Shown: positions 1 to 64,000 of the stretch, in pieces
How positions within the stretch are numbered: position 1 is the stretch's first letter
How the letters are laid out: each line of letters begins with the position of its first letter
Origin: an uncultured Bacillota bacterium
GTDB taxonomy: Bacteria; Bacillota_I; Bacilli_A; RFN20; CAG-288
Direction: 5' to 3'
DNA length: 64,000 nt
Assembly: GCA_949284445.1 (NCBI GenBank)
Contig: CASDVP010000003.1
Location: 139,051-203,050, forward strand
Translations under genes and position numbers: made by a program
The notes under the pieces: model-generated
What the model was told of the DNA's origin: nothing
Databases searched by the model: none
The model's input: the letters and a program-made list of their open reading frames with translations, nothing else

Positions 1-2
1 TG

Positions 3-1865
3 TTACTATTAGCTATACCTGTTCTGATCATCATTTACATCATCAAAAATAAATATAAGGAAAAGACGGTGTCTTCCAGTTATATTTGGGAGCTGAGTCG
101 TAAATTTTTAAAAAAGAAAAATCCGCTCAACAGCATCTCTAATCTGCTCAATCTCATCATGCAGTGCTTATGCATCGCTTTCTTGAGCTTCGCACTTGCA
201 GATCCAGTTTTTAATTTTCAAAACGGTGCTGAGAATGAAGTTTTCATTCTCGATGCTTCAGCTAGTATGTCGACTTTAAATGAAGATGGCATTTCCCGCT
301 TTGATGAAGCCAAAAATAAAATTGAAAAAATCGTCGATGATGCTGTCGATGGAACAACATTCACTTTGATTGTAGGTGATTCAAACTCACGCACAATTTG
401 TAAACAGATTCAAGATAAAGATATCTTCCATTCCTTCATCGATCGAGTTGAAATCGATATGGCTGATTCAGATTTAGATGGGGCGATCAGTTTAGCTCAA
501 TCTTTAGCTTCGCAAGGAGATGGCAGCCACTTCTCTTTGTTCACCGATAAAGAAGTGGAAACTGATGATAGCTTAGCCATCTACCAAGTCGGAGACACCT
601 TTACCAATTATTCGATTGATGACTTGCAAGTTTCAGAAATAGAAGATGAGGAAGGAGCTCCTCAGCTTTTCCTCGAAGCCGATGTCATCTCTTATAGCGG
701 TGATACTTCTCTCGATGTGGAATTTTATATCGATGATGTTTCAGTCGGAAAGGTCACTGTCGACGCTAAAGAGAATGAACCTATCATTGCTTCCTTATCT
801 CTTTCTAATCCCGAAGAGAAATATTCAAATTACTCTTCCATCAAGGCTAAACTCTTAATGGAAGATTATTTATCAAAGGATAGCGAATATATCCTCTATA
901 ACTTCAATGATTTTGATACGACCAACGTTTTGATCGTCAGCTATTCGCCATTCTACTTTGAGTCTGTCTTCAACGCTCTCAATAATAATGGTTTAAAAAT
1001 CAACTATACCACCATCACCCCTGATATCTATTCTCTCTATTCTGGTTCCATCGGTTATGATCTGACGATTTTTGATAGTTATTCGCCTGATCAGCTTCCA
1101 GTCGACAGCGCAGTTTGGCTCTGCAATACCGGTTCTTCAATCCCTCATTCAGGCTTCTATGCTCAAAAAGAATACACTGTCGATGATCCTGGAATCAAAG
1201 CTACTTACGCTGAAAATATCAGTGATCCGCTATATCAAGAATTGACGAAAAATTTAGTGAAAAGAGAGATAACTATCAAGACTTATATGCGTTACACATT
1301 GAATTCTCGTTTCACTACCATTCTCTCTTATGATAACTTACCTTTCATATTCGCCGGTCGCAACGAATATGATCAGCGACAAATCGTCTTCAATTTCGAC
1401 CTGCATAATTCTAATTTTCCTCTCTTAGCTGACTTTGTCATCTTGATGAGAAATTGCGTCGCTTATTCTAATCCGAGCATCTTGACAGAATTCAACTATA
1501 AATCCCATGATATCGTCACTTTTTCTTTCCCAGACACCGCTATTTCTTGCGAGATAACCGCTCCTTCTGGAAAGGTAGATTATCTGAGCCCGACAGATAT
1601 TCAGAGCTACACTTTAGAGGAAGTAGGAACCTATTCGATTAAGGTTGGATTAGCTACTGGCAAAGAAAAAATGATAAATCTCTTCAGCGCCTTTCCAAGC
1701 CAAGAGAGAGAACCTTTAAGTAAAGAAGATGATGTTTATCAAATGTCTATTAATAGTCAGACAAAGAAAGCCGTGCGCATCTTCGATGCTATCTTGCCGA
1801 TGGTCATCGTTGCTTCAGCTTTCCTAGTGACAGATTGGATCATATATAGCCATGAACAATTTTAA
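3..1865 (+). CDS. BatA-like membrane protein with von Willebrand factor A domain (5' partial; the frame is open from the window start)
   Basis: The frame is open from nt 3 (LLLAIPVLIIIYIIKNKYK...), so the N-terminus lies upstream of the window. Two N-terminal TM helices are followed by a VWA core with MIDAS-like VFILDASASM. The architecture is typical of the BatA/BatB N-terminal double-TM plus VWA family. Confidence 0.6.
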   Translation, partial: LLLAIPVLIIIYIIKNKYKEKTVSSSYIWELSRKFLKKKNPLNSISNLLNLIMQCLCIAFLSFALADPVFNFQNGAENEVFILDASASMSTLNEDGISRFDEAKNKIEKIVDDAVDGTTFTLIVGDSNSRTICKQIQDKDIFHSFIDRVEIDMADSDLDGAISLAQSLASQGDGSHFSLFTDKEVETDDSLAIYQVGDTFTNYSIDDLQVSEIEDEEGAPQLFLEADVISYSGDTSLDVEFYIDDVSVGKVTVDAKENEPIIASLSLSNPEEKYSNYSSIKAKLLMEDYLSKDSEYILYNFNDFDTTNVLIVSYSPFYFESVFNALNNNGLKINYTTITPDIYSLYSGSIGYDLTIFDSYSPDQLPVDSAVWLCNTGSSIPHSGFYAQKEYTVDDPGIKATYAENISDPLYQELTKNLVKREITIKTYMRYTLNSRFTTILSYDNLPFIFAGRNEYDQRQIVFNFDLHNSNFPLLADFVILMRNCVAYSNPSILTEFNYKSHDIVTFSFPDTAISCEITAPSGKVDYLSPTDIQSYTLEEVGTYSIKVGLATGKEKMINLFSAFPSQEREPLSKEDDVYQMSINSQTKKAVRIFDAILPMVIVASAFLVTDWIIYSHEQF

Positions 1866-4539
1866 ATTTGGAAACCCGTGGTTGCTCTTTATCTTTTTAC
1901 CACTTGTCATCGCCCTAGTCATCGGCTTCTTTTTGATGAAGAAGGAGAAGCGATACACCAAGAAAAATATAACTTCTTTTTGCTTGCACATCGCTGTCGC
2001 TCTCTTAGTTTCATTCGCCTTCGCTGATCCTCAGTTCTTAAAAATTGGAAGAGAGACAGAAGTCTATATTTTAGTCGACGCTTCAGCTAGTGAGAAAACT
2101 TCAGTGGATCGTCTAAACGATGCTGTTAATAATACTCGTTCAGAAGCTTTAAAAGTCCCAAATACAAAAGTCGGAATCATCGCTTTTGCTAACGGTGCTA
2201 AAACAGTCGCTGACTTAGGCGATTCATTCGATGGTCTTGAGACATTATATGAAGACTCTTCCTTCGACTATTCAGCGACAGATATCGAACAAGCTCTTCT
2301 TTATACTGCTGAAAAGTTTTCTGGCGATGCTTTTAAAAGAATCGTTCTCATCTCAGATGGAGAAGAGACTGATGGCGAAGCTATCGATGCTATGGAAACC
2401 TTGCTTGAACAAGGCATAACTATCGATGCTATCGACTTACAAGCCGATTTTCCTGCAGAAGTTTCTTTGACAGGTATCAAATATACCGATAACGTCTATC
2501 TCAATCGTCAAGAAGAAGTTGAAGCCTCTATCAGTGCCTCCACACCAACCGATGCTACTATCGAGCTTTATAAAGATGATGATCTCATTGAAAGCAAAAA
2601 CAGCCATTTAGGAAATGGTATCAACATTGTAAACTTTTCACTCGATACTTCTATCAGTGGTGAATTTGATTATCGCCTAGAAGTCAAAGCTCAAGATAAT
2701 CTCGAATTCAAAGATACCTTCACTGAAAACAATGTTCGTTCTTTTGTTCAAAATGTGAATGGAGATTTCAATATTTTATTCATCGGTACTGTTCAGTCTC
2801 AACTCGACAAATTCACCCAGATGGCAGAGTTATCAGAAGAGACAACTATCGATTCTTATATCGGCACTGATAAAGTCCCCTATGCTTTAGAGGATTTGAT
2901 CAACTATGATGAGATCATCCTTTCCAATATCGATGTAGTCGAACTCGATCACTATGATGAGTTCATCGATAATTTGACAACTGCTGTTTCAGTTTATGGT
3001 AAATCGGTCTTCACCTTTGATTCGACTCATGTCGGCAATACTAATGATCCTTCACTAGTGAAATATAACGATCTTTTACCTGTCCAATATCAACCAGATG
3101 ATTCACGCGCTCTAGTCTTAGTCATCGACTCATCCGGATCCATGGGCGGAAATAATATCAATATGGCTATTCAAGGAGCCAAAGAGGTCGTTGATAAACT
3201 TGATATCAATGATTCGATCGCTGTCGTCACCTTCGAGACTAACGTCAACATTCCTGTCACTATGACGACGATACGTAACGAAGCTAATCGCCAAGATATC
3301 AAAGATAAAATCGATAAAATCACTGTCAATGGCGGCACCAACATGATGAACGGATTAGACGAAGCCTATAAACAAATCGAAGGAGTCACCGCTGAATATA
3401 AGGACATCATCACTCTCTCAGATGGTATCGCTGGAGATAACGAAGAGGATCTTAAAGATTACGTCACGTCCATGAGTTTTTCAAATATTTCCTGCTCTTT
3501 CATCAACATCGGTGATAAAGGAGGCGAAGAACTTCTAAAAACATTGGCTAAATTAGGAAATGGTCAGTATCACTATGTTGATTCCGCTTTAGGTCTTAAA
3601 GATATCATGGTTGATACTATCGAACAGGAAATCATCGATACTGTCATCGAAAAGGATTCTGAAATCATCTATCAAATGAAGGATGATGCCTCTTTACAAG
3701 GTGGCGTATATAACAATCTAGAAAATATCTCTGGCTATAACTATTGCCGTATGAAAAGTGGAGCTAACACCGTCTTATCTGTCCAATACATTCATACAAA
3801 TTCCGAAAATCAGCTGAGTGTAATCGCTGTCCCTCTATATGCTTATTGGGATTTCGGACAGGGCAAAGTTTCCTCTTTCACCTCTTCTCTAGACACTGAT
3901 TGGACAAATAAATTCTGGAATTCTGCAGCCGGACAGACTTTTTTCAAAAACATCCTCTCACAAAGTTTTCCTGAACGCTTCAACAAATCGATTCTAGATG
4001 TCGACTTCACTGCGAATGGATCAACGACTGATGTCACTGTCACTCCTCATGTCGACACCGATGAAACCAAAGTAGAAATGGAAGTCAAACCTTATGGAAC
4101 CGAAAACGCTTCAACTTATAGCCTTGTCTATGATGGTGAAAACTTCAACACCCAAATCGCAACACCTCAAATCGGGCTTTATGAAGCCACTATCTCTTTC
4201 TCAAGATTAAACTCTAAAACTGACGAATATGAATTGGTTGAGAGCACTGATATCATCTTCAGTTTTGATTTCTCGTCTGAATTCAATTTCTTTGATACTA
4301 AAGACAACACTCTGCTCTATCAGCTCTCATCACAAAGCGGCGGTTCACTATTACCCGAAGATGAAATTCATTTAAACATCAACGATAGTCAGCTTAGCGA
4401 TGCTTCTTATCAATCGACGATGGTTTGGTTCCTTCTCGCAGCTGTTATCGTCTATCTGATAGATATTGCTATCAGAAGAACTATCTTTAAGAAAAAACCA
4501 AAACAACAAAACATTGAAACACCAAGTAATTATTTTTAA
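1852..4539 (+). CDS. Large membrane-anchored protein with two VWA domains (BatB-like) and a C-terminal TM anchor
   Basis: N-terminal double-TM segment (LLFIFLPLVIALVIGFF ... LLVSFAFADP). VWA motifs VYILVDASASEKT and LVLVIDSSGSMGG. C-terminal hydrophobic helix MVWFLLAAVIVYLIDIAI. Overlaps the upstream gene by 14 nt, so the pair is likely an operon. Confidence 0.6.
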   Translation: MNNFKFGNPWLLFIFLPLVIALVIGFFLMKKEKRYTKKNITSFCLHIAVALLVSFAFADPQFLKIGRETEVYILVDASASEKTSVDRLNDAVNNTRSEALKVPNTKVGIIAFANGAKTVADLGDSFDGLETLYEDSSFDYSATDIEQALLYTAEKFSGDAFKRIVLISDGEETDGEAIDAMETLLEQGITIDAIDLQADFPAEVSLTGIKYTDNVYLNRQEEVEASISASTPTDATIELYKDDDLIESKNSHLGNGINIVNFSLDTSISGEFDYRLEVKAQDNLEFKDTFTENNVRSFVQNVNGDFNILFIGTVQSQLDKFTQMAELSEETTIDSYIGTDKVPYALEDLINYDEIILSNIDVVELDHYDEFIDNLTTAVSVYGKSVFTFDSTHVGNTNDPSLVKYNDLLPVQYQPDDSRALVLVIDSSGSMGGNNINMAIQGAKEVVDKLDINDSIAVVTFETNVNIPVTMTTIRNEANRQDIKDKIDKITVNGGTNMMNGLDEAYKQIEGVTAEYKDIITLSDGIAGDNEEDLKDYVTSMSFSNISCSFINIGDKGGEELLKTLAKLGNGQYHYVDSALGLKDIMVDTIEQEIIDTVIEKDSEIIYQMKDDASLQGGVYNNLENISGYNYCRMKSGANTVLSVQYIHTNSENQLSVIAVPLYAYWDFGQGKVSSFTSSLDTDWTNKFWNSAAGQTFFKNILSQSFPERFNKSILDVDFTANGSTTDVTVTPHVDTDETKVEMEVKPYGTENASTYSLVYDGENFNTQIATPQIGLYEATISFSRLNSKTDEYELVESTDIIFSFDFSSEFNFFDTKDNTLLYQLSSQSGGSLLPEDEIHLNINDSQLSDASYQSTMVWFLLAAVIVYLIDIAIRRTIFKKKPKQQNIETPSNYF

Positions 4540-4614
4540 TAAACGAATCTTATTTTACTTGTAAAATTGTTTCATTCACAACTAATAACCTTACTGACTT
4601 CGAACTAGTTTAAA

Positions 4615-4706
4615 AAACCTTGCAGTCATCTATGAAAAAGAGATAAAAGAGGCATATTGTTCGCCTAGAATAAATCTCTTTTTCTATTCTGCAAGGTTTT
4701 TTGATG
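4615..4706. terminator. Long bidirectional stem-loop terminator between the VWA operon and the island
   Basis: AAAAAACCTTGCAG ... CTGCAAGGTTTTTT is a 10+ bp inverted repeat with A/T runs on both sides, with a nested AGAATA/TATTCT stem. Confidence 0.45.
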
Positions 4707-4752
4707 CAAGAGCTTCTTTTATTTATTTAAATCTTAATATTATCTCGACTAG

Positions 4753-5484
4753 CTATTTAGACTCTTTTATCCGTTGTTGCCAAAGATTATAAATATTAGT
4801 GACGGCTTCATCGTACAATTGAAATGAGGATTTATCTATATCTTGATCAGTGTTCTTTAGTCTCAAATATTCGTCATGCAACTCAAGACTCAAGGAATAA
4901 CCAGATTTATAGTGATAATGATATGATTCATCGCCATCATCACCGATGTTATCTTCTAGCCATTCTATTTTTTCAATTGTAGCATCGTTATTGCCGCCAT
5001 GTGTCGACTACACATATGAACCATTTTTATATTTTTTAGCATATTTTTCTGAAAGCATGCCTTTGCTGTCTCTCACATCTTGAAAAATAGCAAAATCAAG
5101 GCAATGCACAATATTCTTATCTTCTTGATCAAAAAACTTAACTCTTATGGCCGAGGCCCTGTCTTCAATCGCTTCGTATCCATATTTTTTAAATGCGGTT
5201 TGAATCGCAAAATAAAACTTATTTCGTAAATCTTTAGCCTCCCACTCCTTATCATCAATCGGACGGCTAACATATAGATTGATACCGAAATCAAAGCCTT
5301 TGTTTCCAGCTGTTCTTCTAGTGATAAAAACTTCTTCACTTTGATCAAAGCTACCGACACAGCTCCAATCAAACTCGATTCCTGCCTCGTCGATAATTTT
5401 TGACATTTTCCGAATGCATGATTCAACTTAATGGATAACTGGCTGATAATCTTTCAATGGAATATACTCGAAAATTTTATCCAT
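4753..5484 (-). pseudogene. Disrupted gene of unknown family: a 244-codon frame with an in-frame TAA (5430..5428) and an in-frame TAG (5010..5008)
   Basis: An AGGAGGA RBS lies 4 nt before the ATG at 5484. After 18 codons (MDKIFEYIPLKDYQPVIH) there is a TAA. The same frame continues through MSKIIDEAG...KNGSYV, then a TAG, then 84 further sense codons to the TAG at 4755..4753. The distal 84-codon segment contains no Met or alternative start, so it can only be the tail of a once-continuous gene. Confidence 0.6.
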
Positions 5485-5694
5485 AAGTCCTCCTTCTCTC
5501 TAAAAATTATTTTAGATATATCAAACACTTTAGTATATCTGTTCAAAACAGCCTATTATACTTTTAAAATTTAGCTTTGCCGATAAGAGATCTTACAAAA
5601 TCAGATGATTAGAGGCTTTATATTCTATTTTATTTCCGATTCTCAATAGAATCTTGACTCTAGTGTTATTTGAAGAGCGAAAATATTATCTCTA

Positions 5695-6936
5695 TTAAGA
5701 CTTACTAGAAATGAAGTCAGATGAATTTCCTTTATATGAGGCTAAAAATGTTATCGGATCTAATTCAAAATTATCTTCGATCTCGCCGTTAACACGATAA
5801 AAAGAAACATCAGTAGAATTCACATTATATAAGCGATACACAAAATAGGTTTCTTTATCTTTTTTAGATGCTTCTATTTCTCCCTTTGACACCTGAAATT
5901 TAGTATCCATTTTGCTTTGTGTTGTTTTTACTTCAATATGAATTTCTTTGACCACGCCATCAATTATGTCGTATGACTTGATGTCATAACCATAATAATC
6001 AGATTTAGTTGATATCCATTCAATCTTATCAGCGTATTCGCTCAACAAGTCATCTTTAGCCAATCTATCTTTTTCATATTCTAAAACCAGTTGTTCTCCG
6101 ATCAATCCGATTTTAGCATCTTCTTTGGCCTTCTTTAAATAATCTATTTTTCTTGGAATAGGAGACGTGATTCTTTCAAATTTTTGACTCCTATCAACTT
6201 TAGGCTGCACCTCATTTAATTTTCGGTTCAAATCATATGGCGTTGTGCCTTCTTCATCGATGCAGTCCTTGATGTCTTTCTCTGCAGTATCTATATCTAT
6301 TAACAAACCGTTTCCATTGATCAATCTTTCATATTCTAAAATGTTTTCGATTATTTCATCATATTTATTCGTTTTAAAATGATTGATGATAAAATCATAT
6401 ATTTTCACCATCCCACTTAAATCATTAAGCAATTCTTTTTCATCAAATCCGTTAGATGGATAATACTTTGAAATTATCGTGGTTTTCTCATAGCCATATC
6501 CTAATGATGCTTTTTTTGCCTTCAAATCGATTTGCTCTTTAGAAAAACGATCATCACTGATCTCTGATTTAATATAGTTAGAAACAAGTTCAGCAACCTT
6601 ATATTTTCTTCTGCCATATGTCTTTTCAAAATATGTTATACCTTGCATTAAAACAAGATAAAATCCCTGCATATCACTTCTAAATAAATAACAGACATAA
6701 ATACCATTTTGTGTTGAATTAGTTATGTTTTTATTCAAAATAGAAATCCATGGATAGTCTGTCTTATTGCCTTGCCCCATAGAACCTTTGACTAAAAGCT
6801 CTTTTCTCTGTCCTAAATTAAGAAGTATCTCTTTTGGTAATTCGCGAACTAATTCTTTATATAATGCGCTAGTATTATCTACTTTATTAGAAAGAGATAA
6901 GTATCCATTTAATATATTTTGAAATAATTTTTCCAT
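5695..6936 (-). CDS. MrcB_N-like (DUF3578) plus DUF3883 (NOV-C REase-fold) fusion; putative single-chain modification-dependent (type IV-like) restriction/defence nuclease
   Basis: The N-terminal motif KGSMGQGNKTDYPWISILN matches the GSxGxGxxxxxPWI signature of DUF3578. The C-terminal IGEQLVLEYEK ... GYDIKSYD ... IEVKTT ... FQVSKGEIE ... YFVYRLYNV matches the DUF3883 core. The ATG at 6936 is preferred over the TTG at 6963 used by the track. Confidence 0.55.
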   Translation of the reverse strand: MEKLFQNILNGYLSLSNKVDNTSALYKELVRELPKEILLNLGQRKELLVKGSMGQGNKTDYPWISILNKNITNSTQNGIYVCYLFRSDMQGFYLVLMQGITYFEKTYGRRKYKVAELVSNYIKSEISDDRFSKEQIDLKAKKASLGYGYEKTTIISKYYPSNGFDEKELLNDLSGMVKIYDFIINHFKTNKYDEIIENILEYERLINGNGLLIDIDTAEKDIKDCIDEEGTTPYDLNRKLNEVQPKVDRSQKFERITSPIPRKIDYLKKAKEDAKIGLIGEQLVLEYEKDRLAKDDLLSEYADKIEWISTKSDYYGYDIKSYDIIDGVVKEIHIEVKTTQSKMDTKFQVSKGEIEASKKDKETYFVYRLYNVNSTDVSFYRVNGEIEDNFELDPITFLASYKGNSSDFISSKS

Positions 6937-7226
6937 AGTTATTACCAGGATAGCAAAAAACAAGCTATTTTAATAGATCAAAATTATCGCAAAAGGTTTA
7001 CTATGTATAAAAAGCGAATTATTCAAATTCAAAATCGAGTTATAAAGACTTCCTTTATTTTCAGTGTTAGCCAGTTCAAATAAAGAATTAAATATCATTA
7101 CAAATCTATCAAATAACGGAGAAATAATATCACTTTATACAACCGATTTGCTTCTCCATCAGATAATTGATAAGAGCTACTTCACGGCGGAATACAGTCT
7201 GTTCTTTAACAATCGCATAACCTCTT

Positions 7227-7601
7227 TTAAGAAAAAAAACCTTTTGCAGTTATCGATGCTTCAACAGTGATTTTATATTTTGCTTGTTTTTCAAGTTTGT
7301 CGCAAATCATAGAAGCTATTCCGCGATGTTGAAATTCGGGCAAGACATACAAAAGATTTATATGCCCATCTTTAGTGATATCACCAAATCCCACAGCTTC
7401 ATCATCACAATAAGCTAAAACAGAATAATGAGCTAAAAAGGTATCATTCCAACTGTTTCGCTCTATTCCAGAAAGCCAAGCATTTATTTGCTTTTCGTCA
7501 TAATCTTTTTTACAAGTTCCTAAGATTGAAAATTTAAAGATTTTAATGACATCATCACTATTTGATGATTTATATTTTTGTAGATCTAAATCTTTACTCA
7601 A
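7227..7601 (-). CDS. GNAT family N-acetyltransferase (short form)
   Basis: Acetyl-CoA binding motif A is present (LLYVLPEFQHRGIASMI). TTG start preceded by a GAGGAGGAG RBS, with a TATAAT-like box further upstream. Confidence 0.55.
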   Translation of the reverse strand: MSKDLDLQKYKSSNSDDVIKIFKFSILGTCKKDYDEKQINAWLSGIERNSWNDTFLAHYSVLAYCDDEAVGFGDITKDGHINLLYVLPEFQHRGIASMICDKLEKQAKYKITVEASITAKGFFS

Positions 7602-7629
7602 TTCAATCTCCTCCTCAATAAAAATTATA

Positions 7630-7800
7630 ACTTTTTATATTAACTATTCATCTCTTTTAATCAATGCAGGAACACCAGTAAATACTATCAGTAAATTAGT
7701 GGGAAATTTATCCCCAGAAATCACTTGGAAATTGTATAGCCATTTATATCCACAAACTATAAATATAGCAGTCGTAAATTTAGAAAACTTGATAAAAAGT
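7630..7800 (+). pseudogene. Tyrosine recombinase/phage integrase C-terminal remnant (catalytic Tyr region only)
   Basis: ITFYINYSSLLINAGTPVNTISKLVGNLSPEITWKLYSHLYPQTINIAVVNL resembles the integrase C-terminal box (RHTFAT..LL..G....IQ.LLGH.S...T..Y.H.....AV..L). The conserved H is replaced by N. There is no N-terminal or catalytic core upstream because the frame runs into the GNAT gene on the other strand. It lies about 220 bp from the 3' end of tRNA-Val. Confidence 0.5.
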
Positions 7801-7974
7801 TCAAACAAAGTTCAAACAGAAAATAAAAAAGCCCTAGAAATAGGGCATATTTCAGTCAAATACGGAGCAGCAGAGAGTCCCTTCAACCACTTGGGTACTG
7901 CTCCAAATAGAAGTAGAAAAGCAAAAACAATTATATTGTTTTCGAAGTTCTTTTACAACATATTTTTAATATGT

Positions 7975-8004
7975 TAGAAAAAGCCCAAGGAATTCATCCT
8001 TGGG
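7975..8004 (-). terminator. Intrinsic terminator downstream of tRNA-Val
   Basis: On the minus strand: CCCAAGGA-tgaat-TCCTTGGG hairpin followed by CTTTTT. Confidence 0.5.
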
Positions 8005-8017
8005 ACAATTATATACG

Positions 8018-8090
8018 TGGGCGCTATAGGGATCGAACCTATGACCTTCTGTACGTCAAACAGATGCTCTCCCAGCTGAGCTAAACGCCC
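8018..8090 (-). tRNA. tRNA-Val (anticodon GAC)
   Basis: The minus-strand sequence GGGCGTTTAGCTCAGCTGGGAGAGCATCTGTTTGACGTACAGAAGGTCATAGGTTCGATCCCTATAGCGCCCA folds as a cloverleaf. Acceptor GGGCGTT/AGCGCCC, anticodon loop TTGACGT, T-loop GGTTCGATCC. CCA is not encoded. Confidence 0.85.
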
Positions 8091-8202
8091 ATTGCGTCAA
8101 ACGCGTTGAATATTATAAAGAAACTTATATTTAAAAGCAATATTTTTTTCATTTATTTTTGAAAAATGAGAAATGTCACCTATACTAATCACGAGGTGTA
8201 TT

Positions 8203-9408
8203 ATGGATATTTTAATCGTTTGTCTTTTATCATTAGCTTTAGTTCTTTTAATCATTTTATTAGTATTATTCTTAAAGAAAAAATCTGTGACTAGTAATAT
8301 CTCTAATTCTAACGATATTTTCATGAAGCTTGGAAATATCGAAACAGAAATAAAGAAACAAGTTGAAGATAATAAAACCATTATCAGCCTGACTACTTCT
8401 GAACAATACGATAAAATTTCAAAAGCTATCTCAGATGAGCTAACTAAAATCAATAACACTTTATCAATCACTTTAGATAGAGAGATTTCTCTTTTACAAA
8501 CAACACAAAAATCTATTCAAGATAATTTGAACAATTTGAATACAAAGGTCAGCGATTCAATAGATAAAGGATTTAAAAACAGCAATGAACAGGTGCAATT
8601 AGTAGTTAAATCGCTTGAAGAATTAAAAAGTGCGTCATTAAATCTTAAAGATCTCAGCCAAGACATTCAATCATTGAATCAATCTTTGAATTTTTCGCGC
8701 CCATCAGGCAAATTTGGCGAACAAGTTTTAGAGGCGGTTTTAAGATCTGTTTTTGGTGATACTAAAGATATCTTCGAATTGCAATATACCTTGATCAACG
8801 ACAATGACACCTCAAAAAGAGTCATCGCAGATGCGGTAGTTCACTTGCCACAACCACTTAATTTATTATGTATTGATAGCAAATTTTCATATATAAAATT
8901 CAAAGCATTATTTAATAATTCTGGAGATAATGCTTTGAAACAAGAATTTAAAATTGCTTTAAAAAATGAGATAAATAAAATCGCTGCTTCTTATATTATC
9001 AATGATAAAACAGCACCATATGCCATCATGTTTATACCAAATGACGGCATATTTGCTTATATCGAAGGCGATGATAACTTATATGCGCAAGTTGTCGAAT
9101 ATGCGTATAAGAAGAAAGTCATCATAACTTCACCTTCTACTCTTCAACCAATATTAGCTAATCTGAATCTTTTACGTATAAAACACGAGACAATAACGAA
9201 TATCGGCAATGTTCTAGAGCAAATCGACAAGGTTAAGAAAGCATTATTAAATTATCAAACGTCATGGCAAAACATTTCCAAAGCGATCGATGTTCTCACT
9301 GAAAAACGTGATGACTTTGATAAGAAAGTCAAGACATTAAATCAGAGATTAGACGGATGTTTAAGCGATAAAAGCAGCCAAGAGATATATGAGATCAAGA
9401 ATGATTAG
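8203..9408 (+). CDS. rmuC: DNA recombination protein RmuC
   Basis: N-terminal TM helix, long coiled-coil, and a conserved C-terminal RmuC block (FGEQVLEAVL ... DAVVHLPQ ... LCIDSKF ... AIMFIPNDGIFAYI ... VIITSPSTL). Start placed at ATG 8203 (MDILIV), which follows ACGAGGTG. Confidence 0.75.
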   Translation: MDILIVCLLSLALVLLIILLVLFLKKKSVTSNISNSNDIFMKLGNIETEIKKQVEDNKTIISLTTSEQYDKISKAISDELTKINNTLSITLDREISLLQTTQKSIQDNLNNLNTKVSDSIDKGFKNSNEQVQLVVKSLEELKSASLNLKDLSQDIQSLNQSLNFSRPSGKFGEQVLEAVLRSVFGDTKDIFELQYTLINDNDTSKRVIADAVVHLPQPLNLLCIDSKFSYIKFKALFNNSGDNALKQEFKIALKNEINKIAASYIINDKTAPYAIMFIPNDGIFAYIEGDDNLYAQVVEYAYKKKVIITSPSTLQPILANLNLLRIKHETITNIGNVLEQIDKVKKALLNYQTSWQNISKAIDVLTEKRDDFDKKVKTLNQRLDGCLSDKSSQEIYEIKND

Positions 9409-10616
9409 AGTTTGAAGCTAAAAACTGAAGTCTCAACATCGAATTCTTCATTAGAAACCCAAGTGACTGTCAGATCATCTAAATTATATAAAGATGACCA
9501 AACAGTTATGCTGTTACTATCAGATGGCTTAGACGCATCCCAAGTTCTTCTCCCTAAATCTTTTAAAAGATCTAAGGCGCCTTGATATGTGAGATCGCCT
9601 TTAGTATTAGTGCCATCAGGATTGATAGTTTCTTTAATATAGTTATAACGATCTAATCCTTTTTTATCTTGATCATCAGAATAATAATCTGGAGTGACTA
9701 TAAAATTAGTGATGTATTGGAAATTATCTCTCTTTTCATCTGCACCAAGAATTGCATCATCGTCGTTATAGTAGACTTTTAATTCTCTTTTAGAACCATC
9801 TGTATCGGTTTCATCACTTCCATTGACCCATTCTAATATCGCACTCTTGCCGGTTTTATCAGCTACCATATAATGGAATGAAGTGTTGGCTGAGTCATGA
9901 AAATCATATTGCTTTACTAATTCGACAGCATCTTCGACTGAATCAGCATAGTCAAGAATCATTCTTAACATCGTAGTTGAAGTTAAATCCGGTTTATCTG
10001 TGTTTTGATTTGTAGAAACGACCTGTCCTTCCGGTCCTTGATAAGACATGTAAATACCACAGCTGACACCAGCATCATTCATGCCATCAAGAGGGACGAA
10101 TGGGGCTGCTAAAGCGATTGCTTTTTGTAAGAAAGAATCGATCTCTCCTGTGATGCCTAAGAATTGTAAATCGACCGAAGAAATAGACTTATGTCTGCCA
10201 TTTCCTGGATCAGTATGCAAGATCATAGAAGTAGTGGTGGAAAAATCATAATTTCGAGCGAAGAGATGTTTGCCATTCTCATCGATCGCTGTGAATGAAG
10301 AACATCCGATGGTAGGAGCATCCAAAGAAATAGGAATAATTCCTTTAGTCAGATTACCAACGATAAAATCGATGAGTTCTTGATCGCTAGACGCACCGCC
10401 TTGTTTGATGAAATCATCAAAATAATATCCGCCTTTCATTGTCATTTCATAGACAGGACCAGATTTATTTTCTTCTTTTGCATCAACAATTTTTCTGATG
10501 GATGTGATAGAAGCGATCTCATTATGCCACAGTGCGGCTACAGTGATTCCTAATCCAGCGACGATGACGACGACTGCAGAAACGGCACCGATAACAATCT
10601 TTTTCCAAAGTTTCAT
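9405..10616 (-). CDS. Membrane-anchored Ntn-hydrolase, choloylglycine hydrolase/penicillin V acylase family (linear amide C-N hydrolase) with an N-terminal pro-region
   Basis: N-terminal TM anchor (MKLWKKIVIGAVSAVVVIVAGLGITVAAL). Internal Cys nucleophile in context IGCSSFTAIDENGKHLFARNYDF, resembling the CSS N-terminus of penicillin V acylase. Start at ATG 10616 with a GAGGT RBS. Confidence 0.55.
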   Translation of the reverse strand: MKLWKKIVIGAVSAVVVIVAGLGITVAALWHNEIASITSIRKIVDAKEENKSGPVYEMTMKGGYYFDDFIKQGGASSDQELIDFIVGNLTKGIIPISLDAPTIGCSSFTAIDENGKHLFARNYDFSTTTSMILHTDPGNGRHKSISSVDLQFLGITGEIDSFLQKAIALAAPFVPLDGMNDAGVSCGIYMSYQGPEGQVVSTNQNTDKPDLTSTTMLRMILDYADSVEDAVELVKQYDFHDSANTSFHYMVADKTGKSAILEWVNGSDETDTDGSKRELKVYYNDDDAILGADEKRDNFQYITNFIVTPDYYSDDQDKKGLDRYNYIKETINPDGTNTKGDLTYQGALDLLKDLGRRTWDASKPSDSNSITVWSSLYNLDDLTVTWVSNEEFDVETSVFSFKL

Positions 10617-10759
10617 ATTATTTACCTCACAGAAGTTAGGATAATAAACGATTGAATTTATGCAACATTTAACCGCTTCCATAGAAAGAAAAAGATGAGG
10701 AATTCAGATAAATAGAATATACTATTCTAGATTTCATTTAAGACCGAGGAGAATTTCAT

Positions 10760-11236
10760 ATGGAGTTTAATAATATCTCTTGGGATGAGTACTTCATGTC
10801 CATTGCTATCCTTTCTTCTATGCGCAGCAAAGATCCGAATACCAAAGTCGGTGCTTGTATTGTTTCTACTGAACATAAAGTTCTTTCTTTAGGCTATAAC
10901 GGCATGCCAACAGGGATTGATGATAGAAAGATCCCTTGGGAGAGAGAATCTAAAACATCATCGATATTAGACACCAAATATCCATATGTTTGTCATGCAG
11001 AATTAAACGCTATCTTAAATTCTAATCACAACCTTCAAGACTCCATTCTTTATGTGACTTTATTTCCTTGCAATGAATGTACAAAAGCCTGCATACAAGC
11101 CGGCATCAAAAAAATCATTTATATCTCTGATAAATACCACGATAGCGAAGAAGAGATCGCTGCTAGAAAGATGTTAGATATGGCTCAAATTCCATATGAG
11201 CAATATAAAGGTAGACTACCTGAGATCAAGTTCTAA
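10760..11236 (+). CDS. comEB: dCMP deaminase (ComEB-type cytidine/deoxycytidylate deaminase)
   Basis: Zinc-binding motifs HAELNAIL and PCNECTKACIQAGIKKIIY. About 158 aa. Confidence 0.8.
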   Translation: MEFNNISWDEYFMSIAILSSMRSKDPNTKVGACIVSTEHKVLSLGYNGMPTGIDDRKIPWERESKTSSILDTKYPYVCHAELNAILNSNHNLQDSILYVTLFPCNECTKACIQAGIKKIIYISDKYHDSEEEIAARKMLDMAQIPYEQYKGRLPEIKF

Positions 11237-11238
11237 AT

Positions 11239-11493
11239 ATGAAATTTGAAAATCATACACGCTTTCCTTTTAAAAGATGCATCATCGCGTCAATTGTGAT
11301 CTTATTATGCTATTTGATGGTGCTGATACTACCGTATAGCATCATCTATACCAGTGTTCATGACAAAAATAATCTTCCTAAATATTCCTTTATCATTCTC
11401 ATCTGCTGGATATCATTAACCATAGCATCAATCATAGCTTATTGGATATACCAACTGATCAAATATTTAAAAATTAGAAAAGATGAAAAATAA
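11239..11493 (+). CDS. Small membrane protein, hypothetical
   Basis: 84 aa with two hydrophobic helices, tightly packed between comEB and ecfA1. Confidence 0.35.
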   Translation: MKFENHTRFPFKRCIIASIVILLCYLMVLILPYSIIYTSVHDKNNLPKYSFIILICWISLTIASIIAYWIYQLIKYLKIRKDEK

Positions 11494-12355
11494 AGCCAAA
11501 TTATCTGAACTCTTAAAAAAAGAAAAAAATATTCCTGAAGATTCAGCAGTCTTCTTAAAAGATCTAACTTTTTCCTATGAAAAGAATCATCCGACATTAA
11601 AGAAGATCAATCTTGATATCAAAAAAGGTCAAGTGGTAGCCTTCATCGGACATAACGGCTCAGGAAAATCGACATTGGCCAAATTGATCGATGGCATTTT
11701 GATTCAAGATAGCGGTGATATCGCTATCTTTCAAACGATCATGAACGATAGCAATGCGCTTCTATTAAGAGATCACATCGGACTAGTTTTTCAAAACCCG
11801 GATAGTCAATTCATCGGAGCGACTGTCGAAGATGACATCGCTTTTGGCTTAGAGAATCAGAACACTCCTCAGTCTGAGATGCAGAAACGTGTTCTGGAAT
11901 GTGCAAAATTAGTAGGGATGGAAGATTATTTGAAGAGTGAACCTGCTAATCTTTCCGGAGGTCAAAAACAAAGAGTTGCAATAGCAGGAGCGATCGCAAG
12001 AAAACCAGATATCCTCATATTGGATGAGGCTGGCGCCATGCTTGATCCAAAAGGTAAAATCGCTATTAGGAATATCATTCGTAAAGAAAAAGAATTAAAT
12101 CCAGACTTAACTATTATTTTAATTACTCATGAACTCGAAGAAGCATATGATGCAGATACTGTAGTAGTTCTTTCAGGCGGTCAGATTTTACTAGTCGATA
12201 CACCAGAAAAAGTGTTTTCTAATGACGAGCTGTTAAAAAACATCGGTTTAGATATTCCATTCGCACACAAACTAAGAAAATCTTTGATCTCTTTAGGTGT
12301 CGATGTTCCTGAAGTCAATAATGAAGAGGAGTTATTAAATTTTCTATGCCGATAA
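11483..12355 (+). CDS. ecfA1: ECF transporter energy-coupling ATPase EcfA1
   Basis: Walker A GHNGSGKST, ABC signature LSGGQKQRV, Walker B ILILDE. First of a conserved ecfA-ecfA-ecfT-truA array. Confidence 0.85.
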   Translation: MKNKAKLSELLKKEKNIPEDSAVFLKDLTFSYEKNHPTLKKINLDIKKGQVVAFIGHNGSGKSTLAKLIDGILIQDSGDIAIFQTIMNDSNALLLRDHIGLVFQNPDSQFIGATVEDDIAFGLENQNTPQSEMQKRVLECAKLVGMEDYLKSEPANLSGGQKQRVAIAGAIARKPDILILDEAGAMLDPKGKIAIRNIIRKEKELNPDLTIILITHELEEAYDADTVVVLSGGQILLVDTPEKVFSNDELLKNIGLDIPFAHKLRKSLISLGVDVPEVNNEEELLNFLCR

Positions 12356-13263
12356 AAATCGAATATCTTTATCATATCTATGATGAAGGTTTACCCAGTC
12401 AGCAAGTCGCTTTACAAGATATCAATTTCATTTTTGAAGATCACTGTTTCACTGCTTTGATAGGTCAAACAGGTTCTGGAAAATCAACGCTTATCCAACA
12501 TCTCAACGGTTTATTGATCCCGACTTCTGGAAAGATTGATATAAATTCTTATCTCATCGATATCTCTTTGGTTTATAAAGAAAAGAAAGGTCAAAAGATT
12601 ATCGATCAGAAGGCGATGAAGAAAAAAAGAAAAGCTAAATTGAAAGACATTAAGACTTTGAGAAAAAAAGTCGGGATTGTTTTTCAATTTCCAGAATATC
12701 AGTTGTTTGAAGACACTGTCATCAAAGACGTTTCATATGGCCCTAAAAACTTCGGTCTTTCAGACGATGAAGTTTTAGAAGCCTCTAAACACGCCTTAGA
12801 CTTAGTCGGAATAGATAAAAGTTATTATGATAGAACACCATTTGCCTTATCAGGTGGTGAAAAAAGGCGTGTAGCTATAGCTGGTATCATCGCCATGAAA
12901 CCTGATGTGTTAGTCTTAGATGAACCGACTGTCGGTTTAGATGCTAATGGTGAAGAAAAGTTATTAAATCTCATCGAAAATATCCATAAAAGTGGGACTT
13001 CGATAATTTTAGCCACTCATAATATGGATGTGGTTTTAAAATATTGTCAACAAGCGATAGTTTTAGACAAAGGAAAAATAGTCAAGCAATCTACGCCTTT
13101 AGAGCTTTTCCAAGATCAGGAATTCTTAACCCATTCTTCATTAGTGCCACCAAAAGTGTTTTCTTTTGCTTTAAAGCTAAAAGCGCATGGTTTAGACATC
13201 GATTTATCAAAAATCAAAGATGTTGATTCACTAGCATCAGAAATAATGAAGGCGAAGAGATAA
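12346..13263 (+). CDS. ecfA2: ECF transporter energy-coupling ATPase EcfA2
   Basis: Walker A GQTGSGKST, signature LSGGEKRRV, Walker B LVLDEPT. Overlaps ecfA1 by 10 nt. Confidence 0.85.
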   Translation: MPIKIEYLYHIYDEGLPSQQVALQDINFIFEDHCFTALIGQTGSGKSTLIQHLNGLLIPTSGKIDINSYLIDISLVYKEKKGQKIIDQKAMKKKRKAKLKDIKTLRKKVGIVFQFPEYQLFEDTVIKDVSYGPKNFGLSDDEVLEASKHALDLVGIDKSYYDRTPFALSGGEKRRVAIAGIIAMKPDVLVLDEPTVGLDANGEEKLLNLIENIHKSGTSIILATHNMDVVLKYCQQAIVLDKGKIVKQSTPLELFQDQEFLTHSSLVPPKVFSFALKLKAHGLDIDLSKIKDVDSLASEIMKAKR

Positions 13264-13264
13264 C

Positions 13265-14122
13265 ATGACATTGACCATCGGAAAATTCACACCTTTTAAC
13301 ACGATCATTCATCGCTTAGATGCTAGAGTCAAACTGATAGGTCTGATCATCTTTTTAGTCGCTACTTTTTTAAACTACGGAAACGGTTATATGAACTTAG
13401 TGATAAATGGGGGTATCCTAGTTATCATCATCTTCTTATCTATCATCAGCAAAACCAGTTTCTTAAAATTGTTCAAATCTTTAAAGGCGATGTGGATGAT
13501 GATTCTTCTCCTTTTGATCTTGAACATTTTTTTGCCATCTTCATCGACTGGAGACTTCTTCTTTATCGGTGAAGTAAAGATCTATTATCGAACCATCATA
13601 AACGTCAGTTTTATCCTTTTGAGATTGATCATAGTCTTAGGTGAAACGAATATCTTTACTTCTACGACTAAACCTATGGATATGACTTATGCGTTAGAAT
13701 GGTTATTTACTCCCTTAAAATGGATCAAAGTTCCTATACATAAGTTTTCAATGACCATCTCTCTTGCTTTAAGATTCATCCCGACATTGGCTGAAGAATC
13801 TGAAAGGATCATGAAGGCTCAAGCAAGCCGTGGTGTCGATTATAAACAGGGCAAGTTCAAAGATAAGATCAAAGCCATCATCTCTCTTATCATCCCTCTT
13901 TTCATCAGTTCATTGACCACTTCTTCAGAGCTGACTGATGCCATGGAAGCTAGAGGATATAATCCTGATGGTAAAAGAAGCCGTTATAAATTGCAAAAAT
14001 GGTCACTGAAAGATACGATTGGAACTTTGATTTTAGCTATCATATTGACAGCTATGATAATATTAGCTGTCTATCAATTTGATCTGTTTGCTCATTTAGG
14101 AGTTTCATTACCAAAACTATGA
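13265..14122 (+). CDS. ecfT: ECF transporter transmembrane component EcfT
   Basis: Polytopic membrane protein with the CbiQ/EcfT pattern (MEARGY... near the C-terminus). Sits immediately after the two EcfA genes. Confidence 0.75.
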   Translation: MTLTIGKFTPFNTIIHRLDARVKLIGLIIFLVATFLNYGNGYMNLVINGGILVIIIFLSIISKTSFLKLFKSLKAMWMMILLLLILNIFLPSSSTGDFFFIGEVKIYYRTIINVSFILLRLIIVLGETNIFTSTTKPMDMTYALEWLFTPLKWIKVPIHKFSMTISLALRFIPTLAEESERIMKAQASRGVDYKQGKFKDKIKAIISLIIPLFISSLTTSSELTDAMEARGYNPDGKRSRYKLQKWSLKDTIGTLILAIILTAMIILAVYQFDLFAHLGVSLPKL

Positions 14123-14907
14123 ACATTTTTATTCGCTTTGCCTTCTCAGGTTTAAATTATTACGGCACTCAAATCCAACCTGATAAACCGACGATTCAAG
14201 GTGTATTAGAAGACACTTTGTCGCGAATTTATAATGAAAAGATCAGATCGACAATCTCATCAAGGTTAGATAAAGGTGTCTCAGCCTTAGACTTTGCGAT
14301 CAATTTTCAAGCTCCAGATAGAGACTTCAGCTTGAATTATCTCGCATATTATTTAAAAAGAAGTCTTCCTAATGATATCTTTATCAAAGAAGTCAGAGAA
14401 GTGAGTGATGACTTTTCAAGCCGCTATGACGTCAAATATAAAATCTATACTTATCTGATTCAAGCAGGTGAAAGAAGAAATCCGCTTCTCGCTCATCTGA
14501 CATATCAGCCAGTGAAAGCCCTAGATGCTGATAAATTAAAAGAATCATTAAAACTTTTTGAAGGCAAACATGATTTTCGCTATTTTTCTAAGCCTGAAAA
14601 GGAAGATGAATCTACGATTCTTACAATAGATAGAACATCTCTTCATAATAAAAACGGTATCTTTTATATCTCATTTAAAGGAAAAAGCTTTTTGAGATAT
14701 CAGATACGTTTCTTAGTAGGTGCCTGTTTGAGATATGAACAAAATCGTTTATCTTTAGACACTATCAAAAAACTCTTAAATGGTGAGAATGTCCCATATC
14801 AAAAATTAAAAGCCGAGCCACAAGCTTTGATATTGAATAAACTTTATTATCCTAAAATCGATAAAAGGCAAAAAATTGATGAGCCTTTAGTCAATTTAAG
14901 TTTATAA
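14119..14907 (+). CDS. truA: tRNA pseudouridine(38-40) synthase TruA
   Basis: N-terminal FSGLNYYGTQIQPDKPTIQGVLEDTL matches the TruA YDGT.Y.G.Q.Q motif region. Its position after ecfT is conserved in Firmicutes. Confidence 0.7.
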   Translation: MNIFIRFAFSGLNYYGTQIQPDKPTIQGVLEDTLSRIYNEKIRSTISSRLDKGVSALDFAINFQAPDRDFSLNYLAYYLKRSLPNDIFIKEVREVSDDFSSRYDVKYKIYTYLIQAGERRNPLLAHLTYQPVKALDADKLKESLKLFEGKHDFRYFSKPEKEDESTILTIDRTSLHNKNGIFYISFKGKSFLRYQIRFLVGACLRYEQNRLSLDTIKKLLNGENVPYQKLKAEPQALILNKLYYPKIDKRQKIDEPLVNLSL

Positions 14908-14944
14908 AATGCTATAATTTTAATGTTTAACATCTGATCGGAAT

Positions 14945-15646
14945 ATGAATAAGAAAGAAACTTTTATTGCTGTAGTAAAGAAATATTTTCGCAAAGATGA
15001 AGTATTTCTCATACCGAATGTCCTCTGTTATCTAAGAGTGATTCTCATCATCATTTTCTTATGCTTATATTTGAATCCTTTTTCGATAGCTGGTAATGTT
15101 CTTGCTCATATATATTTAGCGGCTGCGGTGATGGTTTTAGCAGCATATACAGATTTTTTAGATGGCTTGATCGCTAGAAAGTTTAACCAGGTCTCACAAT
15201 TAGGAAAGATCATCGATCCGATCGCTGATAAATTATTACAGCTATCAGTAGCTATCGGAATATGTTATCAGCTCTATAGTTTCCCGATCGTGTTCGTGAT
15301 GCTCAGCTTCTTTATCTTTAAAGAATTCGTCTTGTTCATTCAAAACATCATCTTAGCACAACATAATAAATCCTTCGGTTCTGCTCACTGGTATGGTAAA
15401 GTATCCACTTTTATCTTCTATGTCATCTTATGCGTTTTATTAGTCGCTTCTCCTTTTATCATCCAGGCCTATGGAATGGATTCTCCCACTACTAATATCA
15501 TCATCAATTCACTTTGTGGGTTTGTTTTAATAGCTCTATTTTTTTCATTTATCATGTACAATATTTTATTCGCAAAAATTTTACGTCATGGACCCGATGA
15601 AGTCGATTTGAGCGAAGTCAAGAATGGAGGTGAAAAAGATGATTAA
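14945..15646 (+). CDS. pgsA: CDP-alcohol phosphatidyltransferase (PgsA-like)
   Basis: Catalytic motif DFLDGLIARKFNQVSQLGKIIDPIADK (D-G-x-x-A-R ... G ... D-x-x-x-D). Multiple TM helices. Confidence 0.65.
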   Translation: MNKKETFIAVVKKYFRKDEVFLIPNVLCYLRVILIIIFLCLYLNPFSIAGNVLAHIYLAAAVMVLAAYTDFLDGLIARKFNQVSQLGKIIDPIADKLLQLSVAIGICYQLYSFPIVFVMLSFFIFKEFVLFIQNIILAQHNKSFGSAHWYGKVSTFIFYVILCVLLVASPFIIQAYGMDSPTTNIIINSLCGFVLIALFFSFIMYNILFAKILRHGPDEVDLSEVKNGGEKDD

Positions 15647-16055
15647 AATATACTCTTCTCCGAGCTGTTCAAGCTGTAGAAAAGTCAAAGCGTGGTTTAA
15701 ATCTCAACAGATTCCCTTTGTTGAAATAAATATCTTAAAACATGAAATATCTGAAGAAGAGCTCAAAGATATGCTCAACAAATCTTTAGACGGAACTGAC
15801 GATATCGTCTCTAAAAGAAGCAAAATTATCAAAGACTTGAACGTCGATATCGATTCGATGTCTATCCATGAATTATGTGAGTTTATCAAAGCGAATCCAT
15901 CGGTGCTAAAAAGACCGATCATAGTCGACGATAGCAAGATACAAGTCGGATATAATTCTGATGAGATCGAGATCTTCGAACGAGCTAAAAAAGTTGCTGA
16001 AGAAGCTTGTAAAAATTGTGTCGATTACTCAAAATGTGATCATTGCTTCAAATAA
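15638..16055 (+). CDS. Spx/ArsC-family redox-sensing regulator homologue with an extra C-terminal Cys4 tail
   Basis: MIKIYSSPSCSSCRKVKAWF...RPIIVDD..QVGYN aligns along its length with Spx, including the N-terminal CxxC. The C-terminus adds CKNCVDYSKCDHCFK. GGAGGTG RBS before ATG 15638. Confidence 0.7.
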
Positions 16056-16062
16056 AATAAAA

Positions 16063-16105
16063 AGTGTCTGCTACCATCAAAGGATGATGAACAGACACTT
16101 TTTTC
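16063..16105. terminator. Bidirectional intrinsic terminator between the spx-like and CYTH genes
   Basis: AGTGTCTG...CAGACACT stem followed by TTTTTT on the plus strand, with an A-run on the other side. Confidence 0.6.
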
Positions 16106-16693
16106 TTACTTATTTAAATCAGTAGCAGCGTTGATGGCTCTAGTTTCTTTTGAAAGTGTATTCAAGACGAATGGAATATCAAATTTTTGACAGATCTCTT
16201 CGAGAGTTCTTTCTGATTTAGCAGCAGAATCAGAATCGCATTCCAATTCATAATCGACTCGTCCAGAATAAGTGTTTTTAGAGATATCAACAATCGTATC
16301 TTTGTATTCAGTCTCTTTTCTTTCTGTGGTCAAATGCGCCAATATATGAAGATCGCTCGGCTTGATATGCAAAACATCAAGGAAATCAAAGATTTCTCCT
16401 TTTGGGAAAATGTTTTCATGGAATAAAGCCTCGAATTCAGCATCAGTCAAGCGCTGGTTCTTTTCTAATAAACCTTCAGCAAGAGGAGCTTTCATCGTCA
16501 ATGTATAATTCTCGCCGACATGTCTGATTCTCAAAATCATGCCGTATTTCTTTAAAATGCGATCATTAGAATCTAAATAGTAATTAGTTTGAACAACCGT
16601 TTGTTTTTCAACTGGAAAAGCTTTTAATAACTTTTCATAATCATCATTAGAGACTAAGACCTTCGCCTCGATTTCAATATTGTTTGTAGCCAT
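16106..16693 (-). CDS. CYTH-domain protein (CyaB/ThTPase-like triphosphate tunnel metalloenzyme)
   Basis: N-terminal EIEAKVLV motif (ExExK) typical of CYTH. About 195 aa. Start set at the internal ATG (MATNN) preceded by AGGAGAG, not at the far-upstream track start. Confidence 0.6.
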   Translation of the reverse strand: MATNNIEIEAKVLVSNDDYEKLLKAFPVEKQTVVQTNYYLDSNDRILKKYGMILRIRHVGENYTLTMKAPLAEGLLEKNQRLTDAEFEALFHENIFPKGEIFDFLDVLHIKPSDLHILAHLTTERKETEYKDTIVDISKNTYSGRVDYELECDSDSAAKSERTLEEICQKFDIPFVLNTLSKETRAINAATDLNK

Positions 16694-16758
16694 AAATTCT
16701 CTCTCCTTAACTGTAATTATGATACAATAACAACGTTGAAAGATAAAGAAAATAAACA

Positions 16759-17538
16759 ATGGAACCATGCACATTTGTCATTTGTTCGCATCAAAAAGAG
16801 AGCAACGAAAAAGCGATCGACTATCTCTATAGACGCCTGATAGATGCTTCTTTTAAATTGGATGAAAACAATCCGAATCTGATAATCGTATTAGGCGGAG
16901 ATGGTTCCTTTTTACATGCCATTCACGATTATGATTTCATCGGCAATTTTCTTCTGATCAACACCGGTCATCTCGGTTTCTTTTCCGATTATGAATTAAA
17001 AGATCTTGAAGAATGCGTAAATGATATCATCAACAAAGAAGATACTTATGAAAAACTACCGCTTTTCAATGCATATTATCTGAATAAAAATCATCTTTTC
17101 TTGAGCGATTTCACCCTTTTATCTGAAAAAACCACTGAGCTGAATCTCTTTATCGATAATCAATATCTGACGAAATCTCGCTGCTCCGGTATAGTCATCG
17201 CTTCTCCGATCGGATCGACTGGTTTCATCAACAGTTTGAATTCACCAGTGATCTTTAGAAGTGATATGGGTATCTATCAGTATTCGTTACTAGCGCCAGT
17301 CTTCAATCGTCTCTATCCTAATTCGATCAATAGAGGTATCCTTTCTCAAAACCAAAACTTGTTCATCAATGTCAATGATGGAAGAAACAGCTGTATTTTA
17401 GACGGTATCAAATATGATGTTAACTTTGATGGTGAAATAACTATCTCATCAAGCGAAAGAAATTTATCTCTCATCCACTTTAAGGATAGTGATAATCTTT
17501 TACGGATCAGCAAAGCTATCAATCTAAAGGAGGAATAA
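16759..17538 (+). CDS. nadK: NAD(+) kinase
   Basis: GGDGSFLHA motif and NTGHLGFF. Divergent from the CYTH gene, echoing the yjbK...ppnK neighbourhood of Bacillus. Confidence 0.75.
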   Translation: MEPCTFVICSHQKESNEKAIDYLYRRLIDASFKLDENNPNLIIVLGGDGSFLHAIHDYDFIGNFLLINTGHLGFFSDYELKDLEECVNDIINKEDTYEKLPLFNAYYLNKNHLFLSDFTLLSEKTTELNLFIDNQYLTKSRCSGIVIASPIGSTGFINSLNSPVIFRSDMGIYQYSLLAPVFNRLYPNSINRGILSQNQNLFINVNDGRNSCILDGIKYDVNFDGEITISSSERNLSLIHFKDSDNLLRISKAINLKEE

Positions 17539-17540
17539 AC

Positions 17541-17912
17541 ATGCCGACCACATATATCATTCTGATTGTTATTATCGCTGTTATTGCCGTGATTCTAGTG
17601 ATCCTCTCCATCTATCTCATCCATAAGAAAAAAATCGCTGATTCCAATCGCAAAGCTGATGAGATTGTTCAATCTTCAGCAATCAAAGTCTCCGATAAAT
17701 TCGGTGGTCGCGATAATATTGTTCAGATCAGCTCTAAAGGTTCAAGAGTGACTGTCTTAGTCAAAGATCCGACTATCGTTGATAAAGAGAGCATCAGTTC
17801 GATACTGGAACAAGTGATGTTTATGGGCGATAAAGTCGTCTTTGTCATCGGTTCAAAAAGCGAATACTTCAAAGAATTACTAGAAGAAAACGTCGATAAA
17901 AAAGTTGACTGA
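17541..17912 (+). CDS. Membrane-anchored protein with a degenerate PTS EIIB(Glc)-like domain lacking the phosphorylatable Cys
   Basis: N-terminal TM helix, then FGGRDNIVQISSKGSRVTVLVKD...DKVVFVIG, paralleling the EIIB consensus GG.ENI...HCATRLR..VKD...V..G.V..IIG with Cys replaced by G/S. Strong RBS AAGGAGGAA. Confidence 0.45.
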   Translation: MPTTYIILIVIIAVIAVILVILSIYLIHKKKIADSNRKADEIVQSSAIKVSDKFGGRDNIVQISSKGSRVTVLVKDPTIVDKESISSILEQVMFMGDKVVFVIGSKSEYFKELLEENVDKKVD

Positions 17913-17975
17913 CCTTGTAATATCACTATCAAAATATTAAAATTTTCTTAACTGAATTTAAGAGAGGAACAAATT

Positions 17976-18089
17976 ATGATTAAACGTTCAAAAGTTTTGC
18001 TCAGTTGGTTCATCATCAGCATGATAATAATCATCGCCTTGATCACTGTCGTTATGATTTTAAAACCTGAATACGTCTCCAATTTCTAA
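17976..18089 (+). CDS. Unannotated small membrane peptide (37 aa)
   Basis: ATG preceded by AGAGAGGAAC. MIKRSKVLLSWFIISMIIIIALITVVMILKPEYVSNF forms a single TM helix. Followed by a strong terminator (AAAGTTGATGC...GCATCAACTTTTTT at about 18115..18170). Below the 60-aa cutoff of the ORF track. Confidence 0.4.
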   Translation: MIKRSKVLLSWFIISMIIIIALITVVMILKPEYVSNF

Positions 18090-18188
18090 TAGTTGAAGCA
18101 AACTGATATAAAAAGAAAAGTTGATGCCAAAGTCTTTCTTGATAGCATCAACTTTTTTATTTTCACAATCTATTTATAACGATAATTA

Positions 18189-18755
18189 TTAGATGAGACC
18201 TAATTCTTCTAAATCAGTAGCAAGCTCATCTTTAGGTAGTCCCATGATAGTATATATACTACCAGAAAGAATCCGAGCATTGATAAAATCTTTATCTTGA
18301 ATCCCATACCCGCCAGCTTTATCGAAAGGAGAACCGGTATCGATATATTCTTCGATCTCTAAATCAGCCATTTTTTCAATGAAGAGAGAAGCGGAGACAA
18401 CCCGTTCTTTTAAAACACTATTGCCTTTAAGAATGCAATAAGCAGTGATGACTGTGTGCTTATTTCCAGAAAGAGTTCTCAGCATCTCTAAAGCCTCTTT
18501 CCTATCCTTTGGTTTGCCCAATTCTTGATTGTGATACAAAACCATCGTATCGGATGCAATGACATAATCATCACGATTTAAATGAGAGATATCCAAGGCT
18601 TTCGCTAAGGCTTCTCTAATACATAATTGATAACAATTATTATCTTCGATGCTTCTTTCATCAAAAGAAGATGGACAGCATTTAAAAGGTACATCTTGTA
18701 AGATTTCAGCTAAAATTTCTTTTCTTCTTGGAGATTGACTTGCTAATATGATCAT
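18189..18755 (-). CDS. maf: Maf-like nucleoside triphosphate pyrophosphatase / septum formation protein
   Basis: N-terminal ILASQSPRRKEIL signature. 188 aa. Confidence 0.8.
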   Translation of the reverse strand: MIILASQSPRRKEILAEILQDVPFKCCPSSFDERSIEDNNCYQLCIREALAKALDISHLNRDDYVIASDTMVLYHNQELGKPKDRKEALEMLRTLSGNKHTVITAYCILKGNSVLKERVVSASLFIEKMADLEIEEYIDTGSPFDKAGGYGIQDKDFINARILSGSIYTIMGLPKDELATDLEELGLI

Positions 18756-18766
18756 TTTAATCTCTC

Positions 18767-20467
18767 TTACATTTTATCTTCGCCAGAATAAGTGACGATG
18801 ACAGGAATGACCATCGGTGTGCGTTTAGCTTCACGATATAAGAAGTGCGATGTGATCGTCCTGACTGTCTGCTTGATATCAGAATAAGTGACTTTATTGC
18901 CTGAATGCATCAAACGATTGATCTCTAAGCCGATGACTTCGCTAGCTTTCTTTTGTAAAGCGCGTTTGTTAGATGAAATGAATCCTTTTGATTCAACTTT
19001 TGGTGTAGCTACTAACAAATTCTTTTTTGGATCGATAAGAACAAAGACCCCGATCATTCCCTCATTTATCAAAATAGAACGATCATGAATGACGGAATTA
19101 GATACACCGACTGAGCTCTTACCATCGATATAAATCGAATCAGCTTGAACCTGTCCACCGCGGATGACTTGATGATTGATAAGAGTCAAAACATCACCGT
19201 TTTCACAAACGAATGTGTGGTCATTAGGCATTCCGCATTCAACAGCGATTTTGGCATGAAGTTTCAACATACGATATTCGCCGTGCACTGGGAAGAAATA
19301 TTTAGGTCTAGCTAATTTTTGCATTAATCTCATCTCTTGTCTAGAAGCGTGACCTGAAGCATGTAAATTAGTCAAAACAGAATTGGTGACTACCGATGCT
19401 CCTAATCTAGTTAACTGGTTGATGACGGTGTTGATGGATGAAGTATTTCCAGGGATAACCGAAGAAGAAAAGACGATCGTATCACCTGGAAGCACATGGA
19501 TATAGCGATGATCACCACGAGCGATCCTAGCTAAAACAGCCATCGGTTCTCCTTGAGTACCAGTGCACAAAATACAGATCTCTTCTGGAGATAAATGCTT
19601 TAAGTCTTCAGGCGAAGCTAAATATTCATCTGGAACTTTGATATAGCCGAACTCTCTAGCGGCATCGACATTTGATTGCATAGAACGGCCAAAGATGATG
19701 ATCTTTCTTTTGAAGCGAATAGAAGTCTCAATTATCTGTTGAATACGAGAGATATTAGATGAAAAAGTAGAGATCAATAATCGACCGCTAGCTTCTGAGA
19801 AGACATCAGCGATGCCTTGAATAACTGTTCTCTCAGAAGGGGTGTATCCTTCTTTTTCCGCGTTTGTTGAATCAGCCATCAATAAATCGATGCCTTGGTC
19901 ACCAAACCTAGCCAGTTTTGATAAGTTGAAATCATTATCGACAGGTGTCAGATCGATTTTGAAATCACCGGTTTCCATGATGGTCCCTTGCGGTGTATGA
20001 ATATAAAGACCGAAGGAATCAGGAATAGAGTGAGTGACATGATAAAATTCAACCTTATAATCACCAGCAGTCACAATCGTATCTTCATTATATTGAACTA
20101 ACTTGGTGCTGGTTCTAATTTTATTATCACCTAATTTATGTCTGATCAAAGCACAAGCGATCTTAGGAGCATAGATGATCGGCACATCGATCTGTTGTAA
20201 TAAAAATGGGATGCCACCGATATGATCTTCATGACCATGAGTGATGATCAAGGCTTTGATCTTATGTTGATTTTCTTTTAAATGTGAAAAATCAGGTACG
20301 ACATAATCGACGCCAGGCATGCTGCTTTCAGGGAACATGACACCGCAATCGATGATCAGAATAGAATTATCATTCTCAATGCAATAAAGGTTTTTTCCAA
20401 CCTCTCCTAGTCCACCTAGAGCATAGACATGAACTGGTGAACTCAATGCCTCTTTAAAATTAGCCAT
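18767..20467 (-). CDS. rnj: Ribonuclease J
   Basis: Metallo-beta-lactamase motif HGHEDHIGG, beta-CASP region, 566 aa. The N-terminal VHVYALGGLGEVGKN is typical of RNase J. Confidence 0.85.
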   Translation of the reverse strand: MANFKEALSSPVHVYALGGLGEVGKNLYCIENDNSILIIDCGVMFPESSMPGVDYVVPDFSHLKENQHKIKALIITHGHEDHIGGIPFLLQQIDVPIIYAPKIACALIRHKLGDNKIRTSTKLVQYNEDTIVTAGDYKVEFYHVTHSIPDSFGLYIHTPQGTIMETGDFKIDLTPVDNDFNLSKLARFGDQGIDLLMADSTNAEKEGYTPSERTVIQGIADVFSEASGRLLISTFSSNISRIQQIIETSIRFKRKIIIFGRSMQSNVDAAREFGYIKVPDEYLASPEDLKHLSPEEICILCTGTQGEPMAVLARIARGDHRYIHVLPGDTIVFSSSVIPGNTSSINTVINQLTRLGASVVTNSVLTNLHASGHASRQEMRLMQKLARPKYFFPVHGEYRMLKLHAKIAVECGMPNDHTFVCENGDVLTLINHQVIRGGQVQADSIYIDGKSSVGVSNSVIHDRSILINEGMIGVFVLIDPKKNLLVATPKVESKGFISSNKRALQKKASEVIGLEINRLMHSGNKVTYSDIKQTVRTITSHFLYREAKRTPMVIPVIVTYSGEDKM

Positions 20468-20630
20468 TTACTAAACTCCTTAATAAGATGAATATAAATA
20501 AATATAATATAAATTAAAAAACATATTACGTCTGTTAAGACTATTCTAAAAAAGAACAAGACAAAATACAAGATAGTATTGAAAAAGCTTGCATAAATAC
20601 GAGCATTTTTAACGCGAATTGTTGATAAGA

Positions 20631-21176
20631 CTAAAGGGCGATGGCTGCTGGATCGACCAAGAAGGGATCCTTTTTGTTGATTCGATCTGTGTATAAAATG
20701 CCATCCAAATGATCGTATTCATGTTGAAAAACAATCGCTGGATATCCGGTCAATTTTAAAGTCACATCTTTATTAGAAACGACATCAAAAGCTTTGATAG
20801 TCACTTTATAATAACGGTAAACATAACCTGGAACATCTTGTGGAACAGATAAACATCCTTCACCAGTTTCTAGATAAGCTTTTTTAATAGACGTAGAAAT
20901 GATTTTGGGATTGACTAAGCCATATTCATAAGTCTTTTCATCATAATTAAAATAGATCGCATAAAATCTCTCTGAAACACCGATTTGAGGAGCAGCAATA
21001 CCAACACCAGGGCGGATGTTATATTTCTTCGCCATCTCATCATCTTGAGAAATCTTTAAATATTCGACCATATCAAGAATCATCTGTCTCTTTTCTTCTG
21101 AAAGAGGCATAGAAACTTCTTTAGCTTTTTCGAACAAAACAGGATCAGGAATCTTATGTATATTAAATAATTTCAT
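20631..21176 (-). CDS. def: Peptide deformylase
   Basis: Motifs GIAAPQIG, EGCLSVP and HEYDHLDG. Confidence 0.85.
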   Translation of the reverse strand: MKLFNIHKIPDPVLFEKAKEVSMPLSEEKRQMILDMVEYLKISQDDEMAKKYNIRPGVGIAAPQIGVSERFYAIYFNYDEKTYEYGLVNPKIISTSIKKAYLETGEGCLSVPQDVPGYVYRYYKVTIKAFDVVSNKDVTLKLTGYPAIVFQHEYDHLDGILYTDRINKKDPFLVDPAAIAL

Positions 21177-21227
21177 AGCTTTAATTTTATCACTTTTACC
21201 TAATAATTACAGCAAAGATGCTATAAT

Positions 21228-21554
21228 ATGTGCATGGATTCAGACACTTTTTATTTAGAAGAACTCGCCTTTATCGATGAGTTAAAATCATCTGATAATT
21301 ATTTGAAATTAAAGCGATTATCAAAAGAGATCGATGATGATATCACGCTAAATTCTTTAGCCAAAGAAAGAGATGAATGTTATCAACTAGCTAACGATGC
21401 TAAAGACGACAATAGGGCATTATTGATAAAGGCTAAAGAGCTTGATGACGAGTTAAAGCAACATCCGTTAGTGAAAGAATACTTAAAGCAATATCAAGAG
21501 ATAAAAGCTGTCTTAAAAATAATTGAAGAAGGGATCTTATTAAAATTAAAATGA
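21228..21554 (+). CDS. YlbF/YmcA-like (UPF0342) small regulatory protein
   Basis: About 108 aa helical protein directly upstream of rsmD-coaD, as ylbF-(ylbG)-ylbH-coaD is in Bacillus. A TATAAT box abuts the start codons (ATG 21228 / ATG 21234), so the start is uncertain and the transcript may be leaderless. Confidence 0.4.
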   Translation: MCMDSDTFYLEELAFIDELKSSDNYLKLKRLSKEIDDDITLNSLAKERDECYQLANDAKDDNRALLIKAKELDDELKQHPLVKEYLKQYQEIKAVLKIIEEGILLKLK

Positions 21555-22096
21555 TCAGGATTATCGCAGGAAAATATAAAGGTCGTTTCTTAAAAGTACC
21601 AGATAGCAAGGCGACAAGACCGACGATGGATAAAGTGAAACAAGCTTTATTTTCAGCTATCAAAGATAAGCCTTCTAACAGCATCTGTCTCGACTTGTTC
21701 GCGGGAAGTGGTTCTTTAGGAATAGAGGCTTTATCAAGAGGTGCTAAAAAAGTTTATTTCATCGATAAAAATTTTAAAACTTTTAAAACATTAAAAGAAA
21801 ATGTTTTGTCTGTAGAAAATGATGAAAGCAAATACGAAGTATTATGCACAGACTATCGTCTTTTCTTAAAAAAGCAACATGACTTAAAATTTGACCTAAT
21901 ATTTTTAGATCCGCCTTATCGCTATGATATAAATCAAAAAATAATCTCTTACTTAGCCTCATTCAACCTCTTGAACAAAGATTGTATGATCGTCTCCGAA
22001 CAAGATAACAAGAACGCAGAAATTCCAGGATTCAGTTTAAAAGATTATCGTTATGGTGAAAAATATGTAGGTCTATATACTTGGGAGAACGAATGA
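21551..22096 (+). CDS. rsmD: 16S rRNA (guanine966-N2)-methyltransferase RsmD
   Basis: SAM-binding LDLFAGSGSLGIEALSRGA and catalytic DLIFLDPPY. Confidence 0.8.
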   Translation: MIRIIAGKYKGRFLKVPDSKATRPTMDKVKQALFSAIKDKPSNSICLDLFAGSGSLGIEALSRGAKKVYFIDKNFKTFKTLKENVLSVENDESKYEVLCTDYRLFLKKQHDLKFDLIFLDPPYRYDINQKIISYLASFNLLNKDCMIVSEQDNKNAEIPGFSLKDYRYGEKYVGLYTWENE

Positions 22097-22593
22097 AAAT
22101 AGCATGCTATCCAGGATCTTTTGATCCGATCACCGTCGGACATATCGACGTCATCAAAAGAGCGAGAAAGATATTTGATAAAGTTATCGTTCTAGTCGCT
22201 GAAAACAGCGCTAAAAAGAATTCCTATTTCTTTGATTTAAACGAACGTGTACAATTAGCTAGAGAAGCTTTAAAAGGCATCGATGATGTCGAGGTGACAT
22301 CCACAGAAGGATTAGTCGTCATCAAAGCGCGTGAATTACACGCCCAGGCATTGATACGCGGTTTAAGAGCAGTCACCGACTATGAAGCTGAATATCAGAT
22401 GCACGAAGTGAATGAATACTTAGCTCCTGATATCGATATGGTTTATTTCATGGCGCATCGTGAACAAGCCTTTGTCTCTTCAACCAATATCAAAGAGATA
22501 TTTTTACAAGGTCAAAACATCGATTCTTTAGTTCCAGAAGTCGTCTTAAAAGCGATGCAAAAGAAAATTGAAAAGCGTCATACAAACCTTTAA
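22081..22593 (+). CDS. coaD: Phosphopantetheine adenylyltransferase
   Basis: YPGSFDPITVGHIDVIKRA (T/HxGH motif). About 170 aa. Confidence 0.85.
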   Translation: MGERMKIACYPGSFDPITVGHIDVIKRARKIFDKVIVLVAENSAKKNSYFFDLNERVQLAREALKGIDDVEVTSTEGLVVIKARELHAQALIRGLRAVTDYEAEYQMHEVNEYLAPDIDMVYFMAHREQAFVSSTNIKEIFLQGQNIDSLVPEVVLKAMQKKIEKRHTNL

Positions 22594-22609
22594 ACCAATT
22601 CTCTGAACA

Positions 22610-22656
22610 CAAAAAAAGACTATAGTCCAATCAAGGAGAGATAGTCTTTTTTATTT
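22610..22656. terminator. Bidirectional terminator after coaD
   Basis: AAAAAAAGACTATAG ... ATAGTCTTTTTTATTTT. The same 15-mer AAAAAAAGACTATAG recurs at about 45238. Confidence 0.55.
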
Positions 22657-22663
22657 TCAATTT

Positions 22664-23539
22664 TTAATTAGCTTTTTCAGAATAGACGACAAAGTTGAAG
22701 ATATCTAACATCTGTGAGTTCATGCCGGCTTGGCTAGTGTAGTTGAGATCCCCGATAGCTCCGCAGATGACCTTAGTAGGTTTAGTCATATCATATTCTT
22801 TCACATCTTTGTCTTTGGTATAGAGAACAAAAGTAGGAGTTGGAATAGTTCCAGAGCCAGAAGGAGAAGTCAAATCCATTTCGAATGTTGATTCAGTGAC
22901 TTCAGATACTTTATGAGCTTCATCTTGGCTGAGATAGGTGTCTTTTATAGATTGCATAATCTCATTTTGCTGTTCAAGAGAGATATTGTCATTATCATAA
23001 TCATTAGCAGAACCTTCAGCCTCAGTAGATTTAGAACTATCGCCAGGAACGAAGCTGACATCGATAGTGAACAAACGTAATCTGTTATTGATTCCATCTT
23101 CGTTATTGAATTGATTGAACCAAGTTTCTACATAGCTTTGAATAGAAGAGCAGTTATCGCAGTTAGCTTTGACAAACATGACGACAAACCCTTCTAAATC
23201 TTCAGAAACTAACTCACTATAATCATCAGATAAGTTTGGATCAGTATCTTTAATACCAGTTCCGACAACACCATTTGCTCTAGAGGGGTCATCACCAGCG
23301 ATCATTTTCTCAAAATCATCGAAAGTGATCTCTTTAGATTCATAGAAATGTGAAGTGTTTTTGTTGACTAAGTCAGTGATACCTTGAACGATATAAGGAA
23401 TTGAAACAACGATACCAACAACTAAACCGACGATCAATAAAACTTGAAGCCAAGCAGCACTTTTGAACCATTCCCAAGCGGCGGTTGCCTTTACTTTAAA
23501 TTTACTATTTTCTTTTTTAACTTCGGTCGAGCTCATCAA
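22664..23539 (-). CDS. Membrane-anchored protein with a thioredoxin-like CxxC motif, hypothetical
   Basis: N-terminal TM helix (WLQVLLIVGLVVGIVVSIPYIV), then FVVMFVKANCDNCSS (beta-strand plus CxxC) and TPTFVLY (cis-Pro-loop-like). Acidic low-complexity insert. Confidence 0.35.
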   Translation of the reverse strand: MMSSTEVKKENSKFKVKATAAWEWFKSAAWLQVLLIVGLVVGIVVSIPYIVQGITDLVNKNTSHFYESKEITFDDFEKMIAGDDPSRANGVVGTGIKDTDPNLSDDYSELVSEDLEGFVVMFVKANCDNCSSIQSYVETWFNQFNNEDGINNRLRLFTIDVSFVPGDSSKSTEAEGSANDYDNDNISLEQQNEIMQSIKDTYLSQDEAHKVSEVTESTFEMDLTSPSGSGTIPTPTFVLYTKDKDVKEYDMTKPTKVICGAIGDLNYTSQAGMNSQMLDIFNFVVYSEKAN

Positions 23540-23584
23540 CTTTCCCTCCGATCATAACAAGCATAAATTAACTTATAATAAAAA

Positions 23585-23658
23585 TGGTGCCCCGTGCCAG
23601 AATCGAACTAGCGATTGGTCCTTACCATGGACCCGTTATACCACTTAACTAACAGGGC
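23585..23658 (-). tRNA. tRNA-Thr (anticodon GGT), CCA encoded
   Basis: Minus strand GCCCTGTTAGTTAAGTGGTATAACGGGTCCATGGTAAGGACCAATCGCTAGTTCGATTCTGGCACGGGGCACCA. Anticodon stem GGTCC/GGACC with loop ATGGTAA, T-loop GTTCGATTC. Confidence 0.8.
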
Positions 23659-23664
23659 TTAGAC

Positions 23665-23693
23665 AGCGTTAAATAATATAGCTAATTAATAAT
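23665..23693 (-). promoter_or_regulatory. Near-consensus sigma-A promoter of tRNA-Thr (TTGACA-17 bp-TATATT)
   Basis: On the minus strand: TTGACA, a 17-nt spacer, then TATATT. The predicted TSS coincides with the tRNA 5' end. Confidence 0.55.
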
Positions 23694-23738
23694 ATATTGT
23701 CAAATAAAACAATAGTTTCTAATCAACTTTTTTTATTT

Positions 23739-25343
23739 TCAGCCCTTTAACGCCCTTTGGAATAGAGAAATCGAAGAAGGACGGATATATTTTATCTCTT
23801 TTGTCTCATATTTTAAAATATTAACTAATCCGATTTTTTCTGGATTCTTCTTCACATCCTTTTTTCTAGCTATCATCACTGTTCCGCTATCTAAGTGTGA
23901 GAGATACAAAGCTAATTCATAAGCGATATGTAAGACTTCTTCATCATCTTTACCAGCTAGAACCACGATATGGCTTCCTGGATAGTCTTTGACATGGATG
24001 AAAATATCATCTTTTTTCGCTATTTTGAAAGTTAAATCCTCATTTTGTAAACCGTTCATACCAAAGCCTATTTTTCCTTTAGGCAGCACTAAATAATGAG
24101 GATCATAAGTTCTTCTTTTACTGACTTCCTTAATAGTATGTCTACCTTGCTTTTCTTTGATATAACCTTCGTGTAATAGCTCGCTCTTAAGCTCTAATAA
24201 ATCTCTAGGGGAACCATCTTTGATCTCCATCAATTTTTTATCTAAATATTCAGCTTCATCACCAGCTTTGATTATCAAAGAAGAAAGTATTTCGATCGCT
24301 GATTTAGCTTTCTGATATTTCTTAAAATAAGAATTAGCATTTTGAGCAGCGCTGAACAATGGATTTAAAGGTATGTTATATCCATCTTTGATAAGAGCTT
24401 TATCACCTTTTTTAATATCGCCTTGATAAAGATAAATGATCTGACCATATTCCAAATATTTCAGATGATCTTTTGCAGACTCTAAATCTTTTTGCAGATT
24501 CTTTTGCTTTTTTTTGACAACTTTTATACTTTTTTCAATAAGAGATATCAATTCTTTTATCCGGTCTAATTTAGCTAACTTTTTCTGATCAGAAACTAAT
24601 TTCGAATAGATCTCACTAGGTTTAATCTTTTGTAATTTATCATCTGAAAAATGATAAGGTAAGATATCTTTGCCACATATATAAAGCTCATTTGATGACA
24701 TCATCTTATTTAAGATTTCTCTAAAAGGTTGAGTCTTTGCGTTTTCGACTAAATGTTTATAACAGGCGTTTGATAAAAAAGGTTTTATATCTTCGACGTC
24801 TTTTATGTCATTCAAATCAAGTTCACGGCTTGGCGGATAGGTATATGAAGCATTTCTAGTCAAGAAAATGCCTTTTTCTAGATTGGTTCTTTCTTTATAT
24901 AAAGAGATAATCTTTTCATATGGATAAGCGATCAAATATGCATTAGGATGATTTGGAAAGAGCTCAATGATGAGATCATATCCGGTGTTGAGCTCGCTTA
25001 AATCATTGTGATTGCTGTCAAAATTGATAGTGATGATTCTTTCACCAGCTAGCTTTTCGATACGATTGACTTTGGCATAAGTCAACTTCTTTAATGAATT
25101 AAAAAAAGGAGTGTTGTTATCTAATTTTTCATATCTATCAAACGAATAAGTTATAAATGGGCTTGTAGGATTGAGCGAGAAAATAAAGGTGCCATGCCTG
25201 AAAGTTCCATCCGCATTGTCAAACGAATATGGAAAAGCAAAATCGGTCGGAGTTATACATAATGGTTTCCCAAAAGTCGCACCATCAAGTTGGTTCTTTA
25301 GTTCATCAGTGATGATCTTTAAACTGAAGTTATCAAATGCCAT
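23739..25343 (-). CDS. rqcH: Ribosome quality-control factor RqcH (FbpA/NFACT family, Rqc2 homologue)
   Basis: 534 aa. N-terminal NFACT-N (MAFDNFSLKIITDELKNQL), central coiled coil, and C-terminal NFACT-R/DUF814 box (DIFIHVKDYPGSHIVV). Confidence 0.7.
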   Translation of the reverse strand: MAFDNFSLKIITDELKNQLDGATFGKPLCITPTDFAFPYSFDNADGTFRHGTFIFSLNPTSPFITYSFDRYEKLDNNTPFFNSLKKLTYAKVNRIEKLAGERIITINFDSNHNDLSELNTGYDLIIELFPNHPNAYLIAYPYEKIISLYKERTNLEKGIFLTRNASYTYPPSRELDLNDIKDVEDIKPFLSNACYKHLVENAKTQPFREILNKMMSSNELYICGKDILPYHFSDDKLQKIKPSEIYSKLVSDQKKLAKLDRIKELISLIEKSIKVVKKKQKNLQKDLESAKDHLKYLEYGQIIYLYQGDIKKGDKALIKDGYNIPLNPLFSAAQNANSYFKKYQKAKSAIEILSSLIIKAGDEAEYLDKKLMEIKDGSPRDLLELKSELLHEGYIKEKQGRHTIKEVSKRRTYDPHYLVLPKGKIGFGMNGLQNEDLTFKIAKKDDIFIHVKDYPGSHIVVLAGKDDEEVLHIAYELALYLSHLDSGTVMIARKKDVKKNPEKIGLVNILKYETKEIKYIRPSSISLFQRALKG

Positions 25344-25727
25344 ATTGTTTACCTAATTTGTATAATTTTATCATTATATTATCGATATAAAATGTTTTTT
25401 TTAAATTAGAAATTCTAATGATATCAAATATGTTGCTTTAGTTAAAACCTAAAATTTCGCACAGATTCTTTTATAGTTCCTACAAAAAGTAAAGTATCTC
25501 TGATATCAGTCTCTTCTCTGATGAGAACTCGTATTAAATGATGATTTAGGATTGTTAAAGTCACATATAAATTGCTTGTGTTTCTTAATTTAAAAGTGAT
25601 TATGCAACCATAAATTTATCTTATACTTTTTAAATATTTAATGTCCAAAATTTAGGACAACAGTTGATTGATAATTTTAAAAATCTATTCGAGAAGCTAA
25701 AATTATTAACGGAAGGGGACACACAGT

Positions 25728-27155
25728 ATGGCAAGTATCAATGTGATCATTAAAAATAAGAATATATTAGAATTAGCTGAAGATGCAAAAAGAGGAGATA
25801 TCATCGAATTAGACAAAATCACGAATATCGATCTTTCCTATATCAACAAATACATAGATGAGGCATTTCAAGAGGAATTGAATAAGAGAGTACAAGAAAA
25901 AGTTGAAGACGCTCTTAAGAATCAGAGAACTGAACTGGAATTGAAATATAGAGAAGAAAATAGAAAAATTAAAGAGAATTGCGAGTCTATAGTGCTTAAA
26001 TGCAAAGATGAAAACACTAAAAATTTAGCCATTAACAATGAAGCTCTTCATAAGAAAGATTTAGAGATAATCGAATTAAAGAATCAAATTTCATCATTCG
26101 AACAAAATCGTGATAAAGACATTGAGTTGATCAAAGCTAATCTTCAGAACGACTATGAAAAGCAACTGAATCAATTAAAAAATGATAATATGCTTCTAAC
26201 ACAACAAAATCAGTATCTCGAAAAAACTAATCGAATAGAAATCGATCAGATCAACATAAAAAATAATGCTGATAGAGAACATGCATTAAATGAATTAAGA
26301 AATCAATTAACCGCTGGCTTTAATGAAAAAGAAAAAGAATATCTCGATAAAATATCGGCATTAGAACGCCTGAAGTCTTCTTTAAATATCAAAAATATCG
26401 GCGAAGATTTAGAGACATGGTGTGATCGAGAAGTAAATAGTTATATGCAAAACGGATTTTTTAATTGCACATGGGAAAAGGATAATCTAGTTATCAAAAC
26501 TGATGATGAAAGCAAAGGTTCAAAAGCTGATTTTATCTTTAAAATCTTCTCAGATGAAACACATAAGGATTTATTAACTTCTATCTGTTTAGATATGAAA
26601 GATGAGAATCCTGATTCAAAAAACAAGAAAACTAATAAAGATTATTACTCCCAACTAGACAAGAACCGAAAGAAAAAAGAGTGCAAATATGCTGTTTTAG
26701 TCTCTAACTTAGAAGCAGATAAAACCAATGATATTCCGATTTTTAAAGTGAACGAATATCCCGATATGTATGTGGTTAGACCTGCATATTTGATGACTTT
26801 CTTAAACATGATCGTCTCACTCACTACTAGATTTTCAAAGCTGATTCTTGATAGTCAAAAAGAGCAGGAGAAATTCCAATCCTATACAGAATTAAAAGAG
26901 ACATTTGAAAGCATCAAATCAACCTATCTCGATAAGCCATTATCTTCCTTAAAAGATAAGATACAAAACATCAGAAAGCAGAACGAAGATATCCTTAAAG
27001 CCAATAAAGCGATCGGCGATGCCGTTTACAAAGCTAATCAAGCTATCAACGATATTGAAGACAAATATATCAATGACATTCAAAAAAAGTTAGAAAAATT
27101 CGACGTTAAAATACTCAAAGCCTATAAATCAGTTTCGTTAAACTATCAAAATTAA
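25728..27155 (+). CDS. Coiled-coil protein with a C-terminal DUF2130-like domain, hypothetical
   Basis: A long heptad-rich N-terminal two-thirds is followed by a conserved-looking C-terminal block (WCDREVNSY...KADFIFKIF...ICLDMKDEN...KYAVLVSNLEAD). Family assignment is from memory only. Confidence 0.35.
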   Translation: MASINVIIKNKNILELAEDAKRGDIIELDKITNIDLSYINKYIDEAFQEELNKRVQEKVEDALKNQRTELELKYREENRKIKENCESIVLKCKDENTKNLAINNEALHKKDLEIIELKNQISSFEQNRDKDIELIKANLQNDYEKQLNQLKNDNMLLTQQNQYLEKTNRIEIDQINIKNNADREHALNELRNQLTAGFNEKEKEYLDKISALERLKSSLNIKNIGEDLETWCDREVNSYMQNGFFNCTWEKDNLVIKTDDESKGSKADFIFKIFSDETHKDLLTSICLDMKDENPDSKNKKTNKDYYSQLDKNRKKKECKYAVLVSNLEADKTNDIPIFKVNEYPDMYVVRPAYLMTFLNMIVSLTTRFSKLILDSQKEQEKFQSYTELKETFESIKSTYLDKPLSSLKDKIQNIRKQNEDILKANKAIGDAVYKANQAINDIEDKYINDIQKKLEKFDVKILKAYKSVSLNYQN

Positions 27156-27358
27156 AATCAATAGAGCAATTTTCAATCATTATTTAAAGTGGAAGTTTTG
27201 AAATTAAATGTTTTTTGATGAATTCTAATTCATTTGAGAGTCAGAATATCCGACCAACTGTAAAAATAGAAAATCATTTAGCTATTCTTTAAAACGATTT
27301 CTATTCAATTAGAGGCTAAAAAAATACCAAACCTCAATAAGAGATTTGGTATCCTTAA

Positions 27359-27502
27359 TTAATCTAAAGCGTTTCCGCTAAAGATGGTTTCTATATAGCC
27401 ATTGATCAAGCCACGGAAGAATAAATCCTTGACTTGTGATTTGGCTTTTCTTTTGTTACTAAGATTTTTAGAATCTAAAACCTTATTCGAAAAGTTTTTC
27501 AT
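27359..27502 (-). CDS. Unannotated small protein (47 aa) with a complete expression cassette
   Basis: MKNFSNKVLDSKNLSNKRKAKSQVKDLFFRGLINGYIETIFSGNALD. An AGGAGGA RBS lies 7 nt upstream. A TTGAAA-17-TATACT promoter is at 27571..27599 on the minus strand. A rho-independent terminator (ATACCAAA..TTTGGTAT plus T7) lies 7 nt after the stop. Confidence 0.55.
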   Translation of the reverse strand: MKNFSNKVLDSKNLSNKRKAKSQVKDLFFRGLINGYIETIFSGNALD

Positions 27503-27570
27503 CTCGTAGTCCTCCTTTATAGATGTGCCATTCGTCTCGTCTCATATCAGCTCGAATAGAATGGAAAGTA

Positions 27571-27599
27571 AGTATAGTTAACAACTGCTCTTCTTTCAA
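27571..27599 (-). promoter_or_regulatory. Sigma-A type promoter (TTGAAA-17-TATACT) for the 47-aa small gene
   Basis: Read directly from the minus strand. Gives a leader of about 60 nt. Confidence 0.5.
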
Positions 27600-27898
27600 G
27601 TTAAAATTTATGAAAGCGGTTAACTTTTAAAAATCGAGCATAAATTAATAACCAAATGTTGTTTTCTTCAATAATATATGTGCTTTTTTGGAAGTTTAAA
27701 CTATATGTTGAGTTTCCATTTTAAAATATTCTTTAAAATTGGTAGGTAAATTCATAAAATCTCTAACAAAAACTAAACTTCAGCTATTCATTTATGGTAT
27801 TTAATAGAGTGAAAATTAACTTCTTCAAGCTTAATTAAGTTGAATAGTTTGTTTATTTTTGATAAAAAATAAATTGTATTCGAGGCTGAAAAGATAAC

Positions 27899-28624
27899 AT
27901 GAAAGAGACCGATGCTAAAGATGAGCAATTGAGCATTGATGAACAAAGAATGAAATTGCTCTTTGACACTCATACTATACAAATGCCTAAATTAAAAGGC
28001 TTAGTCATATACAAAGAAAAACCAGTTTATGATTTTTTTAAACGTTTTTTTGATATTTTTGTTTCTACAATATTCTTGATCTGTTTTTGTTGGTTATATT
28101 TGATCATCGCACTAGCCATCAAGATCTCCGATCGCGGCCCAGTCTTTTTTATTCAAACTCGTGTTGGTAAAAATGGTAAAAAATTTAAAATGTATAAATT
28201 CCGATCGATGGTTCCAAATGCTGATGTCAAAGTTGTAGAGCTCTTAGACAAAAACGAATCATCAGGTCCGCTATTCAAAATGAAAGACGACCCAAGAGTC
28301 ACTAAATTAGGTAAGTTTTTGCGCAAGACTTCATTAGATGAACTACCACAGCTTTTCAATGTCTTTCTCGGATCGATGTCTTTAGTAGGGCCTCGTCCAG
28401 CTTTACCAAGAGAAGTGACCCAGTACGATGAGGCTCAAACTGTTCGACTTTTAGTCAAACCGGGAATCACTTGTTTATGGCAGATATCTGGCCGTAGCAC
28501 CATCGGTTTTGATGGACAAGTTCAATTAGATAAAAGATATGTTGAAAAACGTAGCTTTTGGCTTGATATAAAGATTTTATTTTTGACCATCCCAGCTGTA
28601 TTTTCGCAAAAAGGAGCAGAATGA
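27899..28624 (+). CDS. Polyprenyl-phosphate sugar-1-phosphate transferase (bacterial sugar transferase, WbaP/CpsE C-terminal type)
   Basis: TM helix then PVFFIQTRVGKNGKKFKMYKFRSM ... DELPQLFNVFLGSMSLVGPRP, the conserved PF02397-type core. Confidence 0.8.
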   Translation: MKETDAKDEQLSIDEQRMKLLFDTHTIQMPKLKGLVIYKEKPVYDFFKRFFDIFVSTIFLICFCWLYLIIALAIKISDRGPVFFIQTRVGKNGKKFKMYKFRSMVPNADVKVVELLDKNESSGPLFKMKDDPRVTKLGKFLRKTSLDELPQLFNVFLGSMSLVGPRPALPREVTQYDEAQTVRLLVKPGITCLWQISGRSTIGFDGQVQLDKRYVEKRSFWLDIKILFLTIPAVFSQKGAE

Positions 28625-28685
28625 TTTTATCTTGAAAATGATGTATTAACATCATATTTTAAAAATAGCTAAAGGAATTTTATAT

Positions 28686-46316: not shown

Positions 46317-49082
46317 ATGTCAACACAAAAAACTAAAAAGAAAGTTTCTGCTAAAAAAGAAACTGTCACCAAAAAGAATGCTGTTAGCTCTAAATCCAAA
46401 AAGAGCAAGTATGTTGCTGGTCAATACGTTTACGCTTTCGGTGATGCCTACGGATTAGGCAAACCGTTATTAGGTGGTAAAGGTGCTGGTTTAGCTGAGA
46501 TGTCCCATATCGGAATCCGTATTCCTGATGGTTTCACTATCACAACTGAAGCTTGCACACTTTATTATGATTCAGGTCGTGAAATTCCTAAGAAACTCGA
46601 AGCTCAAATCAAAGAAGGTATCAAAGAATTAGAGAAGAGAAGTAAGAAGACTTTCGGTAAAGGACCTAATCCTTTATTAGTCTCTGTTCGTTCTGGTGCT
46701 AGAGTTTCTATGCCTGGTATGATGGATACCATTCTTAATTTAGGTCTTAACGATGATACCGTCAAAGCCTTAGCTAAGAAATCCAACAATGAAAGATTCG
46801 CTTATGATTGCTACAGACGTTTCATCCTCATGTTCACCAATATCGCTAGAGGTATTGAAAGAACTGAAATGGATGCGATGTTAAATGAGATCAAGACTCG
46901 TTTAAAGATCACAAACGATGCTGAGATTCCAGTTGATGAACTCAAACAATTAGTCAAGAAATACGAAGATTATTACAAAGCTAAATTCAATGAGGACTTC
47001 CCATCAGATCCGATGGTTCAACTCATGATCGCTGTCAAAGCCATCTTCCATTCTTGGGATAATGAAAGAGCTAATACCTATAGACAACTCAATAACATTC
47101 CTTATTCTTGGGGAACTGCTGTCAACGTCCAGATGATGGCCTTTGGTAATATGGGCGAGAATTCAGGTACTGGCGTCGGTTTCACCCGTCAACCAACTGA
47201 TGGTAAAAACCAAATCTTTGCTGAATATCTGATCAACGCTCAAGGCGAAGATGTCGTCGCTGGTATCAGAACACCTCTTCATATCGATGCTTTAAAGAAA
47301 CAACAGCCACACATCTATGAACAATTAGTCAAATCTGCTAAGAAACTCGAAGCCCATTATAAAGATATGCAAGACTTCGAATTCACCGTTGAAGATGGAG
47401 TCTTATACTTCTTACAGACTAGAAATGGTAAGAGAACTGGTGCTGCTGGTTTGAAAGTCGCTGTTGATATGGTCAAAGAAGGTCTCATCAATGAAGAAGA
47501 AGCTCTCTTAAGAGTCGATCCTCGTTCATTAGACCAAGTCTTACATCCGACATTCGTTGAAAAAGCTTTAAAGAAAGCTGTCGTCATCGGAAAAGGTAAC
47601 CCTGCTTCTCCTGGCGCTGCAGTCGGCGGTCTTGTTTTCTCCGCTGCTGAAGCTAAAGCTAAATTAGCTGCTGATAAGAAGTGCAAGATGATCTTAGTCA
47701 GAGCTGAAACTTCACCTGAAGACTTAGATGGTATGCTCTCTGCTCAAGGCATCTTGACCATGAGAGGTGGTATGACTTCTCACGCTGCAGTCGTCGCTCG
47801 TCAAATCGGTAAATGCTGTGTCACCGGATGCGGTGATGCCGTCATCGATGAAGCGAAGAAGACCATGACTTTAGGTGGTCACACCTATAAAGAAGGTGAC
47901 ATCATTTCGATCAATGGTTCCACCGGTGAAGTCTATGATGGTGCTATTGAAACTCAAGAAGCTCAAGTCAGCGGTGATTTTGCTAAAGTTCTCAAATGGG
48001 CTGATAAATATGGCAAGATGACTGTCTATGCTAACGCTGATACTCCTGAAGAAGCTGAAAATGCTATTCAATTCGGAGCTAAAGGTATCGGTTTATGCCG
48101 TACTGAACATATGTTCCGCGGCGGTGATCGTTTGATCTCTATGCAAAAGATGATCTTAGCTGATACCACTGAAGAAAGAGTCAAATGGCTCAATGAATTA
48201 GAACCATATCAAGAAGAAGACTTCTACAAGATGTATATCGCTTTAGGCGGTGTCAACATGAACGTCCGTCTCCTCGATCCGCCGCTTGATGAATACTTAC
48301 CTAGAAAAGACGAAGAGATCAAAGCTTTAGCTAAAGCCACTGGTAAGAGCGTTGAAAAAGTTAAAGCTCGTATCAATGAATTGCATATGACTAACCCGAT
48401 GATGGGCTTACGTGGATGCCGTCTTGATGTCGTCTATCCTGAAATTGGTAGAATGCAAGCTGAAGCTGTCATCAAGGCAGCTTTGAGAGCTGAAGAATAT
48501 CTCTCCAAGAAGAAAGGTAAGAAGGTCCACATCACCGCTTCCATCATGGTTCCTCAAGTCATCGAGGCTAAAGAGTTGAAATTCGTCAAAGATCTCATCT
48601 CTGAAACAGCTGATAAGATCATCAAAGAATCCAAGTTCGATAACAAGCTCAAGTATATTGTCGGAACTATGATCGAAACACCTAGAGCTTCCTTAACTGG
48701 TGGTGAGATTGCTAAATACGCTGCTTATTTCTCTTACGGAACTAACGACCTCACACAGTTCACCTATGGTTTCTCTAGAAACGATTATTCTTCCTACATC
48801 AATCAATATATCGAACATAACATCTTAGACTTTGATCCTTTCAAGACCATCGATTCTGCTGCTGTCTGCCGTCTCATCGAATTATCTATCGCCGAAGGTA
48901 AGAAATCTAATCCAGACTTACATTGCGGTATCTGCGGTGAAGCTGGTGGTGATCCTGAATCCATCGCTCATTTCTATGCAGCTGGTGCCGATTATGTCTC
49001 CTGCTCTCCATTCCGTGTACCTGGTGCTAGATTAGCAGTCGCTCAAGCAGCGATCAAAGCTGAAGGTAAATACACCTACTAA
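46317..49082 (+). CDS. ppdK: Pyruvate, phosphate dikinase with a about 30-aa Lys-rich N-terminal extension
   Basis: LLGGKGAGLAEM ATP-grasp motif, phosphohistidine domain GGMTSHAAVVARQIGKCCVTGC, and a PEP-utilising C-terminal domain. AGGGGAGGA RBS before ATG 46317. The unusual extension is MSTQKTKKKVSAKKETVTKKNAVSSKSKKS. Confidence 0.85.
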   Translation: MSTQKTKKKVSAKKETVTKKNAVSSKSKKSKYVAGQYVYAFGDAYGLGKPLLGGKGAGLAEMSHIGIRIPDGFTITTEACTLYYDSGREIPKKLEAQIKEGIKELEKRSKKTFGKGPNPLLVSVRSGARVSMPGMMDTILNLGLNDDTVKALAKKSNNERFAYDCYRRFILMFTNIARGIERTEMDAMLNEIKTRLKITNDAEIPVDELKQLVKKYEDYYKAKFNEDFPSDPMVQLMIAVKAIFHSWDNERANTYRQLNNIPYSWGTAVNVQMMAFGNMGENSGTGVGFTRQPTDGKNQIFAEYLINAQGEDVVAGIRTPLHIDALKKQQPHIYEQLVKSAKKLEAHYKDMQDFEFTVEDGVLYFLQTRNGKRTGAAGLKVAVDMVKEGLINEEEALLRVDPRSLDQVLHPTFVEKALKKAVVIGKGNPASPGAAVGGLVFSAAEAKAKLAADKKCKMILVRAETSPEDLDGMLSAQGILTMRGGMTSHAAVVARQIGKCCVTGCGDAVIDEAKKTMTLGGHTYKEGDIISINGSTGEVYDGAIETQEAQVSGDFAKVLKWADKYGKMTVYANADTPEEAENAIQFGAKGIGLCRTEHMFRGGDRLISMQKMILADTTEERVKWLNELEPYQEEDFYKMYIALGGVNMNVRLLDPPLDEYLPRKDEEIKALAKATGKSVEKVKARINELHMTNPMMGLRGCRLDVVYPEIGRMQAEAVIKAALRAEEYLSKKKGKKVHITASIMVPQVIEAKELKFVKDLISETADKIIKESKFDNKLKYIVGTMIETPRASLTGGEIAKYAAYFSYGTNDLTQFTYGFSRNDYSSYINQYIEHNILDFDPFKTIDSAAVCRLIELSIAEGKKSNPDLHCGICGEAGGDPESIAHFYAAGADYVSCSPFRVPGARLAVAQAAIKAEGKYTY

Positions 49083-49109
49083 TCTCTTCTAAAGATTGAA
49101 TCATTAATA

Positions 49110-49146
49110 AAACCGTCTAACTTGTTAAAAGCTAGACGGTTTTTCT
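49110..49146 (+). terminator. Intrinsic terminator after ppdK
   Basis: ACCGTCTAACTTGTTAAAAGCTAGACGGTTTTT. Confidence 0.6.
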
Positions 49147-49187
49147 GATCACTATTATTTGATATAAACTGTGTTTAATATGAAGAT

Positions 49188-49805
49188 TTAATCGCTGATG
49201 ACTTTCTTTTCTTCAACAGTTTTTGTTTTCTTTATTTCATCAACCAACTTTTTCACAGTTTTATATACCTCATATGGATTATCGACATATTGAAAGTTGA
49301 AGGCGACTGAGATTGCATTAGGACTAGCTATCGGTGCTACAAAAGAACCAAAAGATATCGTTCCTGTATTTGGTTTTATAAATTTATCATATAGATTGAT
49401 ATTGATATTGACTGAACCGACGAATGAAATATCTAAATTGCGGAAATCAACACCGATGATACCTGTTCTGACTAAGATTCTCTTATCTGAAACAGCATAA
49501 AATGTGTTCTTATACATGACATAAGCACAAATCATTTCAATGAGAACAAGCAGAATGAAGAAAATACCAAAAAGGATGAATGAAATTTGTGTCGTTAATA
49601 ACTCGTTTTCTTTGATTCCAAATTCAGAAGCGACGGCTCCTAAAACCACAAAAGCTATTCCGAATAAAATGCCTAAGATACGACCTATAAAATTTCTTAA
49701 CCAAACAAACCTAGTTTTATTCGGTTTTAAGATAAAAAGTATTTTTTCATCATCGCCAAGGATTTCATTAAAGACATTATTGACTTCTAGCTTTTCCATC
49801 TTCAC
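49188..49805 (-). CDS. Membrane protein with a PH-like (bPH/DUF304-type) architecture, hypothetical
   Basis: AAAGGAGG RBS. Two TM hairpins plus short soluble segments. Assignment is weak. Confidence 0.3.
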   Translation of the reverse strand: MKMEKLEVNNVFNEILGDDEKILFILKPNKTRFVWLRNFIGRILGILFGIAFVVLGAVASEFGIKENELLTTQISFILFGIFFILLVLIEMICAYVMYKNTFYAVSDKRILVRTGIIGVDFRNLDISFVGSVNININLYDKFIKPNTGTISFGSFVAPIASPNAISVAFNFQYVDNPYEVYKTVKKLVDEIKKTKTVEEKKVISD

Positions 49806-49920
49806 AAGCCTCCTTTGATCTTCCTTAAATATTATATCAAGAACAGCGAGCTTATTTTTTTAAGAGAAAGTAAATATTGATTTTGACTATTATATTTCGC
49901 CATGTGATAAAATCTTTATT

Positions 49921-50790
49921 ATGGAAAACAAGATCGAAACAGTTTATTTAAAAGAAAAAGAACTCAACGAAGCTTATGCCTTAAAAAGAAAAGCTTTTAA
50001 TGAAGAGACTAAACTTTATAAGGCTCGTTTAAAAGAGATCAGAAAAGCTGAAAAAGAAGAAAAGAGACAGATGCGTGAGCTTCCTAAAAAGGAAAAGCGT
50101 GAACTCCAAGCTTTGCAAAGAAAAGCTCTAGGCTTACCTTCTTATACTCACGGTGAAGAATTGATGAACGCAATCTCTCATATCGTGGGTGGTGCTTTTG
50201 GTATCGTCGCTCTGATCACTGGCGTTTATTATGCCGTGATCAATGAAATGGGAGGTGATGCTATCACTGCGATGGCTTTCTTCGGATTCAGTATCATCTT
50301 TCTATACACCATGTCATCGATCTATCATTTTCTCAATGTCAATAAAGCCAAAAAAGTATTTCAATATATCGACCACAGCACTATTTTCGTATTGATATCG
50401 GGCACTTATGTCCCAGTATGCACCATCATGTTAAATTCTATCTTCCCATACAACTTTGTTGTATTAGGTGTAGTTGTTTTTCTATCCATAGTCGGTATTT
50501 CTCTAGTTTCTACTATGATGGATAAAATGCCTGTAAAAATAATCTCACATACTTTATATATCGTGATCGGTTGGCTGATCATCTTTTTCTATGTCCCATT
50601 AGTTGATCAAAATGGTTTACCAGCTGTGATCATGTTTATAGCTGGTGGCGTCGCTTACTCATTAGGCGCTATCATATATGCGATCGGAAAATATAAGAAA
50701 TACTTCCATTTCATCTTCCACATCTTCTGCTTAGCTGGAACCATTTTACAATTCCTTGGCGTTCTTCTTTATGGCGCGATCGGAATCTGA
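49921..50790 (+). CDS. Hemolysin-III/PAQR family membrane protein with an N-terminal coiled-coil extension
   Basis: 7-TM core with HxxxH-like and NAISHIVGG / HSTIFVLISGTYVP motifs of the Hly-III family. Preceded by a 75-aa KEKE-rich helical extension. Confidence 0.55.
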   Translation: MENKIETVYLKEKELNEAYALKRKAFNEETKLYKARLKEIRKAEKEEKRQMRELPKKEKRELQALQRKALGLPSYTHGEELMNAISHIVGGAFGIVALITGVYYAVINEMGGDAITAMAFFGFSIIFLYTMSSIYHFLNVNKAKKVFQYIDHSTIFVLISGTYVPVCTIMLNSIFPYNFVVLGVVVFLSIVGISLVSTMMDKMPVKIISHTLYIVIGWLIIFFYVPLVDQNGLPAVIMFIAGGVAYSLGAIIYAIGKYKKYFHFIFHIFCLAGTILQFLGVLLYGAIGI

Positions 50791-50793
50791 TAG

Positions 50794-51099
50794 ATGAAAA
50801 ATAACAATAATCACTTTAATTCACCTCTAATAGGATATTTATGCAGTTTCATCGCTATCTTTCTCGGAATAATAATAGTCCCCATAGCTTACGCATTGAG
50901 AAATAATATCATCGGATGTGCTTTTCTCTTAACTATTCTCCATGCTGGTGAATTCGTAGCTTTATTTTTCTCGTTTTATTTTCCTTATTCTTTCAAAAAG
51001 AAAAACAACTTTAAAATATTCAATCCGATAATATTTGCTTTAGTCACTATTATAATTGTTGTTTTACTCGTTTTAGAAGCCTATATGTTAGCTGGTTAA
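50794..51099 (+). CDS. Small membrane protein, hypothetical
   Basis: 101 aa with three hydrophobic helices. Confidence 0.3.
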   Translation: MKNNNNHFNSPLIGYLCSFIAIFLGIIIVPIAYALRNNIIGCAFLLTILHAGEFVALFFSFYFPYSFKKKNNFKIFNPIIFALVTIIIVVLLVLEAYMLAG

Positions 51100-51923
51100 T
51101 AAAGGACTTTTCCGTTATAAACTTTAGTGTAAATTCTCTTTTTTGTCGTATAGGTCAATCTCAACTCATCTTTATAGATTTCAGATATCGGAATGATCAA
51201 AAGATAGGTGATAGTCACATCGATGGGTAGTGAAACAAGACTCGTTAAAAGCTGTGATATAAAACTCACTTCATACGGTATTCCATATAAACTCTGTAAC
51301 CATAGCGGTGCTAAAAATGATTTTATGACAAAATCTCGAATGATGAACACCAGGAAAATATCTGTTACTAAAAATGATTTTTGGTCTTTTTTAGATAAAA
51401 AATAAGAAGCGATCAAGAATGCTAAAGCGATGACTAAAAAACAAACAGCGATGATGATTTTACTGGTCATAGATATCGTTATATTTTCACCGCCGCTGAG
51501 TTTAAATCGCTCTACAAAAGGTAAAGTTAAATATAATCCGATCGCAGAGATAGCGATTCCAAAGAAAGAGGTCAAGGAGCTGAGTTTTCTTTTGCCTTTG
51601 ACCAGTTTCAAAACCAAAACAGGCACTAAGCCGAACAAAGCAGCATCGATCGTGAAACCTGGGAAAAAAGCCATCGAACCGTTTGGAAACATCAAAGCAC
51701 CGATCAGATCAGCACCAGCTGAACAGATAAGGCCATATACTGGACCGTTTAAAAGGGCGCAGATCATACTCGGAATAGAAGCGAATCCGATCTCCACTAA
51801 ATTGACTCCGCCAATCATGATATAGGCAGATAAAAAAGGAACTCTGGACAAGATGACAGTCAGAGCTAAAAATAATGCGGTAGTTGTTAACCTGATCAGA
51901 TCAGCATTTCGTCTTTTCATCAA
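51096..51923 (-). CDS. ECF-transporter substrate-specific (S) component-like membrane protein
   Basis: Polytopic with the Gly-rich helix pattern typical of ECF S components (LFLALTVILSRVPF...GGVNLVEIGF...LNGPVYGLICSAGADLIGALMF). Longer than typical (275 aa). Overlaps the smpB start by 4 nt. Confidence 0.4.
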   Translation of the reverse strand: MMKRRNADLIRLTTTALFLALTVILSRVPFLSAYIMIGGVNLVEIGFASIPSMICALLNGPVYGLICSAGADLIGALMFPNGSMAFFPGFTIDAALFGLVPVLVLKLVKGKRKLSSLTSFFGIAISAIGLYLTLPFVERFKLSGGENITISMTSKIIIAVCFLVIALAFLIASYFLSKKDQKSFLVTDIFLVFIIRDFVIKSFLAPLWLQSLYGIPYEVSFISQLLTSLVSLPIDVTITYLLIIPISEIYKDELRLTYTTKKRIYTKVYNGKVLY

Positions 51924-52384
51924 TAACGCTCTTTGATAGCCTTAGCTATTCTTCTCTCATCATCACGCTTTTTAATAGTTTCTCTCTTATCGTAATTTTT
52001 CTTACCTTTTCCTAAAGCTAATTGAACCTTGCAAAGACCACGACGGATATAAACTCTAGTCGGTATCAATGTATAGCCATCTCTAGTGACAGCATTCTCT
52101 AAATCATAGATTTCTTTCTTATGCATGAGAAGCTTTCTAGTTCTAGTCGGTTCATGTGAAAAAATACCGTTCGCTTGGTAAATAGGAATGTTCATATTTA
52201 ACAGGTAGAGCTCTCCTTTGTTGATGATGATATAACTGTCATCTAAAGAACAGTGACCTGCCCGCAAAGCTTTGATTTCAGAGCCGACAAGCTCGATGCC
52301 AGCTTCTTGAAAATCAGATAAAAAATAATTGAACTTTGCTTTACGATTTGTCGCTATTAAAATTTCGTCTTGATCTTTTTTCAT
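51920..52384 (-). CDS. smpB: SsrA-binding protein SmpB
   Basis: IATNRKAKFNYFL...GIELVGSEIK is the canonical SmpB N-terminus. 154 aa with a C-terminal basic tail. Confidence 0.9.
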   Translation of the reverse strand: MKKDQDEILIATNRKAKFNYFLSDFQEAGIELVGSEIKALRAGHCSLDDSYIIINKGELYLLNMNIPIYQANGIFSHEPTRTRKLLMHKKEIYDLENAVTRDGYTLIPTRVYIRRGLCKVQLALGKGKKNYDKRETIKKRDDERRIAKAIKERY

Positions 52385-52386
52385 CT

Positions 52387-54732
52387 CTATTTATGTTTTT
52401 TACTTCTGAGAGTTTTCTTTCCTCTATTATGGTTCTCATATGTCTTTTTACCATGACGTTTATCAGATTTATATCCTCTTTTATCATGGCTATGAGAATA
52501 TCTCTTATCTTTAAATTTATCGCCATTTCTTTTACCTGTAGTAAAGGTTGGCTTTCCAGTCATTCTAGGTGTTTCTTCATCTTTATTAATAACTTTGATA
52601 CCTGATGTTGCAAGTTCAGCTCTTTCACTATCAGTGAGATTCAACGCATATTTCTGATAGATAGCAGGAGAAGCAAAATTGATATCATAAGTCTTTATAT
52701 CACAAGAAAGCACTGTGACATCCACAGGGGTTCCAAACGTGAAACTTCTCTCGGTCTTTCTGCCTTTAGCTACAAAATTGCGATCATCATAGTAATAGCT
52801 ATCATCACCGATGAGATCGAATGGTAAAAAGCCTTCTATTCCTAATTCGGTTTCAACAAAAAGACCTTTAGGAATCATGCCGCTGACAGTGCCATGATAA
52901 GTTTCTCCGATATGTCTAGACATATACTTGCAGGATTCTAGATCATCGACTTCTCTTTCAATCGCATCAGCTTTGCTTTCACAGGCTGAAGTCAAAATAC
53001 CTAAATTCTCTAACTGAGAAAAGATGTCTTCATACGAGAAATCTTTTTCATCTAAAAGATAATCTTTGACTAAGCGATGAATGATATCATCAGGATATCT
53101 TCTGATCGGTGAAGTGAAATGACAATAGTCAAGTTCAGATAATCCGAAATGACCAGCTTCGACTGGAGAGTATCTAGCTTTAGCTAATGATCTTAAAAGC
53201 ATATAAGAGATCGCTTTGCGGTCATCATCATTTTTGATGCTCTTTAAAAAGTCATTTAATCTGGCGCCAGTTATATCTTCATAACGTGGAAAACTCCTAG
53301 AAAGATTCAACTTCTTTAAAAATGATTTGAAGGTAGTCATCTTATCCTTAGGTGGGAACTCATGAATACGATATAAGACTGGAATATGATGCTGTTTTAA
53401 AGCCTTTGCGACTTCGCAATTAGTGATGATCATCAAATCTTCGATCATCTTTTCAGCTTCACCTTGTTCAACTTTAACGACCTCGACAGGTTGTCCAGTC
53501 TCATCCAAAGAGAATTTCAGTTCAGTGGATTCTAATTTTAAAGCGCCTTGTCTAGTTCTTCTTTTACGAATAGTGGTTGCACATTCATGTAAAATGGTAA
53601 GAGTATCTTCGATCTCTTTACCATATTCGGACTTGCCGCTATCAAAAAACTGGTTGACGCCTTTATAAGTCAATCTGCCATGTGATTTGATCACACCTTT
53701 TTCAATCTTAGTCGAAAACACATTGCCAAAAGAATCGATATCCATAGTGACAGAAAGAGCCAATCTCTCTTCCTGAGGATTCAAAGAACAGATACCGTTA
53801 GATAATTCAAATGGAAGCATCGGAATGACCCTATCTGCGACATAAATAGAAGTTCCTCTTTCACGCGCTTCTTCATCTAAAGGATGGTTGACTTTGACAT
53901 AGTGAGTGACATCAGCGATATGAACGGTCACTCGATATCCTTTTAATAAACGTTTGCCTTCAACAGCATCATCAAAATCATGAGCATCATCGCCATCGAT
54001 AGTGACCACACAATGAGAGGTGAAATCAGTTCTACCAGCTTTATCTTCAGCAGTCACTAACTCAGAGATATGTTTAGCTTCATCTAGTACTGCTTCTGGA
54101 AATTCTAACTTACCATCATTTAAAGCGATGATATTGGATATATCGCTATTGACAGAATCAGCTTTGACTAATAGATCAGTGATGATGACTTTAAAAGTAT
54201 CTTTTTTATAGGAAACGATATCAGCTTTGACCAAGTCGCCCTGTTTAACAGCAAGACCTTCTTTGATACCTTGAACTTGAACTTTTTTACCACAATTATT
54301 CAAATAGGAGATAGATAAAATCTCATTTCCATTAGCATCTAATGTGTAATACCCCTTAAATGATGTGACAGGTTTAAGATAGCTCAAACAATGATATGTA
54401 TCCTGTTGGAACTTTTTAGCATAGACTAAATCACCGATCAATAATCCATCAGATTCTTGACCAGAAACACGTGCTTCTTCACCAGAAACGATATTTTTAA
54501 GAATGACAAAATTATGTGTCTTAACTATGACTTTTGCTAAAAATATTTTTTGATCCGCAAGTAAAAAATAAGTTTTATCATCTTTGCCTACAATACCAGA
54601 GTAAACTAAACGATTGAGCAAAGATTCCAAGTCAAACTTTTGAGCTTTAGTCACTGCACCACAGCGACTAGCAATAGAAGCAAAATCAAATAAGTGTCCT
54701 TTTAATAAATTGATAATTTCTTTTTCAGTCAT
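52387..54732 (-). CDS. rnr: Ribonuclease R
   Basis: RNB catalytic domain, cold-shock/S1 domains and a Lys/Arg-rich C-terminal tail. The conserved secG-rnr-smpB order is present. Confidence 0.85.
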   Translation of the reverse strand: MTEKEIINLLKGHLFDFASIASRCGAVTKAQKFDLESLLNRLVYSGIVGKDDKTYFLLADQKIFLAKVIVKTHNFVILKNIVSGEEARVSGQESDGLLIGDLVYAKKFQQDTYHCLSYLKPVTSFKGYYTLDANGNEILSISYLNNCGKKVQVQGIKEGLAVKQGDLVKADIVSYKKDTFKVIITDLLVKADSVNSDISNIIALNDGKLEFPEAVLDEAKHISELVTAEDKAGRTDFTSHCVVTIDGDDAHDFDDAVEGKRLLKGYRVTVHIADVTHYVKVNHPLDEEARERGTSIYVADRVIPMLPFELSNGICSLNPQEERLALSVTMDIDSFGNVFSTKIEKGVIKSHGRLTYKGVNQFFDSGKSEYGKEIEDTLTILHECATTIRKRRTRQGALKLESTELKFSLDETGQPVEVVKVEQGEAEKMIEDLMIITNCEVAKALKQHHIPVLYRIHEFPPKDKMTTFKSFLKKLNLSRSFPRYEDITGARLNDFLKSIKNDDDRKAISYMLLRSLAKARYSPVEAGHFGLSELDYCHFTSPIRRYPDDIIHRLVKDYLLDEKDFSYEDIFSQLENLGILTSACESKADAIEREVDDLESCKYMSRHIGETYHGTVSGMIPKGLFVETELGIEGFLPFDLIGDDSYYYDDRNFVAKGRKTERSFTFGTPVDVTVLSCDIKTYDINFASPAIYQKYALNLTDSERAELATSGIKVINKDEETPRMTGKPTFTTGKRNGDKFKDKRYSHSHDKRGYKSDKRHGKKTYENHNRGKKTLRSKKHK

Positions 54733-54790
54733 TCTTAAACCACCTGTTTTAATCAGAAAATAAAAGGGGCTTCATCGGCCCCTCATCTTT

Positions 54791-55027
54791 TTAGAGATAA
54801 TTACAGAGAATTGCGACTAAGAAGAACGCTGCTGCAAAGACGGTTGTGATAATCGTCATGATTTTATCAGCGCCTCTCTCTTTCGTTCTCGTAAATATGT
54901 TCATCTTATTACCACCCATAATAGCAGCAGAAGCGCCTTCGCTTTTACCAGACTGCAATAGAGTGATAATAATCATGATGAAGGACAAAACAATAAGTAC
55001 AATTTCAGCTGGGCTTGTCATAATCAC
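54791..55027 (-). CDS. secG: Preprotein translocase subunit SecG
   Basis: About 75 aa with two TM helices and a GG..ma/n loop. Sits in the secG-rnr-smpB context. Confidence 0.7.
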   Translation of the reverse strand: MIMTSPAEIVLIVLSFIMIIITLLQSGKSEGASAAIMGGNKMNIFTRTKERGADKIMTIITTVFAAAFFLVAILCNYL

Positions 55028-55255
55028 CTCATATAATTTAAATATATAACTAAAATAGTATAATTATTTGCTCTCAAGATAGCAAGAACTAATAAAAGAG
55101 AACTTATGACCAGCTTTATTTTGTGCTTTCTAAAGTTTGATATATTTTTTTAAACATTATGAAAATCTATAGAGAATAATTATAAACTTTTATTAATGTT
55201 ACAAAAATTGGTTCAAGTTATTTTAGTATAATAAATGACAATTTGCTCAGTAATT

Positions 55256-56686
55256 TTAAAATACTTTATCCTTATTAGTGATGTATACCTTTTTGTTTCC
55301 TTGTTTTGAGCATATCAAATACTGTTCTTTTACCAATGGTTCCAAAATATTTCTTCTAAAATAAGTGGAATCACTGATACTAAGATGTAAACAGATTTCC
55401 TTGATACTCCTTTGCCTGTTCAAACAGAAATTAAGAATTGTATTGCTGTACTGTAGATTTTGAATATTTGATGGTAATAAATTTATATTTGAAAATGTAT
55501 TTTCTACACCATCTTGATAAGTTAGATCAGGTAAAGTTAACGTGAATTGCCTTGAATCACTAAAAACAAATGGTTTATGTTTGTTAGATTGTTCTTTATA
55601 ATCCATAGCAATTTTATCAAAGCCAGTGCTTTTAGCTTCCATGTATTTTAACCGAACTAAAACTTCACTTATCAATTTATTTCGTCGCTCTGAAATGATA
55701 TGCGTTAAATCATAATTTTTATTGATCAATTCACCACTTGCTAGAGGACCTGGAGAAGTTATTTCTAACCTATCTCTGAAAATATCAATACTGATTTGAG
55801 AGTTTTCAATATAATAATCTCTTTGAACAATTGAATTTACAACTCCTTCGATAAGTGAACGACTTGGATATGCTGGAACATCTATACGCCCATCATCTGT
55901 TTTGATCATTCCAATGTTCATATTACGTTTGATAAAGCTGAGTGAAAAAGTAATAGAATCTAGAATATTAGTTTTGATATCATCACTGGTTATGATTCGG
56001 TCATCGCCTTTATTAAAACCTTGGAATACATTACATGAAATTGCTGTTTTTTCACCGTTATAATCATCTTTGAATAACAGTGCTCCTTGTTTAAGATATC
56101 TATCTTTATCAAAAAAGCCTATGACTTCTAATTCTTTGTCATTCAATTCTTTACCTGTTCTTTCTGAATAGCAAAAATGCAATTTTTTAAATTCGTCTTT
56201 ATCATATTTTATATTGGTTGGTAAGACATCAAATTCATATTTTTTAGATTTGATAACCATATCGTAAATTTCGCTTGGAGAAGCGCTAGAAGTATATCCT
56301 TGTTTTCTGATAAAAGCTGAATAAACACCTTTATATTTGACGTAAACAGGTTTTAATTTAGATTCTAAAATTATGATTTTAATCACATATCTTGTTTTAG
56401 AATTCACAATATATTTCAAAAAAGAAATTGTGTATTGAGGCAAAGGAACTAAAAATTGGTTAACACTATTGTTAAAAAAATTCCTTTCTTTATCGGCTTC
56501 ATCACGCGTAAAGCCCTCTAAGGTCAGATCATCTCTTACTCCCAAGTAAATCGTACCACCCTTTGCATTGGAAAATCCTGAGATAGTTTTGATCCAGCTT
56601 TCAAAATTATCACGATTCAATTTAGCTTTAAACTCAATAGTTTCGTCTTCTAAAGAATCTACTTTTTTAATCTCTGACAGTTTCAT
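55256..56686 (-). CDS. AlbA_2 (Schlafen-like) + HATPase_c_4 + wHTH putative regulator / divergent AAA-type DNA-binding protein
   Basis: N-terminal ETIEFKAKLN...GFSNAKGGTIYLGVRDD matches the AlbA_2 signature. ERRNKLISEVLVRLKYMEAKSTGFDKI matches HATPase_c_4. C-terminal HTH-like segment. Confidence 0.55.
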   Translation of the reverse strand: MKLSEIKKVDSLEDETIEFKAKLNRDNFESWIKTISGFSNAKGGTIYLGVRDDLTLEGFTRDEADKERNFFNNSVNQFLVPLPQYTISFLKYIVNSKTRYVIKIIILESKLKPVYVKYKGVYSAFIRKQGYTSSASPSEIYDMVIKSKKYEFDVLPTNIKYDKDEFKKLHFCYSERTGKELNDKELEVIGFFDKDRYLKQGALLFKDDYNGEKTAISCNVFQGFNKGDDRIITSDDIKTNILDSITFSLSFIKRNMNIGMIKTDDGRIDVPAYPSRSLIEGVVNSIVQRDYYIENSQISIDIFRDRLEITSPGPLASGELINKNYDLTHIISERRNKLISEVLVRLKYMEAKSTGFDKIAMDYKEQSNKHKPFVFSDSRQFTLTLPDLTYQDGVENTFSNINLLPSNIQNLQYSNTILNFCLNRQRSIKEICLHLSISDSTYFRRNILEPLVKEQYLICSKQGNKKVYITNKDKVF

Positions 56687-56715
56687 ATCTGTAACCTTTC
56701 AACACTTTGAACTAA

Positions 56716-56748
56716 CTTCAAAGTCACTTCAAAGTCACTTCAAAGTCA
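56716..56748. repeat. Three perfect tandem copies of an 11-mer CTTCAAAGTCA in the promoter region of the AlbA_2 gene
   Basis: Read directly from the sequence. The unit length of 11 bp is about one helical turn. Located 30-62 bp upstream of the gene start. Confidence 0.8.
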
Positions 56749-56821
56749 AACCAAAAATAATCAAAATTAAATAACCAAAAAGCTTTTTAGCTGCTATCAT
56801 ATAGACAAGAGGTTAAAAACC

Positions 56822-57637
56822 ATGAAAACTGTCAAATTATATAATGGAGTAGAGATTCCTTTGATCGGATTAGGAACTTATCAATTAAAGATGGGGCTAC
56901 AAACATATAAAACCGTGTTATCTTCCTTAGAAATGGGATATCGTCATATCGATACTGCTAGAATATATCTCAATGAAAGATCAGTAGGAAAAGCGATCAA
57001 AAATTCAGGTCTTCCTCGTGAACAAATATTCGTCACCACTAAAATGTGGAATAACTCTATTCTGAATAGAAAAGGTGAACAAGCTTTTAAAAACTCATTA
57101 AAAAGATTAAGACTTGAATACGTTGATCTTTATCTTTTGCATTGGCCGATAGAAGGCTATTTAGATGCATATAAAGTATTAGAAAAATTATACGAAGAAA
57201 AGAAAATACGTTCTTTTGGTGTCAGCAATTTCTTGATCAGACATTTGGAGAACTTAAAAACTCATGATCTACAAAAGCCAATGGTCAATCAGATCGAGGT
57301 CAATCCTTACTATCAAAATGATGAATTAGTTGATTACTGTCAAAAGAATGATATAGTTGTCGAAGCCTATTCACCTTTAGGTGGAAGTAAATATAGTTGC
57401 TTAAACGATGAAACATTGCTTCGCATCGCCAAAAAATATCAGGTTTCTACATCTCAAGTCGTTTTAAAATGGTTGACACAAAGAAATATTGTCGTTTTGC
57501 CGCGCTCTAAAAGTATCGAGCATTTAAAGAACAACTTAGATCTAGATAATTTTGTTTTATCTGATAAAGATATCAGTGATATAAAAGCTTTAAATAAGAA
57601 TTTCAAAACCGGTGATAATCCGGAAGTATACAAGTAG
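56822..57637 (+). CDS. Aldo/keto reductase (2,5-diketo-D-gluconate reductase-like)
   Basis: AKR motifs GYRHIDTARIY, LHWP, and a conserved C-terminal region. 271 aa. Confidence 0.8.
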   Translation: MKTVKLYNGVEIPLIGLGTYQLKMGLQTYKTVLSSLEMGYRHIDTARIYLNERSVGKAIKNSGLPREQIFVTTKMWNNSILNRKGEQAFKNSLKRLRLEYVDLYLLHWPIEGYLDAYKVLEKLYEEKKIRSFGVSNFLIRHLENLKTHDLQKPMVNQIEVNPYYQNDELVDYCQKNDIVVEAYSPLGGSKYSCLNDETLLRIAKKYQVSTSQVVLKWLTQRNIVVLPRSKSIEHLKNNLDLDNFVLSDKDISDIKALNKNFKTGDNPEVYK

Positions 57638-57816
57638 AATTGGTTAAAATCCCATCACTAAAATTGTAAAGACAGAATAATCAAAATCAACTCCCAAATC
57701 AGCAGCGCTAGCGGCTCCAATTTCAACTAGTAATGTCTTTTCAGAAGTTTCTTTTGTATAGATTAAAGAGCCTTCAAAATTATGTTCACCATCAGGAACC
57801 TCAGCATATCCAGCTT

Positions 57817-59276
57817 CTAGTAACTGCTGCCCATAAGCACTTGTTGTATCACTATTAGCTTCAGGAGTGGAAGAAAGATAAAAACAAGCATAGATAAACC
57901 TTCTTCTTCGCTAAAATCCATCCAAGCTTCTGGCATATTAAAACCAGTCGGCACAGGGAAGGAAGAAATTTCAGATCCTAAAACAGAAGACAAATTAGCA
58001 TAACTAGCTTCATCTAATAGGCTTTCCCAAGTATCAGCACTAGATTCTTTGATATCGTCTAAAGTATATCCGACATCAGCAGTACCAATAGAAGTATATT
58101 CGATAACTGTTTTAGCAGTACCACTAGTATTAGTAACTGAAATCTTATCTTGAGCTATTTCAATTGTTAATTCATCAATATTTTCTACTAATGAACTAAA
58201 ACGTGTAAATTTACTTATATCATCGCTGATGTCAGCTTTTACTGTATATCGATCTCCCACCTTATCAAAACAAGCTCTACTAACGTTGAAACTTGGGAAA
58301 ATAGCATTATATTCATTAGCAGTGATCTCTCTTGTTAATAAGAAAGTTCCATCTTCTTGCTTATCAGCTTCAAAATACTTATCACCATTTTTATAAGCAG
58401 CTATTTTATAATCTTCACCATCAAATGAATTCTCACGATATGTTAAATCTCCATCACTGATAAAGGTAGAAGTAGAGACCAGTTGATCGTTTTGATAATC
58501 CTTTTGAGTCAAAACATAATTTTGTTTCTTTAATTTTTCAAAGGCATTTTCAAAAGTTGAATCTTCAACTGCTTCATATGGTTGGGCTCTTTCTTCCACT
58601 TCGACATCATCACCATAAGCAAGAATCTTACCGGCAAAATGATAATTATAAGTTTTTGTGCTAGTCTTATATGGCTCAGTCACAGCTTCATAAGCTAAAC
58701 CATCTGACGTTGTTATTTTAAAACTAGCTAAGTCAAAGCCGGGATTACCATATAATTGTGTGACTAAATAAGGTGATATTTTTGTAATGGCATCTTCTTT
58801 TAAAACATATTCATTATTTTCCAACTCAAAATCAGATAGTTTTAAAAGTGAAAAGAAGTTCATATAGTTGTCTGAAAACTGAGAATATTCTTGTAAGACC
58901 GGATTATAAACAAGTGTATAGGTGGCTGTGTTGTTCAAGTTTCTACGCTCAGCAACTAACCTTCCGTCTTCATCTGAACTATAAGTTTCAAATAGTTGTA
59001 AGCTATTCTTATCTGGATTTGTTGACTTGCTAGCATAAACTTTCACTGTAAATTTGTCATTCTTATAAAAAGAATCAGAATAGAACTGCGTGCTCACACC
59101 ATCGATATCTTCAGTGACTAAATTTTCTAAGCTATAAGCCTTTCCTAATCCAGTCAAGACAGCTTCTGAAAATTCAACAGGCGGTTCTGGTTTTACAGAT
59201 GTACTGCTTTCCCCACCTACTTGTTCACAAGCTGATAAAATAGAGACGCTAAAGGTAGTAGAAGTATCTTTTTCAT
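57817..59276 (-). pseudogene. Surface lipoprotein gene with a -1 frameshift inside its signal-peptide coding region (T-run)
   Basis: GAGGTG RBS, ATG 59276 and MKKILLLPLASLFYQLVNK then a stop. The long ORF (57817..) is in the other frame and starts with ...SILSACEQVGGESS. Adding one T to the tttt run restores MKKILLLPLASLFLSACEQ..., a canonical lipoprotein signal. Confidence 0.5.
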
Positions 59277-59495
59277 AACATTCACCTCAATAAATAATAG
59301 TTTTGTTTTATTATCCCTATAAAGGAATAATAATCAATAAATATTCTATCTTTATGCCTAAATTTAGATGATGTTAGCGCTTTCGCAATTTGCTTATTTG
59401 CTTTTCAATATTGGAAAAACATGTTTTTTAATACATTTATCTATTGGAAAAGCACATAAATTAAGATATATTTTTATTGGAAAAGCTTAATTATC

Positions 59496-60809
59496 ATGTT
59501 ACAAAGAAAAATAGAAAAAGCATTAAATTCATATTACAGCAATATTACAGCACCGATTCCTATCATCACTGGTGCCAGACAGATAGGCAAAACTTTTATA
59601 ATTCGACAAACAGCATGCAAATATTTTAAGCACTATGTTGAAATCAATTTAAAGGAAGATTATGAAAATCAACAGCTGTTTGCTAGCATAAAAACAACAC
59701 AGGATTTTTATCTACAAATATCTGCATTATATGGTCAAAATTTACATGATATAAATGATACGATCATTTTTTTAGATGAGATTCAAACTTATCCACATCT
59801 GATTTCTTTACTAAAGCCATTAAAACAAGAGAATAGATTCAGATACATTTCTAGTGGTTCTTTATTAGGTATCACCTTAAAGCATATTTTTATACCTATT
59901 GGAAGTATTCAAGAAATCCATATGTTTCCATTAGATTTTGAAGAATTTCTTTGGGCTAATGGCACTGGAAGAGATGTTATCGATTATTTAAAAGAGTGTT
60001 TTATTAGCAAAAAGCAAGTCAGCGATAGCATTCACAAAACAATGTTAAGACGTTTCAAAGAGTACTTGATATCTGGTGGCTTACCTGCTTCTGTTAATGA
60101 GATGATCAAACAAGATATCTATCAAGTGAGAACAATCCAATCTAATATCTTTTCCTTTTACAAAGATGATGCAAGCCAATATGATAGAGAACACAATTTA
60201 AAAATAAGAAGAATTTATGATTATCTGCCTTCTTATATTGAAAACAAAGTCAAAAGAATTAAGTTCAAAAATATAGAAGGAATCAAAAATAGCAACTTGA
60301 CTTATTACCAAGATGAGTTTGATTATTTGATCAGTTCTGGATGCGCTATAGGTGTCAAAGCATGTTCTAATCCAATATTTCCTTTAAATGAAAGCATGAG
60401 TAAAAATTTGATCAAGCTTTACTATAACGACGTCGGTATTTTAAGCAACATCCTCTATAAAAATAATATCAATGCAATTTTAAATGATGATAATGCAGTC
60501 AATATAGGCGCAGTGTATGAAACTGCTGCCGCTATGGAAATAAATAGCCATGGTCATGAATTATATTATTTTGATAGCAAAAAAGTAGGTGAAGTAGATT
60601 TCTTAATCAACGATTATGAAAATTTAAATATCACACCGATTGAAATAAAATCTGGTAAACACCAAAATATTTTCCGCGCTATACCAAAATTAGTGGACAA
60701 AACTGGACCATATAAATTGAGGAAAGGTTATATTTTCGTTAATCAAAATATCATGAAAGAAGAAAATGATTTGATCACTTTCCCTATCTATATGATTATG
60801 TTTATTTAA
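59496..60809 (+). CDS. AAA-superfamily ATPase with a DUF4143-type C-terminal domain
   Basis: Walker A ITGARQIGKTF near the N-terminus, Walker B-like IIFLDEIQ, about 437 aa. Typical architecture of the AAA_14/DUF4143 ATP-binding protein family. Confidence 0.6.
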   Translation: MLQRKIEKALNSYYSNITAPIPIITGARQIGKTFIIRQTACKYFKHYVEINLKEDYENQQLFASIKTTQDFYLQISALYGQNLHDINDTIIFLDEIQTYPHLISLLKPLKQENRFRYISSGSLLGITLKHIFIPIGSIQEIHMFPLDFEEFLWANGTGRDVIDYLKECFISKKQVSDSIHKTMLRRFKEYLISGGLPASVNEMIKQDIYQVRTIQSNIFSFYKDDASQYDREHNLKIRRIYDYLPSYIENKVKRIKFKNIEGIKNSNLTYYQDEFDYLISSGCAIGVKACSNPIFPLNESMSKNLIKLYYNDVGILSNILYKNNINAILNDDNAVNIGAVYETAAAMEINSHGHELYYFDSKKVGEVDFLINDYENLNITPIEIKSGKHQNIFRAIPKLVDKTGPYKLRKGYIFVNQNIMKEENDLITFPIYMIMFI

Positions 60810-60975
60810 AATATCCGATAGTCTTAATTTATTGCAAAAAACTTATTTCGATATACTATACTCACATAATTTTATGATCGTCTCAGCAACTCGATAATGG
60901 GAAGACTACCAATCACTGTCCTTTAAATTAGTATGATACTTAAATAAGAATTTTCCAGACTTATACACTATATAT

Positions 60976-62325
60976 TTAGTGCTTTGTTGGAAACAATATA
61001 GATAGTGTGAAAATATGTTCACTAAATGAGATGTCTATATCACCTTGATATTTGTCAACTATATATCTGATTGATTTAAGACCATACCCATGAAAGTCTT
61101 TGTTTCCTTTAGTGGTCTCAATCAATCCATCTTGTCCACGTTTAATCTCACCCTCATAATAGTTGCTGACCACTATCGAAACAAAAGAATTCACGTTTTT
61201 GATGATAAGATTGATATTTCTCTTCTCAGTATCTTGAATTTTACTGACCGCATCAATAGCATTATCGATGATATTAGTGAACATACAATATAAATCAGTT
61301 GTTGAAATATAATTCAAGTAGGTGCAATCTGCCATACAATTGAGCTTGATTTTACGCTTTTCACAAAATAGTGATTTTTCAGTCAAAATCAAATCCAAAG
61401 CTTCATTATTGGTCTTCACATTAGAATCATAGATTTTCACAATATCCTTTAATTCATCAGCAAGATTCTGATTTATTTTACCTTCGGCTGCATACTCATT
61501 GAGTATGTGTTTCAAATCATGACATTTGATGTTGATCAAATCGACATTTTCTTTGTTGGAACGGTATTGTTCTTCAGCTTTTTCCAATAATTTAGTAGTT
61601 GTTTCTAGTTCCACTTTTAATCTCTTGTTAGTAGCTAAGGCAATCAAAATAAAAAGAATCATCCCACAGCAAAGCAAATTATAAATGCATCCGACTATCG
61701 CATAGGTTTTGTTATATCCTTCTTGAATATAAATGACCACAGCATTAAGGACTATATCAACTAATAAAATAACACCAGAAAGAATCAATATCGGAGTGTT
61801 ATTGATCGTCAATTCAGTCTTGTTGATTTTTCTTCCAATCAGGAAATATACAGCAACATAAGCGATAAAGAAAGTCTCTATATAAACCAGTGAAATAAAT
61901 AAATGTGTGGTTTCTAGTTTTGTTAAATCAACGACATTACTACCATATAGTCCCAAAGTTGAATCAGTGACTAAACCAAATAAAGTACTCTCTAAAGAAA
62001 ATAATTCGTGAGAAATATGCTGAGTAGTATAAGAAGTCACAGCTATAAAAAATATGCTCTTTATAGGTAGATCATAAACAAGATACATCGAGATAGTGCA
62101 AAGCATAAAAATAAAGAAAAAGATTAATGAGGTCGCTATTGAATTATAAAAAATACTAGGTAGTGGAATGGCTATAGCAATACCGATGCAAACTGCAGAA
62201 GTCAGTAAAAGTCTGATCAGATAATGGTTCCGATGCTTTTGATGAAAGGCAAAAAGATGTAAAGCTATTAATATCCCTATACAAAAGAGAAATTTATATA
62301 TGAATAATTCAGTTAATTGATACAT
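60976..62325 (-). CDS. Sensor histidine kinase, AgrC/LytS-like (HPK10, GHKL ATPase) with a polytopic N-terminal sensor
   Basis: 6-7 TM helices, then a C-terminal HATPase block (FTNIIDNAIDA...GYGL). Immediately downstream of the LytTR regulator. Confidence 0.6.
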   Translation of the reverse strand: MYQLTELFIYKFLFCIGILIALHLFAFHQKHRNHYLIRLLLTSAVCIGIAIAIPLPSIFYNSIATSLIFFFIFMLCTISMYLVYDLPIKSIFFIAVTSYTTQHISHELFSLESTLFGLVTDSTLGLYGSNVVDLTKLETTHLFISLVYIETFFIAYVAVYFLIGRKINKTELTINNTPILILSGVILLVDIVLNAVVIYIQEGYNKTYAIVGCIYNLLCCGMILFILIALATNKRLKVELETTTKLLEKAEEQYRSNKENVDLINIKCHDLKHILNEYAAEGKINQNLADELKDIVKIYDSNVKTNNEALDLILTEKSLFCEKRKIKLNCMADCTYLNYISTTDLYCMFTNIIDNAIDAVSKIQDTEKRNINLIIKNVNSFVSIVVSNYYEGEIKRGQDGLIETTKGNKDFHGYGLKSIRYIVDKYQGDIDISFSEHIFTLSILFPTKH

Positions 62326-62326
62326 A

Positions 62327-63040
62327 TCAATTACCTCTACTATTAGTTAAATAATGATTTAGAGCATGGATGAATTCTTTATTTTTGGGATGTGATATCT
62401 GCAGATATGTCCCATCAACATTAACTGTATAATCTTTTATTTCTAAAACGAATTTTAAGTTGACTAAATAACATTGATTACAAAGTGCAAAAGGCATATC
62501 CTTTAACTGATCTTGGACTTTTTTCAAAGAGCCAGATGAAGTGAAGTCACCGTTGACAGTATGGTAGATTAAAGAATGATTCCTGACTTCGATATATTGG
62601 ATATCACTAGTTTTAAGACGTCTTATTGAAGATTTGTTTTTGATCACTATTTCATTATTAGCATTTTTATTCAGACAATCTATGACGCGTTCTAATTTTA
62701 AAGCTAGATTGTAATAAGATACTGGTTTGACAACAAAATCAAATGCGTTTACCTCATAGCCTTTTATCGCATATTGAGCTAAAGAAGTGATAAAAATCAC
62801 AAGCACATCCTTATCTATTTTTCTTAATTCATGCACAGCATCCATTCCGTTTTTGCCTGGTAAATTGATATCCATAAATATGAGTTCATATTGTTTGTCA
62901 TAACTAGTAAGAAAAGTCTCTGCTGAATTATATCTAGCTATACTTATTTGAATATTATGCCCATCAAAAAAACTATTGAGATTTTTCTCGAGCATCACAA
63001 GCGCTGTTTCATCATCTTCAACTATCGCTATTCTGATCAT
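62327..63040 (-). CDS. LytTR-family response regulator
   Basis: Receiver domain (IAIVEDDETALVML...DINLPGKNG with phospho-acceptor Asp) plus a C-terminal LytTR DNA-binding domain. Confidence 0.7.
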   Translation of the reverse strand: MIRIAIVEDDETALVMLEKNLNSFFDGHNIQISIARYNSAETFLTSYDKQYELIFMDINLPGKNGMDAVHELRKIDKDVLVIFITSLAQYAIKGYEVNAFDFVVKPVSYYNLALKLERVIDCLNKNANNEIVIKNKSSIRRLKTSDIQYIEVRNHSLIYHTVNGDFTSSGSLKKVQDQLKDMPFALCNQCYLVNLKFVLEIKDYTVNVDGTYLQISHPKNKEFIHALNHYLTNSRGN

Positions 63041-63127
63041 ATTTTACGTGAATGAGAGCAGAGAATTTTATCTGCCCCCATAATGTTTTACCAAAAAATA
63101 TCCTGATACACGAAGCAATAATTATTT

Positions 63128-64000
63128 TTACTCAATTGTGATCAATTCTATTGGAGATACCAATTCTAAATAGTCAAATTTACCGCAATTTATTCCGATC
63201 GTGATTTCGATTGTATTCTCGCCTGAAACTAAGTCTAAATTGCCAATAAAGTTCCTTTCAAAAGCGTCGTAATTACTATTAGATTTAATCTTTTTAACCA
63301 ATTCAGTCGCTTCAACACCATTAATTTTTAAAGTAGTGACAGGCGTATTGCCATCAGAATAAGCTGTATTGATATAAGCACTAACTTTCTGAGCCTCACT
63401 GACATTGATTTTAACAATCATCGAAAAACCATTGTAGTTAACAAAACCGATCGCATCACCATTTCTAGCACCAGCATACTCACTCAAGTCTTTTGTTCCA
63501 GCAGCTGGCTCATAATAATATGAGGTACCTTCAATTTCAGTGATCTCTTCTTCAGCTTCTTTAGCAAAAGTGACAGCAGCTGAACCTTTGACTGAAAGAT
63601 AGTCAAAATTAGTCATAGCATTATCAGCAAAATTGATCACAATACTATTTTCACCTTCATTAAGGCGAACATCCCTGATTTCAAAATCACAATAATTACC
63701 CCAACCGTAGTTAGCAGAACCAACAAATTCTTTTTGTCCATCAATCTTTAATATCACACCATTAACCACAATCTCTTTGATGTTTGAAGCAAAGGAAATT
63801 CTATCAGCGCCTACGATTGCTGTTTTGATATTTAAAGTGACAAATTGTGAAACAGAATTGACTTTATATTCGATAGCAGAACCGGTTGAAATTTGACCTA
63901 CGTGTTTCCCACCGCTAGCACCATCATCTTCAGTCACCGCCGTACAAGAAGTCAAAGCGGCCTCGTCACCTTCTAAGATGGATTCAGTGGATTCATCATA
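63128..64000 (-). CDS. Secreted/surface protein with tandem beta-sandwich (carbohydrate-binding-module-like) domains; 5' partial, continues past the window end
   Basis: The frame is open to nt 64000. Two homologous modules each end in ...NFDYLSVKG / ...KFDYLELVS. There is no signal peptide in the visible part. Confidence 0.35.
   Translation of the reverse strand, partial: YDESTESILEGDEAALTSCTAVTEDDGASGGKHVGQISTGSAIEYKVNSVSQFVTLNIKTAIVGADRISFASNIKEIVVNGVILKIDGQKEFVGSANYGWGNYCDFEIRDVRLNEGENSIVINFADNAMTNFDYLSVKGSAAVTFAKEAEEEITEIEGTSYYYEPAAGTKDLSEYAGARNGDAIGFVNYNGFSMIVKINVSEAQKVSAYINTAYSDGNTPVTTLKINGVEATELVKKIKSNSNYDAFERNFIGNLDLVSGENTIEITIGINCGKFDYLELVSPIELITIE

What the first reader, a model, noticed from the sequence alone, without database searches (positions are those of the whole stretch)
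4540..8017. Decayed genomic island inserted at the 3' end of tRNA-Val
Between the VWA operon terminator and tRNA-Val(GAC) lie four elements: an integrase C-terminal remnant pointing at the tRNA; a GNAT gene; a DUF3578-DUF3883 restriction-like gene; and a gene killed by two nonsense codons. This is the classical signature of a tRNA-targeted integrative element that has lost its recombinase and is being eroded, leaving defence cargo.
Basis: partly seen in the sequence, partly recalled or inferred. Interest (0 to 1): 0.6.

Follow-up and report, generated by a model that had tools for sequence, protein, structure and literature searches.

The report
Prophage integrase scar beside a broken tRNA-Ser
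The four elements are real, but the integrase stub is a leftover of a temperate-phage-like element that targeted a tRNA-Ser gene (not tRNA-Val), the same integrase-less gene set is kept in every related genome found, and only this copy carries the extra breaks, so it is an ordinary old scar and not an island caught in the act of decaying.

Summary
All four elements are present. They are an NTase-like gene with two nonsense codons (4753-5484, -), a McrB-N/DUF3883 nuclease gene (5695-6936, -), a GNAT gene (7130-7601, -) and the last ~76 codons of a tyrosine integrase (7642-7876, +).

Three corrections:
1. This tRNA is intact in all 10 related loci checked.
2. The GNAT gene is frameshifted in this window only.
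3. No att repeat of either tRNA exists within about 16 kb to the left.

The stub is 76% identical to the C-terminus of a full 425-aa prophage integrase (E 5e-32). That gene's 3' end overlaps a tRNA-Ser gene in the same register.

Nine loci that span the interval, from two species, carry the same integrase-less arrangement. The interval lies inside a block of at least 9.6 kb (VWA operon to tRNA-Val) that is ~99% identical between species whose right flank is only 82% identical.

In the one assembly identical to the window, the junction at 7876/7877 falls between two scaffold ends that look like attL and attR of a second, live prophage. The 46-nt tRNA-Ser deletion may therefore be an assembly join.

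Verdict: a known kind of feature, partly supported, modest interest.

The parts
4612..4702 (.). A 91-nt palindromic hairpin between the convergent VWA gene and the NTase-like gene, probably a bidirectional terminator. Perfect 14-bp inverted repeats flank a 63-nt interior.
   Evidence: Inverted repeat I16. RNA fold dG -37.4 kcal/mol, z -6.6. A terminator-like site on the - strand at 4666-4650. The interior is inverted in L005 (62/63 match to the reverse complement).
4753..5484 (-). Pseudogene of a rare 243-aa family with a nucleotidyltransferase-like motif. It carries TAA at codon 19 (5430-5428) and TAG at codon 159 (5010-5008).
5695..6936 (-). Intact 413-aa gene fusing a McrB-N-type modified-cytosine reader (DUF3578/ADAM) to a DUF3883 PD-(D/E)xK nuclease domain. 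It is a predicted single-chain Type IV restriction enzyme. The ORF extends upstream to a TTG at 6963.
   Evidence: Pfam MrcB_N E 4.9e-42 and NOV_C E 1.6e-14. PADLOC PDC-S36 E 6.2e-35 and PD-T4-1 E 2.1e-13 on the C-terminal half. Intact in all 10 sequences compared, the window included. Domain meanings come from PMC11090510 and PMC6765204.
7130..7601 (-). GNAT acetyltransferase gene with a TTG start and a GAGGAGGAG ribosome-binding site. One extra base in the A8 run at 7232-7239 shifts the frame, giving a 124-aa product instead of 156 aa.
   Evidence: Pfam Acetyltransf_10. Translation. The only gap among 10 sequences is in the window and L006. NCBIfam PRK09831 E 2.5e-25, below its cut-off.
7642..7876 (+). 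The 3'-terminal ~76 codons of a tyrosine integrase gene (SLLINAG..GN..YSHLY..ISVKYGAAE). Its N-terminal ~340 codons are missing. The reading frame runs into the tRNA-Ser gene.
   Evidence: P0104 (425 aa) is 76% identical over residues 341-423, E 4.9e-32. P0104 has Phage_int_SAM_3 and Phage_integrase domains. Window 7650-7867 is 87% identical in DNA to L084 11047-11264. PHROG integrase hits. Pfam PF00589 E 3.1e-5 for the L001 allele, and no hit for the window allele.
7831..7846 (-). Hairpin GCCCTAGAAATAGGGC followed by a T-run on the - strand, inside the integrase tail. It is a likely terminator for the tRNA-Val/tRNA-Ser transcript. It is conserved in the live integrase gene of L084.
   Evidence: Alignment, where only the loop differs. 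L084 sequence.
7862..7905 (-). Remnant of tRNA-Ser(TGA). The 3' acceptor strand and T-stem (7862-7876) are joined directly to the D-arm and 5' acceptor strand (7877-7905). The 46 nt carrying the T-loop, variable arm and anticodon arm are missing.
   Evidence: Alignment with L004 and L001. Not called by ARAGORN or Rfam in the window. Intact 90-nt tRNA-Ser in L001, L004, L005, L007, L066-L069, L074 and L075.
7984..8004 (-). Terminator-like hairpin directly downstream of tRNA-Val.
8017..8090 (-). tRNA-Val(GAC), intact. It marks the right edge of the block that is ~99% identical between the two species.
   Evidence: Mismatch map of L005 against L066: no mismatches from the tRNA-Ser gene to 8 nt beyond the 5' end of tRNA-Val, then dense mismatches.

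Best explanation
The interval is an old accessory segment downstream of a tRNA-Val/tRNA-Ser(TGA) gene pair.

Its right edge is a scar. A temperate-phage-like element with a P0104-type tyrosine integrase once integrated into the T-arm/3' end of tRNA-Ser(TGA). In this integrase family the gene's last codons overlap the tRNA copy in attP. A later deletion removed everything except the last ~76 codons of the integrase (inferred).

Three independently transcribed accessory genes lie to the left: a GNAT gene, a McrB-N/DUF3883 predicted modification-dependent nuclease, and a small NTase-like gene. This arrangement is inherited and exchanged as part of a larger block of at least 9.6 kb shared at ~99% identity by two species.

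The nuclease and GNAT genes are under relaxed but real constraint. The NTase-like gene evolves neutrally and has been dead in the window's species since a shared Q19* mutation.

The window's strain adds a W159* codon and a GNAT frameshift. At a position that coincides with a scaffold junction, it also lacks 46 nt of tRNA-Ser.

The same tRNA-Ser site is still used. In the sister assembly a second integrase tail, identical to a live prophage integrase, abuts the intact tRNA-Ser.
For: Integrase identity:
- 76% identity to the C-terminus of a 425-aa integrase, E 4.9e-32. About 40 further proteins of 360-430 aa match at their C-termini.
- PHROG integrase hits.

Register with tRNA-Ser:
- In L084 the integrase gene (10001-11278) overlaps tRNA-Ser(GCT) (11259-11348, -) and sits next to a repressor/cro-like lysogeny module.
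- The window shows the same ...ISVKYG|tRNA junction.

Site still in use:
- L004 nt 1-84 are identical to the L084 integrase tail and precede an intact tRNA-Ser(TGA).
- L006 is 100% identical to window 1-7876. It leaves the tRNA after 13 nt, at the T-stem/T-loop border, and runs into 77 nt of foreign DNA.

Conservation:
- The same gene order is found in L005, L074 and L075 (the window's species) and in L001 and L066-L069 (second species).

Block identity:
- The left side differs by 15-71 bases per 2.8-3.65 kb between species. The right side differs by 673-683 per 3.6 kb.

Selection:
- Variable codons in the VWA gene: 36 synonymous, 6 nonsynonymous.
- Nuclease gene 8/8. GNAT 8/8.
- NTase-like gene: 5 synonymous, 9 nonsynonymous, 4 with stops.
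- Fisher p = 1.5e-5.

Nonsense codons:
- Q19* occurs in four independent samples of the species.
- Further stops arose independently in the window (codon 159) and in L005 (codons 101 and 111).
Against: - No distal att repeat was found, so the original extent of the element is unknown. The three genes cannot be assigned to it.
- No genome with an empty site was found.
- The deletion that truncated the integrase is inferred, not observed.
- The second, live element is seen only as two scaffold ends (84 nt and 77 nt). Its body was not recovered.
Confidence: 0.72

Rival explanations
1. One reading: a classical genomic island inserted at the 3' end of tRNA-Val. It has lost its recombinase and is now eroding, and the GNAT, nuclease and NTase-like genes are its defence cargo.
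For: An integrase remnant points at the tRNAs. One gene is of a defence type (PADLOC PDC-S36). A homologue of the NTase-like gene sits beside two large serine recombinases in another mobile element. Island genes show relaxed constraint.
Against: The stub abuts tRNA-Ser, with tRNA-Val 110 nt further on. There is no tRNA-Val or tRNA-Ser repeat to the left. The same arrangement occurs in all nine spanning loci of two species, with intact genes in the second species. GNAT and the NTase-like gene have no PADLOC hit. Composition is unremarkable.
Confidence: 0.12
2. The tRNA-Ser deletion at 7876/7877 is an assembly join, not biology. In the real genome a P0104-like prophage lies between the scar and an intact tRNA-Ser. 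The window was made by joining scaffold_32 and scaffold_0 of ERZ16268238 without it. This concerns the junction only and is compatible with the best explanation.
For: L006 equals window 1-7876 at 100% and L004 equals window 7877-19408 at 100%, both from the same sample. Each scaffold ends 77 nt or 145 nt past the junction with different sequence. The left breakpoint of the deletion is exactly where L006 leaves the tRNA. All 10 other loci have an intact tRNA-Ser. No second tRNA-Ser(TGA) is present in the window. The deletion has no flanking microhomology (direct reading).
Against: A simple overlap merge of the two scaffold ends would give an intact tRNA-Ser, not a 46-nt gap. I could not reconstruct how a join would produce this exact sequence, and no reads were available.
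Confidence: 0.5
3. The mobile unit is the whole block of at least 9.6 kb (the MoxR-DUF58-BatA-VWA operon, the three genes and both tRNAs). It is a large island, or a laterally transduced segment, that moved between the two species. The interval 4540-8017 is only its tRNA-proximal end.
For: About 99% identity from L006 6382 (inside the MoxR gene) to 8 nt beyond the 5' end of tRNA-Val, against 82% immediately to the right. Distances inside the block are not partitioned by species. More distant relatives have the atp operon directly upstream of rmuC and neither the tRNAs nor the VWA operon there. A prophage attachment site lies at this edge.
Against: The left end of the block was not reached. The VWA genes are under strong purifying selection, like core genes. 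Homologous recombination with one endpoint in the conserved tRNA genes explains the sharp edge without any mobile element. No recombinase or att site bounds the block.
Confidence: 0.15

Closest known systems
Temperate phage mv4 of Lactobacillus delbrueckii, whose tyrosine integrase targets the 3' end of a tRNA-Ser gene (bioRxiv 10.1101/2023.11.06.565760, abstract). More generally, the sublocation classes of tRNA integration sites (Williams 2002, recalled from memory).
   Same: A tyrosine integrase of a temperate element in a low-G+C Gram-positive host. The attachment site is at the 3' end/T-arm of a tRNA-Ser gene, and the phage supplies a replacement 3' end.
   Different: Only the last ~76 codons survive here. 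No sequence comparison with mv4 Int was made. In this family the integrase ORF itself runs into the tRNA copy. The same integrase tail is seen at both tRNA-Ser(GCT) and tRNA-Ser(TGA).
Defective or 'grounded' prophage remnants, and tandem accretion of integrative elements at one att site (CIME/ICE accretion in Streptococcus thermophilus). Recalled from memory, not checked here.
   Same: A recombinase-less remnant is kept next to a tRNA. A related element with a homologous integrase appears to have integrated in tandem at the same tRNA (L004/L006 ends).
   Different: No distal att site flanks the remnant, so it does not qualify as a cis-mobilisable element. The second element is known only from scaffold ends.
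Modification-dependent (Type IV) restriction endonucleases: E. coli McrB N-terminal DUF3578/ADAM reader (PMC11090510) and DUF3427-DUF3883 enzymes such as YenY4I/McaZI (PMC6765204). Also the PADLOC candidate PDC-S36.
   Same: A modified-base reader domain is fused to a DUF3883 PD-(D/E)xK nuclease domain in one polypeptide. The gene is stand-alone and lies in an accessory region.
   Different: There is no McrB GTPase and no McrC partner. No PDB relative is detectable by sequence. Activity is untested.
CD-NTase / DncV / OAS-type nucleotidyltransferases
   Different: The protein is much shorter (243 aa). The model has low confidence. There is no Pfam, PADLOC, NCBIfam or PDB sequence hit and no adjacent effector. 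The second Asp is Gly in this lineage, and the gene is a pseudogene here.

Membership tests
tRNA-targeted integrative element (prophage or genomic island) | Tyrosine integrase gene next to the 3' end of the target tRNA | tested here: met
   Met only as a remnant. The last ~76 codons are 76% identical to the C-terminus of the 425-aa integrase P0104 (E 4.9e-32). They abut the tRNA-Ser 3' end in the same register as in L084.
tRNA-targeted integrative element (prophage or genomic island) | Direct repeat of the tRNA 3' end (att) at the distal boundary | tested here: not met
   No match longer than 9-10 nt (E above 0.5) to tRNA-Ser or tRNA-Val in window 1-7640 or L005 1-15780.
tRNA-targeted integrative element (prophage or genomic island) | Empty site in related genomes | tested here: not met
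   All nine spanning loci of two species carry the same genes. Relatives with 49-57% RmuC identity lack the tRNAs and the VWA operon altogether, so they are uninformative.
tRNA-targeted integrative element (prophage or genomic island) | Target is tRNA-Val, as the finding claims | tested here: not met
   The stub abuts tRNA-Ser(TGA). tRNA-Val lies beyond a 110-nt spacer.
tRNA-targeted integrative element (prophage or genomic island) | Composition deviates from the host genome | tested here: inconclusive
   The interval is 30-34% G+C, inside the 29-39% range of 2-kb windows.
Functional tyrosine recombinase (Pfam PF00589 catalytic domain) | Complete catalytic domain with the R..K..HxxR..H..Y residues, plus N-terminal DNA-binding domains | tested here: not met
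   Only the region from SLLINAG to the C-terminus remains. The HxxR box and everything upstream are absent. The GH histidine is Asn in the window. The window allele gives no Pfam hit.
Type IV modification-dependent restriction endonuclease (single chain) | Modified-base reader domain | tested here: met
   Pfam MrcB_N (DUF3578), E 4.9e-42, residues 17-190. Described as the methylcytosine-binding domain of McrB in PMC11090510.
Type IV modification-dependent restriction endonuclease (single chain) | Nuclease domain with a PD-(D/E)xK motif | tested here: inconclusive
   The domain is present: NOV_C/DUF3883 E 1.6e-14 and PADLOC PDC-S36 E 6.2e-35. A GYD...EVK pattern is visible by eye in the sequence. 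The catalytic residues were not mapped on a structure.
Type IV modification-dependent restriction endonuclease (single chain) | Cleavage that depends on DNA modification | not testable with these tools
   Needs enzyme assays or phage challenge.
McrBC system | McrB AAA+ GTPase and McrC nuclease partner | tested here: not met
   No AAA+ or McrC domain in the protein or its neighbours.
GNAT acetyltransferase | Complete GNAT fold encoded by an intact ORF | tested here: not met
   The family match is clear (Acetyltransf_10, E 1.8e-15). The window copy stops at residue 124 of 156 because of the A8 run. Relatives are intact.
CBASS / CD-NTase | CD-NTase fold with catalytic [DE]x[DE]...D and an adjacent effector gene | tested here: not met

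The most novel reading that the evidence does not exclude
The tRNA-Ser prophage attachment site marks the edge of a chromosomal block of at least 9.6 kb (VWA/Bat operon, accessory genes and both tRNAs). This block circulates between two species that are otherwise about 18% diverged. Transfer could be driven by the resident prophage family, for example by lateral transduction starting at the att site, with the conserved tRNA genes serving as the recombination anchor.
Probability: 0.15. Interest if true: 0.55.

Novelty: new member of a known kind. Interest (0 to 1): 0.3.

Why it matters
On its own this is a routine annotation result. It comprises a prophage integrase scar, a candidate Type IV restriction gene, two pseudogenes and a damaged tRNA.

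Its practical value is threefold:
1. It corrects the target tRNA and flags a probable assembly join that hides a prophage and breaks what may be an essential tRNA-Ser(TGA). The window holds no second copy; the rest of the genome was not examined.
2. It defines an integrase family whose reading frame ends inside tRNA-Ser genes. One tail sequence is seen at two different tRNA-Ser isoacceptors.
3. It documents a sharp switch from 99% to 82% identity exactly at a tRNA pair in uncultured Bacilli. This gives a concrete locus for studying gene flow between species at phage attachment sites.

Tried and rejected
1. Direct-repeat searches for the tRNA-Val and tRNA-Ser 3' ends found nothing above chance.
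2. An Rfam scan of 4300-8400 found only tRNA-Val.
3. A word-indexed homologue search with the integrase stub returned only the same stub ORF from another sample (P0001/L007).
4. A 19-mer spanning the integrase tail and tRNA-Ser gave 58 hits in IMG/VR. All are an unrelated phage terminator hairpin, a chance match, and were rejected.
5. These searches found nothing: the 25-mer of foreign DNA from L006 in IMG/VR, the tRNA-Ser 24-mer in IMG/VR, two junction patterns in JGI metagenomes, and close P0104 relatives in IMG/VR.
6. Profile-based relatives in IMG/VR are only 36-42% identical and have no full tRNA next to them. L085 has a similar hairpin plus a tRNA-3'-like fragment, which I did not pursue.
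7. I suspected that L001 was a chimeric MEGAHIT contig. This was rejected because four further independent assemblies of that species show the same linkage.
8. I suspected that the window was a cross-species chimera. This was rejected because L005, L074 and L075 span the junction in the window's species.
9. The idea that the NTase-like gene and the nuclease form a two-gene system was rejected. Homologues in L080-L082 have no such neighbour.
11. A PDB sequence search found nothing useful for the NTase-like protein or the nuclease.
12. A literature look-up of PD-T4-1 matched only PD-T4-10 and was uninformative.
13. The left end of the high-identity block could not be reached, because look-ups were exhausted and restricted.


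Full report
**What is in the interval**

ORF listing, translation and profile scans confirm the four elements.

- A gene at 5484->4753 (-) is interrupted by TAA at codon 19 and TAG at codon 159.
- A 413-aa gene at 6936->5695 (-) matches Pfam MrcB_N (DUF3578, E 4.9e-42) and NOV_C (DUF3883, E 1.6e-14).
- A GNAT gene starts at 7601 (-) (Acetyltransf_10, E 1.8e-15).
- A + strand ORF at 7546-7977 has a central part that reads like the end of a tyrosine recombinase.
- tRNA-Val(GAC) lies at 8017-8090 (-).
- A strong palindromic hairpin at 4612-4702 follows the VWA gene (dG -37.4 kcal/mol, z -6.6).

Two details differ from the finding. The GNAT frame is broken by an extra base in an A8 run (7232-7239), which gives 124 aa instead of 156 aa. 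No repeat of the tRNA-Val 3' end exists.

**The missed element: a tRNA-Ser remnant**

A related MAG locus, L001 (uncultured Bacilli, RmuC 81% identical), carries the same genes, all intact. It also has an intact tRNA-Ser(TGA) between the integrase stub and tRNA-Val.

Alignment shows that window 7862-7905 is this tRNA with 46 nt removed: the T-loop, variable arm and anticodon arm. The tRNA is intact in all 10 related loci examined. It is invisible to ARAGORN and Rfam in the window. The integrase stub therefore points at tRNA-Ser, not tRNA-Val.

**Is the stub an integrase?**

- The window allele has no Pfam hit. It does hit PHROG integrase families (phrog_7685 E 4.4e-6, phrog_1 E 3.1e-5).
- The better-preserved L001 allele hits PF00589 at E 3.1e-5 (24.3 bits, just below the 27.1 cut-off), on profile positions 137-170 of 172. 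It hits phrog_1 at E 2e-9.
- An exhaustive HMMER search found P0104, a 425-aa protein. It is 76% identical to the stub over its residues 341-423 (E 4.9e-32). About 40 further proteins of 360-430 aa match at their C-termini.
- P0104 carries Phage_int_SAM_3 and Phage_integrase domains.
- In its contig (L084), P0104 lies next to a repressor/cro-like lysogeny module. Its last 20 nt overlap tRNA-Ser(GCT) on the opposite strand.
- Window 7650-7867 is 87% identical in DNA to the end of that gene. Homology stops at about 7642-7650.

The stub is therefore the last ~76 codons of a prophage-type integrase, in the same register to a tRNA-Ser gene as a live family member. The histidine of the GH box is Asn in the window.

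**Related genomes**

Exact-protein look-ups and RmuC homologues gave two groups of loci:

| Group | Loci | RmuC identity to window |
|---|---|---|
| Window's species | L005, L074, L075 | at least 99% |
| Second species | L001, L066, L067, L068, L069 (plus the short L007) | 80-81% |

- All of these loci show MoxR-DUF58-BatA-VWA, then the NTase-like gene, the nuclease gene, GNAT, the integrase stub, tRNA-Ser, tRNA-Val and rmuC. None has an empty site and none has a full integrase.
- More distant relatives (RmuC 49%) have the atp operon directly upstream of rmuC, with no tRNAs and no VWA operon. They say nothing about an empty site.

**State of the genes across strains**

| Element | Window's species | Second species |
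|---|---|---|
| NTase-like gene | Q19* in every strain; W159* added in window/L006; stops at codons 101 and 111 added in L005 | intact |
| Nuclease gene | intact | intact |
| GNAT | frameshift in window/L006 only | intact |

Counts of variable codons:

| Gene | Synonymous | Nonsynonymous | With stop |
|---|---|---|---|
| VWA | 36 | 6 | 0 |
| Nuclease | 8 | 8 | 0 |
| GNAT | 8 | 8 | 0 |
| NTase-like | 5 | 9 | 4 |

Fisher's exact test for VWA against the three genes pooled gives p = 1.5e-5. The three genes are under weaker constraint than the VWA operon. The NTase-like gene behaves as neutral sequence.

**A larger shared block**

- Window 1-7876 is 98-99% identical to the second species. Window 7877-19445 is only 81.7% identical.
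- A fine map between genomes with intact tRNAs (L005 against L066) shows sparse mismatches up to the integrase tail. There are none through tRNA-Ser, the 110-nt spacer and tRNA-Val. Dense mismatches start 8 nt beyond the 5' end of tRNA-Val.
- To the left, the high identity runs at least to the MoxR gene (L006 6382), which is the limit of the data.
- Distances inside the block are not partitioned by species: A-A 3-34, B-B 2-61 and A-B 45-71 differences per 3.65 kb. On the right flank they are 11-14, 0-30 and 673-683 per 3.6 kb.

The interval of the finding is therefore not an independent unit. It belongs to a block of at least 9.6 kb that was exchanged recently between two species, with the conserved tRNA pair at its edge. 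The mechanism is inferred. Homologous recombination anchored in the tRNA genes is the simplest reading. Phage-mediated transfer from the adjacent att site is a speculative alternative.

**The junction at 7876/7877**

- In sample ERZ16268238, scaffold_32 (L006) equals window 1-7876 at 100% and scaffold_0 (L004) equals window 7877-19408 at 100%.
- L006 continues after 13 nt of the tRNA-Ser 3' end, exactly at the T-stem/T-loop border, into 77 nt found nowhere else.
- L004 begins with 84 nt identical to the tail of the L084 integrase gene, followed by an intact tRNA-Ser(TGA).
- These ends look like attL and attR of a second P0104-like prophage integrated in tandem beside the old scar. The window lacks this element and 46 nt of the tRNA.
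- I could not reproduce the window junction by a simple overlap merge, and it has no microhomology. The question stays open. I rate an assembly join at about even odds with a real deletion.

**Functions**

- Nuclease gene. DUF3578 is the methylcytosine-binding domain of E. coli McrB (PMC11090510). DUF3883 is the PD-(D/E)xK catalytic domain of modification-dependent enzymes such as YenY4I (PMC6765204). The C-terminal half also matches PADLOC PDC-S36 (E 6.2e-35) and PD-T4-1 (E 2.1e-13). The likely mechanism, by inference, is that the N-terminal domain binds modified cytosine in incoming DNA and the C-terminal nuclease cuts nearby, with no NTPase motor.
- GNAT. This is a generic small acetyltransferase, nearest to NCBIfam PRK09831 but below its cut-off. 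It has no defence-library hit.

**Verdict**

- This is a known kind of feature: a prophage integrase scar at a tRNA-Ser hot spot, next to a small accessory cluster.
- The scar is older than, or exchanged across, the split between the two species. The 'ongoing erosion' is limited to one gene species-wide, plus lesions specific to this assembly.
- Interest is modest.

Noticed in passing
window 4612-4702 (L005 12761-12851): The 63-nt interior of the hairpin between the perfect 14-bp inverted repeats AAAAAACCTTGCAG/CTGCAAGGTTTTTT occurs in both orientations. It is direct in the window, L006, L074 and L075, and by alignment pattern in L001, L066 and L067. It is inverted in L005 (62/63), and by alignment pattern in L068 and L069. 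This is an inversion polymorphism inside both species. It flips which strand carries the central hairpin plus T-run.
   Followed up: partly
window 1 to about 8098 against L066/L067: Identity to the second species switches sharply from ~99% to ~82%, 8 nt beyond the 5' end of tRNA-Val. The 99% block includes the VWA/Bat operon, and its left end lies outside the available data.
   Followed up: partly
L004 1-174 and L006 16011-16102 (sample ERZ16268238): The scaffold ends look like attR and attL of a second prophage at tRNA-Ser(TGA). L004 has an integrase tail identical to L084 plus an intact tRNA. L006 has 13 nt of the tRNA 3' end plus 77 nt of foreign DNA. The body of the element was not recovered.
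   Followed up: partly
L084 11175-11348 against L004 1-174: The same 84-nt integrase tail precedes tRNA-Ser(GCT) in one genome and tRNA-Ser(TGA) in another. The acceptor-stem part differs (GGAGTGAG against GGAGCAGC) and the T-arm (GAGATTTGAACTCT) is shared. This suggests one integrase type using two tRNA-Ser isoacceptors through a T-arm core.
   Followed up: no
window 7831-7846 (L084 about 11228-11243; L085 after the integrase gene): A hairpin inside the integrase C-terminal coding region is conserved, with changes confined to the loop. On the opposite strand it forms a terminator just downstream of the tRNA-Ser gene. The phage seems to supply a terminator to the tRNA it rebuilds.
   Followed up: no
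L080 6948-10729, L081, L082: The 242-aa homologue of the NTase-like gene (56% identical) lies directly downstream of two large serine recombinase genes (437 and 524 aa). This points to cargo at the edge of another mobile element.
   Followed up: no
window 44275-44670: ARAGORN calls a tmRNA with an unusual tag peptide, ANKPVMFRAPAMMAAACC, which ends in CC rather than the usual ALAA-like end. The call may be wrong.
   Followed up: no
window 9405-10682 against L076-L079: The choloylglycine-hydrolase-family gene after rmuC is present in both species and in L073, but absent from the relatives with 49% RmuC identity. In those, rmuC is followed directly by the dCMP deaminase gene.
   Followed up: no
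L068 about 4560-4700: In one strain of the second species the 895-aa VWA gene is called as only 531 aa. The alignment to the window is split by about 140 nt of extra or duplicated sequence.
   Followed up: no

Follow-up and report, generated by a model that had tools for sequence, protein, structure and literature searches.

The CD-NTases of CBASS systems, such as DncV, CdnB, CdnE and CdnG (SMODS, PF18144), are proteins of about 290 to 400 amino acids, and CBASS is recognized at the operon level by a CD-NTase gene located beside a gene for a Cap effector. In Pol-beta-type nucleotidyltransferases, the catalytic metals are held by the two acidic residues of the DxD motif, and the D131A/D133A variant of DncV is the standard dead mutant. 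Further nucleotidyltransferases relevant for comparison are TUT1, TUT4, TUT7 and GLD-2, which are eukaryotic RNA-tailing enzymes carrying extra domains, and the small toxins and resistance enzymes MenT, LnuA and ANT(2'').

The protein family described here shares its size and minimal nucleotidyltransferase fold with MenT, LnuA and ANT(2''), and lacks the extra domains of the RNA-tailing enzymes. In contrast to the CBASS CD-NTases, its full-length members mostly comprise only 210 to 250 amino acids and are not accompanied by a conserved adjacent effector gene, and the clade to which the studied gene belongs carries a glycine at the position of the second catalytic aspartate. The gene is located on the minus strand of a 64,000-nucleotide stretch of DNA from an uncultured Bacillota bacterium, which is referred to as the window. 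The locus is very probably a true pseudogene, in which a gene for a compact (243 amino acids), cGAS/DncV-like nucleotidyltransferase was inactivated recently. As in ordinary nonsense pseudogenes of variable or defence-type islets, single-base C:G>T:A changes created stop codons at CAA and TGG codons, sister strains keep intact alleles, and further lesions are found in the neighbourhood. Compared with such pseudogenes, nothing is unusual about the locus; its sole extra is that the intact, the one-stop and the two-stop alleles are all present in public assemblies.

A nucleotidyltransferase-like gene interrupted by two stop codons

The frame from position 5484 to 4753 of the minus strand consists of 243 codons and a terminal TAG (4755-4753), which is the natural stop codon. 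The direct translation begins with M-DKIFEYIPLKDYQPVIH, which is followed by the first premature stop, proceeds to the residues GSYV in front of the second one and ends with KESK. This agrees with the first-pass annotation, which had described a frame with a strong ribosome-binding site that is broken by two stops, TAA as its 19th and TAG as its 159th codon. The Shine-Dalgarno sequence AGGAGGA (5488..5494) is located 3 nt upstream of the ATG (5484-5482), and the start codon is confirmed by the N-terminus M-x-K-I-F-E-Y-V-P, which is conserved among the homologues. TAA at codon 19 (5428..5430) corresponds to CAA (Gln) in two intact orthologues, L001 and L002, and differs from it by a C>T change at position 5430; TAG at codon 159 (5008..5010) results from a G>A change at position 5009 and is TGG (Trp) in the intact as well as in the intermediate alleles described below. 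The remaining two frames of the minus strand over 5484..4753 are packed with stops. When the stops were masked, the translation matched 243-amino acid proteins in a database search with 100% length coverage and an E value of 3e-155, and the long frame is therefore not due to chance.

It had been proposed that the last 84 codons lack a start codon. This part of the frame is indeed free of ATG and GTG; however, codon 198 is a TTG in the same frame (ORF 4753..4893), upstream of which no Shine-Dalgarno sequence was found. Gene callers predict a residual ORF of 132 amino acids (M27-V158; 5008..5406, minus strand), which starts at the ATG at position 5406. This ORF has no good ribosome-binding site, and the ATG of Met27 is directly preceded by GGAAA. 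The product of the residual ORF would lack the N-terminal strand, half of helix 1 and the C-terminal lobe; the exact 132-amino acid fragment is already recorded from NCBI, ENA and Logan (P0157).

The gene is preceded by a gap of 210 nt, which contains a promoter-like site (TCGGCA, 17 nt, TATAAT; 5583..5555, minus strand). With 10 of 12 matching positions, it is the best site of the region and is suggestive of a promoter of the nucleotidyltransferase gene, although promoter-like sites are no more numerous in the region than in shuffled sequence. Downstream of the gene, a terminator-like hairpin followed by a run of T is located at 4650..4666 (minus strand). A search across the locus with Rfam and an inspection of the short ORFs of the plus strand (45 to 52 amino acids) gave no sign of another feature.

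Intact, one-stop and two-stop alleles

The search with the masked translation identified the uninterrupted, 243-amino acid protein P0001, which is 98% identical to it over the full length, and five further relatives with 45 to 56% identity, all of which are uninterrupted. P0001 is encoded on the ENA metagenome scaffold L001, where the gene order is the same as in the window: BatA/VWA, VWA, the nucleotidyltransferase gene, MrcB_N+NOV_C, GNAT and RmuC. A second intact copy of the gene is present on the contig CALVXU010000006.1 of a Bacilli MAG (L002). The DNA of the window is 99.0% identical to L001 over 7.9 kb and 98.9% identical to L002 over 5.0 kb, and the premature stops fall at sense codons of these closely related orthologues. 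Between the two intact alleles, there are four non-synonymous changes and one synonymous change.

The lesions of the window were also found in other assemblies. ERZ16268238 scaffold_32, ERR10610631 and ERR10610632 (L020-L022) show no difference from the window over 6.0 to 7.9 kb (100% identity) and contain both stops; as ERZ16268238 may have been assembled from one of the ERR106106xx runs, the double-stop allele has perhaps been observed independently two times instead of three. Four additional contigs (L023-L026) carry an intermediate allele in which codon 19 is TAA and codon 159 is still TGG, and TAA at codon 19 is common to the window and all of L020-L026. The intermediate allele differs from the intact ones by the nonsense change at Q19, the exchanges E34A and F42C and one synonymous change. 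The double-stop allele contains these changes and, in addition, the nonsense change at W159, the exchange R18H and one more synonymous change; its divergence from the intermediate allele amounts to 0.4%. Members of 217 amino acids starting at Met27 are found in the same cluster at 90% identity.

This nested series of intact, one-stop and two-stop alleles argues for a stepwise decay rather than for sequencing errors or recoding. It is the pattern that stepwise decay predicts, and it would be very hard to obtain by sequencing error. The view that both stops are errors of sequencing or assembly and that the real gene is intact had been raised before, and it could draw on the fact that both lesions are single-base substitutions, that the window apparently represents metagenome-type data and that all close matches are metagenome assemblies or MAGs. 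It is nevertheless extremely improbable, since the double-stop allele is reproduced base for base in three other assemblies, which were made with different assemblers and stem from at least two separate runs, and since sister samples, apparently of the same accession series, show TAA at codon 19 together with TGG at codon 159. Moreover, stop-split genes are absent from the rest of the window: a scan of the 64 kb for stops that interrupt an otherwise long open frame revealed no other split gene, and one strong candidate at position 35997 (minus strand) proved to be the boundary of two neighbouring genes, each of which has its own start. The suggestion that the gene is a recent pseudogene is thus borne out by the sense codons of the intact orthologues and the existence of an allele with the first stop only.

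The probability that a suppressor tRNA, an alternative genetic code or programmed readthrough allows translation past the stops, so that a full-length protein is made, is practically negligible. An undamaged ribosome-binding site and start codon and a frame that stays open for 84 codons past the second stop would fit this idea; however, an open downstream frame is also expected after a very recent mutation, as indicated by the small distance from the intermediate allele. Of the stop-free stretches of at least 150 codons in the window, 27 are terminated by TAA, 11 by TGA and 8 by TAG, which corresponds to the standard genetic code, and none of the three tRNA and tmRNA genes of the window encodes a suppressor. 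An alternative code or recoding was rejected on the basis of this stop codon usage and because both sites are ordinary sense codons in the orthologues.

In comparisons with L001, L002 and L023, the nucleotidyltransferase gene showed pN/pS values of 0.46 to 0.69, which are derived from only 3 to 9 substitutions in this gene per comparison. For other genes of the same block, again with few substitutions, the values were 0.07 to 0.32 (BatA, VWA and MrcB_N/NOV_C genes) and 0.25 to 0.49 (the frameshifted GNAT gene). The difference points in the direction of relaxed constraint, but, given these low counts, it is no more than suggestive.

Some other alleles of the family are altered in length. In P0166 and P0170, two intact cluster members of 253 amino acids, the natural TAG stop is replaced by a Gln codon, which leads to a 10-residue extension (…KESKQLVEIILRFK). 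Another uncultured genome (CASFQR010000014.1; L005, 8085-8459) encodes a homologue that covers only residues 89 to 239 with an ORF of 124 amino acids, and which looks like an independent 5' truncation in the same gene family.

Predicted fold and the altered DxD motif

A first structure model of the protein, which was based on 6 sequences, was too poor to be used (pLDDT 63.6) and was replaced by an AlphaFold2 model of the intact orthologue calculated from an alignment of 51 sequences (pLDDT 94.1, pTM 0.86). The best structural matches of this model in Foldseek were the bacterial CD-NTases ClCdnE and BfCdnB with E values of about 7e-7, with dozens of entries for CdnE, DncV and cGAS ranking behind them. 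The similarity of the predicted fold to CD-NTases corresponds to a TM score of about 0.5 at 12 to 16% sequence identity, and the model has two lobes, a nucleotidyltransferase core and a C-terminal helical bundle, which can be superimposed on DncV or CdnB. TUT1, TUT4, TUT7, GLD-2, Cid1, OAS and poly(A) polymerases received lower scores than the CD-NTases, with about 143 aligned residues. The designation of the family as CD-NTase-like is based on this predicted fold and on the motifs. The weak likeness to small nucleotidyltransferases that had been seen in the N-terminal region was a good guess, as the family combines a predicted cGAS/DncV-like fold with the motif GS...DxD...D.

The Pol-beta nucleotidyltransferase signature, which consists of G-S, [DE]x[DE] and a third [DE], is present across the family, but it is incomplete in the gene of the window and its 90% cluster. 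The G-S motif of Pol-beta-type nucleotidyltransferases is encoded by codons 44 and 45 (5350..5355); G44 is found in 109 and S45 in 103 of 112 family representatives. The first aspartate of the metal-binding DxD motif, D65, is conserved in 108 representatives, and the third catalytic aspartate at codon 130 (5095..5097) in 110. At position 67, by contrast, the 112 representatives have D (107), E (2) or G (1), the glycine being limited to the clade of the window. In the window, codons 65 to 67 (5284..5292) encode D-F-G, and all members of the 90% cluster, including the intact ones, read DFG or DLG. The clade is also altered at the highly conserved positions S128, which is changed to C, and N213, which is changed to D; conserved residues of the C-terminal lobe are Y206, K210, N213 and S220. 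Since glycine replaces one of the two acidic residues that hold the metals in Pol-beta-type nucleotidyltransferases, even the intact proteins of the clade are probably impaired in catalysis, and this impairment would explain why nonsense mutations have been tolerated. Those family members whose DxD motif is complete would presumably link nucleotides in the same way as the CD-NTases.

The second stop affects a position at which 87 of the 112 representatives have Trp and 107 an aromatic residue. According to the model, the nonsense change at W159 deletes the helices 167-179, 198-212 and 220-242 and, therewith, the whole second lobe, and re-initiation at Met27 would lead to the loss of strand 5-7 and of most of helix 10-32. 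It is very improbable that the Met27 product, which comprises 132 amino acids in the window and 217 in the intermediate allele, is a functional shortened nucleotidyltransferase. The ATG is located only 8 codons past the first stop, GS, D65 and D130 fall within the fragment, and the 217-amino acid form persists in four assemblies; however, the GGAAA in front of the ATG makes a poor ribosome-binding site, most of the long N-terminal helix is missing, the fragment of the window additionally lacks the three C-terminal helices with the near-invariant residues Y206, K210, N213 and S220, and the catalytic D67 is already a glycine.

From these observations, the following history of the pseudogene emerges. 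Sister lineages have kept the ancestral gene intact, and, in the lineage of the window, a C>T mutation turned Gln19 (CAA) into TAA, together with the changes E34A and F42C. A G>A mutation later converted Trp159 (TGG) into TAG. The change at Q19 is predicted to stop translation after 18 residues, and re-initiation at Met27, if it takes place, would now halt at residue 158 and yield a fragment without the N-terminal strand, the spine helix and the C-terminal helical lobe. A working enzyme is very unlikely to be produced from the stop-bearing allele, judging from the model, although the truncated product might still be expressed or retain a residual function. The loss of the gene was probably tolerated because it was already under relaxed constraint, as the clade-wide replacement of the second aspartate of the DxD motif suggests. 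We infer the chemistry of the enzyme and the reason for the gene loss, and the remainder of the pseudogene account comes directly from the data.

Genomic neighbourhood and the DUF3883 gene

Upstream of the pseudogene and in the same orientation, the window contains an intact gene (5695..6963, minus strand) for a protein with MrcB_N and NOV_C (DUF3883) domains (Pfam; 4.9e-42 and 1.6e-14, respectively). The protein resembles a type IV restriction enzyme and matches the PADLOC models PDC-S36 (4.3e-35) and PD-T4-1 (1.2e-13), which we take to be single-gene candidates. The first-pass annotation had considered the broken gene as a possible partner of this DUF3883 gene. Indeed, the two genes are adjacent at all examined loci of the 90% cluster, and intact orthologues such as that of L001 are found next to DUF3883 genes; however, this arrangement is limited to the cluster. 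NOV_C was not found beside homologues outside the clade, neither in the contexts of P0002-P0006 nor in eight genome loci, 47 IMG/VR contigs and 80 metagenome loci, and the adjacency is also absent from L003-L009. The partnership was therefore rejected due to the missing co-occurrence across diverged homologues.

Within the clade, the two genes could nevertheless form a unit, e.g., of a regulator and an effector or of a toxin/antitoxin-like kind, in which the loss of the nucleotidyltransferase was selected for. The genes are adjacent and co-directional at every examined locus of the 90% cluster, and a terminator between them was not detected. We consider such a unit unlikely: a NOV_C/DUF3883 protein is encoded in none of the other nucleotidyltransferase neighbourhoods examined, the nucleotidyltransferase gene has its own promoter-like site, an upstream gap of 210 nt and its own terminator-like hairpin, the matches of the DUF3883 protein are to presumed single-gene candidates, and the DUF3883 gene is intact and has a low pN/pS value irrespective of whether the nucleotidyltransferase gene is broken or not.

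To describe the neighbours across the family, 144 loci were grouped into 57 nucleotidyltransferase clusters at 80% identity, and a DUF3883/NOV_C neighbour did not recur over these clusters. The most common neighbours are large serine recombinases (11 of the 57 clusters), followed by the large terminase subunit (6 clusters), Abi_2 immediately downstream (6 clusters) and a ParB_N-N6_N4 methylase immediately downstream (5 clusters); PrgI of conjugative type IV secretion systems is found in two clusters, which comprise 25 loci. A recurring effector-like family was not detected among the neighbours of the 144 loci. Phages and conjugative elements thus carry the nucleotidyltransferases as single genes that have no universal partner, and, by the operon criterion, the family does not belong to CBASS.

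Further features of the window

Less than 2 kb from the pseudogene, the gene for a GNAT acetyltransferase (7227-7601, minus strand) is cut to 124 amino acids by one extra base in a homopolymer at about 7231-7239, which represents either a second lesion or a tract of variable length. On the plus strand, the tract is A8 in the window, A7 in L023, L002, L024 and L025, and A6 in L001; the protein has 156 amino acids in L023-type loci and 140 in L001, and the form of 124 amino acids is also present in L020 and L021.

A remnant of a tRNA-Ser(UGA) gene is located at 7863-7904 (minus strand). An internal deletion of 46 nt has removed the anticodon arm, the variable arm and part of the T arm, and ARAGORN does not recognize this gene in the window; the intact gene (90 nt) is present in L023, L001, L002 and L024. 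The contig L020 matches the window everywhere else, but at the exact deletion point (before TCTCTGCTGCTCCG) it continues into 77 nt of unrelated sequence, with which it terminates. The deletion point has the appearance of an integration junction in the 3' end of the tRNA gene, or of an error that arose when a site of this kind was assembled.

The lineage of L001 and L002 is 96 to 100% identical to the window per 250-nt block from position 1 to about 8100, i.e., up to the tRNA-Val/tRNA-Ser pair, and the identity falls to 72 to 86% from about 8250 onward for at least 5 kb, whereas L023 is 99.6% identical to the window on either side of the tRNA pair. This suggests a recent exchange of the left-hand block, which contains the Bat/VWA operon and the nucleotidyltransferase, MrcB_N-NOV_C and GNAT genes, between lineages with an identity of about 80%, and the boundary of the exchange would lie at the tRNA genes. 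Just past the tRNA pair, where the diverged region begins, a gene of the RmuC family is located (8173-9408, plus strand); RmuC domains have reportedly been co-opted by the anti-phage system Shield. Other RNA genes of the window are a tmRNA gene (44275-44672, plus strand), which encodes the tag peptide ANKPVMFRAPAMMAAACC, and a gene for tRNA-Thr(GGU) (23585-23658, minus strand).

Extent of the family and implications

An exhaustive profile search (E<=1e-3) assigned 386 clusters at the 50% identity level to the family, which has at least this size. These proteins are hardly recognized by current databases. Pfam, NCBIfam and PADLOC models, including SMODS, CBASS_cyclase and Cyclase, gave no significant match with the masked protein of the window or P0001. 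Distant members match weakly: among 51 members, one matched SMODS (0.0022) and three an NCBIfam model (0.0016), and any single PADLOC cyclase model matched at most five of the 51, with a best value of 8e-8. PHROGs gave no meaningful match for the 51 members, and a profile search of PDB sequences yielded only matches at chance level. A megablast search of positions 4600-5700 against GenBank phage and PLSDB plasmid collections returned nothing. In a tblastn search with P0005, one matching GenBank phage record, which is annotated as 'hypothetical protein', and no plasmid were found, and a survey of the literature on stand-alone, orphan or element-borne CD-NTases found nothing on this family.

Tandem-duplicated versions are also observed (P0016, P0037, P0062 and P0087; 376 to 444 amino acids). 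In their N-terminal copy, the GS/DxD region appears degenerate, and the C-terminal copy has a canonical appearance; this arrangement may represent a pseudo-dimer.

Tentatively, the family could be regarded as a new, compact and effector-less branch of cGAS/DncV-like enzymes, which is carried by phages and conjugative elements, has a role unlike that of CBASS, and whose copy in the window is dead; we consider this a possible but rather doubtful reading. Such enzymes could act in counter-defence or exclusion on behalf of the element, and could make or mimic a nucleotide signal or nucleotidylate a target.

For annotation, positions 4753-5484 should be described as a pseudogene rather than as a hypothetical protein of 132 amino acids, an assembly error or a recoding event. 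The locus is a neat, sampled case of stepwise decay with intact, one-stop and two-stop alleles, which matters little for the window itself, and the pseudogene as such is ordinary and of low interest. Of moderate interest is the uncharacterised family of its intact relatives, many of which are found in gut metagenomes: a sizeable, uncurated family of proteins with a predicted CD-NTase fold, which is located on phages and conjugative elements without a CBASS-type effector, would be worth a biochemical look.

Follow-up and report, generated by a model that had tools for sequence, protein, structure and literature searches.

Does a polypeptide that carries the reader domain of McrB and a nuclease-like C-terminus act, as one chain, on modified foreign DNA? 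The question is raised by a gene in the 64,000-nucleotide stretch of contig CASDVP010000003.1, from an uncultured Bacillota bacterium, that was analysed here (the window). A sequence-only reading had placed an MrcB_N (DUF3578)–DUF3883 protein at 5695-6936, with no strand stated, and had named it a candidate modification-dependent restriction enzyme. In the ORF list the open frame lies on the minus strand and begins at an upstream TTG (window 5695..6963); translation from the ATG at 6936 gives 413 aa plus a stop codon, i.e. a complete CDS at 5695..6936 (−), so the proposed interval runs exactly from start codon to stop codon. Homologues share the start site with the protein begun at this ATG (MEKLFQNIL / MERLFQNIL), and a 413-codon open frame is unlikely to arise by chance in DNA of ~30% G+C. 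Expression of the gene is less secure: no recognisable strong promoter or Shine-Dalgarno sequence was found for the gene in the window, and the decayed state of its island neighbours, described below, also counts against it. A promoter and terminator scan was uninformative, with matches no more numerous than in shuffled sequence.

The N-terminal part was identified as MrcB_N by Pfam PF12102 at 144.1 bits against a cut-off of 25 (E 4.7e-42), confirming the call; the match spans aa 8-181 (6394..6915, −) and profile positions 2-179 of 183. The family, formerly DUF3578, has been renamed ADAM (PMC11090510). The same region has the fold of the EcoKMcrB N-terminal DNA-binding domain, for which profile and fold comparisons were required, a PDB search by sequence alone giving a marginal EcoKMcrB match (E 0.017), and it is predicted to read a flipped-out modified cytosine. 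The N-terminal signature on which the call had been based, GSMGQGNKTDYPWISI, was located at aa 51-66, within the finger loop and base pocket (aa 51-85, GSMGQGNKTDYPW...GIYVCYLF; 6682..6786, −) as delimited by alignments to EcoKMcrB. There S52, Q55, N57, W63, Y80 and L84 align to EcoKMcrB S38, Y41, N43, W49, Y64 and L68. In the EcoKMcrB structure, the phosphates of the flipped nucleotide are clamped by S38 and W49, the pocket has W49, L68 and Y117 as one wall and Y64 on the other, Y117 stacks on the flipped base, and the 5-methyl group is contacted by Y64 and L68 (PMC3424535). W63, Y80 and L84 are each invariant in 59 of 59 family members, and remain so at 26-48% identity in relatives from a Limosilactobacillus plasmid, an S. 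aureus record and a Vibrio phage; S52 is kept in 53/59. The hhalign alignment ends at EcoK residue 109, short of Y117, so that Y147 is only a guessed equivalent of that residue. The intercalating Y41 of EcoKMcrB is non-conserved, with Gln in some homologues, and a Y41Q mutant binds methylated DNA poorly (PMC3424535). Since Tyr41 is replaced by Gln here, the EcoKMcrB specificity cannot be transferred to this protein. The domain might address something else, be it a hypermodified pyrimidine or some other base modification, a lesion in the DNA, or a certain shape of unmodified DNA; with the equivalents of the 5-methyl contacts (Y64, L68) and of the pocket wall (W49) invariant across the family, we regard such a target as distinctly unlikely, and a modified cytosine as the better candidate.

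The C-terminal call was likewise upheld, by Pfam PF13020 (DUF3883/NOV_C) at 54.2 bits against a cut-off of 22.1 (E 1.6e-14, aa 280-376), and all of the motifs cited for it were found in place, i.e. GYDIKSYD at 316-323, IEVKTT at 334-339, FQVSKGEIE at 347-355 and YRLYNV at 367-372. The whole module covers aa 263-400 (5737..6150, −), taking in a conserved lead-in helix (K263-D265...G277..G280-E281), and adopts the alpha-beta core fold of restriction endonucleases. The predicted active site (5878..5985, −) consists of D318 (5983-5985), E335-V-K337 (5926-5934) and E353 (5878-5880); E335, K337 and E353 are each present in 59/59 family members and D318 in 58/59, and all four are invariant in the distant relatives. 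This D...ExK...E pattern is the same as that of D1084/E1104/K1106/E1121 in the Snf2 helicase–NOV_C protein HmaA of Halomonas meridiana, the quadruple mutation of which abolishes nicking and defence (PMC11232893). The domain had been described as a predicted REase fold; the fold stands, whereas 'only predicted' no longer does justice to a domain that is the catalytic one of YenY4I and of the McaZI group (PMC6765204).

A MrcB_N–DUF3883 fusion is therefore upheld by profile, fold and residue-level tests alike. The likeness to McrB that had been noted holds for the reader domain and fails for the mechanism: Pfam and NCBIfam found no AAA or AAA_5 domain in the 413-aa protein, of which both domains are accounted for, and no McrC-type Pfam family occurs in any of 12 genomic contexts, the window neighbours being an acetyltransferase (GNAT) gene and a 243-codon pseudogene. 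NCBIfam has no model for the protein itself. With neither GTPase domain nor McrC, membership in McrBC was ruled out, and the database labels of the relatives reflect the name of a McrB-derived domain. Compared with EcoKMcrBC, the nuclease is here part of the same chain and comes from another PD-(D/E)XK family (NOV_C), Tyr41 has become Gln, and neither translocation nor a two-site requirement is expected.

From these domains we infer modification dependence and nuclease activity, and consider the protein probably a Type IV enzyme that works as a single chain, independently of NTP, and cuts foreign DNA containing modified cytosine. With DNA engaged from its minor groove by the ADAM domain, a modified cytosine of the 5mC, 5hmC or 4mC class would be flipped into the pocket lined by W63, Y80 and L84. 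With Q55 in the position of the intercalating Tyr41 of EcoKMcrB, recognition would probably favour a sequence context other than R-mC. A helical linker at aa 186-262 (6151..6381, −; AlphaFold2 pLDDT 55-75, helical secondary structure), weakly conserved and differing in length among distant relatives, is possibly a spacer or a dimerisation region and would tie the reader to the PD-(D/E)XK nuclease with its D318, E335, K337 and E353. The NOV_C module would then nick nearby DNA, or cut it as a dimer, using Mg2+ or Mn2+, and the host would be spared because its own DNA carries no cognate modification; phage restriction would be the predicted outcome.

Among characterised enzymes, McaZI, BwiMMI and EfaL9I are close in design; these are DUF3427–DUF3883 proteins that act against phages in a modification-dependent manner (Lutz et al. 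2019, PMC6765204). Like the window protein, they have ~340-410 aa, with a reader at the N-terminus and a NOV_C nuclease at the C-terminus, and are encoded by stand-alone genes that lie frequently among defence genes. The reader differs, being DUF3427 (the SauUSI-type specificity domain) in that group and ADAM here; the window protein has no Pfam match to DUF3427 (PF11907), its N-terminus being PF12102. The comparison was made with a Bacillus thuringiensis plasmid protein of like architecture (WP_060852640.1, DUF3427 + NOV_C), used in place of the McaZI sequence: aa 231-397 of the window protein are 34% identical to it over 174 columns (E 8e-19), and the likeness takes in the lead-in helix (KIDY...GLxGExLVxxYE). 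As the nuclease modules are homologous and the readers different, the two proteins share a nuclease cassette on which the sensor has been swapped (ADAM versus DUF3427), and a swap of this kind is the modularity that would be expected of modification-dependent enzymes.

The behaviour of these relatives leads to another possible mode of action, namely that of an abortive-infection (Abi)-type effector, in which the ADAM domain senses modified phage DNA and NOV_C nicks indiscriminately, host DNA included. The NOV_C domain of HmaA is a Mn2+-dependent nickase that is required for defence against T4 and nicks supercoiled plasmid DNA without known specificity, which its authors interpreted as an Abi-like strategy (PMC11232893). 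McaZI, BwiMMI and EfaL9I all gel-shift 5mC and 5hmC DNA; T4gt is attenuated by them, whereas lambda-vir and wild-type T4 are not, and this despite poor cleavage in vitro, for which their authors suspected NTPase helpers (PMC6765204). The poor cleavage by this group and the mere nicking by HmaA both speak against a single-chain cutter, and with a lone PD-(D/E)XK site in each chain, nicking is favoured over cutting as long as no dimer is formed. On the other side, reader and nuclease form one covalent chain, as they do in classical modification-dependent enzymes, and the toxicity seen in Dcm+ E. coli, marked for McaZI and EfaL9I and mild for BwiMMI, depends on Dcm and so indicates an attack directed by the modification (PMC6765204). 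HmaA itself, although sharing NOV_C with the D...ExK...E motif, is helicase-driven and has no modified-base reader. These observations are compatible with both readings; an Abi-type effector seems to us unlikely, if the least unlikely of the alternatives, and a modification-directed Type IV enzyme remains the preferred reading.

Other systems share parts of the design. In YenY4I (PUA–DUF3427–DUF3883), DUF3883 is catalytic, as predicted here, and modified-cytosine DNA is cleaved in Mn2+ buffer; YenY4I differs in having two sensing domains of other families, in its length of ~600 aa and in being rare. PADLOC profiles matched the C-terminal half only (PDC-S36, E 4e-35; PD-T4-1, E 1e-13; Tiamat TmtA, E 8e-8), with aa 240-400 aligned to positions 121-278 of 280 of PDC-S36 and 224-375 of 383 of PD-T4-1. 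All three systems have a NOV_C-like C-terminal module in common with the window protein and N-termini that are not ADAM, and with matches that are not full-length, membership in PDC-S36 or PD-T4-1 was ruled out. PD-T4-1 is tabulated in a review as a PD-(D/E)XK single-gene anti-T4 system (PMC10952713); that table is the only source of the PD-(D/E)XK assignment, the text of the PD-T4-1 paper giving nothing on its domains. MspJI and SRA-HNH and EVE-HNH enzymes such as VcaM4I follow a like logic, in which a base-flipping modification sensor is fused to a nuclease with neither a methyltransferase nor an NTP requirement, yet they pair other domain families. ADAM-HNH fusions have been mentioned (bioRxiv 10.1101/2025.04.06.647449), and the END nucleases (PMC12191111) were ruled out by their architecture, in which iEndoIII is joined to a type IIS nuclease. 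The two domains are known, as is the principle of coupling a reader to a nuclease; on the ADAM–NOV_C pairing no experimental paper was found in the open-access literature, in keeping with its earlier description as poorly characterised.

The pairing is widespread. A word-indexed search returned 146 relatives, essentially all of ~400 aa with both domains, from Bacilli, Acholeplasmatales, Lachnospiraceae, Oscillospiraceae and Ureaplasma MAGs, and named, where a name was given, only 'DUF3578 domain-containing protein'. An exhaustive profile search of 1.84 billion representatives yielded 606 clusters (50% identity) at E<=1e-30 and 6,168 at E<=1e-10; most of the best 150 clusters are full-length, ~400 aa, and the weaker matches presumably include single-domain relatives. 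ADAM–NOV_C proteins of ~30% identity come from plasmids (L. reuteri, Loigolactobacillus backii, Listeria) and from phages, namely two of Listeria and one of Vibrio in which the gene has a recombinase gene on either side. Of about the same identity is a 418-aa MrcB_N+NOV_C protein, WP_261925623.1, encoded in an S. aureus record (NZ_AP024743.1, L014 4908-6164) ~3.8 kb from mecA; IS257 lies between the two genes. A study of SCCmec counted 2,637 occurrences in SCC elements for a gene family labelled 'DUF3578 domain-containing protein' (PMC12648241), and WP_261925623.1 may belong to it.

No neighbour of the gene is conserved across the 12 distinct contexts; about half of them contain recognised defence genes within 7-8 kb and the others housekeeping genes. 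The defence genes comprised type I R-M, DpnII R-M and GmrSD (L012); GmrSD, Macro, Mrr-LRR, WYL, a toxin and an integrase (L010/L011); an Ssp/Dnd-like phosphorothioation cluster (L007-L009); a SLFN/DUF2075 helicase, a KAP NTPase and WYL (L005); a SAVED protein and a nucleotidyltransferase–AGS_C protein (L004); and Mrr (L021). In L004 the SAVED-domain protein and the nucleotidyltransferase with AGS_C sensor follow the homologue as a CBASS-like pair (9779-11809). In none of the contexts does the gene have a methyltransferase partner, and it is mostly set off from its neighbours by intergenic gaps; such surroundings fit a stand-alone defence gene.

The same contexts bear on whether the protein is merely a recognition-plus-nuclease subunit that depends on an NTPase or helicase motor encoded elsewhere, such as a DUF2075/Schlafen-like one. 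McaZI is co-located with a DUF2075 NTPase, for which coupling was proposed (PMC6765204), and the L005 homologue lies two genes from a SLFN-g3/DUF2075 helicase (E 5e-98) and a KAP NTPase. This association was seen in only one of the 12 contexts, though; no NTPase adjoins the gene in the window or in L001, L003, L006, L018 or L020, and with intergenic gaps usual around it, a motor-dependent subunit appears very unlikely. As for the target, some copies adjoin m6A methyltransferases of R-M systems and others phosphorothioate-type clusters, but in none of the 12 contexts was a C5-methyltransferase adjacent. Neighbours of this kind are compatible with a cytosine modification as the target and argue against the other targets considered above. 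A motif scan of the 64-kb window found no C5 or DNA N6 methyltransferase either, its sole match being an RsmD-type rRNA methyltransferase (21527-22093).

How the gene came to this locus was examined by comparison with a public MAG contig, CALVXU010000006.1 (L001), which has a 99%-identical copy; the gene is intact and differs by 7 nt substitutions, 4 of them non-synonymous. Identity to L001 is 96-100% from window ~2950 to ~7750 and only 76-86% from ~8100 to 16900, with the VWA, reader-nuclease and GNAT genes inside the former tract and RmuC, an ECF transporter and the genes beyond in the latter. By this identity step, the gene tract has been exchanged recently between genomes otherwise ~81% identical, and the alignment indicates an exchange of at least 5 kb, apparently between genomes diverged at about species level; the size is a lower bound because the L001 contig ends at window 2874, inside the high-identity tract. 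Two large tandem VWA-domain membrane proteins (598 and 895 aa; window 69-4539, +) adjoin the island, and the second gene reaches into the high-identity tract with its 3′ part at least.

At the other side, the edge of the tract in the identity profile is formed by a tRNA-Val(GAC) gene (8017..8090, −; ARAGORN) together with a tRNA-Ser(UGA) remnant (7861..7904, −). The L001 alignment revealed a 46-nt internal deletion in the latter, with its junction at 7876|7877: the tRNA gene is intact in L001 (8987-9076), and the window copy has lost the anticodon arm, the variable arm and part of the T arm. The deletion could be real or an assembly artefact, and if real another tRNA-Ser(UGA) copy would be needed elsewhere. 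Next to it lies the C-terminal remnant of a tyrosine recombinase (integrase) of ~45 codons (LVGNLSPEIT..YSHL; PF00589; 7621..7755, +). The L001 remnant matched PF00589 positions 136-170 of 172 at 24 bits (E 3.7e-5), below the cut-off of 27.1, and the window remnant is more decayed (E 0.18). An identity change at tRNA-Val and tRNA-Ser followed by an integrase remnant is the signature of a putative tRNA-integrated island, which probably once integrated at the tRNA-Ser(UGA) gene. Only short direct repeats of low identity, and no second boundary, came out of a search for att-like repeats around the island (4300-8300).

Decay extends to the genes on either side. The upstream GNAT gene (7130..7601, −; Pfam Acetyltransf_10, E 1.8e-15) is frameshifted in a T run, which by ORF comparison leaves 124 aa against 156 aa in L001; the frameshift may reflect real decay or a sequencing error in the homopolymer. 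Frameshifted and not conserved beside homologues, the GNAT gene was ruled out as a functional partner and is regarded as island cargo. The downstream 243-codon gene (4753..5484, −) is inactivated relative to L001 by stop codons at codon 19 (CAA>TAA) and codon 159 (TGG>TAG). It has no Pfam match and a weak one to NF041116 (nucleotidyltransferase / CBASS-cyclase-like, E 0.022), and being intact only in L001 and absent beside the L003, L004 and L005 homologues, it was ruled out as a partner as well. RmuC was ruled out by its position outside the exchanged tract, in the ~80%-identity core.

Thus the window island is decaying, with the tRNA-Ser, integrase, GNAT and 243-codon genes all damaged and the reader-nuclease gene intact. 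Such damage raises the suspicion that the gene is not a defence gene at all, i.e. that it encodes a domesticated DNA-repair or recombination factor or is an inactive passenger on a dead island, and RmuC nearby and the capacity of McrB-family proteins for co-option, as in S. aureus PcdA (PMC10602043), point the same way. Against this, the ORF has stayed intact while its neighbours broke, hundreds of clusters show no variation in the catalytic and pocket residues, and the family is patchy and on mobile elements, as is typical of defence genes; the proximity of RmuC is incidental, given its place outside the tract. We therefore give this explanation hardly any weight beside that of a functional Type IV enzyme. 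The 7 differences from L001 are too few for a selection test, and the family-wide invariance of functional residues is a better argument for a functional protein than the L001 comparison.

If true, the proposed activity would represent a simple, GTP-independent use of the McrB methylcytosine reader and a NOV_C cassette exchanged between the modification sensors DUF3427 and ADAM, and would give a function to the 'DUF3578 domain-containing protein' entries of at least 606 clusters (50% identity, E<=1e-30), with copies on lactobacillus, Listeria and staphylococcal plasmids, in phages and beside mecA. Small single-chain reader-nucleases would also be useful as reagents for mapping epigenetic marks. 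In a more far-reaching and rather improbable version, ADAM–NOV_C proteins are widespread one-protein sensors with a Gln 'finger' that target hypermodified phage pyrimidines or another sequence context, not plain 5mC, possibly with nicking that leads to Abi. Were this so, the mecA-adjacent homologue in S. aureus SCCmec-type elements could be an unrecognised barrier to, or stabiliser of, the transfer of methicillin resistance.

Elsewhere in the window, a tRNA-Thr(GGU) gene was found at 23585-23658, and a tmRNA gene at 44275-44670 (+) with the predicted tag peptide ANKPVMFRAPAMMAAACC.

What the first reader, a model, noticed from the sequence alone, without database searches (positions are those of the whole stretch)
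27317..27599. Unannotated 47-aa gene with textbook promoter, RBS and terminator
TTGAAA-17-TATACT, a ~60-nt leader, AGGAGGA, then the ORF MKNFSNKVLDSKNLSNKRKAKSQVKDLFFRGLINGYIETIFSGNALD. A hairpin+T7 terminator lies 7 nt after the stop. The ORF is missed by the 60-aa cutoff. The product is basic at the N-terminus and hydrophobic/aromatic at the C-terminus. It could be a small regulatory protein or a secreted/processed signalling peptide. It sits between a DUF2130 gene and a surface-glycan gene cluster. Its function is unknown.
Basis: seen in the sequence. Interest (0 to 1): 0.5.

Follow-up and report, generated by a model that had tools for sequence, protein, structure and literature searches.

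The report
Real orphan 47-residue protein gene
The 47-codon ORF is a genuine, separately transcribed small-protein gene of an uncultured gut-type Bacilli lineage; it has no known relatives or function, and it is almost identical in DNA between two otherwise well-diverged species, most likely because the allele was swapped between them fairly recently.

Summary
These are TTGAAA-17-TATACT, a ~62-nt leader, AGGAGGA 7 nt before the ATG, the ORF at 27502-27359, and a strong hairpin+U7 terminator.

Three species carry the unit in the same place, divergent from a phosphoglycosyl-transferase gene. The most distant copy (43 aa, about 60% identical) differs the way coding sequence does:
- dN/dS is about 0.29.
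- The internal indel is in frame.
- Only this one of six frames is open.

So it is a real protein gene. It matches nothing in Pfam, NCBIfam, PHROGs, PADLOC, PDB or Rfam. It has no signal peptide, transmembrane segment, GG leader or Cys, and no processing genes lie nearby. That argues against a secreted pheromone.

The leader has a conserved 5' stem and a nearly invariant stretch running into the ribosome-binding site.

One oddity stands out. Between the window species and its nearest relative, positions 27362-27584 are 97-98% identical, against 79% across the 21 kb compared. dS is 0.08 here and 1.35 next door. Polymorphism data favour a recent inter-species allele replacement over RNA-level constraint.

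Function is unknown. Interest is modest.

The parts
27608..27618 (-). Conserved motif CGCTTTCATAA just upstream of the -35 box. On the + strand it reads TTATGAAAGCG, which resembles a half-site of a cre/LacI-type operator. It is a candidate regulator-binding site or UP element.
   Evidence: It is present in all three species, while the rest of the intergenic DNA cannot be aligned. The regulator idea is inference only.
27571..27599 (-). Sigma-70/SigA-type promoter: TTGAAA (27599-27594), 17-nt spacer, TATACT (27576-27571).
   Evidence: 10 of 12 matches. The same hexamers and spacing occur in L002 and L030 (TTGAAA-17-TATAAT, 11 of 12). The spacer sequence is not conserved.
27503..27565 (-). 5' untranslated leader. 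A stem near the 5' end pairs C(C/U)AUUCG (27564-27553 region) with (C/U)GAAUGG (27534-27528). The nearly invariant stretch CACAUCUAYAWAGGAGGACUAC follows and runs into the ribosome-binding site.
   Evidence: The stem is kept in L030 through two one-sided changes (U-G to C-G, G-C to G-U), although the enclosed loop grows from about 18 to about 58 nt. The pattern GAATGGCACATCTAYAWAGGAGG occurs once in the window, with 0 expected by chance.
27510..27516 (-). Shine-Dalgarno sequence AGGAGGA, 7 nt upstream of the ATG.
   Evidence: It is identical in L002 and L030.
27359..27502 (-). 47-codon ORF including the stop codon. The product is basic (net charge +5). Its conserved core is VKD-x-FFRG-x4-Y-x-ETIF-x-GNA.
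   Evidence: It is intact in all 17 strain assemblies of two species and in L030.
27318..27356 (-). Intrinsic terminator: a 12-16 bp hairpin followed by U7 (27324-27318).
   Evidence: -20.1 kcal/mol, z = -5.2. In species B, a C-G pair has become U-A through changes at 27349 and 27327, fixed in all 11 strains, and the loop sequence has also changed. L030 has a terminator in the same position whose stem sequence is only partly alignable.
27362..27584 (.). A 223-bp tract that is nearly identical between species A (the window) and species B (L002 and its strains). It runs from 8 nt upstream of the -10 box to the last codon, and both edges are sharp.

Best explanation
The locus is a monocistronic gene for a 47-residue, basic, non-secreted protein of a previously undescribed family.

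What is shown, by sequence and comparison:
- A SigA-type promoter.
- A roughly 62-nt leader whose 5' stem and pre-SD stretch are conserved.
- A strong Shine-Dalgarno sequence.
- An ORF under purifying selection on the protein.
- An intrinsic terminator.
- Conserved placement back-to-back with a phosphoglycosyl-transferase (Bac_transf) gene in three species.

What is inferred:
- The 5' stem and strong SD make a stable, efficiently translated short mRNA. The conserved single-stranded stretch before the SD and the conserved motif upstream of the -35 box are where expression would be controlled.
- The protein acts in the cytoplasm by binding a larger partner through its conserved C-terminal half (VKDxFFRGxxxxYxETIFxGNA). 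The Lys-rich N-terminal half would contact an anionic surface such as nucleic acid or membrane.
- A link to the neighbouring glycosyl-phosphate transferase is possible, but it rests on gene order alone.

The near-identity of the 223-bp tract between two species is best read as an allele replacement well after the species split, not as selection on the RNA sequence.
For: Anatomy.

Homologues in the same genomic position:
- L002 carries a copy identical at 46 of 47 residues.
- L030 carries a 43-aa copy, found by an exhaustive HMMER search at E = 1e-7.

Coding signature, window against L030:
- Amino-acid identity is 60%.
- Differences by codon position are 13/9/21.
- dN is 0.34, dS is 1.19 and omega is 0.29.
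- The 9-nt indel is in frame, and only this frame of six is open.

The ORF is intact in all 17 assemblies of two species. The two within-species variants are one synonymous change (AAG to AAA) and one A20T change at a position that also varies in L030.

The promoter hexamers and a terminator are present in all three species, and the window and L002 terminator stems differ by a compensatory pair. The leader stem is kept around a loop of variable size.

Not secreted: no hydrophobic segment and no export, processing or receptor genes nearby.

Evidence for allele exchange rather than constraint:
- dS is 0.079 in the tract and 1.35 in the adjacent gene.
- 44 of 45 same-residue codons are identical, against 59% in neighbouring genes (P = 2e-9).
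- The ORF is the extreme case among 5177 47-codon windows in 18 genes.
- The same synonymous sites, promoter spacer and hairpin loop are free to vary in L030.
- Polymorphic to fixed sites are 4:4 in the tract and 86:524 in the flanks (Fisher P = 0.018).
- Species B has normal diversity in the tract (4 sites against 6 expected). Species A has none (0 against 5.4 expected, P = 0.004).
Against: - There is no expression or translation data of any kind.
- The family has only three species-level members, and only one comparison is informative about coding.
- The third-position excess is marginal on its own (about P = 0.07 by my own chi-square on the counts).
- The AlphaFold model, one long helix with pLDDT 78, rests on two sequences. 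The helical hydrophobic moment is no better than in shuffled sequences, so the structural picture is weak.
- Relatives whose transferase is 87%, 81%, 79% or 67-69% identical lack the small gene next to it. Any functional link to the transferase is therefore not obligatory.
- The tract's edges coincide with the promoter and the stop codon. That would also fit selection on the transcript.
- The first 165 nt of the neighbouring transferase gene also have few synonymous changes, which the exchange model does not explain.
Confidence: 0.72

Rival explanations
1. Dual-function RNA. The roughly 245-nt transcript both encodes the peptide and acts as a riboregulator, or carries a structure whose sequence is selected. 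That selection would explain why synonymous sites are frozen between the two closest species.
For: - The tract 27363-27562 is the most conserved 200 nt in 21 kb of shared gene order (98%), above the tRNA-Thr region.
- Leader and ORF are equally conserved.
- The whole transcript folds better than shuffles (z = -5.5).
- The edges of the tract coincide with the transcription unit.
- Species A has no polymorphism in it.
- Precedents exist in Bacillus: SR1/SR1P and SR7/SR7P (PMC5013986, PMC7834092).
Against: - In L030 the ORF's synonymous sites are as diverged as in neighbouring genes (56% identical codons against 46-53%).
- The in-ORF hairpins are largely broken in L030.
- Species B polymorphism in the tract is normal, although divergence is about ten-fold reduced (P = 0.005 under constant constraint).
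- Complementarity to the adjacent transferase mRNA is no better than background. The best case is a 10-nt match (10.5% of random windows do as well), and it is lost in L002.
- No Rfam family matches.
Confidence: 0.15
2. Secreted or processed signalling peptide (pheromone or bacteriocin precursor), one of the options the first reader suggested.
For: The size (43-47 aa) and cationic charge resemble those of some pheromone precursors and leaderless bacteriocins. This rests on my own knowledge.
Against: - No signal or transmembrane segment (highest Kyte-Doolittle mean 0.65).
- No GG/GA cleavage motif and no Cys.
- No match in NCBIfam, Pfam or PADLOC.
- No C39-peptidase ABC exporter, AgrB-like, Rgg/RRNPP or histidine-kinase gene within about 10 kb in any of the three species.
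Confidence: 0.05
3. Purely non-coding small RNA, with the ORF incidental.
For: The same nucleotide-level conservation between species A and B as above.
Against: - A perfect SD at ideal spacing plus a 47-codon ORF arises in 0.12% of shuffles.
- The ORF, the in-frame indel and omega of 0.29 are kept in L030, while five other frames are closed.
Confidence: 0.05
4. Chance ORF in an intergenic region; not a gene at all.
For: Promoter-like hexamers are no more frequent here than in shuffled sequence.
Against: The whole unit is conserved in three species inside intergenic DNA that otherwise cannot be aligned. The terminator shows a compensatory change. The shuffle test also argues against chance.
Confidence: 0.02

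Closest known systems
Stand-alone small-protein genes of Firmicutes carried on short, sRNA-sized transcripts, for example B. subtilis SR1/SR1P (39 aa) and SR7/SR7P (39 aa) (PMC5013986, PMC7834092, PMC8152036)
   Same: A transcript of about 200-250 nt with its own promoter and intrinsic terminator. It has a strong SD and a 39-47 codon ORF for a soluble peptide that would act by binding a larger protein. The gene is conserved as a unit.
   Different: There is no sequence similarity. No base-pairing target was found. SR1P is Cys-rich, whereas this peptide has no Cys and is Lys-rich. A regulatory RNA function is not supported at deeper divergence.
5'-terminal stem-loop / SD 'stabiliser' leaders of Bacillus mRNAs, such as the aprE leader and cryIIIA STAB-SD (from my own knowledge)
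   Same: A stem within a few nucleotides of the predicted 5' end, followed by a strong SD. In Bacillus this combination protects against 5'-end-dependent decay.
   Different: The transcription start is not mapped. The conserved single-stranded stretch CACAUCUAYAWA before the SD has no counterpart that I know of. Membership cannot be tested by sequence.
Sm2 motif of Sm/LSm proteins (LSm2, PDB 6ppn chain B)
   Same: SQVKDLFFRGLINGYI against AAVKDLFIRGSVVRYV, 9 of 16 residues identical in the aligned stretch.
   Different: E = 0.13, so the match is not significant. There is no Sm1 motif. The peptide is too short for an Sm fold. AlphaFold predicts a helix. Pfam LSM does not match. I treat this as a coincidence or, at most, a lead.

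Membership tests
Any curated protein family (Pfam-A, NCBIfam, PHROGs, PADLOC, PDB sequences) | A significant profile match | tested here: not met
   There are no families at E up to 1-10 in Pfam, NCBIfam or PADLOC. The best PHROG match has E = 0.16 and the best PDB match E = 0.13.
Any Rfam RNA family | A covariance-model match at or near the gathering score | tested here: not met
   Nothing in the region reaches gathering score. With permissive filters the best E-value is 1.5, far below the gathering scores.
Dual-function sRNA (SR1 type) | A short, independently transcribed RNA with its own promoter and terminator | tested here: met
   This is sequence-level evidence only; no transcript data exist.
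Dual-function sRNA (SR1 type) | A translated small ORF conserved as protein | tested here: met
   Omega is 0.29, the indel is in frame, and this is the only open frame in L030. Translation itself was not observed.
Dual-function sRNA (SR1 type) | A base-pairing region with conserved complementarity to a target mRNA | tested here: inconclusive
   Only the neighbouring transferase 5' region was tested. The best match is 10 nt, within background, and it is lost in L002. Genome-wide targets could not be searched.
Dual-function sRNA (SR1 type) | Nucleotide-level constraint beyond what coding requires, persisting across the family | tested here: not met
   It is seen between species A and B, but not against L030. 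The polymorphism-to-divergence ratio argues against constant constraint.
Secreted peptide pheromones and class II bacteriocin precursors (Phr, ComC, AgrD types) | An N-terminal Sec signal, a double-glycine leader, or an AgrD-type Cys/Ser core | tested here: not met
   The highest Kyte-Doolittle 19-residue mean is 0.65. The sequence has no GG and no Cys.
Secreted peptide pheromones and class II bacteriocin precursors (Phr, ComC, AgrD types) | An adjacent exporter, processing enzyme, receptor or immunity gene | tested here: not met
   The neighbours are DUF2130, NFACT/RqcH, Bac_transf, a TPR membrane protein and GH88. In L030 they include a 271-aa protein with no recorded Pfam hit and DUF1848.
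Type I toxin | A hydrophobic transmembrane peptide | tested here: not met
   The antisense-strand ORF (35 aa) is also interrupted by stops in L030.
Sm/LSm fold | Sm1 plus Sm2 motifs in a domain of about 70 residues | tested here: not met
   Only a weak Sm2-like stretch is present (E = 0.13). The peptide is 47 aa and the model is helical.

The most novel reading that the evidence does not exclude
The transcript is a dual-function RNA, or the peptide is under recent positive selection. On this reading, a 223-bp promoter-to-stop cassette has moved between two co-resident species (dS 1.35) and swept through one of them. That would make it a rare documented case of single-small-gene introgression driven by the small gene itself.
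Probability: 0.2. Interest if true: 0.55.

Novelty: new member of a known kind. Interest (0 to 1): 0.3.

Why it matters
It adds a well-supported, previously undescribed small-protein family to an uncultured Bacilli lineage. Several gene callers skipped this gene, so it also shows that such genes are missed inconsistently. It is a clean example of how near-identical relatives can mislead. The closest relative suggested 'RNA, not protein', and only a more distant homologue revealed the coding signature. The sharp 223-bp low-divergence island gives a concrete, testable case of very short inter-species allele replacement in gut-type bacteria. Without a function or a wide distribution, the biological impact is limited.

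Tried and rejected
- Known RNA gene (6S, SRP or similar): no Rfam match. The fold is a string of local hairpins, not a 6S-like rod.
- Small RNA pairing with the 5' end of the divergent transferase mRNA: an unrestricted duplex energy was uninformative (-55 against a background mean of -63). The longest complementary stretch is 10 nt, within background, and it is not conserved.
- Mobile or phage origin: no match in viral contigs by leader pattern or by peptide.
- More family members:
  - The word-indexed protein search found only the gene itself.
  - The profile search found only P0001 and P0002.
  - The metagenome scans found nothing. The peptide patterns gave no relative, and a degenerate FFRGLINGY pattern gave 23 chance hits inside unrelated proteins.
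  - Loci next to transferase relatives P0006, P0007, P0008, P0010, P0011 and P0013 lack the gene.
  - More distant DUF2130 loci (L003, L004, L006) lack it too.
- Amphipathic-helix or membrane-surface peptide: the hydrophobic moment is no better than in shuffles.
- Overlapping antisense coding as the cause of frozen synonymous sites: the antisense frames are closed in L030.
- Assembly artefact as the cause of near-identity: four differences are fixed consistently across 6 and 11 independent assemblies.

Full report
**1. What is there.**
Everything lies on the minus strand.
- The -35 box TTGAAA is at 27599-27594. A 17-nt spacer separates it from the -10 box TATACT at 27576-27571.
- The leader is about 62 nt.
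- AGGAGGA sits at 27516-27510, 7 nt before the ATG at 27502.
- The 47-codon ORF ends with TAA at 27361-27359.
- A hairpin at 27356-27320 with a U7 run (27324-27318) folds at -20.1 kcal/mol, z = -5.2. The simple terminator scan missed it.

Promoter-like hexamers alone are not above chance. The combination is.
- An ATG ORF of at least 47 codons with an SD-like 5-mer occurs in 0.12% of dinucleotide shuffles of the transcript.
- It is the only ATG ORF of 25-70 codons in the 64-kb window with AGGAGG 4-9 nt upstream.

The neighbours are a convergent DUF2130 gene and a divergent Bac_transf phosphoglycosyl transferase. What follows the transferase is not a classical glycan cluster. It consists of a TPR membrane protein, an unassigned membrane protein and a convergent GH88 gene.

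**2. No known family.**
The peptide matches nothing in Pfam, NCBIfam, PHROGs or PADLOC. The region matches no Rfam family, at gathering score or with permissive filters. A PDB profile search gives only a non-significant resemblance to the Sm2 motif of LSm2 (E = 0.13).

**3. Relatives.**
- The 5.8-billion-cluster protein index holds only the peptide itself. It comes from a Logan contig that is 99.6% identical to the window.
- A genome scan with the DUF2130 neighbour found an uncultured Bacilli MAG (L002; DUF2130 73% identical). It carries a 47-aa ORF in the same position that is identical at 46 of 47 residues. More distant DUF2130 loci have no copy nearby.
- The exhaustive HMMER search of 1.84 billion representatives found one more member. 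P0002 is 43 aa, 60-62% identical, with E = 1e-7. It lies in L030 in the same arrangement: Bac_transf divergent, then the small gene, then an extra 271-aa gene, DUF2130 and NFACT.
- Nothing further turned up. The searches were a profile search, two metagenome scans, two viral scans, and six loci next to transferase relatives of 67-87% identity.

As far as public data show, the family exists in three species and is not always coupled to the transferase.

**4. Is it coding?**
The closest relative is misleading. Window and L002 are 79% identical over 21 kb of shared gene order, yet 27363-27562 is 98% identical. That is the most conserved 200 nt in the region, above the tRNA-Thr stretch.
- In neighbouring genes, 59% of same-residue codons are identical. 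In the small ORF the figure is 44 of 45 (P = 2e-9).
- Among 5177 47-codon windows in 18 genes, none has fewer than 5 changed codons. The small ORF has 2.
- dS is 0.079, against 1.35 in the transferase gene.

Taken alone, this looks like an RNA gene.

L030 settles the question.
- Amino-acid identity is 60%, and differences by codon position are 13/9/21.
- 56% of same-residue codons are identical, which is no more than in neighbouring genes.
- dN is 0.34, dS is 1.19 and omega is 0.29.
- The 9-nt indel is in frame, and stops occur in all five other frames.

The ORF is also intact in 17 assemblies of the two close species. I conclude that it is a protein-coding gene (about 0.85-0.9).

**5. Regulatory anatomy that is conserved at depth.**
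- The promoter hexamers and the 17-nt spacing are kept in all three species, while the spacer sequence is free.
- A motif, CGCTTTCATAA, just upstream of the -35 box is kept in all three species within otherwise unalignable DNA. Its complement, TGAAAGCG, looks like a cre/LacI-type half-site. That reading is only a lead.
- In the leader, a stem pairs C(C/U)AUUCG with (C/U)GAAUGG. It is kept while its loop grows from about 18 to about 58 nt. The 22 nt running through the SD (CACAUCUAYAWAGGAGGACUAC) are nearly invariant.
- Each species has a strong terminator. Between species A and B the stem shows a fixed compensatory C-G to U-A change, and the loop sequence differs.

My inference is a stable, well-translated short mRNA whose expression is controlled at the promoter-proximal motif, the pre-SD stretch, or both.

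**6. The product.**
- Net charge is +5.
- There is no hydrophobic segment: the highest Kyte-Doolittle 19-residue mean is 0.65.
- There is no Cys and no GG motif.
- The invariant positions cluster in the C-terminal half, as VKD-x-FFRG-x4-Y-x-ETIF-x-GNA.
- AlphaFold, run on a two-sequence alignment, gives a single helix with pLDDT 78. That is weak evidence, and the helical hydrophobic moment is no better than in shuffles.

A secreted or processed pheromone is therefore disfavoured. A cytoplasmic partner-binding small protein is the most economical reading. The partner is unknown.

**7. Why are species A and B nearly identical here?**
I fetched 5 further assemblies of the window's species (A; one of them is the Logan contig already held as L001) and 11 assemblies of the L002 species (B, one of them the L002 contig itself). 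The near-identical tract runs from 27584 to 27362.
- Upstream, 8 of the next 9 aligned positions differ (27585-27593, all but 27588).
- Downstream, the terminator is about 78% identical.

In the leader plus ORF (208 nt) there are 4 fixed differences, 4 polymorphic sites in B and none in A. The flanks have 86 sites polymorphic in B and 524 fixed differences (Fisher P = 0.018).
- If the low divergence reflected constant constraint, B should have about 0.7 polymorphic sites and not 4 (P = 0.005).
- B's diversity is normal (4 against 6 expected).
- A's diversity is absent (0 against 5.4 expected, P = 0.004).

The sites that are frozen between A and B are free to vary in L030. Both species occur in the same sample series.

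The best reading is an allele replacement between the lineages well after they split (tract dS of about 0.08), possibly followed by a sweep in A. I put this at about 0.6-0.65. The coincidence of the tract's edges with the gene is expected under that reading. The gene is an island of homology in unalignable spacers, so crossovers must resolve inside it.

The alternative is RNA-level selection specific to this clade, meaning a dual-function RNA. It is not excluded (about 0.15-0.2). I found no conserved complementarity to the adjacent transferase mRNA.

**8. Verdict.**
It is a new orphan member of a familiar class, the stand-alone small ORF on an sRNA-sized transcript. Its distribution is narrow and its function unknown. 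The short inter-species low-divergence island is a mildly interesting extra. Interest: 0.3.

Noticed in passing
window 27899-28063 (+), the first 55 codons of the Bac_transf gene: Synonymous divergence from L002 is strongly reduced here. The first 55 codons have 6 synonymous changes and 2 replacements, while about half of the codons change in the rest of the gene. This is the second most extreme 47-codon window in the 21 kb compared. Within-species polymorphism is normal. It could be a second short exchange tract or an RNA-level feature at the 5' end of the mRNA.
   Followed up: partly
window 27578-27607 (+): A promoter-like site, TTAACA-18-TAAAAT (10 of 12 matches), lies back-to-back with the small gene's promoter, overlaps it, and points toward Bac_transf. 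If used, it would give that gene a leader of about 290 nt. A similar site seems to be present in L002, but none is obvious in L030.
   Followed up: partly
window 22664-23536 (-), next to tRNA-Thr at 23585-23658: This 290-aa ORF has no Pfam match. Its synonymous divergence from L002 is unusually low: 73% of same-residue codons are identical, against about 59% in other genes. Several of the lowest 47-codon windows fall in it.
   Followed up: no
window 44275-44672 (+): This is a tmRNA gene (Rfam score 111.9 bits). ARAGORN reads its tag peptide as ANKPVMFRAPAMMAAACC, an unusual ending compared with the common ...ALAA. I did not check whether the reading frame was mispredicted.
   Followed up: no
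L040-L053 compared with L001/L055 and L030: Gene calling is inconsistent. The small ORF was called on the Logan contig and in NCBI assembly GCA_964427595.1, but not in any of the ENA or NCBI assemblies of the other strains, although it is intact in all of them.
   Followed up: yes
L035 and L036 (Bac_transf 87% identical), L031-L034 (81%), L056 (79%): Close transferase relatives have different upstream neighbours and no small gene. The upstream neighbours are a 361-aa ORF, a ferredoxin gene with a tRNA-like stretch between it and the transferase, and an unrelated ORF. The pairing of small gene and transferase is therefore lineage-restricted.
   Followed up: yes
peptide residues 22-37: There is a weak resemblance to the Sm2 motif of LSm2: VKDLFFRGLINGYI against VKDLFIRGSVVRYV (E = 0.13). 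Two very large proteins, P0003 (997 aa) and P0004 (7356 aa, 5 matched stretches), also hit the C-terminal half weakly. They are probably repeat proteins, and I did not examine them.
   Followed up: no
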